Below are positions 1 to 64,000 of a stretch of DNA of 64,000 bases, one piece after another. Origin of the DNA: an uncultured delta proteobacterium (GTDB lineage Bacteria > Myxococcota_A > Polyangia > Fen-1088). The stretch is from assembly GCA_963737265.1 (NCBI GenBank), contig CAVTRY010000022.1, positions 352,001 through 416,000 on the forward strand. Reading direction: 5' to 3'. Numbering within the stretch: position 1 is the first letter of the stretch; the number at the start of each line of letters is the position of its first letter. The notes under the pieces were generated by a model, which was not told the origin of the DNA, searched no databases, and saw nothing but the letters and a program-made list of their open reading frames with translations. A program made the translations under genes and the position numbers.

Positions 1-18
1 AGGGTTCGCGTTCGAAAA

Positions 19-543
19 CTATTCACGAACTCGACCGCCTGCGTGCTTCAGCTCGAGACGATCTACGAGCCGGTGCCACCACCTTTGGGCGAGGTCCGGC
101 GCCTCGGATGTCGGGCGGGCATGGCGTACGCCGACCAGGGAGCGACCGAGTCGTCGTCCCCGAGGTGTCCTTGAACCTCGGTCGATGTCGTGTTCGTGAA
201 ACGTCTCGATAATCGTTTCTTCACCAGCGCACATGGGCGCGAGCACCTCGATACAGATGCGCGCTTGCTGTGCCCCGAGCCGGTTCGAACTCGGATAGAA
301 GATCGCGAAGCGCACCTCGGCGAAAGCGAATCCATCGCGGAATGCTGGGTTACCTCGGCTAGCATCGCTGTCACCGTGGCCGGCGCACGTCGACACAATC
401 TCAACGCCATGGACGAAGGCGAGATCGTTGAGGCGCTGCATGAGCACTGGGTCAAGCTCGGCGTCCAGCTCGTAAGTCCGCCATCCCTTCGTCTCGGCGG
501 AGCGCAGGCGAACGTGGCGCACACCGTTTTCGGTCGAGAGCAT
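19..543 (-). CDS. hypothetical protein, possible Tyw3-like fold
   Basis: 174-aa ORF; 'DAELDPVLMQRLN...IVSTCAGH' resembles the D..I..L...LN...TxSCxG(H/R) signature of Tyw3-like proteins. Confidence 0.5.
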   Translation of the reverse strand: MLSTENGVRHVRLRSAETKGWRTYELDAELDPVLMQRLNDLAFVHGVEIVSTCAGHGDSDASRGNPAFRDGFAFAEVRFAIFYPSSNRLGAQQARICIEVLAPMCAGEETIIETFHEHDIDRGSRTPRGRRLGRSLVGVRHARPTSEAPDLAQRWWHRLVDRLELKHAGGRVRE

Positions 544-917
544 CGGTCCAAGTCCATGCGGGCTTCAGGGTACCACGACGTCGCCGCAGTGACCTGAAGG
601 GCCGCTACCCAGATCGGCCACGACGCGATTCGAGCCGTTGAGAACGCGTCTGAACTGGGAGAGGTATTTGGAACTACTCAAGCGTTTCCCTCTTCCGCGT
701 CCCAGTATCCGTGTCCGAATCTGGGGCGCCTAGCCACGAGCCACACCGACGGAGGAGCCGTATGGTTGAAATCTCCTAGTACGGATCTGGTGAGGGCCAG
801 GGACGGGCAACTGCCCCTGGCTACTCTACAGTGCCATTTTCCCTCGCTCGAGAGAAAGCCGATAGCAGAGATTACGTCAACTACATATGCCTATATGGCG
901 AGATTATCCCCTATACC

Positions 918-953
918 CAGACGCGCCAGAGGTTCGAGTCCTCTTTCCCGCAC
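918..953 (+). other. internally deleted 3' tRNA-Leu-like fragment, probable attachment site of an integrated element; not a functional tRNA
   Basis: CAGACGCGCCAGA (D-arm 3' side/anticodon stem 5' side) runs directly into the T-arm AGAGG-TTCGAGT-CCTCT and the acceptor strand TTCCCGC-A-C; no 5' acceptor strand or anticodon loop. Confidence 0.7.
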
Positions 954-982
954 GCTACTGTCTTAGGCGTTCTTGGGCTGGC

Positions 983-2566
983 TCAGTCGACCTTCAACTG
1001 GCGGCGAAGGATCTTCCCTGCGGGACCTCGCGGTAGGGCCGCGAGGATGGTGATGCCTGCCGGTCGAAAGACAGGCGGAAGGCACGTCTTCAGATCGTCC
1101 GCAATGAAGCCTTCCGAAACCTCCCCAAAGCCCGTTCGCAGCTCGACAAACAGATGAACGGATTGACCGTACTCGACGCTAGCCACCCCCACCGCGGCGG
1201 AGGCAAGCACGTACGGTCGCCGGTTGATCGCGTCCTCGATGGTCTTGGGTAGCACGTTTTCGCCACCACAAATGAGCATGTCGTCCGCGCGGCCGTCCAG
1301 ATACAGCCGCCCGTCCTGGCCGAAGTGGGCGAGGTCCCCGGTATCGATCCCCAGGCTTGCATCCGCCTTGCCTTGCACCAGTTCACCACGCACGCGGAGT
1401 CGGCCGATTTTTCCCGGACTGACCGAAGCACCGTCGGTGGTCTGCAAATCGACTGAGACGCCGGGTAAGGTCCGGCCCACGGAGGTGGGAGCGACGCGAA
1501 GATCTTCGGGGGTCGCGAGAGAAATCAGGCCCGCCTCGGTGGATCCGTAGAGATTGAACAGGATTGGGCCCAATCGTTCCGTTCCCTGCGTGGCCAGGCT
1601 GGCCGTCAAGGGCGCCGAGCCACAGATCACCTGGCGCACGGTTGTCGTGGCGCCTGCCATTCCGCCTTCCATGCCGCCTTCGAGAAGCCTGCGCAAAACC
1701 GTGGGGACCAGGACCACGACCCGGATTTCGTTCTCCGCGATGCAGCTCAGCAGGTCCTCTGCACGCGCCCGCGGCAAGATGAACAGGGGAGCGGCCAAGG
1801 CGAGACTCATTCCCAGGGTTGCGAGACCATGTCCATGCAGCAAAGGAATCGTCAGCAAGGTGGGCTCGCCTCGCTTGGGTTGAAGCTGGTCCAAGAGCGC
1901 GGTCACGGTGCGAAGGAGCTGGCGCAAGGTGGGGCGGTGTCGAACAGCCCGGGCCGGGCCGGTGGTGCCAGAAGTCATGATGACGACAGCACCGGTTTTC
2001 CTGACCAGGCCACGTATAGGCCGTTGTCGCCCAAGCCGTGGCAATTGGCCCAGCTTCTCATCGACCAGCGCGGCCGTGGATACCACACGCCCCTGAAGTC
2101 CGGGGAACCGCGCCTCCAAGGTCGCAACCTGCGGCCGAAACTCGTCGTCGCAGATCAGAAGATCGAGGCGTTCGGTCTCACACAGATGCGTGACTTGTTC
2201 CACCGCGAACGTCGTGCTCAGCAGTACGACGTCTGCGCCCTCGCGCCCGCAGGCCAGCAGTGCTTCAACAAAGACCAGACTGTTTCGGCATAAGATGCCC
2301 ACGCGGTGATGGTCCCCAAGGCCTAGCGCCTGGGCCAGCTGCACCGCGCGCTTTTCCAGCTGGCGGAAGGTGGCTCGTCGATGCGGCTCGACCACCGCGA
2401 CCGAGTCGGGGAACCGTCGCGCGTTCCACGCGACCAAGGTGAACAAGGAATAGCCGCGGCGAAGCAGCGTCCACACCAGACTCAGAATGGCCAGCAACGG
2501 ATGCGTACCCAGGATACCTGTGCGGCTCAAGGCGCGAAAGGCAGTTCGCATGACAGCAATGGACAC
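983..2566 (-). CDS. AMP-binding acyl-CoA synthetase family protein
   Basis: MTSGTTG P-loop, YGSTEAG, TGDLA, GRADDMLICGGENV and PRGPAGKI motifs. Confidence 0.9.
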   Translation of the reverse strand: MSIAVMRTAFRALSRTGILGTHPLLAILSLVWTLLRRGYSLFTLVAWNARRFPDSVAVVEPHRRATFRQLEKRAVQLAQALGLGDHHRVGILCRNSLVFVEALLACGREGADVVLLSTTFAVEQVTHLCETERLDLLICDDEFRPQVATLEARFPGLQGRVVSTAALVDEKLGQLPRLGRQRPIRGLVRKTGAVVIMTSGTTGPARAVRHRPTLRQLLRTVTALLDQLQPKRGEPTLLTIPLLHGHGLATLGMSLALAAPLFILPRARAEDLLSCIAENEIRVVVLVPTVLRRLLEGGMEGGMAGATTTVRQVICGSAPLTASLATQGTERLGPILFNLYGSTEAGLISLATPEDLRVAPTSVGRTLPGVSVDLQTTDGASVSPGKIGRLRVRGELVQGKADASLGIDTGDLAHFGQDGRLYLDGRADDMLICGGENVLPKTIEDAINRRPYVLASAAVGVASVEYGQSVHLFVELRTGFGEVSEGFIADDLKTCLPPVFRPAGITILAALPRGPAGKILRRQLKVD

Positions 2567-2582
2567 GGCTTGCTACGGCGCC

Positions 2583-3422
2583 TCAAGGGTTACGTTGGTG
2601 GTCCAGGGCCGTCAGCAGACGGTTGACGAGGGTTCCGCAGCAAAGCACGCCAAGCTCGCACCACCACAACCACCAAGGCGCGATGCGGTCGACGGGTTTG
2701 ACCGCGGCGCGGGCAATAACCTGGGCGGCCTGCAAGGGCGTGAGGGCGGGAATCCGATCGTAGATTCCACTGGGGACGATCATGCGGGAGCGGACCAATG
2801 GCATGTAAATCGACGAAATGAAAATCTTTCGCGGACGCAGTTCGCAGGCGATACTGCGCAACCAGACATCGAATCCAGCCTTGCTGCCCTGGTAGGCTGA
2901 CCACCTGGGCGCACCTGGCTGTCGGGCCGAGACCGTTGATACGTTGATGATCTGACCGCCCCCTTGCTCGATCATGCGCGGCAAGAGCGCCGTGATGAGC
3001 GCGGCTGGACTGGAGAAATTCACGGCTAAAGAGCGCTCGAGATCGGTCCGCCCCCACGCATCGGCGATACGCCGGCGGATGGACTTGCCTGCGTTGGAAA
3101 TCACCACGTCGATGCGGGGATGCGCAGTCTGGATCCGGGCGGCCAGGTCCGACATCTGGTCCGCATGATAGAGGTCGCCAGGATAGGCAAAGGCTTGCCC
3201 ACCCCGCCCACGGATCTGTTCGACCACTTCCCCAAGCTTGTCTTTGGTTCGTGCCACCAGAATCAGCGTGGCCCCGGCATCGGCAAACAGACGAGACGTA
3301 GCCTCTCCAATCCCGTAAGAGGCGCCAGTGACAAGAACGGTCTTGCCCACAACGGCCGAACGGAGACGTCCGGCGCTGGCACATCGAGGCGGCGAGAGCA
3401 GGATGCGGGACAAGAGCGACAC
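2583..3422 (-). CDS. SDR family oxidoreductase (fatty acyl-CoA reductase-like)
   Basis: TGASYGIG, NAGKSIRR and YQGSK (YxxxK) motifs; co-oriented with the acyl-CoA ligase. Confidence 0.9.
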   Translation of the reverse strand: MSLLSRILLSPPRCASAGRLRSAVVGKTVLVTGASYGIGEATSRLFADAGATLILVARTKDKLGEVVEQIRGRGGQAFAYPGDLYHADQMSDLAARIQTAHPRIDVVISNAGKSIRRRIADAWGRTDLERSLAVNFSSPAALITALLPRMIEQGGGQIINVSTVSARQPGAPRWSAYQGSKAGFDVWLRSIACELRPRKIFISSIYMPLVRSRMIVPSGIYDRIPALTPLQAAQVIARAAVKPVDRIAPWWLWWCELGVLCCGTLVNRLLTALDHQRNP

Positions 3423-3486
3423 GGGTTGCTTGGAGGGTACTCTCAGAGTTCTAGAAAGTCACCGCGTCGGCCGGTGGGCTGAACCT

Positions 3487-3803
3487 CTAACCGAACAGAC
3501 GTGAAATATCGGACGCGAGCAGCTGGTTGTACTTTTGGAAGAAGCTACGAACTTGCCGAAGAGTGGATCGAGCTTGGTCGGGTCACGCTGCCACTGCAAA
3601 TTGCAGTTGAATACCAGCATGCCGGCGGCGGGGAAGCCGAAAGAATGGCGACTCTCTCCCTTGACTAGCCTCGCCCACGCCGGACGGGTGTCCGGGGGCA
3701 GCTCAAGGGGAAGGGTGTCGGAAACCGGGGTCGGGCGGCGAACGTAGCGCTTGGGAGGTTGGTCCACGGCCGAATAGCCCGTTAAAGGGTCATCCTGGTA
3801 CAA
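3487..3803 (-). CDS. hypothetical protein, probable frameshift near 3560
   Basis: ORF 3459-3803; the alternative frame gives the amphipathic tail RQVRSFFQKYNQLLASDISRLFG* ending at 3487. Confidence 0.4.
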
Positions 3804-3977
3804 CGACTGCCACGGCGAGAACTTGAGTTAAGCTATCGAAAATGGCCATGAAGCGCTACTTGGCGACTTGATCTGACGCGGCGAGCAGCCTCGGATCGGC
3901 CGCTGCTTCGATCGCGGCGATGGGCGACGTCCCCCCGTTCTTCGTCCAACCGCCACTACGGTAGATAGTCATTTCAA

Positions 3978-4647
3978 GTGCCATTTTTCCTCGCTCAAAA
4001 AACCATGGCAGCGCGATTGAACGGTCCCCTTGGAAAATGGTTGGTTTTTGGACTGGCCATTGCACTTCAGGTCGGCACCGCTCGCGCGGATGTGGTCGTG
4101 CGAAACCCGTCAGAAATGGACGACGACTTCATGGCCCGTGTTCGGGGACATTCATCTGAGCTGGCGCGGAAGGTCGTTCGTTCTACCGAGCTCGCTAGTG
4201 GTAGGGCCACGCTGATCGGGTTCGTAAACGCCGAGGACAACTCCCTGGTCGGGCACCTCCTGATCGAGACGTCGCCCGGCCGATACGAGCACTTGAGGTT
4301 TCCAAGCTGTGAAGAGGAGTGAAGAGGAGGGAGGGGCACCGGAGCTTCTGGCCGTGTTCTTCGCCCGCACCGTCAATGGCGGTGGTCGCGATCTGGCGGT
4401 GCTGTGTAGCTGGGAGGCCCGGGGCGCGATCGTCAATGGGATGTCTTACAGTGCCCAATTCTACCGACTCAAAGAGAGAGGAGCACAAATGGTCGTGGAG
4501 CCGGTGGCGGACATGAATGCAAAGTTCCAAACGGACGATCTGATCCGTCGCACTGAGCATGGCAAGTGGGTTCAGGGGCCCAAAGCGAAGTTCAAGACGG
4601 TGGCCGATGTCAAGAAGCTACTGACGAAGATGGGAATCAAACAGTAG
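3978..4647 (+). pseudogene. secreted hypothetical protein split by a 10-bp tandem duplication
   Basis: Signal-peptide-like N-terminus; TGAAGAGGAG at 4310-4319 repeated at 4320-4329; removing one copy joins FPSCEEE to GGAPELLAVFF. Confidence 0.65.
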
Positions 4648-5268
4648 GCGTCAATAAAAGCGCCTGAACCAACGCATCCGCAGCACCAAGACCGCCGATG
4701 TGGTTAAAGAGGCCGCATCCGAGGCAGCTCGAAAATGGCACATCATCACAAGCCTCAAGCCAGAAGATTTTGCTCACGCATTGCGAGTTGCCCGTGTCGC
4801 GCCTCCAATTGCGACGTCATGGATGAGGCAATCGCGGCGGCGTGTCCGGCTTCGGAACTGTGACTCTTATTAGTGTGACGCAGGCCCTCGGGAAAGAGCA
4901 AATCGCGCAGCTGCAACAGTTCGACCCCTGCCTTCGATACTTTGGCCAGCGTCAAGACGAAAAGCCACGAAAGTCCTCCGGCGCGCAAGCGGCAGGGTTC
5001 ACTTCCGCCTTCCGGCGCCGATCCCTGTATAAGACGCGCGCCCATGTCCTGGATTCTGCTCGCTCTGCTATCGGCGATTTTCCTAGGGGCTATGGCGCTC
5101 GTACGCGCCTCCTCCGACGGGCGCGTGAGTGTGACAGCTTGCTGCTGGTTGCGCGGAAAGCACCAGCAGGTGGTCTCGGCAACGAGGCGATATTTGTTGC
5201 TAGCGAAACGCAGCATTCGGGCTCGCGTTGGGCTCGCGTGTCTCTCGTAGGTCGACGGAGGTAGTAGA

Positions 5269-6177
5269 TCAGGGATGGCGGAATGCCAACACCCAGGCAC
5301 CGGCCAGGGTGGCGACCGTGGCGAGCAGGGTAAGGGCTTGCGCCGGCAGCCGCACCGGTCGTCTGACGAACTGGCCAAGCAGCACCCCGAACAGGATGCC
5401 GAAAGCAAGACCACCGGCGTGCGCAACCACGTCCGAACGTTCGCCCATTCCCAGCATGGCAAACAGACCGAGTGCCGCCGCCACGCCGAGCATCGCCCGG
5501 CGCACGCGGCCCACCCCGCGCACGCGAAAGCGCCGCACGAATTGCAGCCCGCCCAGCACGCCGAGCGCACCGAAGGTCGCGGTGGATGCGCCGACCACGT
5601 TGTGCGAGGTCGAATAGATGAAGGCGGTGAGAAGATTGCCGGCGATCCCGGCCAAAAGCGTCGCGAGCAGCGCCAGTCCGCCGCCCAGCCAGCGGCCGAG
5701 CGCGCTGACGAACACCAGGCTGGCCACCGCATTACCCGCCACGTGCATGGCATCGGCATGCAGGGTCAGGGCGGTGACGGCTCGCCACAGCTCGTGCTGA
5801 TGGACGATGGCGTCCGCAATGGCGCTTCCTTGGCGAAACCATCCCAGCGCGTCCGGACCGGTGCGTGAACCGGTGACGACGAAAAATGCGACGAGGGTAA
5901 TAGCCATCGCCACGCCAACGAAGGATGGTCCGTGATCGGGGGCCGCAACTTCTCGCGGCGGGCCGTCGGCGGCTTCCCTGTCGTGGGCGTCGAGCGCCGC
6001 GATGGCGGTGGCGACCATTTGCGGGGGAACCAGCACGGCGAAACCAGCGTCGGTGGCCAGCACGCGATGGGGAATGGCCATGGCCTCCAAGACGAAATCC
6101 CAGCCCTCCGCCTGTCCGCGATCGGGGGAGGCGCGCACCACGGCTTCGCTCGGGACTTCGGCTGCCACTTCCGACAA
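5269..6177 (-). CDS. rhomboid family intramembrane serine protease
   Basis: WR motif, HxxxxHxxxN, catalytic GAS(T)ATFG, AHAGG His motif and several TM segments. Confidence 0.9.
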   Translation of the reverse strand: MSEVAAEVPSEAVVRASPDRGQAEGWDFVLEAMAIPHRVLATDAGFAVLVPPQMVATAIAALDAHDREAADGPPREVAAPDHGPSFVGVAMAITLVAFFVVTGSRTGPDALGWFRQGSAIADAIVHQHELWRAVTALTLHADAMHVAGNAVASLVFVSALGRWLGGGLALLATLLAGIAGNLLTAFIYSTSHNVVGASTATFGALGVLGGLQFVRRFRVRGVGRVRRAMLGVAAALGLFAMLGMGERSDVVAHAGGLAFGILFGVLLGQFVRRPVRLPAQALTLLATVATLAGAWVLAFRHP

Positions 6178-6978
6178 TCATAGCAGCCCTTGGCCTGTCC
6201 ACAGGGATTCGGCCAGCTCGGCCGCGGCCAAATCCTGCTGGGTGTCGATCTCGCGCCATTCACCGTCGATGAACACAGGTTTGAGCTGCTTTCCAGCGTC
6301 GGCCATGCTGTTGAGTGCGTCGGTCAGGTAGGCCTGCCGCAAAGTCTTCGCTCGGCCGAACGGAGCGTCGAGGCCACCGCCGCGAAGCGCACGCTGCCAA
6401 TGATCCGCGAGCACCCCGGCACCTTCCGCCGAGAAATGCGCGAGACCGATGAATTCACCGACGGCCTTCGCGGCCGGAACAGCTCCCTTGCCGACTTGAA
6501 CCACGCGCATGGGCGGGGAGTCGACGGCGGCTAACTCGGCCTCCGAGACGGGATGCAAGTCCCGGCCTTGGTAGGCGTCGGCCCAGCGCCGGTCGACAAC
6601 CAGCGAAGCAGCCGCCGGGTTCTTGGTCCCGATCGCGAGCCGTGCGACCACGCTCGGCGCGTACATGATGTCGCAATAGGAAAAATAGAAACCGCCTGCG
6701 AATTCGGTGCTGGCGCACATGAGCGAGGCCAGGATGTTGTTGTGTTCCCATTCGCGGTTGTCGATGAAGCGCACTGGGGTCGTGCCCGGATCGATTCGCT
6801 CTCCCAGGTAGCCGCGCACGATGACGATGTCGCGGATGCCTGCCGCGGCCATCGCCCGCAATTGCCAATGCAGAATGGGTCGGCCGCCCACCTTCACCAT
6901 GCACTTGGGAATGTCGTCGGTGTTCTGACCCAGGCGCCGGCCGCGCCCGGCGGCGACGATGATTGCTTTGTCAGTCAT
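6178..6978 (-). CDS. phosphocholine/phosphonate cytidylyltransferase family NTP transferase (LicC/PntC-like)
   Basis: AAGRGRRL...PKCM, NNILASL, SYCDI, EFIGL and WREIDT motifs. Confidence 0.85.
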   Translation of the reverse strand: MTDKAIIVAAGRGRRLGQNTDDIPKCMVKVGGRPILHWQLRAMAAAGIRDIVIVRGYLGERIDPGTTPVRFIDNREWEHNNILASLMCASTEFAGGFYFSYCDIMYAPSVVARLAIGTKNPAAASLVVDRRWADAYQGRDLHPVSEAELAAVDSPPMRVVQVGKGAVPAAKAVGEFIGLAHFSAEGAGVLADHWQRALRGGGLDAPFGRAKTLRQAYLTDALNSMADAGKQLKPVFIDGEWREIDTQQDLAAAELAESLWTGQGLL

Positions 6979-7769
6979 TGAATTCGGGATCGGCCGAGCT
7001 TGAGCGCCACGCCGAGCAGCGAGCGCGCGGCGTAGGCGGCGTTGATGGCGATGTACACATGCAGAAAGACGTCGAGCTGGTCCGCGATGGCAACGAACAC
7101 GAGGTAGCTTGGATAGTGGATGAGGAAGCGGCCGAGATCTTCAACCAGACCGACGACGAAGGTTCGCTGCGGTCGTGGGGCCGGTGCTACGAATCCGTCA
7201 CCGTAGTCGCCAGCCGACCGCGGTCGCGCGGCGCCGGTGGCCGCGAGGTATTCGGGCCGGCGGATGAAGGTGGTCAGGCTGATGGCCATCGCCACCGCCG
7301 CCAGTCCCAGCAACGATTCGACCAGCCAGAGCTCGTGTCCGTCGGCCTGCCAAAGACGAATTCCCGTGGCGGCGACCAGCAGGAAAGCCTTGAGCTCATC
7401 CATCAGGAAATCGAGGTGCGCGCCAACGGCTGACGATTGATTCTTGAGGCGCGCCAGCTGGCCGTCGGTGCAGTCGAGCACGTAGGAAAATTCGAGCACG
7501 GCCACGGCGACGAGCAGCCCCGCGTGGCCGCGCTGGAGCGCGAGCACGACCATCGCGGCGACGAAAGCGGCCAGCGACGCGAAGGTGATTTGGTTGGGCG
7601 TGATCCGACTCTTCGCCAGTGGAACGAGCAGAACGGCCGCCAGGGGGCGCGCGACGAAGCGGTTCCACAGGATGTCCCGCGGCTTCTTGGACCTGCGATA
7701 GGCGTCGGCGAAGGGTGACAGGAGACTCACGGCGAGTGGCAGGTTAAGCGCCAGTCGCGCCTCCGCCAA
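6975..7769 (-). CDS. CDP-alcohol phosphatidyltransferase family protein
   Basis: TPNQIT and DCTDGQLAR...GAHLDFLMD (DxxDGxxAR...GxxxDxxxD) signature. Confidence 0.9.
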   Translation of the reverse strand: MAEARLALNLPLAVSLLSPFADAYRRSKKPRDILWNRFVARPLAAVLLVPLAKSRITPNQITFASLAAFVAAMVVLALQRGHAGLLVAVAVLEFSYVLDCTDGQLARLKNQSSAVGAHLDFLMDELKAFLLVAATGIRLWQADGHELWLVESLLGLAAVAMAISLTTFIRRPEYLAATGAARPRSAGDYGDGFVAPAPRPQRTFVVGLVEDLGRFLIHYPSYLVFVAIADQLDVFLHVYIAINAAYAARSLLGVALKLGRSRIQ

Positions 7770-7836
7770 GTTCCTTTGACTTACCTAAGGAGAACCTGGG
7801 AGGCTTTCCAGGCCTTCCACTGGCTCCGGCGGGCCA

Positions 7837-9489
7837 CTAGTGGTGCCCGAGCGGCAAGTACCAGTATGCGCAGTAGGCCAGTACGATTCCCACGCCAATG
7901 GCCAGGCCCACGAAAACGTAGGTTCGCACCGTGTGTTCGCCAAGGCCCTTGCGCGCCACGCGCCGCCGTCGCCCGGGCGTAGGCGATCGAGTCGGGACAA
8001 CAGTGGCCGCCGCGATCCGTTCTGCAGCGTCGACCGCGGGTTGATCCGCGACTTCGATGGGAGCCACCGCCGGTGGATGTTGGGCCGCGTGCTTGGGCTT
8101 GGCATCAATCGTCCCCGAGGTGGGCTTGAGGTCGTTGGATGCCGGCGGCACCGTCGGCAGTACTGCCGGTGCTGCCGCCGCCGTCTTGGAAGGCGGCGCG
8201 TTAGGTGGGGAGGGGCTTTGTGCTCGGGCCGCGGGTTGCGGGGGCGCGGTGGGTGGCACCGACGGTGACGCCACCGCTGGCGCGGTCGGTGTCGCGGGTT
8301 TGCCAGGAACCGGGGCCGTGGTTTTGCCCTGGGACGGAGCTGCCGTGGAGCCTTGTCCAGCAGGCCCGACGAGCCCAGTTGGACGCGGACCTGGTTGAGG
8401 TGTGGATCGCGGCGGCACCTGGGGTACCGGCGGGACCGGGGGCGTTCCCCGTGTGGTTAGATCCGTCTGGAGCGGCTCCTTGGGGACGACGGGAGTGGGA
8501 GCTTGCACACCGGCCGCGGATGCCGCGGGCCGAATTGGCACCCTCGGCGGGGCCGCACCAGGCTGCGCAGGTGTCGCGCGCGAGGCGCTTGCCGGCCTGG
8601 CAGGTTGAACGGATGGTTGAACGAGTGGCTGAGCTGGTGCTGGCGCCGTTGGTCGAACCGGCGGCGGCGCCACAGGCGCGGGACGCGCAGGAACCATGGG
8701 CGCGAGCCGGGCAGCTGGCGCCGAAGGCACGGGCTGGCCCGGCGGGCGCGCCACGATCGCCGGAGCGGCCGCGGGGGCGGTCGACCTTGCGGTCGGTTTC
8801 GTCGTCGGTATCATGGTCGGCTTCGTCGCCGGCATCACGGTCGGCGCCATGGGAAGCGTGGTGTGCCGCTTGCGTTCTGGCCTCAGCTCGGCGGCTGTGG
8901 GCGTGCGCTCACCAGCCGGTCCTTGCGCTTCGCGCCTGCGCGACGACGGCAACTGCGGCAGCACCGGCGCGGGCAGAATGATCTCGTAGGAACCGTCTAC
9001 CCAAGCCAGCACCTCGGGCAAGCGATCGGGGGCGTCGCTGCCGCCGACGATGATGCCGATGATCTCGCCACGCCGGTAGCTGATCACCGCGCGGTCTTGG
9101 CCGCGCCACACTTCCAGCCGGCAGGTTAGGACGTAGTCCTCGCAGTAGCGCATCAGCGACGCGAGCGGACGGTCGTTCAAGCCGCCTTGATGGGGGCCGG
9201 GTTCGCTGAGCGACCCGGTCTCGGGATTGGGCAGCCGGCTTTCCACGACGAAGCGCGCGCCTTCCAGGCGCTGCAGCGCCGCCATGGCGTCTTCTCGGCG
9301 CAGGCTTCCGGCAAAGGCGTCGGCCATTCCACCAGCAAGAAGATGCACCTCACCGACGCTGCTGTTGGCCGCGCCGGGGGCAATCACGTCGATGCGTACC
9401 GGCAGCGCCGCAGCCTGGAGCATGGCCACGAGCTCGGCCAGGGAGCCACCCTCCCACTCGGTGATTTGATCAGGGGATCGTCCGGCCAT
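7837..9489 (-). CDS. tandem DUF4388 (PatA-N-like) domain protein with Pro/Ala-rich linker and C-terminal TM helix
   Basis: Two 'G.L...L..L...L.V...G.I...G.I...AL..L..W..G.F' units, a long P/A-rich tract and a hydrophobic C-terminus after a basic patch. Confidence 0.7.
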   Translation of the reverse strand: MAGRSPDQITEWEGGSLAELVAMLQAAALPVRIDVIAPGAANSSVGEVHLLAGGMADAFAGSLRREDAMAALQRLEGARFVVESRLPNPETGSLSEPGPHQGGLNDRPLASLMRYCEDYVLTCRLEVWRGQDRAVISYRRGEIIGIIVGGSDAPDRLPEVLAWVDGSYEIILPAPVLPQLPSSRRREAQGPAGERTPTAAELRPERKRHTTLPMAPTVMPATKPTMIPTTKPTARSTAPAAAPAIVARPPGQPVPSAPAARLAPMVPARPAPVAPPPVRPTAPAPAQPLVQPSVQPARPASASRATPAQPGAAPPRVPIRPAASAAGVQAPTPVVPKEPLQTDLTTRGTPPVPPVPQVPPRSTPQPGPRPTGLVGPAGQGSTAAPSQGKTTAPVPGKPATPTAPAVASPSVPPTAPPQPAARAQSPSPPNAPPSKTAAAAPAVLPTVPPASNDLKPTSGTIDAKPKHAAQHPPAVAPIEVADQPAVDAAERIAAATVVPTRSPTPGRRRRVARKGLGEHTVRTYVFVGLAIGVGIVLAYCAYWYLPLGHH

Positions 9490-9509
9490 GCCAGCGACTC
9501 GTCGTCCAG

Positions 9510-9842
9510 CTAGTCGCCTGCATCCGCGGATGCATCGACCAAAGACCCACCCTCTGAAACCCCGGCATCGTCGATGCCGGAAATCGATGTATCGCCGGCC
9601 GCGACATCGCCGGTGTCGAAGCTCGCGCTATCGGCGGCGGCGGAATCGAGCGTCCCAGCGTCGGCCGCGAGCACGGTGTTACCCGGAACGTAGCCCACGC
9701 CGACGTCTGTCCCGATGTTGATGTCCTCCGGCTGGCTCGACGAACAAGCCGACAGGGACATCGTTGCCAGGACAGCCAGGGTGGCAATCGCGATGACGAA
9801 CCTCGGACGAGCCCACATAGACCGACGGTACCAAGGCGTCAC
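9510..9842 (-). CDS. small acidic lipoprotein-like protein
   Basis: Signal peptide with LSAC lipobox and DAG/DAS-rich low-complexity tail typical of myxobacterial proteins. Confidence 0.6.
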   Translation of the reverse strand: MTPWYRRSMWARPRFVIAIATLAVLATMSLSACSSSQPEDINIGTDVGVGYVPGNTVLAADAGTLDSAAADSASFDTGDVAAGDTSISGIDDAGVSEGGSLVDASADAGD

Positions 9843-9891
9843 CCGACCCGCAAGTGGCCTGCCAGGAAAACCAGGACAAGAACACGGGGAA

Positions 9892-10590
9892 TCAGGGCAG
9901 TATCGTCGCCTCCTTCACGTAATCGAGGTGTGGGAAATCGCGCAGGAGGTAGGCAGTTCCTTCATTTTGGATTCGGTTCTGGTTGGGACCGCTGCCCTGC
10001 GGCGCGCCCTCGCCATAGTCGCCGTAAAGGGCGTCCACGATCTCCATGCCGCTCGCCACGCGGCCAAACGGGGCAAAGCCCATGGTATCGAGGCGACTGT
10101 TCCCGTCGGAATAGTTGATGAAGAACTGGGTGGTACGCGTGCCCGGTCCCGCGGTGGCGAAGGAAACGAAACCCCGTTGATTGGATTGCTTCACCGGATC
10201 GTCGGCGATACGCTGGTCGCGCCAGATGGCGTTGAGCTCGGGTTTTCCGTGGATGCCTACCTGGGCCATGAACCCGCGTACCACGCGGAAAAAGCGCGTG
10301 TCGTTGTAGTAACCGGCCTTGACCAGGTTGAAGAAGCGATCCGCGCCGAGCGGGGCCCAGTCGCGGTGCACCTCAATCACGAAGTCGCCCCTCGACGTGG
10401 CGAACTTGGCCCGGTACACATCCGTCGCTCGTTCGTTCAGGGTTGGCGGTTTGTCGAGCGACGGTTTGATTGCAGGCGGCGGCGCTGGCGCCGCGGCTCC
10501 CTCTGCGTTCTTCTTGCAAGCGCAGGCGAGCAAGAAAGGAAGTGCGATGGATACAAAGCACAGGTGGTATGAGCGCATGCGGACAAACAT
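9892..10590 (-). CDS. cyclophilin-type peptidyl-prolyl cis-trans isomerase (lipoprotein)
   Basis: WAPLGADRF, FFRVVRGFMAQ, RTTQFFIN and GFAPFG motifs. Confidence 0.92.
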   Translation of the reverse strand: MFVRMRSYHLCFVSIALPFLLACACKKNAEGAAAPAPPPAIKPSLDKPPTLNERATDVYRAKFATSRGDFVIEVHRDWAPLGADRFFNLVKAGYYNDTRFFRVVRGFMAQVGIHGKPELNAIWRDQRIADDPVKQSNQRGFVSFATAGPGTRTTQFFINYSDGNSRLDTMGFAPFGRVASGMEIVDALYGDYGEGAPQGSGPNQNRIQNEGTAYLLRDFPHLDYVKEATILP

Positions 10591-10661
10591 ATATCGAAGC
10601 GCCGGGGCTTCGTCCAGTTCGGGTCGACCATTGCTGGCGGACTCGGGTACTCTTGCCGTCG

Positions 10662-11681
10662 ATGTCGTCCGGATCTCCTACGCCACCCCCAGCTTCCCTC
10701 GGCGGCGACGATTGGCAGCGGCGGGTGATCGAACGCGCCAAGGAGCTTGACCACGAGCACCGCCGACGCGTCCGTCCGGCCTCGCAGAGCACGTGGGCGC
10801 GTGTCCTGTCGCTGCGCCTTCTGCGCGTGGCGCTTCGCCGGCTGCTCGTGCGGCCAACAAGGTCGTGCGCGCGCGAGGTCCCCCACCCCGTCGCCAGCCA
10901 CCTCGCCGTGACCTTCGTCGGCCACGCCTCGGTGATGCTGACGACTCGTAAAGCAAGGGTGCTCGTGGATCCTTTCTTAGGTGAGTTTCTCCTCGGTGTG
11001 CGGCGCCAGGAAGCAGCTTGCCTGGCGCCATCCGATACGCGAGACGTGAGCCTCATCCTCATTTCGCACGCGCATCGCGACCGTCTGCACCTGCCCAGTC
11101 TGCGCCGACTGCCTCGGCGCGCGGCGATCGTGGTGCCGCCTCGATGCACGCCTCTTGTCCATCGCTTGGGGTTTGCAAGGGTCGTGGAGCTTGCGCCCGG
11201 CCAAGTGGTGGAACATAGGGATCTGGAAGTGACGGCGGTGGCCGCACGTCACGACGGCAGGCGCGGGCTGCTCGACCCGACCTGGCGGTCGGCGGGTGGC
11301 TACATCGTGAAGTCCGCCGGAGCCTCGGTCTACTACGCGGGAGATTCGGCCTATTTCTCGGGTTTCGAGGAGATTGGCCGTCGCCTCCACCCGGACGTGG
11401 CGCTCTTGCCCGTGGCTGGCTACGAGCCGCCGAGCTTGCGCGACGACCACATGTCGCCGCTCGATGCCTTGCAGGCGTTCCAGGATCTCGGCGCCAAGCT
11501 GCTGGTTCCCATCGGGTATGGCTCGTTTCCGATGGGCTACGAGCCGTGCGACGAACCCTTGTCCTGGCTGGTCCGCCTCTGCGCCGAGCGGGGTCTCGCG
11601 GATCGCCTGGCGGTGCTCCGGCCGGGCGATACTTGCCAAGTGCACGGCGGTTTTATTGCCGACGGCGGTCCCAACCGCTGA
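10662..11681 (+). CDS. MBL-fold metallo-hydrolase (NAPE-PLD/UlaG-like)
   Basis: SHAHRDRLH (variant HxHxDH), GHAS, YYAGDS and HMSP motifs; start inferred at the ATG at 10662. Confidence 0.8.
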   Translation: MSSGSPTPPPASLGGDDWQRRVIERAKELDHEHRRRVRPASQSTWARVLSLRLLRVALRRLLVRPTRSCAREVPHPVASHLAVTFVGHASVMLTTRKARVLVDPFLGEFLLGVRRQEAACLAPSDTRDVSLILISHAHRDRLHLPSLRRLPRRAAIVVPPRCTPLVHRLGFARVVELAPGQVVEHRDLEVTAVAARHDGRRGLLDPTWRSAGGYIVKSAGASVYYAGDSAYFSGFEEIGRRLHPDVALLPVAGYEPPSLRDDHMSPLDALQAFQDLGAKLLVPIGYGSFPMGYEPCDEPLSWLVRLCAERGLADRLAVLRPGDTCQVHGGFIADGGPNR

Positions 11682-11766
11682 TCGACACTTGTCGTCTCTC
11701 ATCGTTCCTTTTGCCTATCCACACTGCTAAAGTGCCGGCCCGGCGAAGGAAAGCCCGAAAGAACGC

Positions 11767-14154
11767 ATGATTCTTATGGAAAAATTGCGGCGAATACAGC
11801 CAGTTTGGTGGATCGCGCTTTTCGCGGTCGCCCTCGTCTTGCCCCGGCTTGGATCGTTTGGTTTCTGGGATCCCTGGGAGCTGAAAGTCGCGGAGCACGC
11901 GCGCGATATGGCGGGCGCGTCGTCGTTGTTCGACGTGACCGTGAACAAACGTTTCACGGCGGAGCCGCCGCTCGATCTCGTTCTGAGCGCGCTCGGTATG
12001 CAGCTTTTTTCGGTGGGGGAGTTTGGCGGTCGCATCGGCAACGGCCTGTGCGCCATCCTCGCCATCCTCGCCGTCTATTGGGCTGGCCTCGGTCTGTTCC
12101 GGCGCCGGGCGGCCGTGCTCTCGGCGCTGGCGCTCGGCTCATTTCCACTGTTCGTGCTCGAAGCTCGCCAAATCGTATCGGATATGCCTTTGATCGCGGG
12201 GCTGGCGCTGGCCTTGGGAGGGTTCGGCCGCTACGCCTGGCCCGCCGACGGTGTGCGGCGCTCGCGCGACCTTGCCGTGGCTGGGATTGGTCTCGTGCTG
12301 GGCCTTCTCTCGGGCGGCGCGCTCCTCGGCGTGGCCTTGCCGTGTTTGACGGTCGCGGGAGCTCTCCTCGTCGGTTTCGGTTTGCGCCCGCGCGACGAAG
12401 CCGCCGGAGCGGGAAATTCATCGCTGACGGCGGCCGGCGTCGGACGAGACGTCCCTGCCGACGCAAGCTTCGGTCGCGGGCTCTTCGCCCAGGCGGCACG
12501 GGGCCGCGCGCCTCTCGTCTCGGTGGCGGCTCTTGGTGTGCTGTTGTTCGCGCTGACCCTCATCACCGCCAACGTCGCTGGCAAGTTCTCGCTGCTCCTA
12601 GGCGGCGTGCCTCGCGCGGGTACGCCTGCCACGACCTTCGACTTCTTCGTCAAGCAACTCGGCTTCGGCCTATTTCCCTGGAGCGCCGTGGCCGTGTTCG
12701 CTCTCGGCCGGCCGCTGATTCGGCTCGGCGGTGGCGACGAACCCGACGGCGATCGACTGGCTTTCGCGCAACTCTACCTGCTCATCTTCGCCGCCTTTGG
12801 CTTCGCGCTGTCGAGCCTCTTCGTGCTTATGACCGGTGAGGCGCGCTTCGCCGCGCTGGCGCCGGTCGCGCTGGCCGTCGGCGCGCTTCTCGACGAGGCA
12901 CTGGAGGGCAAACGCGCCGAGCCGGTGCTGGGCCTGCTGGTCGCGACCGGCACCATGGTGGTCGCGCGCGATTTCGTCCTCACGCCTGAAGAGCTGGTTT
13001 CGGTCCACACCCTGGCCAAGGTGCATTGGCCGCCCACCATCAATCTTGGCCCGGTTTTCATCGTCATCGGGCTGCTTTTTGCCGGCGGAATCTACACCGG
13101 GCTGTCCACGCGCGGTCGCGCCCTCGGGCGCGTGGCGCTCCGCGATCTCGGCGCTGCCGGGCCGTGGCGCAGATGCATCGAGAAGGCCGTGGTCGAGGCC
13201 GGCCGCTACGGCATCCAGGTCGCGGTGGCTTCGGCCGTGCTGTTCGCGGGCGTGGTTGGCCTCTATCTCGTGCCGACCCTATCCAAACACCTTTCCTTCA
13301 AGCCGCTGCTCGAAACCTACGCGCGCTTCGCTCTGCATGGCGAGAGAATCGGCCGCTACAAGGTCGAAGCCCAGGGCGCCGGCTTCTACAGCCACAAGGA
13401 AATGAGCGATCTGCCCACGCAGGATCGCTTGGTGGAATTCCTGCGCGCCAGTGACCGCGTGTTCGCGTTGGTGCCGACGACGGAAATTGGGGCGCTCGAT
13501 GCCGCGCTCAAGACGGCCAAGGTGGCGTACGTGGTGGTCGACGGGTCGTCGTCGCGCTTCCTGCTGTTGTCGAATCGGCTGGAAAGCGGCGAAAAGGACG
13601 ACAATCCGCTCAAGCCCGATGTGTGGATGGCGCCGCAGTTGCCGTCGCTGGTTGCGGCGGCGTCGGGCGAGGCGAGCCCCAACCCTGCAGCGGGTGAAGC
13701 CGCCAAGAAGATCGAGTGGCCGGATCAGCCGGCGCCCTGGAAGTGGCGAATTTCGGCCCGGGCCATTTTTGACGATTCCATCGAGCTAGTCGGCGCGGAT
13801 TTTCCACCCGACATTCGCCGGCCAGGCAAGATTCATCTCGTGCTCTACTTCCGGGTGCACAAGAAGCCCAAGCCTGGATTCCGCGTGTTCGTGCACTTCG
13901 ACGCGCCCTCCGAACCGCGGCTGCTCGGCGACCATCCCCTGCTGAACGGGACCTTCCCGACCGAATATTGGTTGCCGGGGGAATACATTCGCGATAGCTA
14001 CGACGTGGATGTTCCGCTGATGACGACGCCCGCGGGCAAATACACTCTGTTGATTGGCTTCTGGCCGGGTGGCGAGGGCAAGCGCCTGAAGATCACGGCG
14101 GGCAACAACGACGGCGCGGATCGCACCCAGGTTGGCTTCATTGAGATCAAGTAG
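11767..14154 (+). CDS. GT-C fold glycosyltransferase family 39 (ArnT/PMT-like) with soluble C-terminal domain
   Basis: WDPWE motif after the first TM helix, PPL, many TM helices, and a C-terminal beta domain 'VFVH...GDH...W.PGE.IRD...G.Y.L..G'. Confidence 0.8.
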   Translation: MILMEKLRRIQPVWWIALFAVALVLPRLGSFGFWDPWELKVAEHARDMAGASSLFDVTVNKRFTAEPPLDLVLSALGMQLFSVGEFGGRIGNGLCAILAILAVYWAGLGLFRRRAAVLSALALGSFPLFVLEARQIVSDMPLIAGLALALGGFGRYAWPADGVRRSRDLAVAGIGLVLGLLSGGALLGVALPCLTVAGALLVGFGLRPRDEAAGAGNSSLTAAGVGRDVPADASFGRGLFAQAARGRAPLVSVAALGVLLFALTLITANVAGKFSLLLGGVPRAGTPATTFDFFVKQLGFGLFPWSAVAVFALGRPLIRLGGGDEPDGDRLAFAQLYLLIFAAFGFALSSLFVLMTGEARFAALAPVALAVGALLDEALEGKRAEPVLGLLVATGTMVVARDFVLTPEELVSVHTLAKVHWPPTINLGPVFIVIGLLFAGGIYTGLSTRGRALGRVALRDLGAAGPWRRCIEKAVVEAGRYGIQVAVASAVLFAGVVGLYLVPTLSKHLSFKPLLETYARFALHGERIGRYKVEAQGAGFYSHKEMSDLPTQDRLVEFLRASDRVFALVPTTEIGALDAALKTAKVAYVVVDGSSSRFLLLSNRLESGEKDDNPLKPDVWMAPQLPSLVAAASGEASPNPAAGEAAKKIEWPDQPAPWKWRISARAIFDDSIELVGADFPPDIRRPGKIHLVLYFRVHKKPKPGFRVFVHFDAPSEPRLLGDHPLLNGTFPTEYWLPGEYIRDSYDVDVPLMTTPAGKYTLLIGFWPGGEGKRLKITAGNNDGADRTQVGFIEIK

Positions 14155-14158
14155 CCCC

Positions 14159-14584
14159 ATGCCCGCCAAGGATCGTCGCAAGCGCAAAGCCTCGGTCGTC
14201 GCCGACGAACGGCGCGAAGGGCGCGAGCGGCGCGAACACGAGCGTATAGCGATGTGTCTGGAGGTCGACTATCGCTGCGACGAAACCTTCCTGTTCGCCT
14301 ACATCACCGATATGTCGGCCATGGGGATTTTCATTCAAACCACGAGTCCGCAACCGGCTGGCACCTTGCTCAACTTGCGTTTTCGCACCCCGGACGGCGC
14401 GCGCATGGATGTCGATGGCAGGGTCATTTGGGTCAATCACCCTCGGCGGGCCGACAGCATCAACCCGGGCATGGGCGTGCAATTCGTCGATTTGACGTCC
14501 GCGCAGCGCGAACAGATCACGGGACTCGTGCGCACGTTCGCCTATCTCAGCGACGATGAAGACAAGATTCGCGGGAATTCCTAG
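14159..14584 (+). CDS. PilZ domain protein (myxobacterial TIGR02266-like)
   Basis: ERREHER (RxxxR), DMSAMGIFI (D/NxSxxG) and GMGVQF motifs. Confidence 0.88.
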   Translation: MPAKDRRKRKASVVADERREGRERREHERIAMCLEVDYRCDETFLFAYITDMSAMGIFIQTTSPQPAGTLLNLRFRTPDGARMDVDGRVIWVNHPRRADSINPGMGVQFVDLTSAQREQITGLVRTFAYLSDDEDKIRGNS

Positions 14585-14649
14585 AGCACCGCTCGCGTGC
14601 TCGCGTGCGGGAAAGTTGACAGAATCGCAGCCGCGTTGAGACTCGCTCC

Positions 14650-14919
14650 ATGAGGCCAGCGCGGCGAATAATCAAAGTCCAGCGGCGACAAGTGCTTCCC
14701 GAGCGATCGCGCATTACTGCGGGCCGCACCGTGGCGGCGCTGCGACGAAGCCGGGAAGCGCTGGTGGATATCGAAAACCAGCTCGACAATCTTCTGCTGA
14801 ACCTGCGGTCGCCCGGGACGCGCATCGACGCCGGCGCCCCGGATCGGCTGGCATGTGCCGCCGGGAAGGCCAACGAAGCCATGGTCACGCTTCAGAATCT
14901 CGGAAGTCTTTTCGCGTAG
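14650..14919 (+). CDS. small helical hypothetical protein
   Basis: 89-aa ORF between PilZ and the protease gene with coiled-coil character. Confidence 0.5.
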   Translation: MRPARRIIKVQRRQVLPERSRITAGRTVAALRRSREALVDIENQLDNLLLNLRSPGTRIDAGAPDRLACAAGKANEAMVTLQNLGSLFA

Positions 14920-14945
14920 CAGGCGCTCGGGCGGGAACGTGCGCC

Positions 14946-15698
14946 TTGCCGGATCGCGAACAAAGAACCGCCAGCCTGAGCGAACCGCTGCTGGCGTTTG
15001 CTGCGGTGATTGGGGTCGCGGCGATTCTTTTTTTGGCCGCGCGCAGTGTCAGCTTCGTGCAGCAGATCATGCACAGCGCAATTGCATGCACATTCCTCTT
15101 CGGACCTGAGGTCGCGGCACGCCTCTCCGGTCGTCCGTTCGATCCGCGGGTGGCGGGCATTACCGTCCAACCCCTCGGACCTAGCTTGCGCGTGCTCGGT
15201 CTCGCCGTACTTGTGACCTGGCCCATCTTTGTCCTCGGTTTCTTTCTTTACTACGCTGCCATCTGTCCGGAAGATGGCTCGCTGCACGCATGGGTCGAGG
15301 CGTTGGCGCCGGTGTGTTCGCGCTGGCGTGGGGTAGCTGCCTGGCACTGGCAGGTGCCCGAGGGATTCTTGGTCTTGGCGCTGTCCCAGATTCTGGTGGT
15401 CGCCGTTCCTGAGGAAATCTTCTTTCGCGGCTATTTGATGGCGCGTTTCGAGGAGCGCTGGCCATCGCGCCGCCGCCTGTGGGGCGCCGCGGTGGGATGG
15501 CCGCTCTTGTTGTCGAGCGTGCTTTTCGGCCTAGGCCATTTCCTGGTCGATTTTCAGCCGGCGCGGCTGGCGGTGTTTTTTCCTGCGCTCGCCTTTGGGT
15601 GGATGCGCAACCGTTCGGGGTCGGTTGCGCCGGGCGCGGTTTTTCACGCCCTGTGCAACCTGCTAAGCGAAGTCCTGCACGACAGCCTCTTCAATTAA
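14946..15698 (+). CDS. CPBP/CAAX glutamic intramembrane protease, myxosortase (MrtC-like)
   Basis: EEIFFRG, FGLGH, FFPALAFGW and FHALCN motifs; start uncertain. Confidence 0.8.
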   Translation: MPDREQRTASLSEPLLAFAAVIGVAAILFLAARSVSFVQQIMHSAIACTFLFGPEVAARLSGRPFDPRVAGITVQPLGPSLRVLGLAVLVTWPIFVLGFFLYYAAICPEDGSLHAWVEALAPVCSRWRGVAAWHWQVPEGFLVLALSQILVVAVPEEIFFRGYLMARFEERWPSRRRLWGAAVGWPLLLSSVLFGLGHFLVDFQPARLAVFFPALAFGWMRNRSGSVAPGAVFHALCNLLSEVLHDSLFN

Positions 15699-15781
15699 AT
15701 TAGGAGCAGGATCGATGGGGCACTTTTCATCCCCCGCGGTCGAGTTCCGGCGGACATAACCCCGCCGTCCCGCACGCGGCA

Positions 15782-18519
15782 TTACTGCGGCGACGACGCC
15801 GATTGGCCCTGGAGATGGATGTTGCGAGTGGTGCTGTTCCAGCCAGCCGGCAGCGGTTGGCAGAAGGCCTGATCGCTCGCCACCGAGATGACCAAATTGC
15901 CCGTCGCGGTGAACGTCAAATCGGAGTCGTTGGGCTGGAAGATGGCCACGATGTTGGAAGTGACCGGTACCGTGAGGGGTGGCGCATCGGTGCCGGGTAA
16001 AATATTCGTTTGATTGGAGAGTCTGAACACTGAGCCCTGGCCCGGAGCAATGATGAGATTCTGCAAAGACGCCTGCGCTGGTGCATTCCCGGCGTTGACG
16101 ATGGGGACGTACAGTTTGCGTATTGCTCCAGTGGTGGCGGTGCCGAAGCTCCATTCCGTCGGCCAAAGCTCGTTGGTGATGATGACACCTTGGGCGCCCA
16201 TCGTCAGACTAACCTGATGGGGACTGTCGTTCACGGCATCGGTCGTGATGGTCAGACTTCCGTCGAATAGCGCGTGGTTCGGAACTTGGGCGACCGCCGG
16301 CGGAATAGCAACTGGCGTAACCGTGATTTCGACCGAGCTGTCCGGTGCTACAGCTGCTGGCAGGTTTGGATAGTCAAGTGTGTAGTAGTTGGTGTTGGTG
16401 AGCGTGACATTGGTTATGTCGTACGGGGCGCTGCCGGGGTTGGTCAGAGTAATCTGCTGCGGGGCCGCGCTTGCTCCGCAGTTGACCAGGCCGAAGTCGA
16501 TCGCGCCGGGGATTCCCGCCACCAGTGCGCGCGTGGCCCTCCCCGTCGCGGACAGGTCGCCCGAGGCGGTTCCACAATTGGCTTCCGCGCCAACTTGCCA
16601 GTGGATGGTTGCCGCCAGGTCGACGTGCGTGCCGCTCGTGATGATGCTGGTGTCCGCACCGGGAGCGAACGTTACCGTCACATCGGCCTGGCCGCCGGCG
16701 GCGACGCTAACCGAGGATGGAGCCACGCTAAAGTATGGGGCGCCTCCGCCGGTGACCGTGAACGAAACCGACGCGGGAACGGAATTCGGATTGGCGTTGT
16801 TTTGCACCGTCAGGTGAACCGGGAGCGACTGCTGAGCGGGCGAGGCGATGGGAACCGAGCCGAAGGCAAGCGACGGTGCCGTCACAGTCACGACGTCACC
16901 CAGCGGGGTTTGCGTTAGCGTGATATGGCGAACAGTGGTGTCACCGAGGATGTTGGTTGGCGTAACGTCAATCGTGTCGGTGACCGGCGTGGCGTTGCTC
17001 GGACTGTTCGGCGTGACGGTGACCTGCGAAGCCGGCTCGGGGCTGCCGTTGGTGGGCGGCGGCAGCGTGTCTCCGGTCGACGAGAGCTGGAAGATGGAGC
17101 TGTTTCCGCCTTCGAGGGCCGCGGTCCATGCCATGGAGGCCGTCCCACTGTTCGTGACGGTGAAGGTCTGGCCGATCGGATTGCCACCACAAGCGGTGGC
17201 GAAGCTTAGCGAGATCGCCGAGAGCGCGATAGCGCCGTTGAGCGACGTTCCGGTCAGGGCGAGCGGGCCCGGCAGCGCGTGCTGGCACACCGCCACTTGC
17301 GTCGCCAGGGTCATCGACAGGGCGCCGACCGCCGGCCCGGCCGCATCCGGAGCCATGAAAGCAACGATGCCGTCGGCCGAGTGGCCGGCGAGGATGGTGA
17401 CGGGCGTGGAACTGGTTACGCTGAACGCGTTGGTCGCAAGCAGGTTCACCTGCGCATCCACGTTGCCGGAGTTGACGACGTGGAATGTTCCGGTCGTTGT
17501 CTCTCCTGGCGACAGGATGCCGAAGGAGCCAAATGATTCTTCAGTGCTCCACGCGAGCACCGCGCCCTGCGCGCTCTCGGTGACGTAGACCAAGTGCTGG
17601 TCGTCGTTGGGAACGTCGGTCTGAATCGTCAGGGTGTCGTCGTAGCTGGCCCCCACGGCGGAGGTCAGGGGAATTCCCGGAGCGTGAATGGTGACGACAA
17701 GCGTTCCGCCGGCAGCGATGGTCGTTCCGCCCGTGACAGCGGTGTAGCCCAGCGTTCCCGTGAATTGCGAGCTTGTGATATGAGCGTCGGATCCACCCGA
17801 GTTGGTCAAGGTGAAGGTCTGCACCGGCGGCGCTTGGCCGCCACATGGATTGAGGCCGAAGTCGAAGGTGTAGTCTTTTGCTGGCCAACCGGTGAGCACG
17901 GCTGGCGAGCTCGGCGCGTCGGGATTGGCCGAGGCGCCAGCTTCCGTTAGGTCACCACCGGCCTCGCCCGCTAGGCCACTGTCGACATCAATGCCGATGG
18001 CGCCGCCCGTGCCGCCAGTGCCGCCACCCGCGCCGCCCGCACCGCCCGCACCGCCGCTTCCGGCCCCGGTGTCGAGGCCAGCGCCTCCCGAGCCGCTGAT
18101 GGGACTGTCTGCCGGCGATCCGTCGGCCGGCGCCACGCCATCCGAGGGGAGCGGAACGTCAGCGGTGGCATTGGCCGCGTCCACCGTGCCGCCAGCAGCG
18201 TCATCGGCTGTCGGCGTGTTCGAGCCTCGCGCTGCTGTCCTGACCGCCGTCGTAGCTGCTCGCGACGGTGTCGGCCCCAACGCCCACGTCGGCCGGGCCG
18301 CCAGAATCCATCGGGGACCTTCTTGCCTGCCTCCGGCTGCGCCTCGGAACCTACGGTGCTATCTGGGGCTGAGCCAACCGCGTCTCCCCTTCCGTCGCTG
18401 GCCGCGTCGGAGTCCTTCTTTGGTGCGCCGCTGCCGCCGCAACCCGCGAAGGCAAACACTCCGGCCAGTCCGAGGCAGGCGATGGGAAAAAGGGCAGTGG
18501 AACATTGAAAGGGCTTCAT
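15782..18519 (-). CDS. large surface lipoprotein with repeated Ig-like (choice-of-anchor D/ASH-type) domains, frameshift near 18300
   Basis: GGAGA RBS, then MKPFQ...FAFAGC lipobox at 18519; Gly-rich linker; repeated 'FG.V....T.T.TNxG' beta modules in ORF 15782-18280. Confidence 0.75.
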
Positions 18520-18581
18520 CTGTCGATCTCCAGTGAGGGGTGCGATGGTCCTGCCAGCGAGCGTGGATCGCGTTCGCGGCT

Positions 18582-19086
18582 GGATGTTCACGACCACTAC
18601 AACTACGACCACAGCGCGAACTTTGGAGCCTACAAAACTTACCAATGGGTCGATCTCCCAGGCCCCGGCGGGGCGGTGCCGGACCAGTTGATCGATCAGT
18701 CCATTAAGCGGGCAGTGGACGAACAACTCGCGCAGAAAGGCCTGACCAGGGTCGACAGTGGCGCGGATCTCCACGTCGCTTATCACGCCATTGTCAGAGA
18801 GGAAAAAGGCATCAACTTGTCGGCATTTGGTGACGGCGGCGGCCCTTGGGGATGGGGCGGCGGTTGGGGCGGATTCAATAGCGGTACAGTAACCGGCCAA
18901 ACATCCACTATTCCTGTCGGAACGCTGCTCGTAGACCTCTATGATCCTGCAAGAAAGCAGCTGGTCTGGCGCGGAGATGGCACCAAAACTATTGATCTTA
19001 AGAAAGACCCTGATAAGAACTACAGAACTCTGCAAAAATCCATGGCCAAGCTGTTCAAGAACTATCCGCCGCAGGCCGGCAAGTAA
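18582..19086 (+). CDS. DUF4136 domain protein, 5'-truncated at a segment junction
   Basis: YNYDHSANFGAYKTYQW, ADLHVAY and GTLLVDLYD...LVWRG motifs; no signal peptide upstream. Confidence 0.8.
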
Positions 19087-19099
19087 GAGGAGACTTAAA

Positions 19100-19904
19100 G
19101 TGAAATCACAATGGATCATCGGATTTTTACTAACGTGTGCGCTGGCGATTTCCGCCAATGCTCAAGAGAATGGCGGCGTGCAAAGTGCGGCCGGCCCAAT
19201 CGCAAACTTCGCGCAGCAAAACTCCGGCGGCGCAACCAGCCCTACTACGCAACTACAAGCACCTGCAGGAGGGCAGGAGGCAGGGACCTACCAAGACCGA
19301 TTAGAGGAGGTCGTTGGAGCCATGTCGGCAGAGTTAGCCGAAATTGCGCAGGCCGCTCGTGAAGGCAAGATCGGCCGCGATCAAGCCGAATACCTCAGCC
19401 TGGAACGCTATTACGTTGCACTGACACGCTTCCAGCTCCTACGTACCCTGTACCAGGCGCCGCAGGACAGCAATCCACCACAAAGTTACGCGCAGGCGAA
19501 TACTTCAACCCAGATTTCCGGGAGCGCCTTCGCGTATTCCTTCGATGGTCTGCTCGCCTGATATTCCCGACCAGCTCGTTGACTATCTCCAGCTCACGCC
19601 GCTAGAAATCCAGGCGTTAGAGGCACAAGTTACCGAACAGTGCAAGCAGGTACAACCACTTGTAGACCGGCTTGAAAAGAGCCGTCGCAAGGTGCTTGAG
19701 ATGAAACTGAACGGGAAAGTTGACGACCGGGAAGTTCAGGCTCTCGCCGCAGAACAGTCGCAGATTATCAAGCAGCTCATTGTGGCGAATTCACAGCTTG
19801 AGACCAAACTCTATAAGACGCTGACCAGCGAACAACAACAAAAGGTGGATGGGTTATTGCGCCAGACTCTCAGCTCTGGAGGAACACCACCGCTTCCTCA
19901 ATAG
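19100..19904 (+). CDS. secreted helical protein (C-terminus Spy/CpxP-like), frameshift near 19530
   Basis: GAGGAG RBS and GTG start with signal peptide; second frame ends in LQLTP...LTSEQQQK. Confidence 0.55.
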
Positions 19905-20267
19905 CGAGCGGGCCCATACCATTCAGAAACTCTTGTCCGAGGCCGCCTTGCTGTTGAAAGGATTGCAACCCAAGGCGGCGTTAATAACGCCGCTACCTCT
20001 TAACCTCCTGTCCTTTTCGGTCGTTGCGTCACTTTCTTTGCCAGTTACGCTTCGACGCTCGCTCGTCTATCCCACACTGATTACTGGAGTTTCGTCAGCC
20101 GCCTGCATTCGGTCAGGGCAGATTCAGTCTGCATTGGTAAAGGCGCCTTGATTTCAGCAACTTGCGGTAAACACTGATTGGCACGCGGGCTGCATTACCT
20201 ATTACGTCCGTCGCCCCGACTCTTCCAAGCTCTGAAGATCGGGAAATTGAAGGCGCAAAGGTGATGC

Positions 20268-20882
20268 ATGTATTGGCTGCACCTGACAAGGAAGCAGAAG
20301 AAACGAATCGCACAAGTACTCAGCACGACCGAGATCGAGGATCCTTTTGCTGACCAAAGCGAGAGTCTGTACTGGACTGCTCTGATGATCACGGGAACTG
20401 CGGAAATGGCGGAGCGATCGGTTATCGACGCAACAGGTCTTGCCGAGACCAGTAGCCGCGAATTTCGTGACTGGCTGGTGCTTTGGGCACATTTGGCTAC
20501 TGCCCGCTCTGCACTGAACGCCGTCCGTTCATCGATCCAGGAAACTGCTAAACGATACGCTGACTGGACTTGCTCGCACCATGGCCACGAGCCTCTTTCA
20601 TGGGCCGAGATTCGAAGGCTCCAGGAGCTGGATGCAGGTAAAGTCGTGCAGCAGCTCGACGTTTTGGCTCGGGCTGTTCTGGTTCTTCACGGCTGCCACG
20701 CCGCTTCGTTCGAGGACTGCGTGTTGTTGCTGAATGTGCCGCTTCAATCTGCCGTTGGCGCCTACTGTACAGCGCTTGAGTGGTACAAGGCGTTTACAGA
20801 ACCGGCTGACAGAGATGCAGCCGACGCAACTTCCGCAACCTACATTTTCCGGTTGCGACCTAAATGGACATTTGGGGTGTAG
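20268..20882 (+). CDS. hypothetical protein resembling a degenerate ECF sigma factor
   Basis: 'LYWTALMITGTAEMAE' (region 2-like) and 'LDVLARAVLVL...SFEDCVLLL' (region 4-like). Confidence 0.5.
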   Translation: MYWLHLTRKQKKRIAQVLSTTEIEDPFADQSESLYWTALMITGTAEMAERSVIDATGLAETSSREFRDWLVLWAHLATARSALNAVRSSIQETAKRYADWTCSHHGHEPLSWAEIRRLQELDAGKVVQQLDVLARAVLVLHGCHAASFEDCVLLLNVPLQSAVGAYCTALEWYKAFTEPADRDAADATSATYIFRLRPKWTFGV

Positions 20883-20893
20883 AGGAGGTCGAT

Positions 20894-21487
20894 GTGAAAC
20901 GGCATTGGATGCTGGCATTCTTAATCGCTGGGGCGCTCGTGATTTCGACGGTCGCGCAAGACGTGAAAGCACAATCTACGAACACTGTTGTGACTCAGCA
21001 GCAAGCAAGCAGCGACAACGGCTTACACACAATTGTGGTCAATGTGTGGTCAAAATCCGGGCCGGGAGAACAGGAGCCCGTCAAAATGTCATCAGCATTT
21101 GCGGCAGCCGGCCTGAACGCCGCGTTCAAGATGGAGCTGACTGAGCGAAAGATCGAAAACTCCATCAGGAGAGGTTTCCCGCTTGGCGAGTTCTGGATTC
21201 AAAACGATCTTGCCGAAGTTGACGATGCGCTAAAACTGGCGGCTCTTTCCGCCGCCAACGATGCCGATCAACAGGCATTGCAGGAACTCGAAAAGCAAAG
21301 CACTCGGCTGCGGACCTGGAGCGATTGGCTTATTGACCAGAACCGACACCTCGCGCTGACCGAGTACTACATCTCCTCCTCGACCCTGGACAACGACGAG
21401 CAGTTTCAGAATAGCGTCGCTTGCACAAAGTTTTTGGTCTCTATGCTGTCGAGCAGAACCTTGGCACAGGCGAACTCCTGTCTCTGA
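20894..21487 (+). CDS. secreted hypothetical protein
   Basis: GAGGAGG RBS, GTG start and signal peptide. Confidence 0.6.
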   Translation: MKRHWMLAFLIAGALVISTVAQDVKAQSTNTVVTQQQASSDNGLHTIVVNVWSKSGPGEQEPVKMSSAFAAAGLNAAFKMELTERKIENSIRRGFPLGEFWIQNDLAEVDDALKLAALSAANDADQQALQELEKQSTRLRTWSDWLIDQNRHLALTEYYISSSTLDNDEQFQNSVACTKFLVSMLSSRTLAQANSCL

Positions 21488-21539
21488 GGCGCGGAGGCAT
21501 AACAATCAGAAAGGTGAGCAATCTTATATGGAGAGCATC

Positions 21540-21908
21540 ATGAACATGAAAAGGACGTTTGCGTTGTGGCTGCTTGAGGCCAGTCTGGTGGCCGGCATTG
21601 CGATAGCGGGATGCGCGCAGAACACGATGACAACCCCGAACGGCAACAGTGGTCCCGCGACGGCCGTTCAGCGCGCCCCCGAAGTGACCTGGCTGGTCGG
21701 CTGTCTGGAGCGAGGTCCCGCTGCAGATCAGTACGCACTGCATGGTGCAAGTTCGCAATGGTGGGCCCCGCTTAAGAGTGACAGCTTCCATCTCCAGGCT
21801 TTTCTCGATACGGAGGTCAGGGTGGCTGTCGTGAAGTCAACCGAGAACGATGGCACACTTACCGTGACCGACTTGATCCTAGCGAGTCCGAGTTGCGCGT
21901 CGCGGTAG
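21540..21908 (+). CDS. small lipoprotein, OB-fold-like hypothetical
   Basis: IAGC lipobox; paired Cys in 'GCL...Y.L' and the C-terminal 'SPSC'. Confidence 0.55.
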   Translation: MNMKRTFALWLLEASLVAGIAIAGCAQNTMTTPNGNSGPATAVQRAPEVTWLVGCLERGPAADQYALHGASSQWWAPLKSDSFHLQAFLDTEVRVAVVKSTENDGTLTVTDLILASPSCASR

Positions 21909-22274
21909 CAGCGGCAGGGCTTGGTGCGCAGGGCCAACAATGCTGCATTCCTTTGCTGAATATCCACCGCCGTAAAAGTTACCTGGCAGTCACTTGGACG
22001 AATTCTTCGGCCAGACCGAACCCTGCCTTCTTAAAGGGCGATGCGGCTCATCCCGAAACCGCCGCCCTAATGTGGGCAGAAAGCCACCACTGCCCATGTA
22101 CGGTCGAAAGTTTCGACAGACTGTCCAGTCTTAGTTTGTCAATCCCTTTTTTCTCAGCCACTTACATTGACCAAGCCTTGGCATCCGCGTTGCTCTTTAG
22201 ATCACGTAGTCCGCAAGTCAGACATTCTGTCGCCGAAATCCATCGCTTGCGCGAAGAAGAAAAGGTGACCAACT

Positions 22275-23232
22275 ATGAACGGGATCCCCGCTAGGCAGCG
22301 TAGCTTCGCCAGTCGTTACAGCTTCCGCACACTCCGAGCCTTTATTGCCATGCTCGTATATTTGGGCTGTCTCGTCGCGCCCTCGCCCGCCCATGGGGCT
22401 GAGTTGAGGCAAGACACTTTGGTCTCTTGGAATGCGTACCTCGATGCTGCCCGTCCACAGATGGCCCCCCAGACACCCTTTCTCTGGATCGACCAGGAGC
22501 CCGAGCGCCTTCAGCGTGTCCGTGATGGTGAGATTCTGGTCTCGTCCGTCGGGAAGGAAAACCCAAAACCGGTGCCCTCGGGTTTGATCCACGATTGGCT
22601 GGGCGCGGCCTTTTTTCCGAACGCCAGTATCAAAGACGTTTTGTCCGCCGCGCGTGATTACAGCAACTACAAGGAGTATTACAAGCCGACGGTTGTTGAT
22701 TCCAGGTTGCTCAGCAGCGATGGATCCTGTGAACAGTACTCCATGCGCGTAGTGAACAAAGAGGCCGTAGCCGAGACGGCGCTGGATATGGATTACGAAA
22801 CCTGCTATTTCAAAATCGACGACCGGCGATGGTACAGCACCACGCATACTACCCGGGTGCAAGAGGTCCGGCACTACGGCCGCGCCGAACGAGCAGGTGC
22901 TTCCGCCGGATCATGGCAGCGGCTTCATCTGGCGCCTATATAGCGTCGCCAGGTTTGAGCAAAGAGACGGCGGAACCTATGTGGAAGTCGAGGCGATTGC
23001 GTTGAGTCGCGACATTCCGACTGCGCTACGCTGGGTGGTCAATCCTATCGTGCGCCGCGTCTCAAGGAACTCCATGCTCGTCTCCCTGCAACAGATGAAG
23101 GAGGCGGTCCGTTTGACCGAAGATGCAGAGCGAGCCGCCAAATTACCCACGACTGCCAACAACGGTACGCGAGGCGCGTTCGCTTCGGAGGTAGGTATCG
23201 CCAAGAGTTTTGCTTCGGCCGGGAAGCCGTGA
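22275..23232 (+). CDS. conserved Acidobacteriota-type secreted protein (START-like), frameshift near 22890
   Basis: 'VPSGLIHDWLGA.F.P...DY..YK..Y.P.V' continues in the next frame as 'LPPDHGSGFIWRL...E.E...LSRDIP'. Confidence 0.65.
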
Positions 23233-23482
23233 TTTGGGATCCATTGGCACGAGCCAAAGCCCGCCTTGAGCAGAGTTCTACCCTGACGGGAATTCTCGTC
23301 GAGAACGATAAGAAAGGCGGAAACGCGGGCCTCATGACACTCGAGTGGTCGCTTTCTCGCCGTGGGAGCAAGGAGGAAATGACACTGCTCGCTGCGATGC
23401 ACCGAGTCGTGCAATCATCTCGGGCACTCATGAATAAGTGAACTTACTCTGAAACACTGCATCAGCTCAAACACGCCATAAC

Positions 23483-25171
23483 TCAAACCTGCTCGCCTAC
23501 AAGTTCATCCCTCAGGTAGCGTCCAACGGCAATCTCCAGATTGAAATGCATTCCTTCACGCCGCAGGATCTGTCCCAGCGGTGATCGTTGTACGACCGCC
23601 AAAACTCCGGGATTCATACCAATCAGCCACAGTTGAATGCCATCCTGACTTTGCCTCTGCGCAACTTGTGCGAACATTTTGAGCGCGGTGTACTCCATGT
23701 CGAGGACTCCGCTCGCGTCGACCGCGACGACTTTCGGTTGCGTTTCCCTGACCAGCGGCTCAATCTTGTGTGCGATCTGTGCCGCATTGGCAAAGAAAAT
23801 TGGACCTTCCGGCCTCAGCAGCAGAAGGCCAGGAAAACTCTCATCCTCGGGATGTTCCGGCGATTCCGGCCGGAATACGTTGGTTCCGGGCTTACGCCGC
23901 AGGACATACACTGGAGCGTCGGCCACATGGTACGCCAGTGTGACCAGGGAAACGATAATGGCTACGATAATTCCCTTTAGGGTGCCGACGAGCACGACCC
24001 CTGCGAACGCCACGATCGCCCATGAAAATTCGGTCCTGCGAACGCTAAGAATCTCACGGAACTCGATCGGCTTAATAAGTCCGAAGGAATACACAATCAC
24101 CAGCGCCGCCAAAGCAGCTTGCGGCATCATCGCAATGACTGGAGCGAGGAAGAGGGTTGTTACCAGTGCCATCGCCGCGGTTACGATTTCGGCTAATTGC
24201 GTGCGAGCTCCTGCGCGCACATTGACCGCCGTCTGCGTTGTGCCACCGCCGCCGGGCATAGCACCGAAGAGCGCGCCTCCGACATTGGCGAGTCCGGTTG
24301 CAAGCAGCTCTCTGTCTGCTCGCGGCGCCGGCTCGTCATTTCGTACGAAGGCTCGTCCGGCCGCAACCGTCTCCGTGAAACTCATCAAGGCAATCCCTAA
24401 TGCGCCGGGCCACAGCACGGTTATGAACGAAAAGTCTGGCTTCATCAGCGACGGCAATCCTGGCGGTATGTGGCCCACCAGTTCGACACCCCGATGTTGC
24501 AAATTCAAGAAGTAGGCGCCCGCTATCGCAGCAGCTACGGCCAGCAGCGGCGCTGGCAGTTTCGGCAGGAAACGCTCCATGGTCAGCAGAATCGCCAGTA
24601 CTGCGAGCCCGACGGCCAGCGTTGCTAACGACGTTTTTGGGAGGGTGTGAACTATTGAGAGGACGTTCTGAACGAATGTGCCTCTTGTGAAGTGGATGCC
24701 AAGGATCTTCGGGATCTGGTCCACTACAATGACCAGCCCTATGCCGGCTCTGAAACCGACGAGCACCGGCTCGGAGATAAAGTTAGCCACGATTCCCAGG
24801 CGCAGCAGGTACGCCAGCAAAAGTGCGGCTCCCACCAGTAGCGCCAGCGTCGCTGAGGCTGTCAGCAGGGCTGCGGGGTTGCCGTTGGGCACGACCTGCC
24901 CCAACTGAGCGGCGGTCAGAATCGCCAACGTTGTAGTCGTGCTGACGCTGAGCACGCGCGAGGTCCCAAGCACCGCGTAGATCACCATCGGCACCAGGGC
25001 GGTATAGAGGCCTACCTGCACCGGTAGCCCGGCCATCATGGCATACGCCATCGCCTTGGGAATAATTACCGCGCCGGTGGTCAGCCCCGCGACGATGTCG
25101 GGACGCAGCCAATCCGCATGGTATGGCACTAGCCAGTCCGGCAAAGCACGAGACCAGGGACGCGTTGACAT
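23483..25171 (-). CDS. SulP family inorganic anion transporter with STAS domain
   Basis: DIVAGLT...PKAMAYA...GLY signature, many TM helices and a C-terminal STAS domain (IFFANA). Confidence 0.93.
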   Translation of the reverse strand: MSTRPWSRALPDWLVPYHADWLRPDIVAGLTTGAVIIPKAMAYAMMAGLPVQVGLYTALVPMVIYAVLGTSRVLSVSTTTTLAILTAAQLGQVVPNGNPAALLTASATLALLVGAALLLAYLLRLGIVANFISEPVLVGFRAGIGLVIVVDQIPKILGIHFTRGTFVQNVLSIVHTLPKTSLATLAVGLAVLAILLTMERFLPKLPAPLLAVAAAIAGAYFLNLQHRGVELVGHIPPGLPSLMKPDFSFITVLWPGALGIALMSFTETVAAGRAFVRNDEPAPRADRELLATGLANVGGALFGAMPGGGGTTQTAVNVRAGARTQLAEIVTAAMALVTTLFLAPVIAMMPQAALAALVIVYSFGLIKPIEFREILSVRRTEFSWAIVAFAGVVLVGTLKGIIVAIIVSLVTLAYHVADAPVYVLRRKPGTNVFRPESPEHPEDESFPGLLLLRPEGPIFFANAAQIAHKIEPLVRETQPKVVAVDASGVLDMEYTALKMFAQVAQRQSQDGIQLWLIGMNPGVLAVVQRSPLGQILRREGMHFNLEIAVGRYLRDELVGEQV

Positions 25172-25181
25172 GCTGCCAAGC

Positions 25182-26036
25182 CTACAGGTGCTGCGGGACG
25201 GTTCGATGATTGTGATTCGGCTCTACGTACCCTTTCGGCTTTTGCCTTGGCGGGAGCTTGGGAGGCGTATAAGGAATCTCCTCGTACCGGATGCTGTTGA
25301 GTATGTGCGCAATGCAGTTCAGGTGGGCGCGCTTTTTGTCGTCTGACGGAACGATGTGCCAGGGCGATGCTACTGTATCCGTGGCTGCAAGCATCGCATC
25401 CCGGGCGCGTGAGTAGTCGTAATAACGGCGGTGCGATTCCAGGTCCATAGGACTAAGCTTCCAGCGCTTGGAAGGATCTTCAATTCGCGCCAGGAAGCGT
25501 TTGTGCTGTTCCTTTTCCGATACTTCCAGCCAGTACTTCAGAAGCGCGATGCCTTGGCTGACCAGAAAGGCCTCGAAGCTGGGACAGTCCCTGAGAAACT
25601 CGTTGTACTCCTCAGAAGTACAGAATCCCATCACATACTCAACACCGGCGCGGTTATACCAGCTTCGGTCGAAGATAACGACTTCACCTCCGGCGGGCAG
25701 TTGTTCAACGTAGCGTTGAGCATGGAGCTGCGTTTTCTGCCTCTCGCTCGGCGAGGGAAGGGCGACTACGCGAAAGATGCGCGGGCTGACCCGCTCTACG
25801 ATGCGCTTGATCATGCCGCCTTTGCCGGCAGCATCTCGTCCTTCAAAAATGATCACAATTCGGGCGTTGGTCGCCTTGACCCAGTCCTGTAGCTTGACCA
25901 GCTCAACTTGTAGCTTGAAAATCTCGGCCTCGTACTCATCTTTACCGATCTTCGGTTGCCCGTTGACGCCGGACTGTTGAGTGTTGCTGTCCAGCCTTGA
26001 TTCTTGTTTCATGTTGTTTTTGGATTTCTTGCCCAT
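25182..26036 (-). CDS. ppk2: polyphosphate kinase 2
   Basis: FEGRDAAGKGG, FDRSWYNRAGVE and WKLSPMD motifs. Confidence 0.95.
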   Translation of the reverse strand: MGKKSKNNMKQESRLDSNTQQSGVNGQPKIGKDEYEAEIFKLQVELVKLQDWVKATNARIVIIFEGRDAAGKGGMIKRIVERVSPRIFRVVALPSPSERQKTQLHAQRYVEQLPAGGEVVIFDRSWYNRAGVEYVMGFCTSEEYNEFLRDCPSFEAFLVSQGIALLKYWLEVSEKEQHKRFLARIEDPSKRWKLSPMDLESHRRYYDYSRARDAMLAATDTVASPWHIVPSDDKKRAHLNCIAHILNSIRYEEIPYTPPKLPPRQKPKGYVEPNHNHRTVPQHL

Positions 26037-26058
26037 CGTTGCTTTCTGGCTCCTTGGC

Positions 26059-26196
26059 AGGCTGCAAAGAAAGTTAGTTTCGATAGCGTTTTGAAAGGGC
26101 ACGACTTTAGTCGTGCCGATAAGCCCTTATTTTTTGCCATCCCGAGCGGACGTTAGTCCGCGAGGGACCTGCTTTTTCCGACTTTTTCACCAACCT
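26059..26196. repeat. REP/MITE-like composite palindromic element
   Basis: Imperfect outer inverted repeats AGGCTGCAAAGAAAGT / ACTTTTTCACCAACCT enclose the hairpin GGCACGACT-TT-AGTCGTGCC (26098-26117) and TGCCATCCCGAGCGGACGTTAGTCCGCGAGGGACCTGC. Confidence 0.65.
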
Positions 26197-26584
26197 CTTC
26201 AGTCCAGGGAGGACTTATGAGACGGCTTCATGTCCGTCCAACTTGATTCACCTCCTATCACGCAGCAATTGCAGTACCAAACCTCACACGCCATAACGCC
26301 GCAATTTCACTATCAATGAAATGGGATCCGAGCAGTTAATGCTCATTTACGGTCATGCTGCCCAGATGAAGGCATGGGTGGCCTGCTGAGATGTCGGAGT
26401 TCACTGAGAAGCAAGAGCTTAAGGAAGATATCGATTGGCACGCCATCTGCACTACTACAGGTGGCCATTGCACAAGAGCGTGTGTAGTGACCGCCAGCCG
26501 GAAACGGCGAAATCAGGGAGCCGAGAGAGGGAGTCGTTCTGGTAGTGGCCGAAGAAGGCCGAGAAATAACCTCAAGGTGCAAAA

Positions 26585-26803
26585 ATGAAAGACAACAGTA
26601 GTAAAACCAGGTTCTGGACAGCGCTAGTGACGGTCAACTCATTGACCTTGCTCTTCCCCCTTGCTTTCTTAATTATTGTCTTACTTCAGCCAGATGACGA
26701 CCCATTGCGGCTTCTCGCAGTCCTTGCGACTTATGGGACTGTATTCCTGCTTTTCATTGCGGACACCCTCAGTATTTGTCTCCGGTATTTTATGGACAGT
26801 TGA
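26585..26803 (+). CDS. small two-TM membrane protein
   Basis: 72-aa ORF with two hydrophobic stretches and an AAGG RBS. Confidence 0.45.
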   Translation: MKDNSSKTRFWTALVTVNSLTLLFPLAFLIIVLLQPDDDPLRLLAVLATYGTVFLLFIADTLSICLRYFMDS

Positions 26804-26939
26804 TCCGGCCGCACGATTCACCCTGCGTTTGTCTTAACTGAGATTGGTGAAGTTGACCGAAGCACAACCCTACGACTCGAGCCAATCAGGCAGGGCTAAT
26901 GGCCAGTCGCGCTATAGGTTTAGGAAAGGACTTCTAGTT

Positions 26940-27461
26940 GTGAAATTTGCAAAGGCAACAGTACTTCCCCTTCTGTTTTTACTCGGGAGCATCGTTTCGC
27001 TGAGCCAGACCCAATCGGCGCCGTCCGCGGCGGAGGCGGTGCACGTCACAGGCTTGACAGGCATCAAGGAAAACACCAAAGGTACCCTGACAGTCGAGAA
27101 TGGCACGCTCACCTTCGCTACCTCAAAGAGTAGTTGCGATGTTTCTGCGGCTTCCATACAAGATGTTGTCACTGGGAATGACAGTCAGCGTGTCATCAGA
27201 GGAACTGTAGGCACGCTGACTATGCTCGCCCCGTACGGAGGTGGGCGGGCAATCAGTCTCTTACGTACCAAGATCGACACCCTTACGATTCAGTATCGGG
27301 ATTCAAATGGCGGCCTTCACGGGGCCGTCTTTACCATGCCGGTTGGCAAGGCTGAATTGATCAAAGAGTCGCTGCTCGCGCAGGGTGCTCATACCAGCAT
27401 CCCGTCGAAACAAGACTCGACAGCGGATCCGACTCAGCAATCTGCGGCAAAGGAGCAATAA
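26940..27461 (+). CDS. secreted hypothetical protein
   Basis: Signal peptide and beta-rich body; forms an operon with the next gene. Confidence 0.6.
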   Translation: MKFAKATVLPLLFLLGSIVSLSQTQSAPSAAEAVHVTGLTGIKENTKGTLTVENGTLTFATSKSSCDVSAASIQDVVTGNDSQRVIRGTVGTLTMLAPYGGGRAISLLRTKIDTLTIQYRDSNGGLHGAVFTMPVGKAELIKESLLAQGAHTSIPSKQDSTADPTQQSAAKEQ

Positions 27462-27463
27462 CG

Positions 27464-28002
27464 TTGAAAACCATCAAGACTGCTACTCTTCTTTGGACAC
27501 TCATGGCCGGATTAAGTGCGGCGCCGCTGTTGTGCGCGCAAGCCGATCCAGCAGCCAAATCGCCGTCATCTGCGATCGAAGTTGAGATGATCCAGCCCGG
27601 GGAGATCAACCTTCCTGCCGAATTCCAGGTCGCACTCTACGAGAACCTGGTCCAGCAGCTGCAGAAAGAAGGCGGCTTCTCCCAGGTCTATCGTGACGGT
27701 GACCGGAATGCCACCGATGCCTCGGTCTCGTTATTCTTCACACCGAGGTTATAGGCTTCAAGAAAGGCAGTGAACTTGAGCGTAACGTCACAACGGTTGG
27801 CGGGGCCACCTCCATTACGGTTCATTGTAAGTTCACGGATAAAGAGGGGAAGGTGCTGCTGGAGCGCGACATTGACGGCAAAGTGCGGTTCTTCGGCGAC
27901 AACCTGAAAGCCACGAGTGACTTCGCAAAAAAGGTCGCGAAAGTTGCAAGTGAGCGCTTTCCTTCTGATCACAACAAGAGTGTTGCGGTGGTGGGGTACT
28001 GA
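27464..28002 (+). CDS. secreted hypothetical protein (DUF4410-like), frameshift near 27720
   Basis: First frame to 27754; continuation GFKKGSELERNVTTVGG...FAKKVAK ends at TGA 28000-28002. Confidence 0.55.
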
Positions 28003-28798
28003 CGTGTGGGCGAGCGAGTCTGCCTGCCTCACCAAAGTTGCGAAGGGCATCCAACTTAATGTGCCAGACACGGACTCCGCAGCCAACCAGTTCGGCGCGC
28101 CACAAAGCGCAGAAACCCCGCGGCATATTTCCGTTGTTGTTGGCCCGTGTTGCTCCTCGCGACGTGCTATTTGGTAAAGGCGCCGATGGGCCAGATCCAT
28201 GATCTGCGCCGCAGTCGACATCTCCTGAATTAGCCCAAGCATCGAGGGATTCTGCCGGATGTCGATCTGACTATGTTCAAGCCGCTTCAGAGTCCCCACA
28301 GACAACGTAATGGCCCAATAGTTGCCGCTGACTTGGCTTTGCGCTGACGCGGAATACGGATATCAACCTCGGACGGATTTGCCGGGCGCCGAGTCAATTA
28401 TGCAACTTTACCCCGTGACGACAACTGCCCGGATTCCGTCAGCGCCCTTCGTCCGCCACATCCTACCTACGTTGCGGGTGCGCATGTAACTGAAAACAGG
28501 TCCCGTTGCCTGCATTTTAACGTGCCTATTCGTGGCACTCGAATTGCGATATGAATGTCCGATATTCGATTCGCTCCACCAGGGGGTGCTGACTTGCTCG
28601 GAGAACTGATAAACATTCCGACTGACACGCTCATCCACATGCTCTTTGTAATCCTCGCGGGCGAGGTCATTCTCACGGCGAAAGATGTAGCGGAAATTGT
28701 GGAGATTCAGTGTGAGTTGCAAAGAAGAGACGAGGGGAGCCACTGGAACTGGCGCGCTGTTAACTAAGACGCACCGAACAGCGAAGGAAGGACTGAAA

Positions 28799-31255
28799 AT
28801 GACATTACTCGCAGATACGCAAGACTTGGCAGAGCCATTGAGGCCCGAGGGTACAGCGCGGTCTACTGTCCCGGGAGCGCCGCTAAGTGTCGATGAACTG
28901 AACAGGCTCGACGCCTTTTGGCGTGCGTGCAAGTACCTGGCTCTAGGAATGATCTATCTTCAGGCAAACCCACTGTTACGGGAATCCCTGAAACCAAAGC
29001 ACATTAAGAGTCGGCTCTTGGGCCATTGGGGCGCCAGCCCCGGTCTGGCCTTTATCTACATCCATCTGAGTCGCCTTATAAAAAAACATGACCTTGAGAT
29101 GATGTTTCTCGCGGGGCCGGGCCACGGCGCGCCAGGCGTTTTGGCACCTGTGTATCTAGAGGGCACGTACACTGAGATCTACCCAGAAAAAACCCAGGAC
29201 GAAAAAGGCCTCCAGGAATTCTTCAAGCAATTCTCATTCCCGGGAGGAATCGGAAGTCACTGCACCCCGGAAACCCCAGGCTCGATTCACGAAGGAGGCG
29301 AACTGGGCTATGTCCTCTCGCATGCCTGTGGAGCTGCTTTCGACAATCCTGACCTGATCGTCGCAGCTGTAGTGGGTGACGGTGAAGCTGAAACTGGCCC
29401 ATTGGCGACCTCCTGGCACATTAGCAAGTTTCTAAATCCAATCCGCGATGGGGCTGTCCTACCTATACTTCACCTTAACGGCTACAAGATCAACAACCCG
29501 ACTCTGCTGGCAAGAATTACCCACGAAGAGTTGGAAAGCTTGTTACGCGGATACGGCTGGAATCCGTACTTTGTGGAAGGATCCGAACCTGACAGCATGC
29601 ATCAGGCAATGGCCGCGACACTTCAGCGATGCACGGCCGAGATCAAGTCACATCAGGAAGAATGCCGCAAGAGTGGGACCGCGATCCGGCCACGCTGGCC
29701 CATGGTGGTGTTGCGATCGCCAAAGGGATGGGGTGCGCCGACGGAGGTGGACGGACATCGGATTGAAGGCTCTTGGCGCTCACACCAGGTTCCGGTGACA
29801 GACGTCAAGAGCAACCCCGAACATCTGCGCATTCTGGAGGACTGGATGCGGTCATTCAAGCCCGAGGAACTCTTCGACGAGAACGGAAGGCTGCGACCGG
29901 AGCTCGCCGAAATTGCACCATCCGGCTCGCGCCGCATGAGCGCCAGTCCTCACGCGAATGGAGAGCTCAGAGAAAAACTACTGTTGCCCGACTTTCGTGA
30001 CTACGCCGTTAGAATCGAGAGCCCAGGGAGTCTGGAAGTCGAAAATGTGCCACCGCTGGGTACCTTCCTGCGGGACGTCATGAAATCGAACATGAGCAGT
30101 TTTCGGGTGTTTGCGCCTGATGAGAACACTTCCAACAAGCTGGATGCGGTCTATCAGGCTTCGAAGAAATTTTGGATTGCGGGAACTCTGCCCGAGGACA
30201 GTGATGGCACCGAACTGGCCTCCGACGGACGCGTTATTGAAATGCTTAGCGAGCACACTATGGAGGGCATGCTCGAGGGCTATTTGCTGACCGGTCGTAA
30301 CGGCTTTCTCTCATCCTATGAAGCCTTTGTTCATGTAATCGACTCGATGTTTAATCAGCACGCGAAATGGTTATCCATCTGCAATCAGTTATCTTGGCGC
30401 CGAAAGATCGCGTCTCTCAATCTTCTTATTACCTCAACGGTGTGGCGTCAGGATCACAATGGCTTCACGCACCAGGACCCCGGGTTCCTCGACGTAGTAC
30501 TCAACAAGAGTGCGGCAGTTACCCGTATCTACCTACCGCCGGATGCGAATTGTTTACTGTCCGTAGCAGACCACTGCCTGCGATCTGAAAACTACGTCAA
30601 TGTTATTGTCTCCGACAAGCAGCGGCATCTGCAATATCTGAATATTGACGCTGCCATTACTCACTGCACAAAAGGCATAGGCATCTGGAAGTGGGCCAGC
30701 AATGATGCAGATCAGGATCCTGACGTTGTCATTGCTGCAGCGGGCGACATTCCTACACAAGAAGCGCTGGCCGCCACAGTACTGCTCAGAGAACGGTTCC
30801 CCGACCTCAAGATCCGCTTTGTCAACGTCGTCGACTTGTTCAAACTACAACCGAACACTGAACATCCGCATGGCCTGACGGATGCAGACTTTGACTCTCT
30901 CTTCACCACCGACAAGCCGATCATCTTTAACTTCCATGGCTACCCCTGGCTGATTCACCGCCTCGCTTACCGTCGCACAAATCATCGGAACCTGCATGTG
31001 CGCGGCTACAAAGAGAAGGGAAACATTAATACCCCCATGGAGCTGGCGATTAACAATCAAACAGACCGCTTCAGTCTCGCCATCGACGCCATTGACCGCG
31101 TGGGAAAACTGCAGCGGGTAGGAGCGCATGCTAAAGAGGAATTTCGCGATTGCCAGCTTGCGTGCAGGCGCCACGCTTACGAGTACGGAGTCGACAGCCC
31201 CGAGATTGGCGGTTGGAAGTGGCCTTCGGACAAGGATGAAGTGATGGGCTCGTAG
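28799..31255 (+). CDS. xfp: D-xylulose 5-phosphate/D-fructose 6-phosphate phosphoketolase
   Basis: [30 protein letters not shown] and [14 protein letters not shown] motifs. Confidence 0.96.
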
Positions 31256-31501
31256 CGCTGGCCGGAGCAGCCAGCAATATTCCACTAGCCGCCCGAATAA
31301 GCGAGCAGGACACTTATCAGTCTGCACTCTGCCCGTCGCCTTTGGCCTGCCCATCCACCTGCCCACATTCCGGCGTTTCCGAGTTTCGCGCGCGGCTGTC
31401 TACTGGTCCGCATTGCCAAACCACTATCTTTTCTATGGCTTAGTGCGGGTTCGTGGTTGGCATAGCGCCTGCATATTACTTTGTTGGTGAACGGAGGAAC
31501 G

Positions 31502-31720
31502 ATGCTAATCGCAGAAATACGATTTTCCGCGAAGGCTTTGATCGTCAAGCCGGGAGGCGGATCTATCAGCGATGATGCGAAGTGCGTTCGGATGCTAACG
31601 GAGGTCACCTTCGAGGACTCTGTGGCGAAGCGACCTGGTCGTCTTTCAGCAGACTCGGAGCGAAGATCCTTGCCGAGGAGGCCTACATATTGAATGTGTA
31701 CAAGCGGCTTGATCGTAGGG
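31502..31720 (+). pseudogene. degenerate small STAS-like protein
   Basis: MLIAEIR...LTEVTFEDSV, then frameshifted GEATWSSFSRLGAKILAEEAYILNVYKRL. Confidence 0.35.
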
Positions 31721-31779
31721 ACGGCCTGCCCGGGAGCCTCGTTTCTGCATGAACGATATCGTCCAATTCGTTTTGAAGC

Positions 31780-31869
31780 ATGGCTAAGTTCTCCAGCGAC
31801 CGCACCATCGCCGAGTACGCAGCCCATATCGGGAACGTGCAACCATGTCCAGTGCCCGAGAAGGCTTAA
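31780..31869 (+). pseudogene. glgP: C-terminal remnant of glycogen/starch phosphorylase
   Basis: Translates as MAKFSSDRTIAEYAAHIGNVQPCPVPEKA*, matching the GlgP terminal motif KFSSDRTIxEYA. Confidence 0.75.
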
Positions 31870-32255
31870 TCGGCCGCCCGCTTCAGCCTCGCGGCCTGCG
31901 ATGGCCTCGGCTGGTGATCAGGTTTTGTTTTTAAATGCGGCGTGAGGAGCAAAGGTCGACGAATGACGGAGCGAGTTGTCCCTACCTGGCCGCGCCATTT
32001 TGCCTGCCGTTCCTTGGCGGTTCCCGTATGTGGGCAAGGGCAAAGCTTTTCACGAGGAGGTTACACGAGTATCGTAACTCGGCTGATTGCTACAACCAGC
32101 AACATTTCAAATAAGGTCAACCGCATGTTCCAAGGCCGGTTGCAAACCGCCCGGGAGCGGTTTAGCGCGCGCATCAGGAAGGCATACGAGGAGAACGTTG
32201 CGTCGTTGATGACGAGGGCGTCGACGCGATGCGACGACCCAGGAGGAAGATCCAT

Positions 32256-32702
32256 ATGTCTGACAATCTCCGGTCGCTGATTAAGGAACATCACGCTTTC
32301 TACGAGGTGTTGCCATGCTACCTCGTGCTCGAGGAAAGGCATGTAAGCTCTTCGGTCGTGACTCGAAGGGTTCAGGCTGGCTTTGATGTTGAGCTCTACG
32401 GAGTAAACATTAGGGATGAGTTTGTGGTGCCGGGCCCTGATCCTCACTACGCGCTGGCCTATGCCCAGTTACAGAAGATCGTGGAAAAGGTTTCGCATCG
32501 TGTCGACCATTCCTGCTCCCTGAAGGTTATTCCGTTCCATTCGACCTTCGTCCTCGATAGTCGAAATCAGACGGTTGAAGCAATGATCCGAATCAGGATT
32601 TCACATCGGCGGGGTATTGACCAACCCGCCGGACTGGCGGAGCAACATGCACTTGAGGAAATCGAAAACCAGCTTCACGGCCTGGGCATCACCCGCCGAT
32701 GA
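32256..32702 (+). CDS. hypothetical protein
   Basis: AGGAGG RBS and a 148-aa ORF upstream of glgX. Confidence 0.6.
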   Translation: MSDNLRSLIKEHHAFYEVLPCYLVLEERHVSSSVVTRRVQAGFDVELYGVNIRDEFVVPGPDPHYALAYAQLQKIVEKVSHRVDHSCSLKVIPFHSTFVLDSRNQTVEAMIRIRISHRRGIDQPAGLAEQHALEEIENQLHGLGITRR

Positions 32703-32780
32703 CGAACCGCACAACCTCGGATTCAATGCTGGCGAGCGGGAGATTGGCCGAGGACAAACTCCTGCCGCTAGGTGCAGCTA

Positions 32781-33697
32781 ATGGCGTTCCCAAGACTGAA
32801 GCAGCTCACAGCCCCGGCGACCGGCCGTAGCTTTCCAATAGGGGCTACGCTGATAAACGGCGGTACCAATTTCTCAATCTTCTCCCGGACTGCCGCCAGC
32901 ATTGAGCTGCTGCTTTTTGATAACGTGGATGACGCTCGCCCTTCCTGTGTGATTCCCATCGATCCCTTAGCGAACCGCACGTACCATTACTGGCACGTAT
33001 TCGTGCCCGGGGTGAAAGCGGGTCAGGTCTACGGATTCCGGGCCTTCGGGCCGTTCCAGCCAGATCGGGGTCTCAGGTTCGATCCATCCAAGCTACTGCT
33101 CGACCCGTATGCTCGTGCTATCGTGGTCCCCAAAAACTATTCCCGTGAGGCAGCCCGTCGGGAAGGCGACAACCTAGCGACGGCCATGAAGAGCGTGGTC
33201 ACGGACCCGCACGCGTATGACTGGGAAGGTGACGTGCCCCTGAAGCGGCCGTGGTCGCGCAGTATCATTTACGAGATGCATGTGCGCGGTTTTACCGCAC
33301 ATCCCAGCTCCGGTCTGCCAGAATCGAAACGTGGTACGTACGCCGCATTAGTCGACAAGATCCCCTACCTTCGGCAATTGGGGGTTACCGCGGTCGAGCT
33401 GCTTCCCGTCTTTCAGTTTGATCCCCAAGACGCGCCTCGGGGCCGAAGAAACTACTGGGGTTATTCCCCGGTTGCATTTTTTGCACCGCACCAGGCATAC
33501 AGCTCGCGTCAGGAACGGCTGGGCGCGGTTGATGAGTTTCGAGACATGGTGAAGGCGCTGCACCGAGCCGGCATCGAAGTGATTCTGGACGTAGTCTTTA
33601 ATCACACGGCGGAAGGCGGACAGGACGGCCCAACACAATGCTTCCGCGGACTTGATAATCCGACTTACTACCTCCTGGGGGCAGACCAATCACTTTA
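32781..33697 (+). pseudogene. glgX: glycogen debranching enzyme, N-terminal part only (joined in frame to a VirB4 fragment)
   Basis: CBM48 (WHVFVPG), YEMHVRGFT, NYWGYSP and DVVFNHTAEG; GH13 sequence stops after FRGLDNPTYYLL, before the catalytic residues. Confidence 0.9.
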
Positions 33698-35315
33698 CCG
33701 GGTAAGCGGCATTCACTCCTACTACGCCAGCGATGATGACAGGAATCGGACGAAGCTCGTGCTGGAGGCCCTGATCCGCTCCTTACCGGAGAGATCCATG
33801 CGCCTGCAAGTGCGATTTGAGATTGCCGAAGGAGCTGACGACCTGATCGCACGCTACAACCGGGAGCAACAGAATCCCAGCGCGGTTCTTCAGGCAGTAG
33901 ATCGCGAACAATCCGACCTCTGGCTGAAGAAAAACGCAGAGGGCTATTACCTGCAACAGCTGCTGCACTTCTACTTCATCTGGGACCCGCGCATCCACCA
34001 CCAGTCGCCGGAGGTGGAGTGGAAAAAGAAGATGCGCAGTTCGAGCTTCAGCATGTCGGCCAACAAGTGCATCGAGCGCAGCCGGAGAGAGCATGAGGAC
34101 CTGGTCGCCGAGTTCAACAGTCTGATGTCCGGAGTCGAGGCCTCGCTGCAGGCCACCGGCATGAAGATCGAGCGGCTCACGCAAAACGACATTTTCCTGG
34201 AGGTCAAGCGGGCCCTCAATCCGCTCGTGAACGACAAACGGCCGTTTCTTCCTCCGAGAGAATCGCTGGTGTACGAGAGTGCGCGAAGCCAGATGGCCAG
34301 CGTCAACATCGAGGATGAACTCGATGAGCACGTCAAGATCGGCGGACTACTGTACTCGTTCATCAGCCTGAAAGACCTTCCCGACGCCACCTTCCCTGGA
34401 GTGTTGCGGGAACTGGTGGTGATGGACTTCCCGATCATCATCAACGCCGAAGTTGTACTTCCCGATCAGACGAAGGCGGTGAAGCAGTACAAGAGCCGGC
34501 TGCGCAAAATGACTGCGGCACAGAAGGACATCCACGGAGGGTTCCGGCTCAATGTGGACGCCCAGGTGGCGGAGCATCAACTGATCAAGGTCCTGCAGGA
34601 GTTGATTTCGAGCTCGCTGAAATCCTGCCAGCTCAGCCTGACCATTGCCGTCCGCACCTCACGTGCAGCCCGCAATCGCTTTGAGGCGGAGGAAGCGGAA
34701 CGCACTCTTGCCGATCGCCGGCAGCGGGTGTTGCACGCCATCGGGCGCATGAACGGCGCACGCGGGATTCCGGAGACATTGGCGCAAAAGCGCTTCTTCT
34801 TTTCCAGTCTCCCGGGACTCGGTGAGATCAACAAGCGGGAAAAGGATGTTCTCACCCTTCACGCAGCCGACCTGCTGCCGGTGGAGATGCCATGGAAAGG
34901 AACGCCCAATTCTCCGTTGATGCTGTTTGAAACTCCCTACCGCCAGCTCATACCGTTCTCGCCGTTCGATTCCGGGTTGGGTGACGCCAACATGCTCATC
35001 ATGGCGAAGAGCGGTGGAGGCAAGACGTTCCTCGCGCAGCTCAAGCTGTTGATGATGGCACGTGCCCGTCCGCTGGTGTCGATTCTGGAGCGCGGGGATT
35101 CTTACGAACCGCTGGTCGATCTGATGGGCGGCCGTGTGATCAATGTCGATCTGGATGGCAGAGAGACGCTGAATCCGTGGGACCTCCCGGAAGGCGAGAC
35201 GGGTCCCAGCAATGAGAAGACGGCATTTCTGAAGAACCTGACGCGGCACATGCTCGGCGACAGTCATAACTCGGACACGTCGCTGCTGGACAACGTGCTC
35301 ACCGATGCGATTACG
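33697..35315 (+). pseudogene. virB4: VirB4/TraC-like type IV secretion ATPase, internal fragment
   Basis: 'FFFSSLPG', 'NMLIMAKSGGGKT' Walker A, 'ILERGDSYEPLVDLMGG' and 'LNPWDL'; both ends missing. Confidence 0.85.
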
Positions 35316-35457
35316 CAATCCTGCAATCGCTGATGTCCGCGCTTCAGATCACCGATCCGATGCAGTTTAACGGATCGTGGCTGCAGGCGTTTGTCGGCTC
35401 CAGCCAGATGATCGTGATGAGTGTCGCCAGCGTGCTGTTGGCGATCATGGTTGCCGG
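35312..35457 (+). pseudogene. hydrophobic fragment, probably VirB6/TrbL-like
   Basis: A frame absent from the ORF track reads YAILQSLMSALQITDPMQFNGSWLQAFVGSSQMIVMSVASVLLAIMVAG (TM-loop-TM); lies after virB4. Confidence 0.45.
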
Positions 35458-36077
35458 CTCTCAACCGATGGTGTCGCTGCCGTTGCCCAGGCGCAACTGC
35501 AGCTGAGAGGCACACTGGTCCTTCATTCGGAAACCGCTGCAAGAAACGGCGGGGATTTTGACTTCGATATGGTGTGCCTGGTCGAGGACAACCGTTTTCC
35601 ACGGTTCGTCGCAGACCGGTGCGCCTACGAGGAACAACACACCGCCACTAAGAAGAAGAACCCTAAACCTCCAGTCCCTGGTGGAACCTTCCGCAAGTTT
35701 CAATGCAGGCCCGCGGAAATCAGATCGGCGCCATAACCGATTTGAAGACCTCGTGCCTGGCAAAAGGAAGGCCAGACCTGGCGCGGGAATTGGTGGACCA
35801 GCTTCAGAATGCGCTGGATCAACTGAAGCACGGTACCCAACCCGATCAGGAGGTCATCCGCAATATCCGCAACGATGTGCCCACAGCGCCTTGGCTGAAG
35901 CTGAAACAGAAACGACGGATCGAAGACATGGACGAGCACATTGAAGTCGATGCCAACGATAAGGTCGGAAGACTCTACAACTTCACGCGCAAGGAACTGG
36001 GGCGGTTCTTCGGTAGTGCCGCCACGGCGCGCTTGAGCGATTTCCGGGGAGTAATCGGAGGTCAGAGCTTTAACTAA
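35458..36077 (+). CDS. fragment of a putative single-subunit two-barrel RNA polymerase (RdRP/QDE-1/YonO-like), frameshift near 35675
   Basis: GTLVLH...NGGDFDFDMVCLV (motif at 35548-35568), then GNQIGAITD...LARELVDQLQNALDQLKHG...APWL...KVGRLY. Confidence 0.65.
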
Positions 36078-36086
36078 CCATAACCG

Positions 36087-36116
36087 TCCAGGAGACTTCG
36101 GAGGGAGTCTCCTGGA
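36087..36116. terminator. perfect 11-bp stem-loop, possible terminator or regulatory hairpin
   Basis: TCCAGGAGACT-tcggaggg-AGTCTCCTGGA; no U-tract. Confidence 0.45.
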
Positions 36117-36154
36117 TGTACAACATTCGGACTGAAGGAAGGAACAAACAAGCC

Positions 36155-37034
36155 ATGAGACGCGTTGTGTTGATGTTCGCAGTGCTGGCCGCGGTACTTG
36201 TCCCGGCTGTTGCGCAGAAGATTGAGACCGAAACCAGTGACCGCACCCGCATCGTCCATCTGAAGACGGCGTTGAACCACCTCACGGTCATCGAGGTCGG
36301 CGAACCGGTCGTGCAGGTGGCAGCCGGGAGCCCATCATTCAAGGTCGAGTGGCGGGAAAACAAGGTATTTGTCCAGCCCACCGAAGCCGATGCCGCAACC
36401 AACTTGTTCATCTGGACGGCCAATCAGCGCCTGAACTACGAACTGGAGCCCGCCGACTCGGTGACAAACATGGACTTTGCCGTCGACCAGGCGCCTGTGC
36501 ACCTGGAGCCGGTTAAGCCGACGGCTGCGACTGCGCCTGTCCCGGTTTCGCCATCGATAACCGAACTGCTGCTCACGGGAAAGCCAATTCGACTTCTGCC
36601 CTCAAAGCAGCGCGCCTCGAAGCCGGTCGAGGTGTGGATCAGCGACCTGTACGAAAAAGATGGCCGCCTGTTGGTTCGCTACACCGTCTGCAACCACGGC
36701 ACCGAACCATACGCCATTGACACCCCGCTGGTGTACCAGTTGGACGGGGTGCGGTCTGCCCAGTCCTTGTACGGCCTACAGAACTCGCAGTTGGGCGACG
36801 AGCAAGCGGCCAAGCTCAAGATCAAGCAAGAGACGCCGGTGAAGAGTGCTGGATGGTCAGACCCAGACCGCGCGGATTGCTCCGGGCGAAGAAGCGGTTG
36901 GCGTGGTGGCCCTGGAGATGGCGTCAGGCACACAACCCACAGTCCTGCGCTTCCAGTTCTCCAGCTCCAAGCAATCGGAAGACGGATTGAGCAATGGCCC
37001 ACAGACTCAGATCGCCGCATTTCTGGTGCGATAA
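36155..37034 (+). CDS. TrbG/VirB9/TraK-like conjugative outer-membrane core protein, frameshift near 36845
   Basis: Signal peptide; 'LTVIEVGEPV...G...F.VE...NKVFVQP...TNLFIWT...YEL' beta-sandwich; continuation 36846-37034. Confidence 0.7.
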
Positions 37035-37061
37035 GCGCCGAAGCGCAACCAGAGGCAAAAC

Positions 37062-37286
37062 ATGGCAGATCCATTCACCGTCAAGCCGGTTTACAACGCG
37101 CTGAGCCAATACATCCGCAATCGAGCGGACATTGGTGCGGGCAGGGCCATGCGTGACGGTGTGCTGGAACCTTCCAACCCGTTTGAACGAAAAGCCGCGA
37201 GGCCACCCAGACGCTGGTTTGTGTTGTTGTCTCTCCTCGCCGCGATGGTGTTTGGCTTCTTTGTTTACTTTAACAACCTCCTGTAA
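37062..37286 (+). CDS. small protein with C-terminal TM helix
   Basis: GAGG RBS and a 74-aa ORF in the transfer operon. Confidence 0.55.
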   Translation: MADPFTVKPVYNALSQYIRNRADIGAGRAMRDGVLEPSNPFERKAARPPRRWFVLLSLLAAMVFGFFVYFNNLL

Positions 37287-37289
37287 GGC

Positions 37290-37533
37290 TATGAATATGA
37301 ACGATAAAAACGATGCAAACGAAGTAAACCTCCCGCCCCAACCGAGCTGGGCAGCGATGCGCGAGAGCAGATTCGCGACTGGGAGTTTCTCTTCTGGGCT
37401 TTCCTGCTGTTCGGCTTGGCTCGGCTGGCTGGCTGTATCTCTACCGGCCGGAGAACAATGCCTTTCATTTGGGCCTCTCGTGCGGGTTCGTGTTCTGCGG
37501 CGTCCTGGGGTTTCTCATGCGCTGGGTGTTTAG
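37290..37533 (+). CDS. small membrane protein, apparently multiply frameshifted
   Basis: MNMNDKND start; hydrophobic WEFLFWAFLLFGL lies in another frame; directly upstream of virD4. Confidence 0.3.
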
Positions 37534-37554
37534 CCCGAAGAGGAGGAAATAATA

Positions 37555-39339
37555 ATGATGCGCGAATCGTACGCCAACCGGCAGCAGAACCCGCCAGTCC
37601 TGGAGAGCATGGAGATCGTGGTCGCCCTCGTTCTGATGGCGGTGTGCTGGTTCTCCTGGTACGTAGCCCACGAGCGTTACAACTTGACGAACCGCCAGAT
37701 TGCCGAGGTGGCATGCTACCTGGCTCTCGGCGGCTTGGCCATCGCCGGCTCCGCCATATTGATTGCCACCGCGCGCTCCCGCCGGGAGAAGCAATGGCCC
37801 CATCCACCGATGGTTGTCTCCCGCAAACGGGACGAGCAGTTTACGTCCGAAGCCTGGAAGCAAGACGCCGTGGTCCTCGGCTACGACATCCACGGCAAGC
37901 CTTGGTACTGGCCGGACAGAGTGCGCGTCATGCAGGGCATCGTGCTGGGCATGACCGGGTCCGGCAAGACCACGCTTCTGAAGAACATCATTACGCAGGA
38001 CATGGCGCGCGTGGTCGGCACTCCGAAGGATCCACACCGGTTGCCGATGGTGATCTTTGATGGCAAGGGGGATCTCGAGTTCTTTTACGATCTTCTGCCG
38101 CACGTCCACCGAGCCGGACGGCTGCATCAACTGCGAGTCCTGAATCCCGCGCGCCCGGATATTTCCGTCCGGTACAACCCGTTCTACTGCAACGACGAGG
38201 ACTACATGGCCGTCGTCAACATGGTCTTCGGCTCCTTCAACCTGCACGACGAGTTCTTTGCCAAGCACCAGTTGAACTATCTGGCCGACATCGTTCGCGT
38301 GCTGGTGTACACCGGCCGGAAGATCAACGTCTATGACGTGCTGGTCGCGGCCATTGACGAACAGGTGCTGCGCGAACAGGTCGAAAAGGCACGTCAGCGA
38401 CTGGAACACGACCCATCCATTCCCGTGCAGCGCCGCCTGAACTTCGAGATGTCGGTTAGAAACCTCTACCAGTCGTTTGCAGACCGCGAGCGTGTGCCAA
38501 AGATCCAGGGCTTGGTCAACGAGTGTATGACGCTTCTCGACGATGAACTGAGCGTGATCACCGGCCCGTACGAGGATCTGTTGTCGCTGGATGAAGTGAT
38601 CGAGCAGGAGCTGATCCTGTTCGTCACCTTGAACGTCAACAAGAACACCGAGCCGGTACGGGCTCTGGGGAAGATGCTGTTGCAAAACCTGCAACTGGTC
38701 GTTGGCAAACGGTACGAGAGTGAGGAACAGCGGCGGCGCACCAACCGCCCGATGTTCAGCGTCGTGTTGGACGAGTTTGCGCCGTTCGGATACCGGAACT
38801 TCGCACAGATCCTGCAGACCGCCCGCGGCACTCACACGGCGTTTCTGTTCTCAATGCAAAGCCTGCCGCAACTGATGCAGGTCGGCCGGGGCTTTAAGGA
38901 AGACGTAACCTCGGCGCCGAACACGACTCTGACGTTGCGCACCCGCGACGAGGAAACGGCCCGCTATTTCTTGCGGGCCTCGGCCGAGCACACCGTCACC
39001 CGGCGCAGCGTGTCGATGCACCGCCAGCGACTATTTGGTTACGAGAAGTACGAGGCAACCGACCGGGCCACGGAGAGCGAAGACCGTGAGACCCGCGCAC
39101 TCGATGAGCACATCAAGAATCTTCCCAAGGGACAGATGGAGATTCTGATGACGGATGACACGCGCGGCACATTGCACCAGTTGTTGCACGTCCGTCCGCC
39201 GCAGGATGTCACCTTCCCGAACTTCGAGCCGAAGTTGTACCCGCGGCTGCTGGAATCCGTGGAGGAATCAGCTGGCGCGAACCTGCGGTTCAAAACGCCT
39301 GAGTTGGCGGCAACCACCCGTTTTGCCCGTCGCGGATAA
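37555..39339 (+). CDS. virD4: VirD4/TraD type IV coupling protein
   Basis: Two N-terminal TM helices, GMTGSGKT Walker A, FDGKGD, YNP, VVLDEF Walker B and MQSLPQL. Confidence 0.92.
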   Translation: MMRESYANRQQNPPVLESMEIVVALVLMAVCWFSWYVAHERYNLTNRQIAEVACYLALGGLAIAGSAILIATARSRREKQWPHPPMVVSRKRDEQFTSEAWKQDAVVLGYDIHGKPWYWPDRVRVMQGIVLGMTGSGKTTLLKNIITQDMARVVGTPKDPHRLPMVIFDGKGDLEFFYDLLPHVHRAGRLHQLRVLNPARPDISVRYNPFYCNDEDYMAVVNMVFGSFNLHDEFFAKHQLNYLADIVRVLVYTGRKINVYDVLVAAIDEQVLREQVEKARQRLEHDPSIPVQRRLNFEMSVRNLYQSFADRERVPKIQGLVNECMTLLDDELSVITGPYEDLLSLDEVIEQELILFVTLNVNKNTEPVRALGKMLLQNLQLVVGKRYESEEQRRRTNRPMFSVVLDEFAPFGYRNFAQILQTARGTHTAFLFSMQSLPQLMQVGRGFKEDVTSAPNTTLTLRTRDEETARYFLRASAEHTVTRRSVSMHRQRLFGYEKYEATDRATESEDRETRALDEHIKNLPKGQMEILMTDDTRGTLHQLLHVRPPQDVTFPNFEPKLYPRLLESVEESAGANLRFKTPELAATTRFARRG

Positions 39340-39356
39340 GGAGAGAGGACACGACC

Positions 39357-40173
39357 ATGAAGCGAACGATCGCAATCGTCACACTCGCAGTGGTGGGACT
39401 GATCACAGCCGGTCCTGCCATCGCACAGCAACGGCCGCAATCTCCGGTTGCGTTACGTGGGCAACGACAGGCGCAGCCCCAGGGGCAACGACAAGCTCCG
39501 CCGGCGCGTCCGATGTACCAACGCCGTGACACCTGGTACGAGTTCCTGCTCAAGCAGTTTAATCCCAGCAATTTCGATTACGGCGCGTGGATCGAAGAAC
39601 GGCGTCAGGTGTTCCTCGACGCAAGCGTGCGGAACCCGTACTTCAAGTACAGCTTCGGCACGACGATTGCGCTGCATGTTCATGGCCGTGCTGTGCACCA
39701 AGCAATGGATCGACCACCGTCGCGCCATGTGGATTACGGCGGAGATGATGACGGATTTGTACAACCACGATCTCTACTCGCGGGAAGTCGCTGAGAAGGC
39801 GATCCAGAAATACAACCAGCACATCGAACGCTGCAACCGCGCAATCGAAGCTGCCCAACATGGTAGTGCGCTACCGGTGGCGACTGCAGACGCGGATCAA
39901 CTTAACGCCCAACTGCAAAAGACCGCAGGCGAACTTAACGTGGCAAACACGGACAACGCCGCTCTCCAGGAACAGCTGACGCAGAAGTCCAACGTGATTG
40001 TGGAGTTGTCCTTGCGAGTGGACGCTCTGTTAAAGAAGAATGGCGGAAACTTGGCAAGCTTGCAGCCGATTGATCTGAGCGGTGCTGACCCTAACCTGAT
40101 AAAGCATATCAACGACCTGCAAGAGCAACTGGTTGTCGAGCGCAAGAAAAACCGGCAACTCAAGGGTGCATAA
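39357..40173 (+). CDS. signal peptide/TM/coiled-coil hypothetical protein, frameshift near 39675
   Basis: ORF 39357-39794 N-terminus joins ORF 39448-40173 C-terminus across a hydrophobic segment. Confidence 0.6.
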
Positions 40174-40175
40174 CG

Positions 40176-40721
40176 GTGCTGGTCGCGGTGACAGAATTTG
40201 GCAGCGTGTGGCGCAGGCGATTCAGCAAGAACGAACATGACCTGAACCGGTTTGCCCATGGAGCCTACTTCAACACAACCGGTGTGATGGTGAACGGCCA
40301 CGTGCGACAGCGCCCGCTAGTTCTTGGTTACGCAAAGTTCAACGGCGCCGGCGGCTTCGATCCTAACTTTCCTTCCCGAATGATCAATCGTGTTTTCGAG
40401 TGTGCCGATATGTGCGTCTGGAATGGCGCGAACAAACTTCTGTTCCGGCGACTCCTTCCTCACGGCGAGGTGCCTGACTTGTTCCTGGTTGTCGCTCGGC
40501 CTGATGTCACTGGAAGACTATTGATGGGTTCGGAGGGCTGGCGGTCCGACGACACCTGGCTGCTGGCGTTCAGCGAAGACGGGCAACGGCAGGAAGCCAT
40601 GTTGCTAATGCCGGCACATGCTTGGATCCGTAGCGTGCTGGGAACGTTCGTACTGGAACCGCGCTCAACTCCATGGATTGCAACCTTGCGCCTGCAGGAC
40701 TGCGCCAAGGCGGCGAGGTGA
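40176..40721 (+). CDS. hypothetical protein of the transfer operon
   Basis: 181-aa ORF tightly packed between its neighbours. Confidence 0.65.
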   Translation: MLVAVTEFGSVWRRRFSKNEHDLNRFAHGAYFNTTGVMVNGHVRQRPLVLGYAKFNGAGGFDPNFPSRMINRVFECADMCVWNGANKLLFRRLLPHGEVPDLFLVVARPDVTGRLLMGSEGWRSDDTWLLAFSEDGQRQEAMLLMPAHAWIRSVLGTFVLEPRSTPWIATLRLQDCAKAAR

Positions 40722-40724
40722 GAT

Positions 40725-41492
40725 GTGCGCTACCCGAAAGACAGTCTGCACTTGGGCCGCGAACATGATTATCCTTTACTGCGGCAGCTTGCGCACTCCC
40801 GCTTTGCCACGCGCAGCCAACTGTTCGAATACATGCAGCTACGCGGTTGTAGCGAATGCCGCCGGTCATTCAACTGGAGAACCCAAAGGCTCATTCAGCA
40901 TGACCTTGTCAGCAGACGGACGGTGCCCGCGTTGGGAGCGGAGTACGTCTACGCGCTGACGACGCATGGCGCCGTAACTCTGGAAGAGATCGAGCAGCGC
41001 TTCTCGCTCTCGCTGAGTGCGGATCGCAACCAGGGTGAAGACCTGAGCGTGATCCACTCGGTCGAACTCAACAACATCGAACTGCGAGTGGCAAAAGCCG
41101 GGCTGTTGGCACGATGGATCCCGGAAGCAGAGATCCGCTCGGAGAACGCACTGACAAACCTGGCCTACAGGAAAGAATACGACGCCGTTGTCACGTTGCG
41201 GCTCGGCAGCCGCGAGGTGACATTTGCGTTGGAGTACGAACGGACGCCCAAGTCTCGAAGTAAATATGACAAGATCGCGGAGGATATGTGCCGGGAAGAA
41301 AACGTGGATCACTTCCTGTACTTGACTGCCAACGAGCATTTGCTGAGGTTCGCGTCCTGGTCCTTCCGAGATCTTCAGCGGCGTGTCTATTTCGGGCTTG
41401 TCACAGACTGGCACCGGCAGTTGCTCGACATGCCAGCCTTCAGTTGGAAGGCGAAACGGTATGTTCCACTCAAGACTTTGCTTGCTCAATGA
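40725..41492 (+). CDS. replication-relaxation family protein (Replic_Relax, MOB-L-type relaxase)
   Basis: N-terminal wHTH (FATRSQL...YVYALT..G), HSVELN, and YDAVV...ALEYERTPK PD-(D/E)xK-like core; downstream of virD4. Confidence 0.82.
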   Translation: MRYPKDSLHLGREHDYPLLRQLAHSRFATRSQLFEYMQLRGCSECRRSFNWRTQRLIQHDLVSRRTVPALGAEYVYALTTHGAVTLEEIEQRFSLSLSADRNQGEDLSVIHSVELNNIELRVAKAGLLARWIPEAEIRSENALTNLAYRKEYDAVVTLRLGSREVTFALEYERTPKSRSKYDKIAEDMCREENVDHFLYLTANEHLLRFASWSFRDLQRRVYFGLVTDWHRQLLDMPAFSWKAKRYVPLKTLLAQ

Positions 41493-41799
41493 CGGCGCGG
41501 CCACACGCGAACTTTCTCCAGTTTTGGCCCCAAACGACAATGGCGACGCGACGGAACCAACTCAATAGTCTCTTGGAACAAATGGGACTTGGCCCGAGGC
41601 ACCAGACGTTGGCTGAGCTGTCTGGCGGTTCTGGCAGCCGAGGTTTAAGCGGTATGCCTACCCTTTGCCTGCCTGTTGTCTGCTCATTGCCTGCTCGGGG
41701 GTACTCGCAACTATTCGTATTCTCAATGAGATGCGGCTTGACTACTCCCCCATTCATGCAGGTTTTGCCTATAAAACGACGGAACAGTTGTGGCATTCG

Positions 41800-42490
41800 C
41801 GCGCGCTATTGCGATGCATTGTGTGCAGCCATGATGACGCAGTTCTTGTACATGCTGAGTTGCTCGTTCCGGTTAGGTGTTCCGGCAGTTGCGGCGAAAC
41901 TGTGCGCGCGCAAGTTGCACAAGCTGGTCCGGCGACACGCGCGGGTTGTGCGCACAGCAGTGGTTCGGTTTGGGCGATGAATGTACACGGCTATCGTTCG
42001 AGCCGCGCGGCGCTGTGTTGTGCGACTGATCCACCAGCATCGGTGGGGACATCCGTTGCCAATTGTTGTTACTTACGCGCTGGTTGTTGCCGAACCGTGT
42101 GCATGGGCTGGTGCAAGACGAGTGGCAAGGTGCAAGCTCGTTTGAGATTCACTCTGCGTGGTCAGTCTGCGCCGTCGTGTGCACACTGCTGTGTAAGGAT
42201 GCGCATCAGATGCACGCGGCTGTCGATTCCGGCTGCGAACGAGAATGCGCAGCTGATGTGCGAATCTTCGAACTACGGCCGTGTGCCGGTTGCCACGGAT
42301 GTTAACGGCGTTGTGGTGATGCTCGGGAGATGGACGTGCTCTTAGCACTCATGCACCGCTTGTTACATGGCGACCATACATTCCGGTTTGCTCACTCAGG
42401 ATGAATCAGGGATCAACTTGCGTACGCTCCCCCCACACCCACTGTGAGCGAACGAGTTCACTCGTTGCGGTTCGCTTACCGGGGAGACTA
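41800..42490. promoter_or_regulatory. candidate oriT/relaxosome-binding region
   Basis: Non-coding stretch after the relaxase with 11 TGTGC/GCACA motifs in 41822-42286, 10-bp palindromes and nested hairpins at 42444-42479. Confidence 0.45.
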
Positions 42491-42611
42491 GAGACAAATA
42501 TAATCAGCCGACGCCGGGTCGGTGGGTCTGGCGCAAGGGCAAACCTATTTCGTTTCTGGTGACGAATTGGTCACGGGTGTTCCTCGGCCTGTGCTGAAAA
42601 GAAACGGTTGC

Positions 42612-45454
42612 TCACCACGGTGACAGTGTCGGAACCGGCGGGCACTTTTCAACTTGAAGATATTTCTTACAGCCTTCGTCGGAGGGATGGGCTGTGACAC
42701 GCTGTTGGGCAAGTGCCATCAAGTCGCGAATGTCCATGGCATAAATTTGCACCAATCCGTCCCACCCCGCTGTCGATAGTCGCCTGCTGTCCGGGCTCCA
42801 GGCCACGTCCGTAACGGCATCGCTGTGTCCGTACAACGTCAGCACTTCCTGGCCACTGGCGGCATCCCACACGTTGGCCGTATTGTCTCCGCTTGTCGTC
42901 GCCAGACGCTTCCCGTTTGGGCTCCAGGCCACGCTCTTACCGGCATCGTTGTGTCCGTACAACGTCAGCACTTCCTGGCCACTGGCGGTAACCCACACCT
43001 TGGCTGTATGGTCCACACTGCCCGTCGCCAGGCGCTTGCCGTCCGGGCTCCAAGTCACGCCGCCACGAGAGTCGCTCTCGCCGTGCAGGGCCATCAGTTC
43101 CCGACCGCTGGCCGCATCCCACACCTTGGCCGTGCCGTCAAAACTCCCAGTGGCGACCCGCTTGCCGTCCGGGCTCCAGGCCGCACCCTGAACACCCCTG
43201 CTATGGCCGCGCAAAGTCAGCTGTTCCTTGCCACTGGTGGCATCCCACACCTTGGCCGCACCGTCCCAACTCCACGTCGCTAGCCGCTGTCCGTCTGGGC
43301 TCCAAGCTATGCCCTCAACCGGTTTGTCGTGGCCGCGCCAGGTCAGCAGTTTCCGGCCGCTCACGGCATCCCACACGGTGTTCGTGCCGTCCCCACTCCC
43401 CATGGCCAGCCGCTTGCCGTCCGGACTCCAGGTCACGCTGTAAACACCTTTGCCATGGCCGAGCAAGGTCAGCTGTTCCTGGCCGCTGGCGGCATTCCAA
43501 ATCTTGGCTGTGCCATCGTTGCTCGCCGTCGCCAGCCGCTTGCCGTCCGGGCTCCAGACCACGCCGTTAACCCAACCGTCATGGCCACGCAAGGTCAGCT
43601 GTTCCTGAGTGGCGGCATCCCACACCTTGGCCGTCTTGTCATTGCTCGCCGTTGCCAAGCCGCTTGCCGTCCGGGCTCCAAGCTACGCTCATAACAGCAG
43701 CGCCATGGCCGCGCAGGGTGAGCAGTTCCCGCCCGCTGACTGCATCCCAAAGCTTCGCCGTATTGTCAAAACTTGCCGTGGCCAGCCGCTTGCCGTCCGG
43801 GCTCCAAACCACGCTCCAAAACTGAATCGCCATGGCCGCGCAAGGTCAACAGTTCCCGTCCACTGTCTGCATCCCATACCTTCGCCGTCTTGTCAAAACT
43901 TGCCGTTGCCAGCCGCTTGCCGTCCGGGCTCCAAGACATGCTGTAAACAGCTTCGCCATGGCCACGCAAGGCTTGCAGTTCGTGGCCGCTGACAGCATCC
44001 CACACCTGGGCTATGCCTTCCACACTCCCCGTCGCCAGACGCTTGCCATCCGGACTCCAAGCCATGCTGCCAACGGAATTGCCACGATCGCGCAGGACTA
44101 TCCGTTCCTGTCCGCTTGCCGCGTCCCACACCCTAGCCGTACCGTCCCAGCTCCCCGTCGCCAGACGGTTACTGTCTGGGCTCCAGGCCACGATACGAAC
44201 AGCTTTGACATGGCCGCGCAAGGTCAGCAGTTCCTGCCCGCTGTCCACATCCCACACCTCTGCCTCACCGTCCGCACTCCCCGTCGCCAACTTAATGCCA
44301 TCGGGACTCCAAGCCATGCTGTCGACACGACCTCCACGAACGTGTAAGGTGAGCAGTTCGCGGCCGTTGGCCGCATCCCACACTTTGGCGGTCTTGTCCC
44401 CACTCCTCGTCGCCAGACGCTTGCCATCCGGGCTCCAGGCCACGCCGTCAACACCTTTGGAATGGCCGCGTAAGGTCAACTGTTCCTGGCCGCTAGCGGC
44501 GTCCCACACCTTGGCCGTTTTGTCCGCACTCCCCGTCGCCAGCCACTTGCCGTCCGGGCTCCAGGCCACGCTGTCAACAGAATCGCCATGGCCGCGCAAG
44601 GTCAGCCTCACATGGGACGCCATGATGGCATGATGTAATTCGTCTTCGGCTTCGGGAAGAACGCTGTGACCCCACGGCCAGGTTGCGCCCACTGCATGGG
44701 CCGCTAACAAGATCGAAAGCTCGGGATCAGTGTCCTCATTTGAGATGGAGCTTGCGACCAACTGCCGAGCTCGGGCCCTAGCAGTCTGCCAGAAAGCGTA
44801 GATAGCCAGACCCACCGCAATCAGAAACGCGAGGGACACGGCTGCAATAACGATCCGTTGCAGCTTGGTCGCGGCCTGGCGGCTGGCCAGGATGTACTGC
44901 GACTGTAGCGTCGTCGGCGACGGTTCTTTTCCTGAACTCTTGGCGACCCATCGCTCCGCGTCACGGAGGTCCTTGCCCCGGAGCACGAGGCTGCTGTCTT
45001 TGCCCCCTCTTTCCCACTCCTTGGCGCGCATCAGCAGGCGAGTATGCGCCTGCGTCCAAGCCAGGTCGGTATCCAGCGCTATGATTAGCGCCGCGAAGTT
45101 TTCGTCGAATCGAACATCGCCATCAAAGTCGATGCGCTGAAACTTGCCGAGCGTTTCGGGGATGGCGTCATCTGGAACCGCGCGATAGAAGATCGGAACC
45201 ATGCGCTTGTGGGTGGCCACTGCATGATCGATCTCTTTCCTGCAGTTGGCGGAAGCTACCGATTCCGGACTGATGATGAACAGGAAATTGTCGGCAGCTT
45301 CGATGTTGGCGAAGATTTCTTGCTGCCACTCTGCCGTTAGCGGAATGTCTTTCCAATCGACCCAGGCCTCGCGCTCCTGCGCTGCAAGAGCTTCGCCCAG
45401 CTTGCTCACGAAGTCTTTATCTTTCCGAGAGTACGAGATGAATACCTGTGCCAT
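42612..45454 (-). CDS. TIR domain - helical linker - TM - 15x WD40 repeat protein, frameshifts near 43815 and 43658
   Basis: VFISYSRKD...WVD...CRKEID TIR; hydrophobic segment; 15 'GH...[21 protein letters not shown]' repeats across three frames. Confidence 0.9.
42745..44600 (-). repeat. about 126-bp tandem coding repeat (WD40 units)
   Basis: Recurrent GCTTGCCGTCCGGGCTCCA and CATCCCACACCTTGGC at about 126-bp spacing. Confidence 0.85.
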
Positions 45455-45926
45455 GAAAGCCTGTTCTCAGAAGAGGGATCGATGGACGTACCACCTAGTC
45501 CCGCTTCTTGAGCTAACCAACCCATTACGAATAGTGGAATCCGAGTCGAGCGTGATTTTTGGACGTTTATCTTACCACCCTACATCGCAGGCATATAGGG
45601 TTGTTCCGCAATCGCAGGGATGGCCGAAGATGATTTCGGACGCACGGTCGGCTTGCCCTGTCATAGTCGGATCGTCGGCACTACCACTCAGCGCCATCGC
45701 CGGATAGTAATCAATCTGAGCGTGCGACTTGCATCCTTTTATATAGACATCGTCCTGTTTAGCGATCTTCTTTCTGCTCTACCCACTCTCAACCCTCGTA
45801 TTGCCAACAAAACAAGACCCTTAGCGTACTCGCTGCCTCCGCGTGAGTCGAGGTGTGCGCCATTGGTCCCGCCTTCCCTTCAACACAACACGACTTGGGC
45901 GAAACCGCCCGGAAAGGATCACTGCA

Positions 45927-46304
45927 ATGTTTGGACAAATGATGGTTGAACCCGTTGTGCAGCTCGACCCCGGCTTCGATTTGCAGACAGCGATAGCCAC
46001 ACTGATAAAGGTTGCCGAAAACGTCGAGATCGTTCGTTGGATCGAGTTGCCGGCGTCGGTCCTGCTGTTCTTGCTTGTGCCAGGAGACCCGGATTCTGGG
46101 GCGGTCTATGTCCTGGATCGCAAGAAAGGAACCTGGTACGCCGTGGACTTCGATGACGAACGATTCGGCGGCTATAGCGTAAGCCAGCTCGAAATACTCC
46201 TGAAGGACTGTAACTTCCTCGATCTTGTTGAGCGGCCAGGACTTTGGCGCGCAGGGTTGCAGTGGATGGTATTGCCCGGAATGCGGCCTGAGACCGCCGT
46301 TTGA
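45927..46304 (+). CDS. hypothetical protein
   Basis: AAGGA RBS and a 125-aa ORF, first gene of the rightward backbone operon. Confidence 0.65.
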   Translation: MFGQMMVEPVVQLDPGFDLQTAIATLIKVAENVEIVRWIELPASVLLFLLVPGDPDSGAVYVLDRKKGTWYAVDFDDERFGGYSVSQLEILLKDCNFLDLVERPGLWRAGLQWMVLPGMRPETAV

Positions 46305-46415
46305 CAGAAAAAATATTCCGGGTTATCTAACGACACCCACATCCGAAAGCCGGATGGGGAAATGGCGAACACGAGCCCCGAATTCGCGAATTTGTCAGAA
46401 GGAGGTGACGGGTTA

Positions 46416-47390
46416 ATGGAACCGACAATCACGGCAACCCGGCAGGTCGTCGAGGATTACCAAAGGCTGTTCGTGAACCGCCGAGCCTACACGATGCAGT
46501 CCATGCGGCCGCACCCGGAAACAGGGCGGCATTACTACTTTCGGCCAAGCAAGAAAGGGACAGACATCCCCCAGATGCTGACCGAGGGAACCATCCGACA
46601 ACACCTGGAAGGCAAAATCACGGTCGGCCTGTATGCCATCAACCCGTCAACCCAGCGCTGTAAATGGGTCGCCATCGACGCTGACTACAAGAACTCCATG
46701 GAGGACTTGCTCAAGCTCCAGTACCACTTGACACAGGACAAGGTGGAACCAGCGCTGGAAATGAGCAAGCGAGGAGGGCATCTTTGGATCTTCCTGGCAA
46801 CGCCCCTGCTGGCCAAGGAGTGCCGAATCTACATCCATGATCTTGCCCTGAGGTTGGGGGTGCCGGTGAAAGCGTCGGGCTTGGCGGAAGGCATCGAGGT
46901 GTTTCCGAAGCACGACGCCATCGGCGCCGGAGAGTTTGGCAACGCCATTCGCGGTCCCCTGGGAATTCACCGTGGTGCTAACCGCCGATTTTGGTTCTAC
47001 GGCGCCGATTACACGCTGGAGGACCAGATCGCATACCTCAAACGTCTGCGAAAGGTCACCGAGGAAGAACTGCGGAGGTTCATCGCTGGGAAGGAAAGGC
47101 CGGAGCCGGATTTCTCGCCGCGTCCAGGAAGGGTCACTTCAACGCTACGAAAAACTGGGAACGGACGATCAGAATTCCGCATTTTGGCACACGTGGGTAC
47201 CGTGCGGAAAGTCGGCCGGAATTACGTCGCGCGATGCCCATCCTGCGCGGACTGTGGCCACGACCGGAGCGGCGACAACCTGGCCATCCTGATCGAAGAT
47301 CCGCGCTTTTACAAATGCTGGGCTGGATGCACCAAGGAGATGATTCGGGCCGCCCTCGGCTGCCCGATTCGTGTGCGGCATTCCGCCTGA
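46416..47390 (+). CDS. archaeo-eukaryotic primase (TOTE-type AEP domain) with C-terminal zinc finger
   Basis: WVAIDAD (DxD), EMSKRGGHLWIF (SxxxxH), IEVFPK and GNAIRGPLG; CPSC...CWAGC; GGAGG RBS. Confidence 0.82.
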   Translation: MEPTITATRQVVEDYQRLFVNRRAYTMQSMRPHPETGRHYYFRPSKKGTDIPQMLTEGTIRQHLEGKITVGLYAINPSTQRCKWVAIDADYKNSMEDLLKLQYHLTQDKVEPALEMSKRGGHLWIFLATPLLAKECRIYIHDLALRLGVPVKASGLAEGIEVFPKHDAIGAGEFGNAIRGPLGIHRGANRRFWFYGADYTLEDQIAYLKRLRKVTEEELRRFIAGKERPEPDFSPRPGRVTSTLRKTGNGRSEFRILAHVGTVRKVGRNYVARCPSCADCGHDRSGDNLAILIEDPRFYKCWAGCTKEMIRAALGCPIRVRHSA

Positions 47391-47411
47391 GACAAGGAGA
47401 GGGTTGTTGTC

Positions 47412-48053
47412 ATGAAGCAGAAGCGATTGCCAGATGTAATGGGCCTGAGGCTAACGCGACAGGCGCTGCGGGTACTGAAGGAACGCGGAATCTTCGCCCA
47501 TTCGCCAGTAAGCCTGGAACACCAGCACCTTGCGAAACGCTATGTGGTGCGCGGGTTGGAGTCGGGCGGTGCGGTCGGAGACCTTGGGCGATACGTCACG
47601 TTCACCACGGAAGATGGCCGGCCAGTCGGGTGGCTGCATCCGGTGGAGGCCATCGGAGTAAATGGCTTGCATGCAGTTGTGGTGGCCCCCGTCCTGGTGC
47701 GAGTTGAGATGCTGCGGAAGGGACAGACATACGAACTGCTGATCACCCAGCATCGACCAGGTCTGACCAACGATGGAAAGAGACCGCCACTAGAAACAAG
47801 ACTCCTGTTTCGTGGCATTCATGGTCGCTTGGATCTGGATTTGTCAGGGAAGGACAAGGAGAAGGCTGGCGCGGTTCTGCCGGCGTTCTATTCGCGCGCC
47901 GGGGAGGAAGTCGGGATACCGAAGCGGTTTCGCCAATCGGTGCGCGCGATAACCGCGGCGGTTCATTGCTACGGCTGTTTCCATTGCCACTATGTCAGGC
48001 CGCCGCAGAAGGAAGAGGAACAGGTTTACGCCGCAGAACGTGTCACAGCCTGA
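47412..48053 (+). CDS. hypothetical protein with C-terminal CxxCxHxH motif
   Basis: AAGGAG RBS; 'HCYGCFHCHY'. Confidence 0.7.
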   Translation: MKQKRLPDVMGLRLTRQALRVLKERGIFAHSPVSLEHQHLAKRYVVRGLESGGAVGDLGRYVTFTTEDGRPVGWLHPVEAIGVNGLHAVVVAPVLVRVEMLRKGQTYELLITQHRPGLTNDGKRPPLETRLLFRGIHGRLDLDLSGKDKEKAGAVLPAFYSRAGEEVGIPKRFRQSVRAITAAVHCYGCFHCHYVRPPQKEEEQVYAAERVTA

Positions 48054-48081
48054 CATGGCCGAAGGTAAGGAGTGAATTGCG

Positions 48082-48327
48082 ATGCATAGCAAGGTCAAGA
48101 ACTACTCTCTGGTTTTTTGTCTGTTTGTGTTTCTGTTCGTAATCATCGGAGGCGGCCTGCACATGAACCCGGGCGGTGCGCTGCTCGCCGCACTGAGCGG
48201 CACTCCATTGGTGATTTATGCCTTTAATCGCAAGCCCAGTGGGGATTGCCGGCCAGAGCATGGTCCACCCCAGCTTGCGGGAAATGAGGTTCGATATGGC
48301 AGCGACAAATCGGACAACCCCGATTGA
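48082..48327 (+). CDS. small two-TM protein
   Basis: TAAGGAG RBS and a hydrophobic N-terminus. Confidence 0.5.
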   Translation: MHSKVKNYSLVFCLFVFLFVIIGGGLHMNPGGALLAALSGTPLVIYAFNRKPSGDCRPEHGPPQLAGNEVRYGSDKSDNPD

Positions 48328-48931
48328 CGAAAGTGAAGTCGCGGTGAACGAGAGCACAGGTTCAGAGCGTTCCGAACCCACACGCGCGTTTCGGCGGCAC
48401 TTGCCGGACGAGCGGCGGGCACTCACCCATCACTTTTCGATCGCCGGGCAGGAGGGATATCTCACGGTCGGAGTCTACGAAGACGGGCTGCCAGGCGAGA
48501 TCTTCATCACCATGGCGAAGCAGGGCTCGACCATCTCGGGGCTCATGGATTCGTTTGCAACTGCGGTATCGCTGGCTCTGCAACATGGGGTGCCCCTCGA
48601 CATTTTGTGCAGCAAATTCACGCATGTGCGCTTTGAGCCCAGCGGTTGGTCCGGAAATCCCAAGATCGGTTACGCGAAGTCGATTGTCGACTACGTGTTC
48701 CGGTGGCTCGAACGGAAATTCATCACCGGTGACCAGGGCGAATTGTTTCGAGCCCTTCCGACGCCCATTCAGCCAGCGACGGAGCCCAACGGTACGGATC
48801 CGGTTGGAGCACTTGGAGAACTTATCCAGATGGGAGATGCGCCCGCCTGCAACATCTGCGGTTCGCTGACGGTGCGGAGCGGAACCTGCTACCGCTGTAT
48901 GACCTGCGGCAGTACAAGCGGGTGCTCGTAG
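48296..48931 (+). CDS. stand-alone TSCPD domain protein (class II ribonucleotide reductase C-terminal part) with zinc ribbon
   Basis: RRHLPDER...GYLTVG.YEDG.PGEIFI.MAK.GST..GLMDSFA..VSLALQ.GVPL...FEPSG...SIVDY, and C..CG...C..CG.TSGCS tail. Confidence 0.85.
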   Translation: MAATNRTTPIDESEVAVNESTGSERSEPTRAFRRHLPDERRALTHHFSIAGQEGYLTVGVYEDGLPGEIFITMAKQGSTISGLMDSFATAVSLALQHGVPLDILCSKFTHVRFEPSGWSGNPKIGYAKSIVDYVFRWLERKFITGDQGELFRALPTPIQPATEPNGTDPVGALGELIQMGDAPACNICGSLTVRSGTCYRCMTCGSTSGCS

Positions 48932-48967
48932 CGGGTAGGCAAGAGAGAGAGAAAGGAGCAATAAAAG

Positions 48968-49372
48968 ATGCAGAAAGTAATGTTGATCGGGAATCTCGGC
49001 CGTGATCCTGATGTGAAATACAGCCAAGAAGGAGCGGCCATATCGCAGTTTTCCGTCGCCACGACGGAACGATGGAAGGACAAAGACGGCATACCGCAGG
49101 AACATACGGAATGGTTTGCCGTGAAAGCCTTCAATCGCCTGGCAGAGATCGCCGGCGAACACCTTCACAAAGGCGCCCGCGTCTATCTCGAAGGCAGGAA
49201 GCGCACAGAGTCATGGGACGACAAGCAGACGGGGGGCAAGCACTACAGGGATCTCGTCTACGTCGACAGGATCGAATTCCTGGATTCGAAGGGCAGTGGG
49301 AACGGTCATCGGAATCCCGCCGACAGCACCGACTACGAGCCAACGTTGACAGACCAACAGATGCCGTTCTGA
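48968..49372 (+). CDS. ssb: single-stranded DNA-binding protein
   Basis: KVMLIGNLGRDP, TEW, KGARVYLEG and acidic tail ending in PF. Confidence 0.95.
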   Translation: MQKVMLIGNLGRDPDVKYSQEGAAISQFSVATTERWKDKDGIPQEHTEWFAVKAFNRLAEIAGEHLHKGARVYLEGRKRTESWDDKQTGGKHYRDLVYVDRIEFLDSKGSGNGHRNPADSTDYEPTLTDQQMPF

Positions 49373-49618
49373 CGAACGATGTCGATTCCTACGTCTCGCT
49401 ATTCTTCTACGTGTGCTAAACACGGATGTCATCAAGAGACATTCGAGGCAGATCGCATCGTGTGAAGCGGATACATTCGTGAACACTGGCCCACTTGTCG
49501 GTGTCTGTCAGACAATCTTCAGAATTCAGAGGGATAGAATCGTACATGCTGGTCGGGTAATGATGCAGTTTTGACTTGTTTGTGTCCAGAACGACGGCGC
49601 CGCGGGAATTTGAAGGAC

Positions 49619-50830
49619 TCACTCGGTCGGCGTGCGCTCGTCGCCCGATTTAGAGACGCGACTGTCTTCAGCAGCATCGAGGTCTCGCATCGTCTCGGCC
49701 CAGATGAGGAGCGTCCGGTCCGGCATAATGATGGACATTACTCGCTCTGTTCGGAAGATGATTGGTTGCTCAGACGCAGTGAACCTAAGGGACGTGAGTT
49801 GCCCGCGTTGGAAAGCGCTTATCAGTTCCTCTGTGATTCCCCAGAAGAATACTCCTCCATCCTGCGGTCGCTCGATTTTCGTCAACCAACTCGGCCAAAC
49901 AATGTTCTCGAAGAACGTGCCAATATAAAGCGTTCCGTTCCATCTGAACCCGCTTCGCCCCCGGCGCATCGCGGCATTGGATAAGGCTGTATCACCGCTC
50001 ACCAAGTAGCGCGAGAAATCCTGGTCTGAGGATTCAGATAAGGCTTTCAGGCGCTCACCGAAAGCCCTGATTAGTCCACCCTGAGCGATAAAGATGGGCA
50101 CATAATGCATTAGTAGGTTGCGATACCGCGAGTTGGACATGTGACGATTCGGCTCTCCCTCTGGATCTAGGATGATGATGTCCTCTCGGCCGCTGTTACT
50201 CGTTCGCGGAAAGAAAATCACACCTATAGCCTGAGAGAAATTAGGATTGTCAAACTTCGCATACACCTGCTGGATAGCTGTTTCCGTGTTCGTTCGATTA
50301 ATCCGTCCTCGAGCCTCGACTCGAAACTCGTTTTCGTCTTCGTCCGTCGCGGAAAGATCAAAGGATTGGAGACCTTCGGTTGCCGCCCAATACGGGTACG
50401 CTACTTCGTATAAGCGGATGCCGATCTCGAGTGCGACACTCATGGCAAGTACTTCAGATCGAATCGCCGTCATTCGGGAGTTAGGCTGGTCCGCTACCAC
50501 GAGCACCCGGCGACTGGGCCGTGTTTTATGGGGCACGGATACCATGTTCCATCCCCTGAGAAGATTCCACGCCGCCCTCATGCGGGCATCTTCCAGTCCA
50601 TAACCCTCATCCTGCACTGATCCGGCGAAATGCAGATTTGCACTCGCGACCAACTGGGCTATCGAGAGCGTTAATCCGTTCTCTTGCAACGCGATGAGAC
50701 GGGTGTTGATGACCGGATCAGTTGTAGTACAGCGTGAGCGATCCACCCTTATGCGGAAATGAACCAATTCACTGCTTGGAGACTGTACGACCGGACCAAC
50801 AGAGCTCGGGAAGCTAGGGGTAGATGTCAT
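49619..50830 (-). CDS. hypothetical protein with a PD-(D/E)xK-like nuclease motif
   Basis: SEVLA...SFDL...FRVEARG spacing; reverse strand and visibly more AT-rich than the backbone. Confidence 0.55.
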   Translation of the reverse strand: MTSTPSFPSSVGPVVQSPSSELVHFRIRVDRSRCTTTDPVINTRLIALQENGLTLSIAQLVASANLHFAGSVQDEGYGLEDARMRAAWNLLRGWNMVSVPHKTRPSRRVLVVADQPNSRMTAIRSEVLAMSVALEIGIRLYEVAYPYWAATEGLQSFDLSATDEDENEFRVEARGRINRTNTETAIQQVYAKFDNPNFSQAIGVIFFPRTSNSGREDIIILDPEGEPNRHMSNSRYRNLLMHYVPIFIAQGGLIRAFGERLKALSESSDQDFSRYLVSGDTALSNAAMRRGRSGFRWNGTLYIGTFFENIVWPSWLTKIERPQDGGVFFWGITEELISAFQRGQLTSLRFTASEQPIIFRTERVMSIIMPDRTLLIWAETMRDLDAAEDSRVSKSGDERTPTE

Positions 50831-51247
50831 GAACTAACGTACCTATGCTAATCATAACTTTAGAGGATAACGAGCCAAAACAGTCAACCCGAGGACCAGA
50901 ATGCGCCAGCAATCTTAGTCGACTCCGAGTTTCACGCTCCGTACGTCGTCCAAACTCGGGTCATTTGATGGAAGATCGCCCTCTCATCGGTAATCCGGCT
51001 TTTCTTTCAGCCACGGGTTTTGCCCGTCGATCCCACTAACTCATTCCGTGGACATTGAGAAATCCGGCTCGGGCTGGTGGCGGCGACCGCGATAACCAGC
51101 CACAGCAAAAGCCATTCGCTTCCGTTCTACTTCGGCCAGTGGCGACCCGTTGTATCCACCCAAACCCAGCCAACAGCCGACTCGCAGTTCCTCTAATCAC
51201 AACGGAGTTCAACAAATCCTCAGGCACCTGAAGGAGGGTGCTTCGTC

Positions 51248-52300
51248 ATGCCAACTAACGACCCAACAACATCTCCCTCGGGGCTGGATGTGACCGAGCT
51301 CCTTTCGGAGCTCGAAGTCCCGTTTTCACCCGACCAAGTCCGGTGGCGGGTCACCAACACAACCAACGACAAGAAACGCGGTCAGATCGTGTCGTATGCC
51401 GATTCCCGCGCCTACACCGACCGGCTGAACTCGCTGTTCACGCCGCAGGGCTGGACCCGCGAGTACAAGGTCGAGACGATGACTAATATCACGCGCGTGA
51501 AGAAGGGCGAGAGCATCGTCTCGGGCAAGGTGCTGGTCACCTGCACGGTCACGATCCTTGGCATTGGCTCGCATTCAGGCACCGGCGAAGAATGGGCCGA
51601 CGATGACAACGGAATGACGTCAGCCGACGCGCAGGCATTCAAGCGGGCATGCTCTTGCCTTGGGCTTGGCCGCTACTTCTACGACATACCGCCAATCTGG
51701 GTCGATCTCGACCAGAACCGCCAGCCTGTCAGAACACCGGTGTTATCGGCTTGGGCGCTGCCGGAGAACTGGCGCAAGGGGATGCGGCCGCCGGGCAAGA
51801 ATCGGAACGGAAATGCCAACGCACCGAACCATGGCATTGGTTCGAACGGGGGCAGCAACGGCAACCATGGCCAGGCTACGAAAAGCCAAACTCGGCCAAC
51901 CGATGGCGGCGGGAACGGTCATGCCCAAACCGCAAAGTCTAACGGGTCGGCGGCGGCTGGCTCCGGCGACGATCTGGACGCGCGCATTCTGGGATTGGAG
52001 AAGGCCGTCGGTACGGCGCTATTCAGAGGCATTCTGCGGGAGTACGGGCGCGCCAACCAGCCTAAGCTAATCCGCGACGCAGCCATCAAAGGGAAGGTCC
52101 TTCAGATGCTGGAGTCCGCAACGCGCGGCCTGGACCGTTTGGAAGCTGTTACCCAACGGCTCGACCCGAACACGGTGAAGGGGCTGCTCGATAAGCTGCA
52201 AGTCCCGCCGCTGAACGAGATCGCGGACATCAAAACCCTGCAAAACGTTGTCTTCGGCCTCGAAGAACTCGCTGGTTCCGACCAGCACCACGCAGCCTAA
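51248..52300 (+). CDS. Rad52/Rad22 (Sak-like) single-strand annealing protein
   Basis: LEVPF...V.WR...Y.D.R...DRLN......GW and SADAQAFKRA....GLGRYFY. Confidence 0.88.
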   Translation: MPTNDPTTSPSGLDVTELLSELEVPFSPDQVRWRVTNTTNDKKRGQIVSYADSRAYTDRLNSLFTPQGWTREYKVETMTNITRVKKGESIVSGKVLVTCTVTILGIGSHSGTGEEWADDDNGMTSADAQAFKRACSCLGLGRYFYDIPPIWVDLDQNRQPVRTPVLSAWALPENWRKGMRPPGKNRNGNANAPNHGIGSNGGSNGNHGQATKSQTRPTDGGGNGHAQTAKSNGSAAAGSGDDLDARILGLEKAVGTALFRGILREYGRANQPKLIRDAAIKGKVLQMLESATRGLDRLEAVTQRLDPNTVKGLLDKLQVPPLNEIADIKTLQNVVFGLEELAGSDQHHAA

Positions 52301-52422
52301 TCACCACCACCGCCACCACGAATGCGAGGGCACAGGGATACGTGTGCCCTTCGCTCGTTGAACACAGCCAGAAATGGCGTCCATACCAAAAAACTCCACC
52401 ACAAACATGCGGAGGCGGAAAC

Positions 52423-53256
52423 GTGTCTCTGAAGGCAGTCGCACACATCTCTCAAGTCCGCGGCGGCTCGCAAGCGCGAATCATGCTGGCCGATGACGGC
52501 AGGAAATACGTGACCAAGCTCCAGGGCAACCCACAGTGCACAAGAGTGCTGGCCAATGACTACTTGGCCTGCAGACTGGCGCGGATGATCGGGCTCAGTG
52601 TGCCGGAGCCGGTCATTATTCTCGTGGACGAAGAGACGATCCTGGAGCAGCAAATTACCTTCACCCTGGCTGGCCGGGCGGTTGCTGCGCGTCCTGGGCT
52701 TCAATTTGGTTCTGCCCTGGTGTCCGGCGAGGTCTTGGACTGGCTGCCAGGGACAATGCTTGGGCGGGTCAGGAATTTGAGGGAGTTTGCCGGTATGCTG
52801 GCTTTCGACAAGTGGACCTGCAATGCCGATGGCCGGCAGGTCGTATTCCACAAGAAGCTGCAGCAGCGAAAATACGACGCGGCGTTCATCGACTTTGGAT
52901 ACTGCTTCAATGCGGGCGAGTGGAGTTTCCCCGACGCGCCGCTGCGGGGAGTGTACGGGCTCAATGATGTCTATGAGCGGATCGAATCGTGGGACGACTT
53001 TGCTCCGTGGTTGTCGCGGATCGAGCGATTCTCCGAGCGGCAACTGCACAGCATTGCGGACGAGATCCCATGCGAGTGGTATGGCGAACGCTCCGATCTG
53101 CAACGCTTGCTGGATTGCTTGTTGGAGCGACGCAGCATAGTCCGTCAGCTAATCGAAGACTTCAGGACTTCCAGCAGAAATCCTTTTCCGAATTGGACCA
53201 TGGAACGGTCGACACCTTGCGCGACCGAAGCCAGGGGAGAGCCGCTTGCGGTGTGA
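52423..53256 (+). CDS. HipA-like (HipA_2) kinase
   Basis: RGGSQA Gly loop, YVTK, LANDYLA..LA...GL.VP, FDKWTCNADGR and FIDFGYCF; GGAGG RBS and GTG start. Confidence 0.85.
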   Translation: MSLKAVAHISQVRGGSQARIMLADDGRKYVTKLQGNPQCTRVLANDYLACRLARMIGLSVPEPVIILVDEETILEQQITFTLAGRAVAARPGLQFGSALVSGEVLDWLPGTMLGRVRNLREFAGMLAFDKWTCNADGRQVVFHKKLQQRKYDAAFIDFGYCFNAGEWSFPDAPLRGVYGLNDVYERIESWDDFAPWLSRIERFSERQLHSIADEIPCEWYGERSDLQRLLDCLLERRSIVRQLIEDFRTSSRNPFPNWTMERSTPCATEARGEPLAV

Positions 53257-53309
53257 GATCCGCCCATCTTCAGCAAACCCTCGATAAGTCTCACGCCGTG
53301 GAGGAAGAA

Positions 53310-54360
53310 ATGAGAAATGCTGGTCGCCTCAAACTCGGTTACTATCCCTTGCCGGTAGAGGAAGCCCAAAACATCCGCGCCTTGCTGATGTCCTCTGCGC
53401 CGTATTCGGCCATCGATCCCTGCGTCGGTGACGGTACGGCACTTGCTTGAGATCACCAAGGATACCGGCGCCCACCTGGCCGGCATAGAACTCGATGCAG
53501 ACAGGGCTGCAGCAGCCGCCGAGAAGGGAATTGCGACCGTCCAAGGCAGCGCGTTTGAGTGCCGGGTGCTGGCGGAAACCTGTTCGCTCCTGTATCTGAA
53601 TCCGCCCTATGACAGCGAGTTTGGGCCGCACAGTAATAAGAGGATGGAGTTGGTGTTCCTGGAACACTGCTATCGCTGGGTGACCAGCGAGGGCGTGCTG
53701 GTGTTCGTTGTTCCGGCTCCCGCAGTCGGAACGTGCGCACGTCTATTGGCGAGCCAGTTCGATCGGCTTTGCGTCTTTCGACTCGAACATCCGGAGTCCG
53801 TCCGTTTTAACCAGGTCGTGGTGTTTGGCAGACGAAAGAAAGCGCATCTGCGCGGCGAACCCAAGGGAGCAGATGAGTTGCTCCGGATTGCATACAAGCC
53901 ACATCTGCTTCCTGTGCTCAACCAAGAGGTTGTGGAGCGGTATGCGATCCCACCGTCATCGCCCGCGACGATCACTTACACGGGACTACCTTTGGATGAG
54001 ATTGAGGATGCGCTGCAGCGCTCTGTGGCGATGCAGAATGCCCGCGGCATTCTCGTTCGCAAGCAGCAGAAAATGAGTGGCCGGCCAGTGACGCCGTTGC
54101 ACAAAGGCCACGTTGGCCTATTGGCCTGCAGCGGCATGCTCAACGGCTTCTTCGGGGAAGGCGAGACGCGCCACATCGCACACTGGCGATCGGTCAAGTA
54201 TGTGGACGAGTTCAACGAGGAAGGTGAAGCCGAGGGGGAGACCATCATTCGCAAACGCGAACGGTTCAGCCATGAGCTGACCCTCGCCTATGAGAGTGGC
54301 CAGATCATCGAGTTGAAGGAGACCAAGGAGGCCAAGCCCAGCGATGAAGAACGCTCATGA
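53310..54360 (+). CDS. DUF6094-type class I SAM-dependent DNA methyltransferase, frameshift near 53445
   Basis: KLGYYP, DPCVGDG, GIELD and LYLNPPY motifs. Confidence 0.82.
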
Positions 54361-54979
54361 ACGTTTCGGCAAACTCGTTTATCGGCGACGCACAGAAAAG
54401 ACGGCAACCAACCTTCGCGTCTTCCTGGATGCCTTTGTGGGTGAGGACCGAGGCAAAGCCCACTTGGTATCTGTGGTTGGCGGCGATGTTGAGATCGGCG
54501 CCTTGGCAGCCGCCTTTGCCAACGGTGACTCATTTACCGTGGTCGATCCTTACGGTGAAGAGAGTATCGTCTCGCTGGGAGAGAAGCCGCTGTGCTTCCG
54601 AGGTTCGATCGTGGTCCATGGCCGGAAGCGGCCGCTGAGACATCTTGTGAGCTGCTCGCAGGAATTGGCGGACGCCACCTCCGATGGGAAACTGCTTCTG
54701 ATCAGCGACGACCAATCCTTCATCTGGTCTTCGCTGGTGCGGCACTACGGCCTGCCCGCCACGCCGGAATGGGGGCCGTGGATGATCTCGCAGATGCACC
54801 AGCAAAAGCGTATTCAGCCACTTCCCGCGTTTGGATATGCCGGAGTGGCCGTCAAGGTCAAGCGAAAAGAGTTATTGGCGATGCTTCGGAAGGGGCTGCG
54901 CAGCAATCGGCTCGCGTTTCCTGCCCAAAATGGGGCCGTCGAATGGCCCGAAATCCAGCTCATCAAAAAGACTGCCTGA
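54344..54979 (+). CDS. hypothetical protein of the methylase operon
   Basis: 211-aa ORF overlapping the methylase stop codon. Confidence 0.65.
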   Translation: MKNAHERFGKLVYRRRTEKTATNLRVFLDAFVGEDRGKAHLVSVVGGDVEIGALAAAFANGDSFTVVDPYGEESIVSLGEKPLCFRGSIVVHGRKRPLRHLVSCSQELADATSDGKLLLISDDQSFIWSSLVRHYGLPATPEWGPWMISQMHQQKRIQPLPAFGYAGVAVKVKRKELLAMLRKGLRSNRLAFPAQNGAVEWPEIQLIKKTA

Positions 54980-55083
54980 TTCCCGCCGGAAAAGCCGCAT
55001 CCGCGGACGGCCGCGCAGAAACGACCACTCACGGATGTACTACACACCCAAATTCTGAAAGGTTCTGGGAGGACCTGCAATCC

Positions 55084-55626
55084 ATGGCGCTCTTACATAC
55101 AGGCGACCGCATTTGTGCGTCGTGCGGAGGCATGAACGGCCGTCACCGGGCAGCGTGCTCCGGCGACGAATCTATCGACGTACTCAACGTCTACAGCCGC
55201 CGGCAAGCGATAGACGATGGCATTCTGGTCGATTGCGACCAAGCTCCAATGGGCGAGATGCGCCGCCAGCTTATGAAGTGGCCGCTGGCGATGACCGCCA
55301 CCGCATTTCACCGATACGTGTGGCCAATAGATGAGGAGGCGAACCTGCCGCCAGGCCAGAGCTTGGAAGGCCGCTTCTGGGATGTGGTTTGGATGTTCCA
55401 TGCGGCCGCCAAGGGTGCAGTCCCGGCCCAGCGCATTGACCCGTGCAACCTGCTGTTCGACTTCTACTGCATCGTTGCTGATCCGGCACTGTCGTCAAAC
55501 GAGATGATCGACGCGACTGCCAGGAGCGGGCCAGAGAGGATGCGGCTCGTAACGCTGAAGGCGGTTTCTGGGCCTGGCGATGACGGCGAACCCGTGCTGA
55601 CGTTCATGTTGCCGGAGGAAGATTGA
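55084..55626 (+). CDS. DUF6573-like mobile-element protein
   Basis: YSRRQAIDDGILVD, GRFWDVVWM and LKAVSGPGDDGEPVLTFMLPEED. Confidence 0.7.
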   Translation: MALLHTGDRICASCGGMNGRHRAACSGDESIDVLNVYSRRQAIDDGILVDCDQAPMGEMRRQLMKWPLAMTATAFHRYVWPIDEEANLPPGQSLEGRFWDVVWMFHAAAKGAVPAQRIDPCNLLFDFYCIVADPALSSNEMIDATARSGPERMRLVTLKAVSGPGDDGEPVLTFMLPEED

Positions 55627-55690
55627 CGGGCACGAGTCGCTGAGTCGAAGTGGCGGAACTAGGGGGAGATCAAACTTAGACGAGACCCGT

Positions 55691-56545
55691 TTAGATCTTG
55701 TTGGGCCATATATCGCCATGATTCTTTCGTGCAGCCTCGTACCGACCTTCGTAACACAGCCCCATTGAATCTTTCAGCGTAACGGTAAGCGGGGCGTTTT
55801 GCGCGTCCGACATTCTTATTCCCTCCATCAAGAAATGCAGCCATCCTTCCTCTGGGATCGTGTATTGAAGGGACTTTCGTTCCAACTCGTTCAGAGCTTC
55901 TCGTCTCGACTCAGACTCAACATTTCCAAACGTGTCCAAAATTGGCTCGTCGTTGTCCGTGTGATATGTGCCGAGGCTGTTAGGCAACCACTTGGCCGAC
56001 TCAGTCTTGCCGTCCTTTGTTGAAACCTGAAGAGAGTAACCGTGGAGTCCTCTTTGGTGTAAGAAACTGCTAACAAGCCGCACAGAAACAAAAAAATCCA
56101 CTGCTAGGCTCGGATCGTCGATTGTCCCCTCGCGCATAGCTTTACTCAAGCCACCGACTAAACGTGGGTGTATGTGACAGTCTTTCACCCGCACGGCGAT
56201 GCATGCCTGCTCCTCTGCTGCTCGGAGTTCGGTATTTAGGTCGGCAATCGTCTTCTCAAGAGCTTCGCTCTCTTTTTGTCTCTTTCGGTCAAGATCTAGC
56301 GGCGAGCGAAAGAGGTAAAATACCGCAAACACGCCAAGCAGGCCTATGTAAGGCCACACAATTGCCCATAGGTTAGATCGTATTTCTCCCGGTTTAATAA
56401 CCCCGTATCGAATCTGGAAGAACAGGATTCCGCCGGACAGCACAAGGCCGATCACTTGCGCACGTCCCGCGCCAACAAGATCGCGCCACCACTGCCGCAC
56501 CCAACGAGTGTAGAAGTCTCTGCGGCTACTTTGTTTGCCTTCCAT
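55691..56545 (-). CDS. two-TM plus coiled-coil hypothetical cargo protein
   Basis: Reverse-strand, AT-richer ORF; start uncertain (ORF extends to 56665). Confidence 0.55.
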   Translation of the reverse strand: MEGKQSSRRDFYTRWVRQWWRDLVGAGRAQVIGLVLSGGILFFQIRYGVIKPGEIRSNLWAIVWPYIGLLGVFAVFYLFRSPLDLDRKRQKESEALEKTIADLNTELRAAEEQACIAVRVKDCHIHPRLVGGLSKAMREGTIDDPSLAVDFFVSVRLVSSFLHQRGLHGYSLQVSTKDGKTESAKWLPNSLGTYHTDNDEPILDTFGNVESESRREALNELERKSLQYTIPEEGWLHFLMEGIRMSDAQNAPLTVTLKDSMGLCYEGRYEAARKNHGDIWPNKI

Positions 56546-56674
56546 ATAACATGGGCCTCGGTAAGGATTGTACTTAATGGCAAAAGGACTGTGTTCCGCC
56601 TTGATACGTGAGCAGTTCAGGCAAAGTAGGGCGCTGCCGAACAGCGCGACGGAGACGGCGATCAATCTCCCAAA

Positions 56675-56914
56675 TCAGCCCTGGCGCGGCAGTTGCCGGA
56701 ATGACTCCAGATGCCAAAGGCCATCAGGCGTGGATGTCTCCCGGCGCAGGATGTAGAGATTGCCGTCATCTGCACGGACTTTGTAAAAGACATCTGACGG
56801 ACCGTACCACTGGTCGAGCACTTCCTCGACCATGTACTCATGCCCGTCCAGACGAAAGCGAAGAGGCCTTTCGTCCGCCGCCCGCCCGGAATAGCAATCC
56901 ACTTCCAGCTTCAT
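56675..56914 (-). CDS. small conserved protein (DUF6504-like)
   Basis: V.CYSG...ERP.RF......V.EVLDQWYGP...YKVRADDGN.YILR. Confidence 0.7.
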   Translation of the reverse strand: MKLEVDCYSGRAADERPLRFRLDGHEYMVEEVLDQWYGPSDVFYKVRADDGNLYILRRETSTPDGLWHLESFRQLPRQG

Positions 56915-56984
56915 CCCCACCATTCTGACGCATAGGCGATAGACCTGCCACATACGCGTTCACACCTCCTGTCCGGAGAACTCC

Positions 56985-59267
56985 ATGCAGAGCCTAGATA
57001 CGATTCACGACTACTTGAGGACACACTCAGACGAAATCGGAAAAAGAATTTTGTCATCTTACCCAGCCCTGCACGGTGCCGACGAAGCCCCTTCTCCGTT
57101 GCTTTCCGCGATGGTGCGTGTTCCATATCCGGCGCAAACCTTGGCGATTATGGGCGTGAGCAAGCGTTGGCAGTTGGCAAGCAACGCAAACGTTGTCGCT
57201 GAGTGCGGCTCTGGCAAGACGCTGATCGCACTCGGGAGCATGCTGGTTCACAGCGCTGGAAGACCGTTTTCGGGTTTGGTCATGGCCCCACCGCACCTGG
57301 TGGAGAAATGGGCGCGGGAAACCTTCTTAACACTGGCTCAGGTGCGCGTATTCCTCATCGATGACATGCGTAACGGTGGCGATCCGACACAGCCGCACGG
57401 CATCAACGAGGTCCGGCTGCGCCGCGGTGAAATCGTGCGCGAGGGGCTGCACACCTCCCTGGCTGAATTGCGGCGTCTGGGGCGTAAAGGCTGGCGCAAA
57501 CTTTGCCCCGGAACCACGATCTTCTGCATTGGACGAGAGAAAGCAAAGCTGTCGTATTTCTGGAAGCACTGTTACGGCAAAAGCCGCTCCGGACGGTATC
57601 TTGGCTCCCTCACAAACCCGGACACCGGCTGTCCTGTCGAGACGGATGGAGTGCGGCTGAGCGCGCTTGATTTCGAGAAGAAGCGCCTGCACCAGATCGT
57701 GGAAGACTCGAACGCGGGCAAGACCAAGTACTCTGCGCTCTGGCAAGCCGACGGCAACAAGATTGTGCGCATGGCACCAGCGGAATACATGGGACGCTTC
57801 ATGCCGGAATGGTGGGACTACGCCATTGCGGATGAGATTCACCAACTGGCTGGCGACACGGCCCAGGGGAATGCCCTTGGCGTGCTCAACAAAACGGCAA
57901 GACGGTTCCTCGGACTCACGGGGACCCTGCTTTCTGGCTATGCGGATGATCTGTTCAACACCCTGTTCCGCACCGATGCCAAGCGCATGACCGAGGACGG
58001 CTACGAATGGGGTTCGGCCGGACGGGAGCGATTCACCCGCGACTTCGGGGTGATCGAGACCATTGAGCGCATCACAGTCGAAGACAACGCCTGCTCAAAG
58101 AAAACCAAAAAGACGGTCACCATCAAACGGAAGCCCGGTGCTTCACCCCTGCTGTTCGGCAAATATCTGATGGACCACTGCGCATTCATCGGCCTAGAGG
58201 ACATCTCGGACGGGCTGCCGAGCTACCGGGAGGAGGTCGTGCCGGTGGCGATGGAGGAGCCAGTGAAGACGGCTTATGAGGAGCTCGAAGAGGAGATCAC
58301 TGCCTGCCTGAAGGAGCATCGCGGAAACTGCAGTGTGGCGAGTACCATGCTGAACGCTCTACTGGCGTGGCCGGACCATCCGTACGGATTCGGCACGCTG
58401 TACGGGTCTGAGTTCGACCCAGAAACCAAGTGTCGCGAAAGCTTCGTTATCGCCGAGACGGTCGATTTGGACCCGAGCCGGGCATACGCGAAAGAGCGGG
58501 CGCTGATCGAGGAAGTCAAGGCGCAACTGGCCCGCGGCCGCAAGTGCCAGGTATTTGCGGTTTACACCAACAAACACGATGTTATCGAACGGCTGGAGGG
58601 GTTGTTTCGGACCGAGGGAATACGGGCAGCCACATTGCGGGCCAGCGTTCCCACGCACAGGCGGGAAGCCTGGTACCGGGAACAGCTGCGCCGTGGAATC
58701 GATGTCGCGATCTGCCATCCCAAGATCGTCGAGACCGGGCTGGATCTCCTGGACTTTCCAACCATACTGTTTCATGAAACGGGCTATTCATTGCACACGC
58801 TTCGTCAATCCAGCCGGAGGTCATGGCGCATTGGACAGAGACGGCCAGTCGAGGTGAAGTTCTTTGCCTATGCAGGAACCATGCAGGAGGTCTGCCTCCG
58901 GCTGATGGGTAAGAAGCTGCTTGTTGCGTTAGCGATGGAGGGCAAATTTGCCTCCGAAGGCCTGCAGGCTATCGACGGCGATGACGACATGCTCACGGCG
59001 ATGGCGCGTGAGTTGGTTGAGAACAAGGGGATTGGGGAGTCTGCCGATTCAATCTGGCGAAATGTCCAGCAGCTACGGCCCTCGTCGGCGTCACCCGTGC
59101 ATGAAGAACCAGAGGATAGGCAATTTGAACACGTGGAAGTCGAGATGCCTGCGATGCTGCCGTTGTCGATCGAGTCGGTTCCGGGTGCAGCCTTCTTGGA
59201 TGCTGAAAGTTCATCGCGCCGTTCCCCGCGCAGAGATACACCTGCCAATCAGCTGTCGCTCTTCTGA
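56985..59267 (+). CDS. SNF2-like superfamily 2 helicase of conjugative elements
   Basis: ECGSGKT, PPHLVEKW, DEIH, LTGT, VETGLDL and RSWRIGQ. Confidence 0.9.
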   Translation: MQSLDTIHDYLRTHSDEIGKRILSSYPALHGADEAPSPLLSAMVRVPYPAQTLAIMGVSKRWQLASNANVVAECGSGKTLIALGSMLVHSAGRPFSGLVMAPPHLVEKWARETFLTLAQVRVFLIDDMRNGGDPTQPHGINEVRLRRGEIVREGLHTSLAELRRLGRKGWRKLCPGTTIFCIGREKAKLSYFWKHCYGKSRSGRYLGSLTNPDTGCPVETDGVRLSALDFEKKRLHQIVEDSNAGKTKYSALWQADGNKIVRMAPAEYMGRFMPEWWDYAIADEIHQLAGDTAQGNALGVLNKTARRFLGLTGTLLSGYADDLFNTLFRTDAKRMTEDGYEWGSAGRERFTRDFGVIETIERITVEDNACSKKTKKTVTIKRKPGASPLLFGKYLMDHCAFIGLEDISDGLPSYREEVVPVAMEEPVKTAYEELEEEITACLKEHRGNCSVASTMLNALLAWPDHPYGFGTLYGSEFDPETKCRESFVIAETVDLDPSRAYAKERALIEEVKAQLARGRKCQVFAVYTNKHDVIERLEGLFRTEGIRAATLRASVPTHRREAWYREQLRRGIDVAICHPKIVETGLDLLDFPTILFHETGYSLHTLRQSSRRSWRIGQRRPVEVKFFAYAGTMQEVCLRLMGKKLLVALAMEGKFASEGLQAIDGDDDMLTAMARELVENKGIGESADSIWRNVQQLRPSSASPVHEEPEDRQFEHVEVEMPAMLPLSIESVPGAAFLDAESSSRRSPRRDTPANQLSLF

Positions 59268-59455
59268 CATGCCAACCGAAACCGCGGTTAAACGCCCATC
59301 GCGAACCTCTACTCATTGGCGGCTCGCTGTGCTTTCGCGATCACAATCTGTATACGGACTTGTCGGTATCGATCTCGTGGCAGCTGTCTCGAAAGACTTG
59401 CTAGCAAGCTCATCGGTTTAGATCAGGACTAGAATGTTGTCATCGCGGAGACATC

Positions 59456-60885
59456 GTGTACCTCGCCAAGCTGACCATCGGAAACTTCCGCAAGCTTGAA
59501 AAGGTCGAGGTTTGCTTTCAGGCTGGACTCAATATCATCGTTGGTCCCAACAATGTCGGCAAGACAGCAGTTATCGACGGACTGCGCGCCCTCCTGGGCG
59601 GCCAGGATGAGCCGATTCCGCGCTTATCTGTGGACGACGTGTACCGTCCGAAAGACCGCACGCCTGCCGCAGGAATCGAGTTCCATTATGAGTTCAAAGG
59701 TTTGGACCTGGACGACGAGGCTGACTTCCTATCGGCCCTCGTACCAAACGCCGAGGGTGCCCTGGAGGCGCACATCCATGTTCGGTACTCCGATCCTGAG
59801 AAGACTTCGGGCAGGTTGCGCGTAAAGCGTTGGTGCGGTCCTCTGGAAGAGAACGTCCTTAGCGCTGAAATGATGGAGAATTTGCGAGGAGTTTACCTCC
59901 CGCCCCTCCGCGATGCGTCGCTCGGCCTTCGGCCCAGCCGATCAAGCCAATTAGCGAGATTGATTCGCATTTTGGCAGACGATGCGGGGCGTCTCGGCAT
60001 CAATCAGGCACTCAAGGAACTCGATGCTGAGCTGAGGAAGCATCGTCCGCTTGTAGACATTCAGATGGCGATCTCCGGTCATCATGCAAAAATGCTCGGC
60101 GCCCAATTGGCGCAAGCCCTAGAAGTAGGACTGAGTGCGAGCGACTTCCAGCGGTTCTCCTCGCGACTCTCACTTATGGTCGATTCCTTTGAAGTGGAAC
60201 AAAACGGGTTAGGCTTCAACAACCTGATCTTCATGGCCGTGGTGCTCAGCGAGCTGGCCAAGAATCCTGAATCGGCCTATCGAGGGCTGATCGTGGAAGA
60301 GCCGGAGGCGCATCTTCATCCACAGCTCCAGGCTGTGCTCCTCCAGTATCTCCAGACCATGAAGGCGGTAAAGAAAGGCCAGGAGCTGCCAGCTGGCGTC
60401 GAGCAGGAGCCTAAAGCAGGAGCAGTGGTTGATGGTCCCAGCGGAACGGTCACTGGAAAGACGGGGGAGGCGGATGGGACTGTTTCGCCAAGCGGTGCGA
60501 CGAATGGTACACAACAAGAAGAAGCGCGCGCTTTGGAATCGACCGACCAACCTGTGCAAGTGTTCGTGACAAGCCACTCGCCCAATTTCGCAAGCATAGC
60601 GAAACTCGCGTCGCTCATTTGTCTCGTTGAAACGGCTGCCGGTGTGACCTGTTTCCTCCCAAGATCGGTCGTCTTCGGCAAGGGCAAGCTGGAAAAACTT
60701 GAACGCTACCTCGACGTGACACGTGCAGAGTTGTTCTTTGCACGACGAATTATCTTTGTTGAGGGAGCGGCCGAGTTGATGCTGGTCAGCGTGCTGGCGC
60801 GGAAGTGCGGATACAACCTGCGGGACTATGCCGTCAGCCTGATTAGCGTTGAAGGTTTGAACTTTGACTGTTTCCTCCCATTTGC
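59456..60885 (+). CDS. OLD-family ATP-dependent nuclease (ABC ATPase + TOPRIM, GajA-like), 3'-truncated
   Basis: NFR, GPNNVGKT, GLGFNN, IVEEPEAHLHP, TSHS and ELFFA..IIFVEG.AE; the TOPRIM DxD is missing because of the junction. Confidence 0.88.
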
Positions 60886-61219
60886 CGGCAGCATCCCGTA
60901 CAGCTTCGAGACGTTGTAATCGCGTCCCCGATCATCGGGTAGTTCGGCGCCGTGCCCTGCGTCTCCTCGATGTCGTGCGCCCACTTCGCGTGCTTGCCGG
61001 TCGGGTCGACCGAGAGGCCGATGATCTTCACGTTCCGCCGATCGAACTCCGGCTTGATCTTGGCCATGTAGCCGAGCTCGGTCGTGCAGACCGGGGTGAA
61101 GTCCTTCGGGTGCGAGAAAGCACCGCCCAGGAGTCGCCGATCCAGTCGTGGAAGCTGATCCGGCCCTCGGTCGTCTCGGCTTCGAAGTCAGGCGCGGTGT
61201 CCCCAAGTGAGAGAGTCAT
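60883..61219 (-). pseudogene. 1-Cys peroxiredoxin (Prx6), N-terminal part, frameshifted and truncated
   Basis: LGDTAPDFEAETTEG..SFHDWIGDSWAVL, then SHPKDFTPVCTTELGYMAKIKPEF...LSVD...NYPMIGD...VSKLYGML. Confidence 0.88.
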
Positions 61220-61661
61220 ATTCTCCTCCGAGTCCTGTCATGAACTAGATACACGGTGCAGTCCAGCAGGCACATACCCGTCCCTGGGGTACCGGTGACC
61301 AGCCTGTACTAATCCGGGACGTTACCCGGCGACAGGAACCGCAGTGGCCGGATCATCGACGGGGAGTGCCTGTTCTTCCAGGTAATAGCAGTGCCTCCCG
61401 CGGGGCCGCCGGAAGCGCCTACCGTGATGTCATGGACAACCGACACACGCGTGTACGGCCGCGACCCCGACCCCGGTTGCATTCTCGGCCTCTAGTGTGA
61501 CGCCTGCAAGTACCTCTAACCCCGCCGCCTCGAAGTGGCCCTATCGTCGTTACTGCAAGCGGTGCGTTTTCGAGACACAAGGCTGCCCGGATGAGCGCTT
61601 GCCGACCACCCTTCTTCCTCATAGAGTTCTGATTTATTTTCTGATTGTACGAGGCGTCATT

Positions 61662-63255
61662 TTGGTAGGGCGCGAACCGTCTGAGCGACAGCAATTTCTG
61701 CTGGCAAACCTACCGCCATCACAGCGGCAGACCCGCTTGGCGGTCGGCATCGTTGTAGCCCTTATCGCCGCATTCGGCCTAACGGCACCGTTTATAAACA
61801 CTCAGCTACCGAGTGTGAACGCTACCATTCCAGCCATTGAAACCGCAATTTTAATCAATGACCTTATTACCTCGGCGTTGCTGCTTTCTCAATTCTCAAT
61901 CACACGTCGCTGGGCACTTTTGGTGCTCGCAAGCGGTTATCTCTTTACAGCACTGATTGTCATTCCGCATGCGCTCATTTTTCCTGGCGCGTTCACGCCG
62001 ACGGGCCTCCTCCGCGCCGGGTTGCAGAGTAGCGCATGGCTTTACACGTTCTGGCACGCAGGCTTACCACTGGCCGTGATTGTCTATGTGCTGCTGAGAG
62101 ACGCGGATAGCGGCGACAAGCATGTCCGAGCGCTCGCTGGTAGTTGTGATCGGCTTGAGTGTCGCCGCCGTGATCGGGATGGTGTGCGGTCTAACCTGGA
62201 TCGCCACCGCCGGAGATTGGCTTCTGCCACGGATATTTCTTGACAGCGTTCACGCGGACCCAAGCCGCATTTGGCAAACCGGTGCAGTTGATTTGTCATT
62301 GACCGCCGGCGCCCTTGCGCTGCTGTGGCTTCGGCGGCGCTCCGTGCTCGATCTGTGGCTTATGGTCATGTGCTGTACTTGGTTACTCGAACTTGCGATG
62401 ACCGCCGTCTTTCTCAGCACCCGTTTCAGTGTTGGCTGGTATGCAAGCCGGATTTATACGCTCACCGCCTCAATTGTCGTCTTGCTCGTACTGCTTTCCG
62501 AGACGACAGCACTCTATGCAAACCTCGCACGGTCGGTCATGAGGCAGCGCGGCGAACGCCAGGAGCGGCAGATTGCGATGGACGCAATGGCGGCTTCAAT
62601 CGCTCACGAGATCAATCAGCCTTTGGCAGCCATGGTTACTAACGCCAATGCGGCCGTCCGCTGGTTGACGAGCGCGACACCGGACCTGGATGAGGCGCGT
62701 GGCGCTCTGGGGCGCATTGTCGACGACGGTCACCGAGCGAGCGAAGTAATTGGCGGCATTCGATCGATGTTCAAGAAGGGCGCTCACGGGAGACTATTGC
62801 TCGAGATTAACGACCTCGTTCGCGAGGTCCTCACAATGGTTGAGCTTGATTTACGGAATCACCGAGTATCGGTCACGACTGATTTGCGCGATGGCCTCCC
62901 GCGATTGCTTGCCGATCGAGGCCAATTGCAGCAAGTATTTTATAATTTGATTGTGAACGCGATTGAAGCGATGGGCTCCGTCACCGATCGGGCGCGCGTG
63001 TTGCGGATTAGCTCCGAAATCATTCACGAGCCTTCCGGGATTGCGGTCGCCGTTGAGGATTCTGGTACCGGAATAAAGGATGATGACAAGGACCGTATCT
63101 TTGAGCCGTTCTTTACAAGAAAGTCTACTGGAACCGGAATAGGACTTACCATCTGTCGGTCGATCATCGAGTCCCATGGTGGGAGCCTTCGGGTATCTGC
63201 CAGCAAGCCTTACGGGACGATCTTTCAGGCCACTTTGCCGAGCGGCGACGTATAA
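61662..63255 (+). CDS. MASE4-domain sensor histidine kinase, frameshift near 62120
   Basis: MASE4-type TM region (DLITSALL.SQF, PHAL.FPGAF.P.GLL..G.QS.AWLY..WH); AHEINQPL H-box, N-box, DSG.GI, FEPFF and GIGL. Confidence 0.88.
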
Positions 63256-63436
63256 AAAAGACAGCCGCAGTCTCAGTCACACAACGCGCCCGGTCCATGA
63301 CCCCTTTGGGTCATTCGCGACCGGAGCGGCCCCAGCAGAAGGTCCGGCCACGTCCGTTATCCCCCCGAAACCGACCAACGTCTGCTTCAGGGGCACATGT
63401 CGCGACGGGCCAAAAGGCCACCTGAGCAGGTGCAAC

Positions 63437-63703
63437 TCAATTGTCGAAATCTGCTGGCCCACGGCACTTGTGCGTGCGCGGATCGCGATAACGTCCGCGT
63501 CCGCAGCCTCCGATGCCTTCGTTTGGCAGGGGCGAATTGTAAGTCGGGACAGCGACGCGGGAACCTGGAAGCCCCTCGTGCATGTTAGTGCCGCCTTTGC
63601 CCAGCGTTTCAATTGGAACGAAGGATACAAAAATCAACAGCAGCGGCAGATAGAGAAGGAATTGATGAGCCGTGTTTGTGGAAGCTGTCCGGTCTAACCT
63701 CAT
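63437..63703 (-). CDS. small secreted Cys-containing protein (GCG...C motif)
   Basis: Hydrophobic leader and GGCGRGRYRDPRTHKCRGP. Confidence 0.5.
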   Translation of the reverse strand: MRLDRTASTNTAHQFLLYLPLLLIFVSFVPIETLGKGGTNMHEGLPGSRVAVPTYNSPLPNEGIGGCGRGRYRDPRTHKCRGPADFDN

Positions 63704-63718
63704 TGGACGCCCCGCTTC

Positions 63719-64000
63719 TCATCGGTTCAACAGCGGCTTGCCGAACAGTGACGGGACCAGGTCGTCGAGAAATAGAAGCAGCTGCGTTCTAACGCCCACG
63801 CCGTGCCCCGACACCGCGTTGAGCGGCAGCACCGCTTCGACGGCGAACTGCCAGGTGGTCGCCACATAGGCGACGCCAGGGCTCATGTTGGCGATTGTTT
63901 CTTGTCCACGAGGGCTGTCGAACGCGAACTCGACGAGTGGCACAAACTGATTGAGCGGCTCTTGCTTTGGCGGGCCGCCGGTGAAGCGCGGTGTCAAATA
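63719..64000 (-). CDS. C-terminus of a conserved beta-rich (outer-membrane-like) hypothetical protein, cut by the window edge
   Basis: PLVEFAFDSP...PGVAYV...QFAVEA.LPLN..SG.GVG...QL.LFLDD. Confidence 0.55.
   Translation of the reverse strand, partial: YLTPRFTGGPPKQEPLNQFVPLVEFAFDSPRGQETIANMSPGVAYVATTWQFAVEAVLPLNAVSGHGVGVRTQLLLFLDDLVPSLFGKPLLNR

Follow-up and report, generated by a model that had tools for sequence, protein, structure and literature searches.

Two short open reading frames, lying among conjugation genes in the 64,000-nucleotide stretch of DNA analysed here (the window), raise the question of whether a conjugative element in an uncultured delta proteobacterium encodes its own RNA polymerase. 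An earlier note had proposed that it does, and that the two frames together specify a minimal, QDE-1/YonO-like two-barrel enzyme. The homology stood up to analysis; the proposal that the element encodes a polymerase did not, as what is left is 22% of the gene, frameshifted and without the first barrel or the R-x-P part of the second, and the neighbouring VirB4 and TrbL-like genes are likewise fragments. Nor is 'minimal' apt for a family whose intact protein has 949 residues. Positions 35448-36072 are very probably a non-functional pseudogene fragment of a two-barrel polymerase gene in an eroded conjugative element.

The peptides quoted in the earlier note had been read correctly from the window, and translation showed that their two frames differ by -1. 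The note had joined the ORFs across one frameshift near 35675, and comparison with the intact element L020 gave the cause: a single base is absent after 35672, and restoring it brings both ORFs into one frame. The blastn alignment of 35448-36072 with L020 11482-12107 had 590 identical positions of 626 (94% DNA identity) and one gap. An extra G stands behind 35672 in contigs of all four soil-metagenome runs; the best sequencing run shares 0.30 of sampled words, and the contigs of the four runs represent related elements, not this organism. Both pieces are contiguous within full-length homologous proteins. In its own genome each is single-copy, the matches there to the 949-aa homologue P0001 being confined to residues 490-571 and 560-700. 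A Pfam search with both pieces at E ≤ 1 returned nothing beyond sub-threshold chance matches, for example CorA, with 16 bits where the cutoff is 27.

Of the 949 residues the remnant keeps ~491-699, followed by the last codon and the stop, ~210 residues in all. The L020 polymerase ORF ends at 12859, and in the window a 249-codon (747-bp) deletion joins codon 699 to the last codon in frame. The caveat that only about 200 residues survive, with junctions on the 5' and possibly the 3' side, was well placed; these junctions lie at 35448-35455 and 36072. Judged from the structural model of an intact relative, the surviving segment would comprise the final two second-barrel strands, together with the metal loop and the helical region that follows. 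Missing from the window copy are the first barrel (~residues 130-300 in the model), the strands bearing R460 and P462, and everything past residue 699. Having lost the first barrel, the R-x-P strand and the C-terminal third, the fragment cannot polymerise.

Table 1. Positions of the polymerase fragment and of the surrounding genes in the window
Feature	Position	Strand	Remarks
Phosphoketolase gene	28697-31255		
GlgX/isoamylase-type gene, N-terminal ~308 codons	32772-33695	+	CBM48 and start of alpha-amylase domain
VirB4/TraC-type T4SS ATPase, internal fragment	33696-35312	+	N- and C-terminal parts gone; blastn to L020 2679-4300 and 22 further loci
144-bp piece of 420-aa multi-pass membrane (TrbL/VirB6-like) gene	35312-35455	+	blastn to L020 7552-7695, 90%
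ORF, 5' piece of polymerase fragment	35377-35736	+	119 aa
Polymerase fragment	35448-36072	+	codons ~491-699 of 949; 1-nt deletion after 35672; blastn to L020 11482-12107
GGDFDFD codons (metal-binding Asp-triad loop)	35548-35568	+	D527, D529 and D531 in L020 numbering; read from sequence
ORF, 3' piece of polymerase fragment	35703-36077	+	124 aa
Last sense codon and TAA stop of polymerase gene	36072-36077	+	blastn: 36072 onward corresponds to L020 12854 onward
VirB9/CagX-like gene	36116-37156	+	directly downstream, as in intact elements; Pfam CagX 3e-06, under cutoff
VirD4/TraG-type coupling protein	37555-39339	+	Pfam T4SS-DNA_transf 6.2e-14, TraG-D_C, TrwB_AAD_bind
Replic_Relax/MobC-type relaxase-like protein	40725-41492	+	Pfam Replic_Relax 3.5e-05, 24.4 bits against cutoff 25.3
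TIR-WD40 protein and WD40-only protein	42612-45454	-	562 aa (TIR_2 1.4e-26) and 348 aa
Archaeo-eukaryotic primase (AEP) gene, same element	46362-47390	+	Pfam AEP-TOTE 5.7e-27
Rad52/22-family protein	51248-52300		
DUF6094 methyltransferase	53428-54360		
Helicase	56985-59267		
OLD-type AAA_15 plus Toprim nuclease	59456-60919		

Searches with the two pieces recovered a family whose full-length members span 808 to 1039 aa. The 5' piece had 357 matches at E ≤ 0.01 among 641 candidates, the best being 949-aa proteins (92% identity, E 8.8e-36), and the few best matches that came with a source name were labelled Terriglobales. An exhaustive HMMER search with the 3' piece gave 106 cluster representatives at E ≤ 1e-3 and 74 at ≤ 1e-10, with a 3' match at E 1.2e-77. 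When the 949-aa protein was used as query, none of 60 relatives' genomes carried the polymerase gene; the element is therefore sporadic.

In order to place the family structurally, we used an alignment of 39 homologues, 29-93% identical to L020, for an AlphaFold2 model of an intact relative (pLDDT 82.3, pTM 0.76). The modelled chain contains two double-psi beta-barrels and has a predicted overall RdRP architecture. In a Foldseek comparison with the PDB, every match listed at E ≤ 1e-3 was a two-barrel polymerase, including maize RDR2 (9e-15), Arabidopsis RDR2 (1.5e-13) and QDE-1 (~5e-13), as well as the phage proteins P32 gp64 and P74 gp62 (both ~5e-7) and crAss-like phi14:2 gp66 (1e-4). No YonO structure was among these matches. 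The RdRP profile PF05183 (gathering cutoff 23.8 bits) was reached by three of ten homologues, P0099 (28.4), P0108 (24.2) and P0111 (23.8), and missed by the other seven proteins tested, the closest homologues included; in the alignment, five of the 39 members matched it at E ≤ 0.01. The match always fell in the last 150 positions of the profile, and it is this segment that the window retains. Neighbours in the ESM Atlas include a cluster with PF05183 in 39% of its members. A sequence search of the PDB with the 39-sequence profile found no polymerase (best E 1.2), NCBIfam matched no family on the intact protein, and the family alignment, run against viral contigs, gave 225 pattern stretches, none encoding a relative. 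P0099, a metagenome protein of 1086 aa, has an N-terminal MoxR-like AAA+ ATPase (AAA 2.7e-08) fused to the polymerase.

The modelled fold and the partial profile matches support assignment of the fragment to a single-chain, two-barrel polymerase family resembling cellular RdRPs and phage RNA polymerases, and so bear out the QDE-1/YonO-like homology first suggested from the window. The checks that the earlier note had suggested, namely Foldseek and PF05183 comparisons and a search for two DPBB domains in full-length homologues, gave two-barrel polymerase folds, PF05183 on the minority of members given above, and two barrels in the modelled chain. The family is nonetheless distinct from QDE-1 and RDR2, to which it is only 12-15% identical; unlike them it is bacterial and is encoded in a T4SS operon without RNAi partners. 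It differs likewise from phage two-barrel RNA polymerases (SPbeta YonO; P32 gp64 and P74 gp62; P23-45 gp96; virion-packaged phi14:2 gp66) in that its setting is conjugation, not the virion. YonO-like proteins are recorded from Firmicutes, cyanobacteria and two Bacteroides in the available text of PMC2919709, which gives no conjugation context, and the available text of PMC5512222 does not mention two-barrel YonO-like proteins.

Invariant in all 39 aligned homologues are G526, D527, D529, D531, R460, P462, K237, K241, T150, N151 and D152. According to PMC2919709, eight residues are common to all two-barrel RNA polymerases: the three Asp, one more Asp, an Arg, a Pro and two Lys, with Rpb1 R446/P448 and Rpb2 D837, K979 and K987 as reference residues. 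The invariant set appears to fit these eight. R460 and P462 lie in second-barrel strands, their equivalence to R446/P448 resting on order and spacing rather than superposition; D152, K237 and K241 lie in the first beta-rich domain, and their catalytic assignment follows from order and invariance, again not superposition.

The metal loop had been described as keeping all three catalytic Asp but with Phe for the usual Gly, and the GGDFDFD motif in the window agrees with this. Whether the DFDFD variant is conserved was another of the suggested checks; the Asp triad is, while position 530 is Phe in 30 homologues, Gly in seven and Tyr in two. The loop reads GGDFDFD in 27 of 28 genome loci and GGDYDFD in one, and in 80 metagenome loci the two forms number 62 and 18. 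A metagenome scan seeded with the seven canonical-Gly members still had Phe at 530 in 80 of the 80 loci kept. The metal loop of QDE-1 is DYDGD (PMC2919709), its Gly contrasting with the Phe or Tyr of 32 of the 39 family members. From the alignment, the canonical Gly persists in deeper branches (seven of 39), and Phe-for-Gly is the majority state of one clade, so that the loop of the remnant is no private oddity.

The gene was located in 31 genome-contig loci, all from Acidobacteria MAGs, and in 80 metagenome loci; all 111 belong to one family of related elements and do not count as independent samples. By blastn the 31 genome loci form one collinear element. In locus L007 the gene order is VirB4 (893 aa; NCBIfam TraC-F-type 8e-48, VirB4_CagE 9e-47), genes of 285 and 272 aa, the 420-aa TrbL-like gene (weak NCBIfam TrbL_P and TraG matches, E 0.002-0.006), a 145-aa gene, the polymerase (949 aa), the VirB9-like gene (NCBIfam VirB9 3.7e-06), VirD4 (T4SS-DNA_transf 3.5e-14), a 271-aa gene, and Replic_Relax/MobC (NCBIfam MobC_subf 4e-08). 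This cluster thus holds a VirB4 ATPase, a coupling protein, a VirB9-like envelope component and a relaxase-type protein. Downstream of the polymerase, 30 of the 31 genome loci and all 68 assessable metagenome loci have the VirB9-like gene; for VirD4 the counts are 29 of 31 and 42 of 42. Upstream, VirB4 is found in all 22 genome loci with at least 6.1 kb of upstream flank and in all 33 assessable metagenome loci, and the TrbL-like gene in all 46 assessable metagenome loci. Where a genome locus lacks one of these neighbours, its flank is too short for a verdict. Wherever the flank of the 111 loci permits assessment, the polymerase therefore lies between the VirB4/TrbL-like and VirB9-like/VirD4 genes, which answers affirmatively the earlier note's question about adjacency to virB4, virB6 and virB9. 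The AEP primase is conserved downstream in 17 of the 31 genome loci, many of the others having too little flank to judge.

Against this background the element in the window is visibly decayed. Blastn homology to the conjugative element begins at 33696, where an 853-aa chimeric ORF (32772-35333) fuses a glgX-type N-terminus (Pfam CBM_48 7.4e-13 and Alpha-amylase 4.7e-13 on residues 23-281) in frame to the VirB4 fragment, which has weak Pfam matches to TraC_F_IV, P-loop_TraG and CagE_TrbE_VirB. The window follows L020 to about 35312, corresponding to L020 4300 in mid-VirB4. Compared with L020 it then lacks ~3.25 kb (VirB4/TrbL-like), ~3.8 kb (TrbL-like/polymerase) and the in-frame 747 bp, and the 144-bp TrbL-like piece is the sole remainder of ~7.2 kb of the intact element. 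Four junctions fall within 2.4 kb of the assembly (33696, ~35312, 35448-35455 and 36072), and two of them preserve frame; the sequences at the 35312, 35448-35455 and 36072 joints overlap by 3, 8 and 1 bp.

These observations suggest the following history. Intact Terriglobales conjugative elements carry the polymerase gene in the T4SS operon between the TrbL-like and VirB9-like genes; the element in the window has very probably been eroded by deletions, whose four or more junctions share 1-8 bp of microhomology. They join glgX to mid-VirB4, mid-VirB4 to the 144-bp TrbL-like piece, that piece to the middle of the polymerase gene, and polymerase codon 699 to its last codon, with the 1-nt deletion coming on top and the breakage probably recent. 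Because the T4SS is incomplete, the element can most likely no longer move. It shares with decayed ICE remnants its truncated T4SS genes, internal deletions at short microhomologies and retained cargo or defence-like genes; unusual here are only the four collinear junctions in 2.4 kb, two of them frame-preserving.

Several features around the remnant deserve record. An empty-site comparison with same-genus genomes matched only the phosphoketolase gene, which is ~70% identical to the same-genus copies and has two further copies in its own genome (C22, C14); glgX, its neighbours and an adjoining 157-aa gene had no counterpart in the genus, which raises the possibility that the left flank, too, was acquired. 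The Replic_Relax protein matches its counterpart in locus L032 at 100% identity but those of the 25 other loci where it was found at only 33-48%, whereas the adjoining VirD4 stays 70-99% identical, so the relaxase module appears to be exchanged between elements. The TIR-WD40 region lies between the end of the closest relative's homology (42360) and the point where that of others resumes (~45680), and looks like a variable cargo slot, possibly defence-related. Further downstream, 51248-60919 holds a run of recombination and defence-like genes.

The mosaic might instead be an assembly artefact, the true genome having an intact element and polymerase, and the junctions arising from chimeric joins or collapsed reads. 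The assembly is in 25 contigs with 7.6% estimated contamination, and no window joint occurs in the contigs of the four soil-metagenome runs, although these derive from relatives' elements and the absence decides neither way; their contigs run past each junction, leaving loose ends at 33696, 35312, 35470 and 36072, and diverge on both sides at 33696/33698 and both ways at 36072. Frame errors are also common in sister assemblies. Of 28 genome loci, 22 have the polymerase gene as a single intact ORF, while in L019, L022, L025, L031, L032 and L033 it is split into two to four ORFs (VirB4 is also split in L032). The splits probably reflect single-base assembly errors, so that lone frameshifts in this family call for caution, and the single-base frameshift in the window could be one such error. 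An artefact on the scale of the whole mosaic nevertheless seems unlikely. Apart from the 144-bp piece, neither the 7.2 kb lost nor the 2.7 kb at the left of the element has a match anywhere else in the 99.5%-complete assembly, and the two-thirds of the polymerase gene that are missing are absent from it as well. Moreover, four junctions within so short a distance that share only 1-8 bp are unlike repeat-driven misassembly, and the flanking homology to L032 is continuous and collinear, at 96% over 6.3 kb.

That the fragment is still used, either as a small protein with the Asp loop and helical region or through programmed -1 frameshifting, is scarcely credible. Both ORFs remain open, and over the surviving segment dN/dS between the window and L020 is low, 0.079 (27 synonymous and 8 non-synonymous differences), within the 0.06-0.10 of intact copies against L020. 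These values indicate strong constraint on the family, but a low ratio is equally expected of a copy that broke recently relative to its divergence, as the window copy may have done. The upstream ORF starts within out-of-frame TrbL-like sequence, the first barrel and R460/P462 are missing, and no such fragment occurs in any other genome among the 60 relatives. Programmed frameshifting is rejected on account of the one continuous frame of intact homologues, since all 22 intact genome copies read through the equivalent of 35672 unshifted and the extra base is present in each metagenome contig set. The fragment is best regarded as a pseudogene.

For the intact family, the best-supported reading is an Asp-triad, two-metal RNA polymerase made together with a T4SS. 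QDE-1 copies ssDNA with de novo start (PMC9508822), and the phage relative YonO serves its element's own transcription (PMC5467207). Because of these precedents, RNA synthesis on the single-stranded DNA handled in conjugation would be the most plausible role. The presence of an AEP primase in the same elements argues against simple priming as the polymerase's only role. Tentatively, the intact family may be a new class of conjugation protein, a two-barrel RNA polymerase that is expressed together with the T4SS and may be exported through it. In the recipient it would synthesise RNA on the transferred strand, for promoter-independent early transcription or for priming; we consider this possible rather than probable. 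The plasmid primases RP4 TraC and R64 Sog travel with the transferred strand, and their fold is of the DnaG/Toprim type. They offer a functional analogy only, as enzymes of conjugative elements that make RNA on incoming ssDNA; their fold is unrelated to that of the polymerase family, the acidobacterial element has its own AEP primase, and export of the polymerase is hypothetical.

The intact 949-aa protein might, on the other hand, not act as an RNA polymerase in conjugation at all, but be a structural T4SS component that keeps the fold, or a two-barrel DNA polymerase or primase, as PolD is. The family is known from sequence and predicted structure, the Gly of its metal loop is replaced in most members, its gene sits among structural T4SS genes, and we found no report of activity for any member in the literature. 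We nonetheless regard this alternative as improbable, since invariance of the three Asp, R-x-P and two Lys under strong purifying selection would be surprising in a protein whose role is structural alone, the nearest folds belong to RNA-making enzymes and not to PolD, and a second primase is not obviously needed in an element that has one.

The preferred assignment, an RNA polymerase made with the T4SS, appears to have gone unremarked: in the openly accessible full-text literature we found no paper that connects two-barrel or RdRP-like polymerases with conjugative elements or T4SS. The window copy itself matters little, being a pseudogene in a decayed element, and as a remnant it records the loss of the polymerase gene together with the T4SS on element decay. 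The intact family gives the bacterial relatives of eukaryotic RNAi polymerases a concrete genomic setting, and the presence of a strongly conserved RdRP-fold polymerase in T4SS operons points to some conjugative elements supplying an RNA-making enzyme of their own. If the tentative role in the recipient is correct, the family would be to conjugation what virion-packaged RNA polymerases are to phages, its metal loop being altered to D-x-D-F-D.
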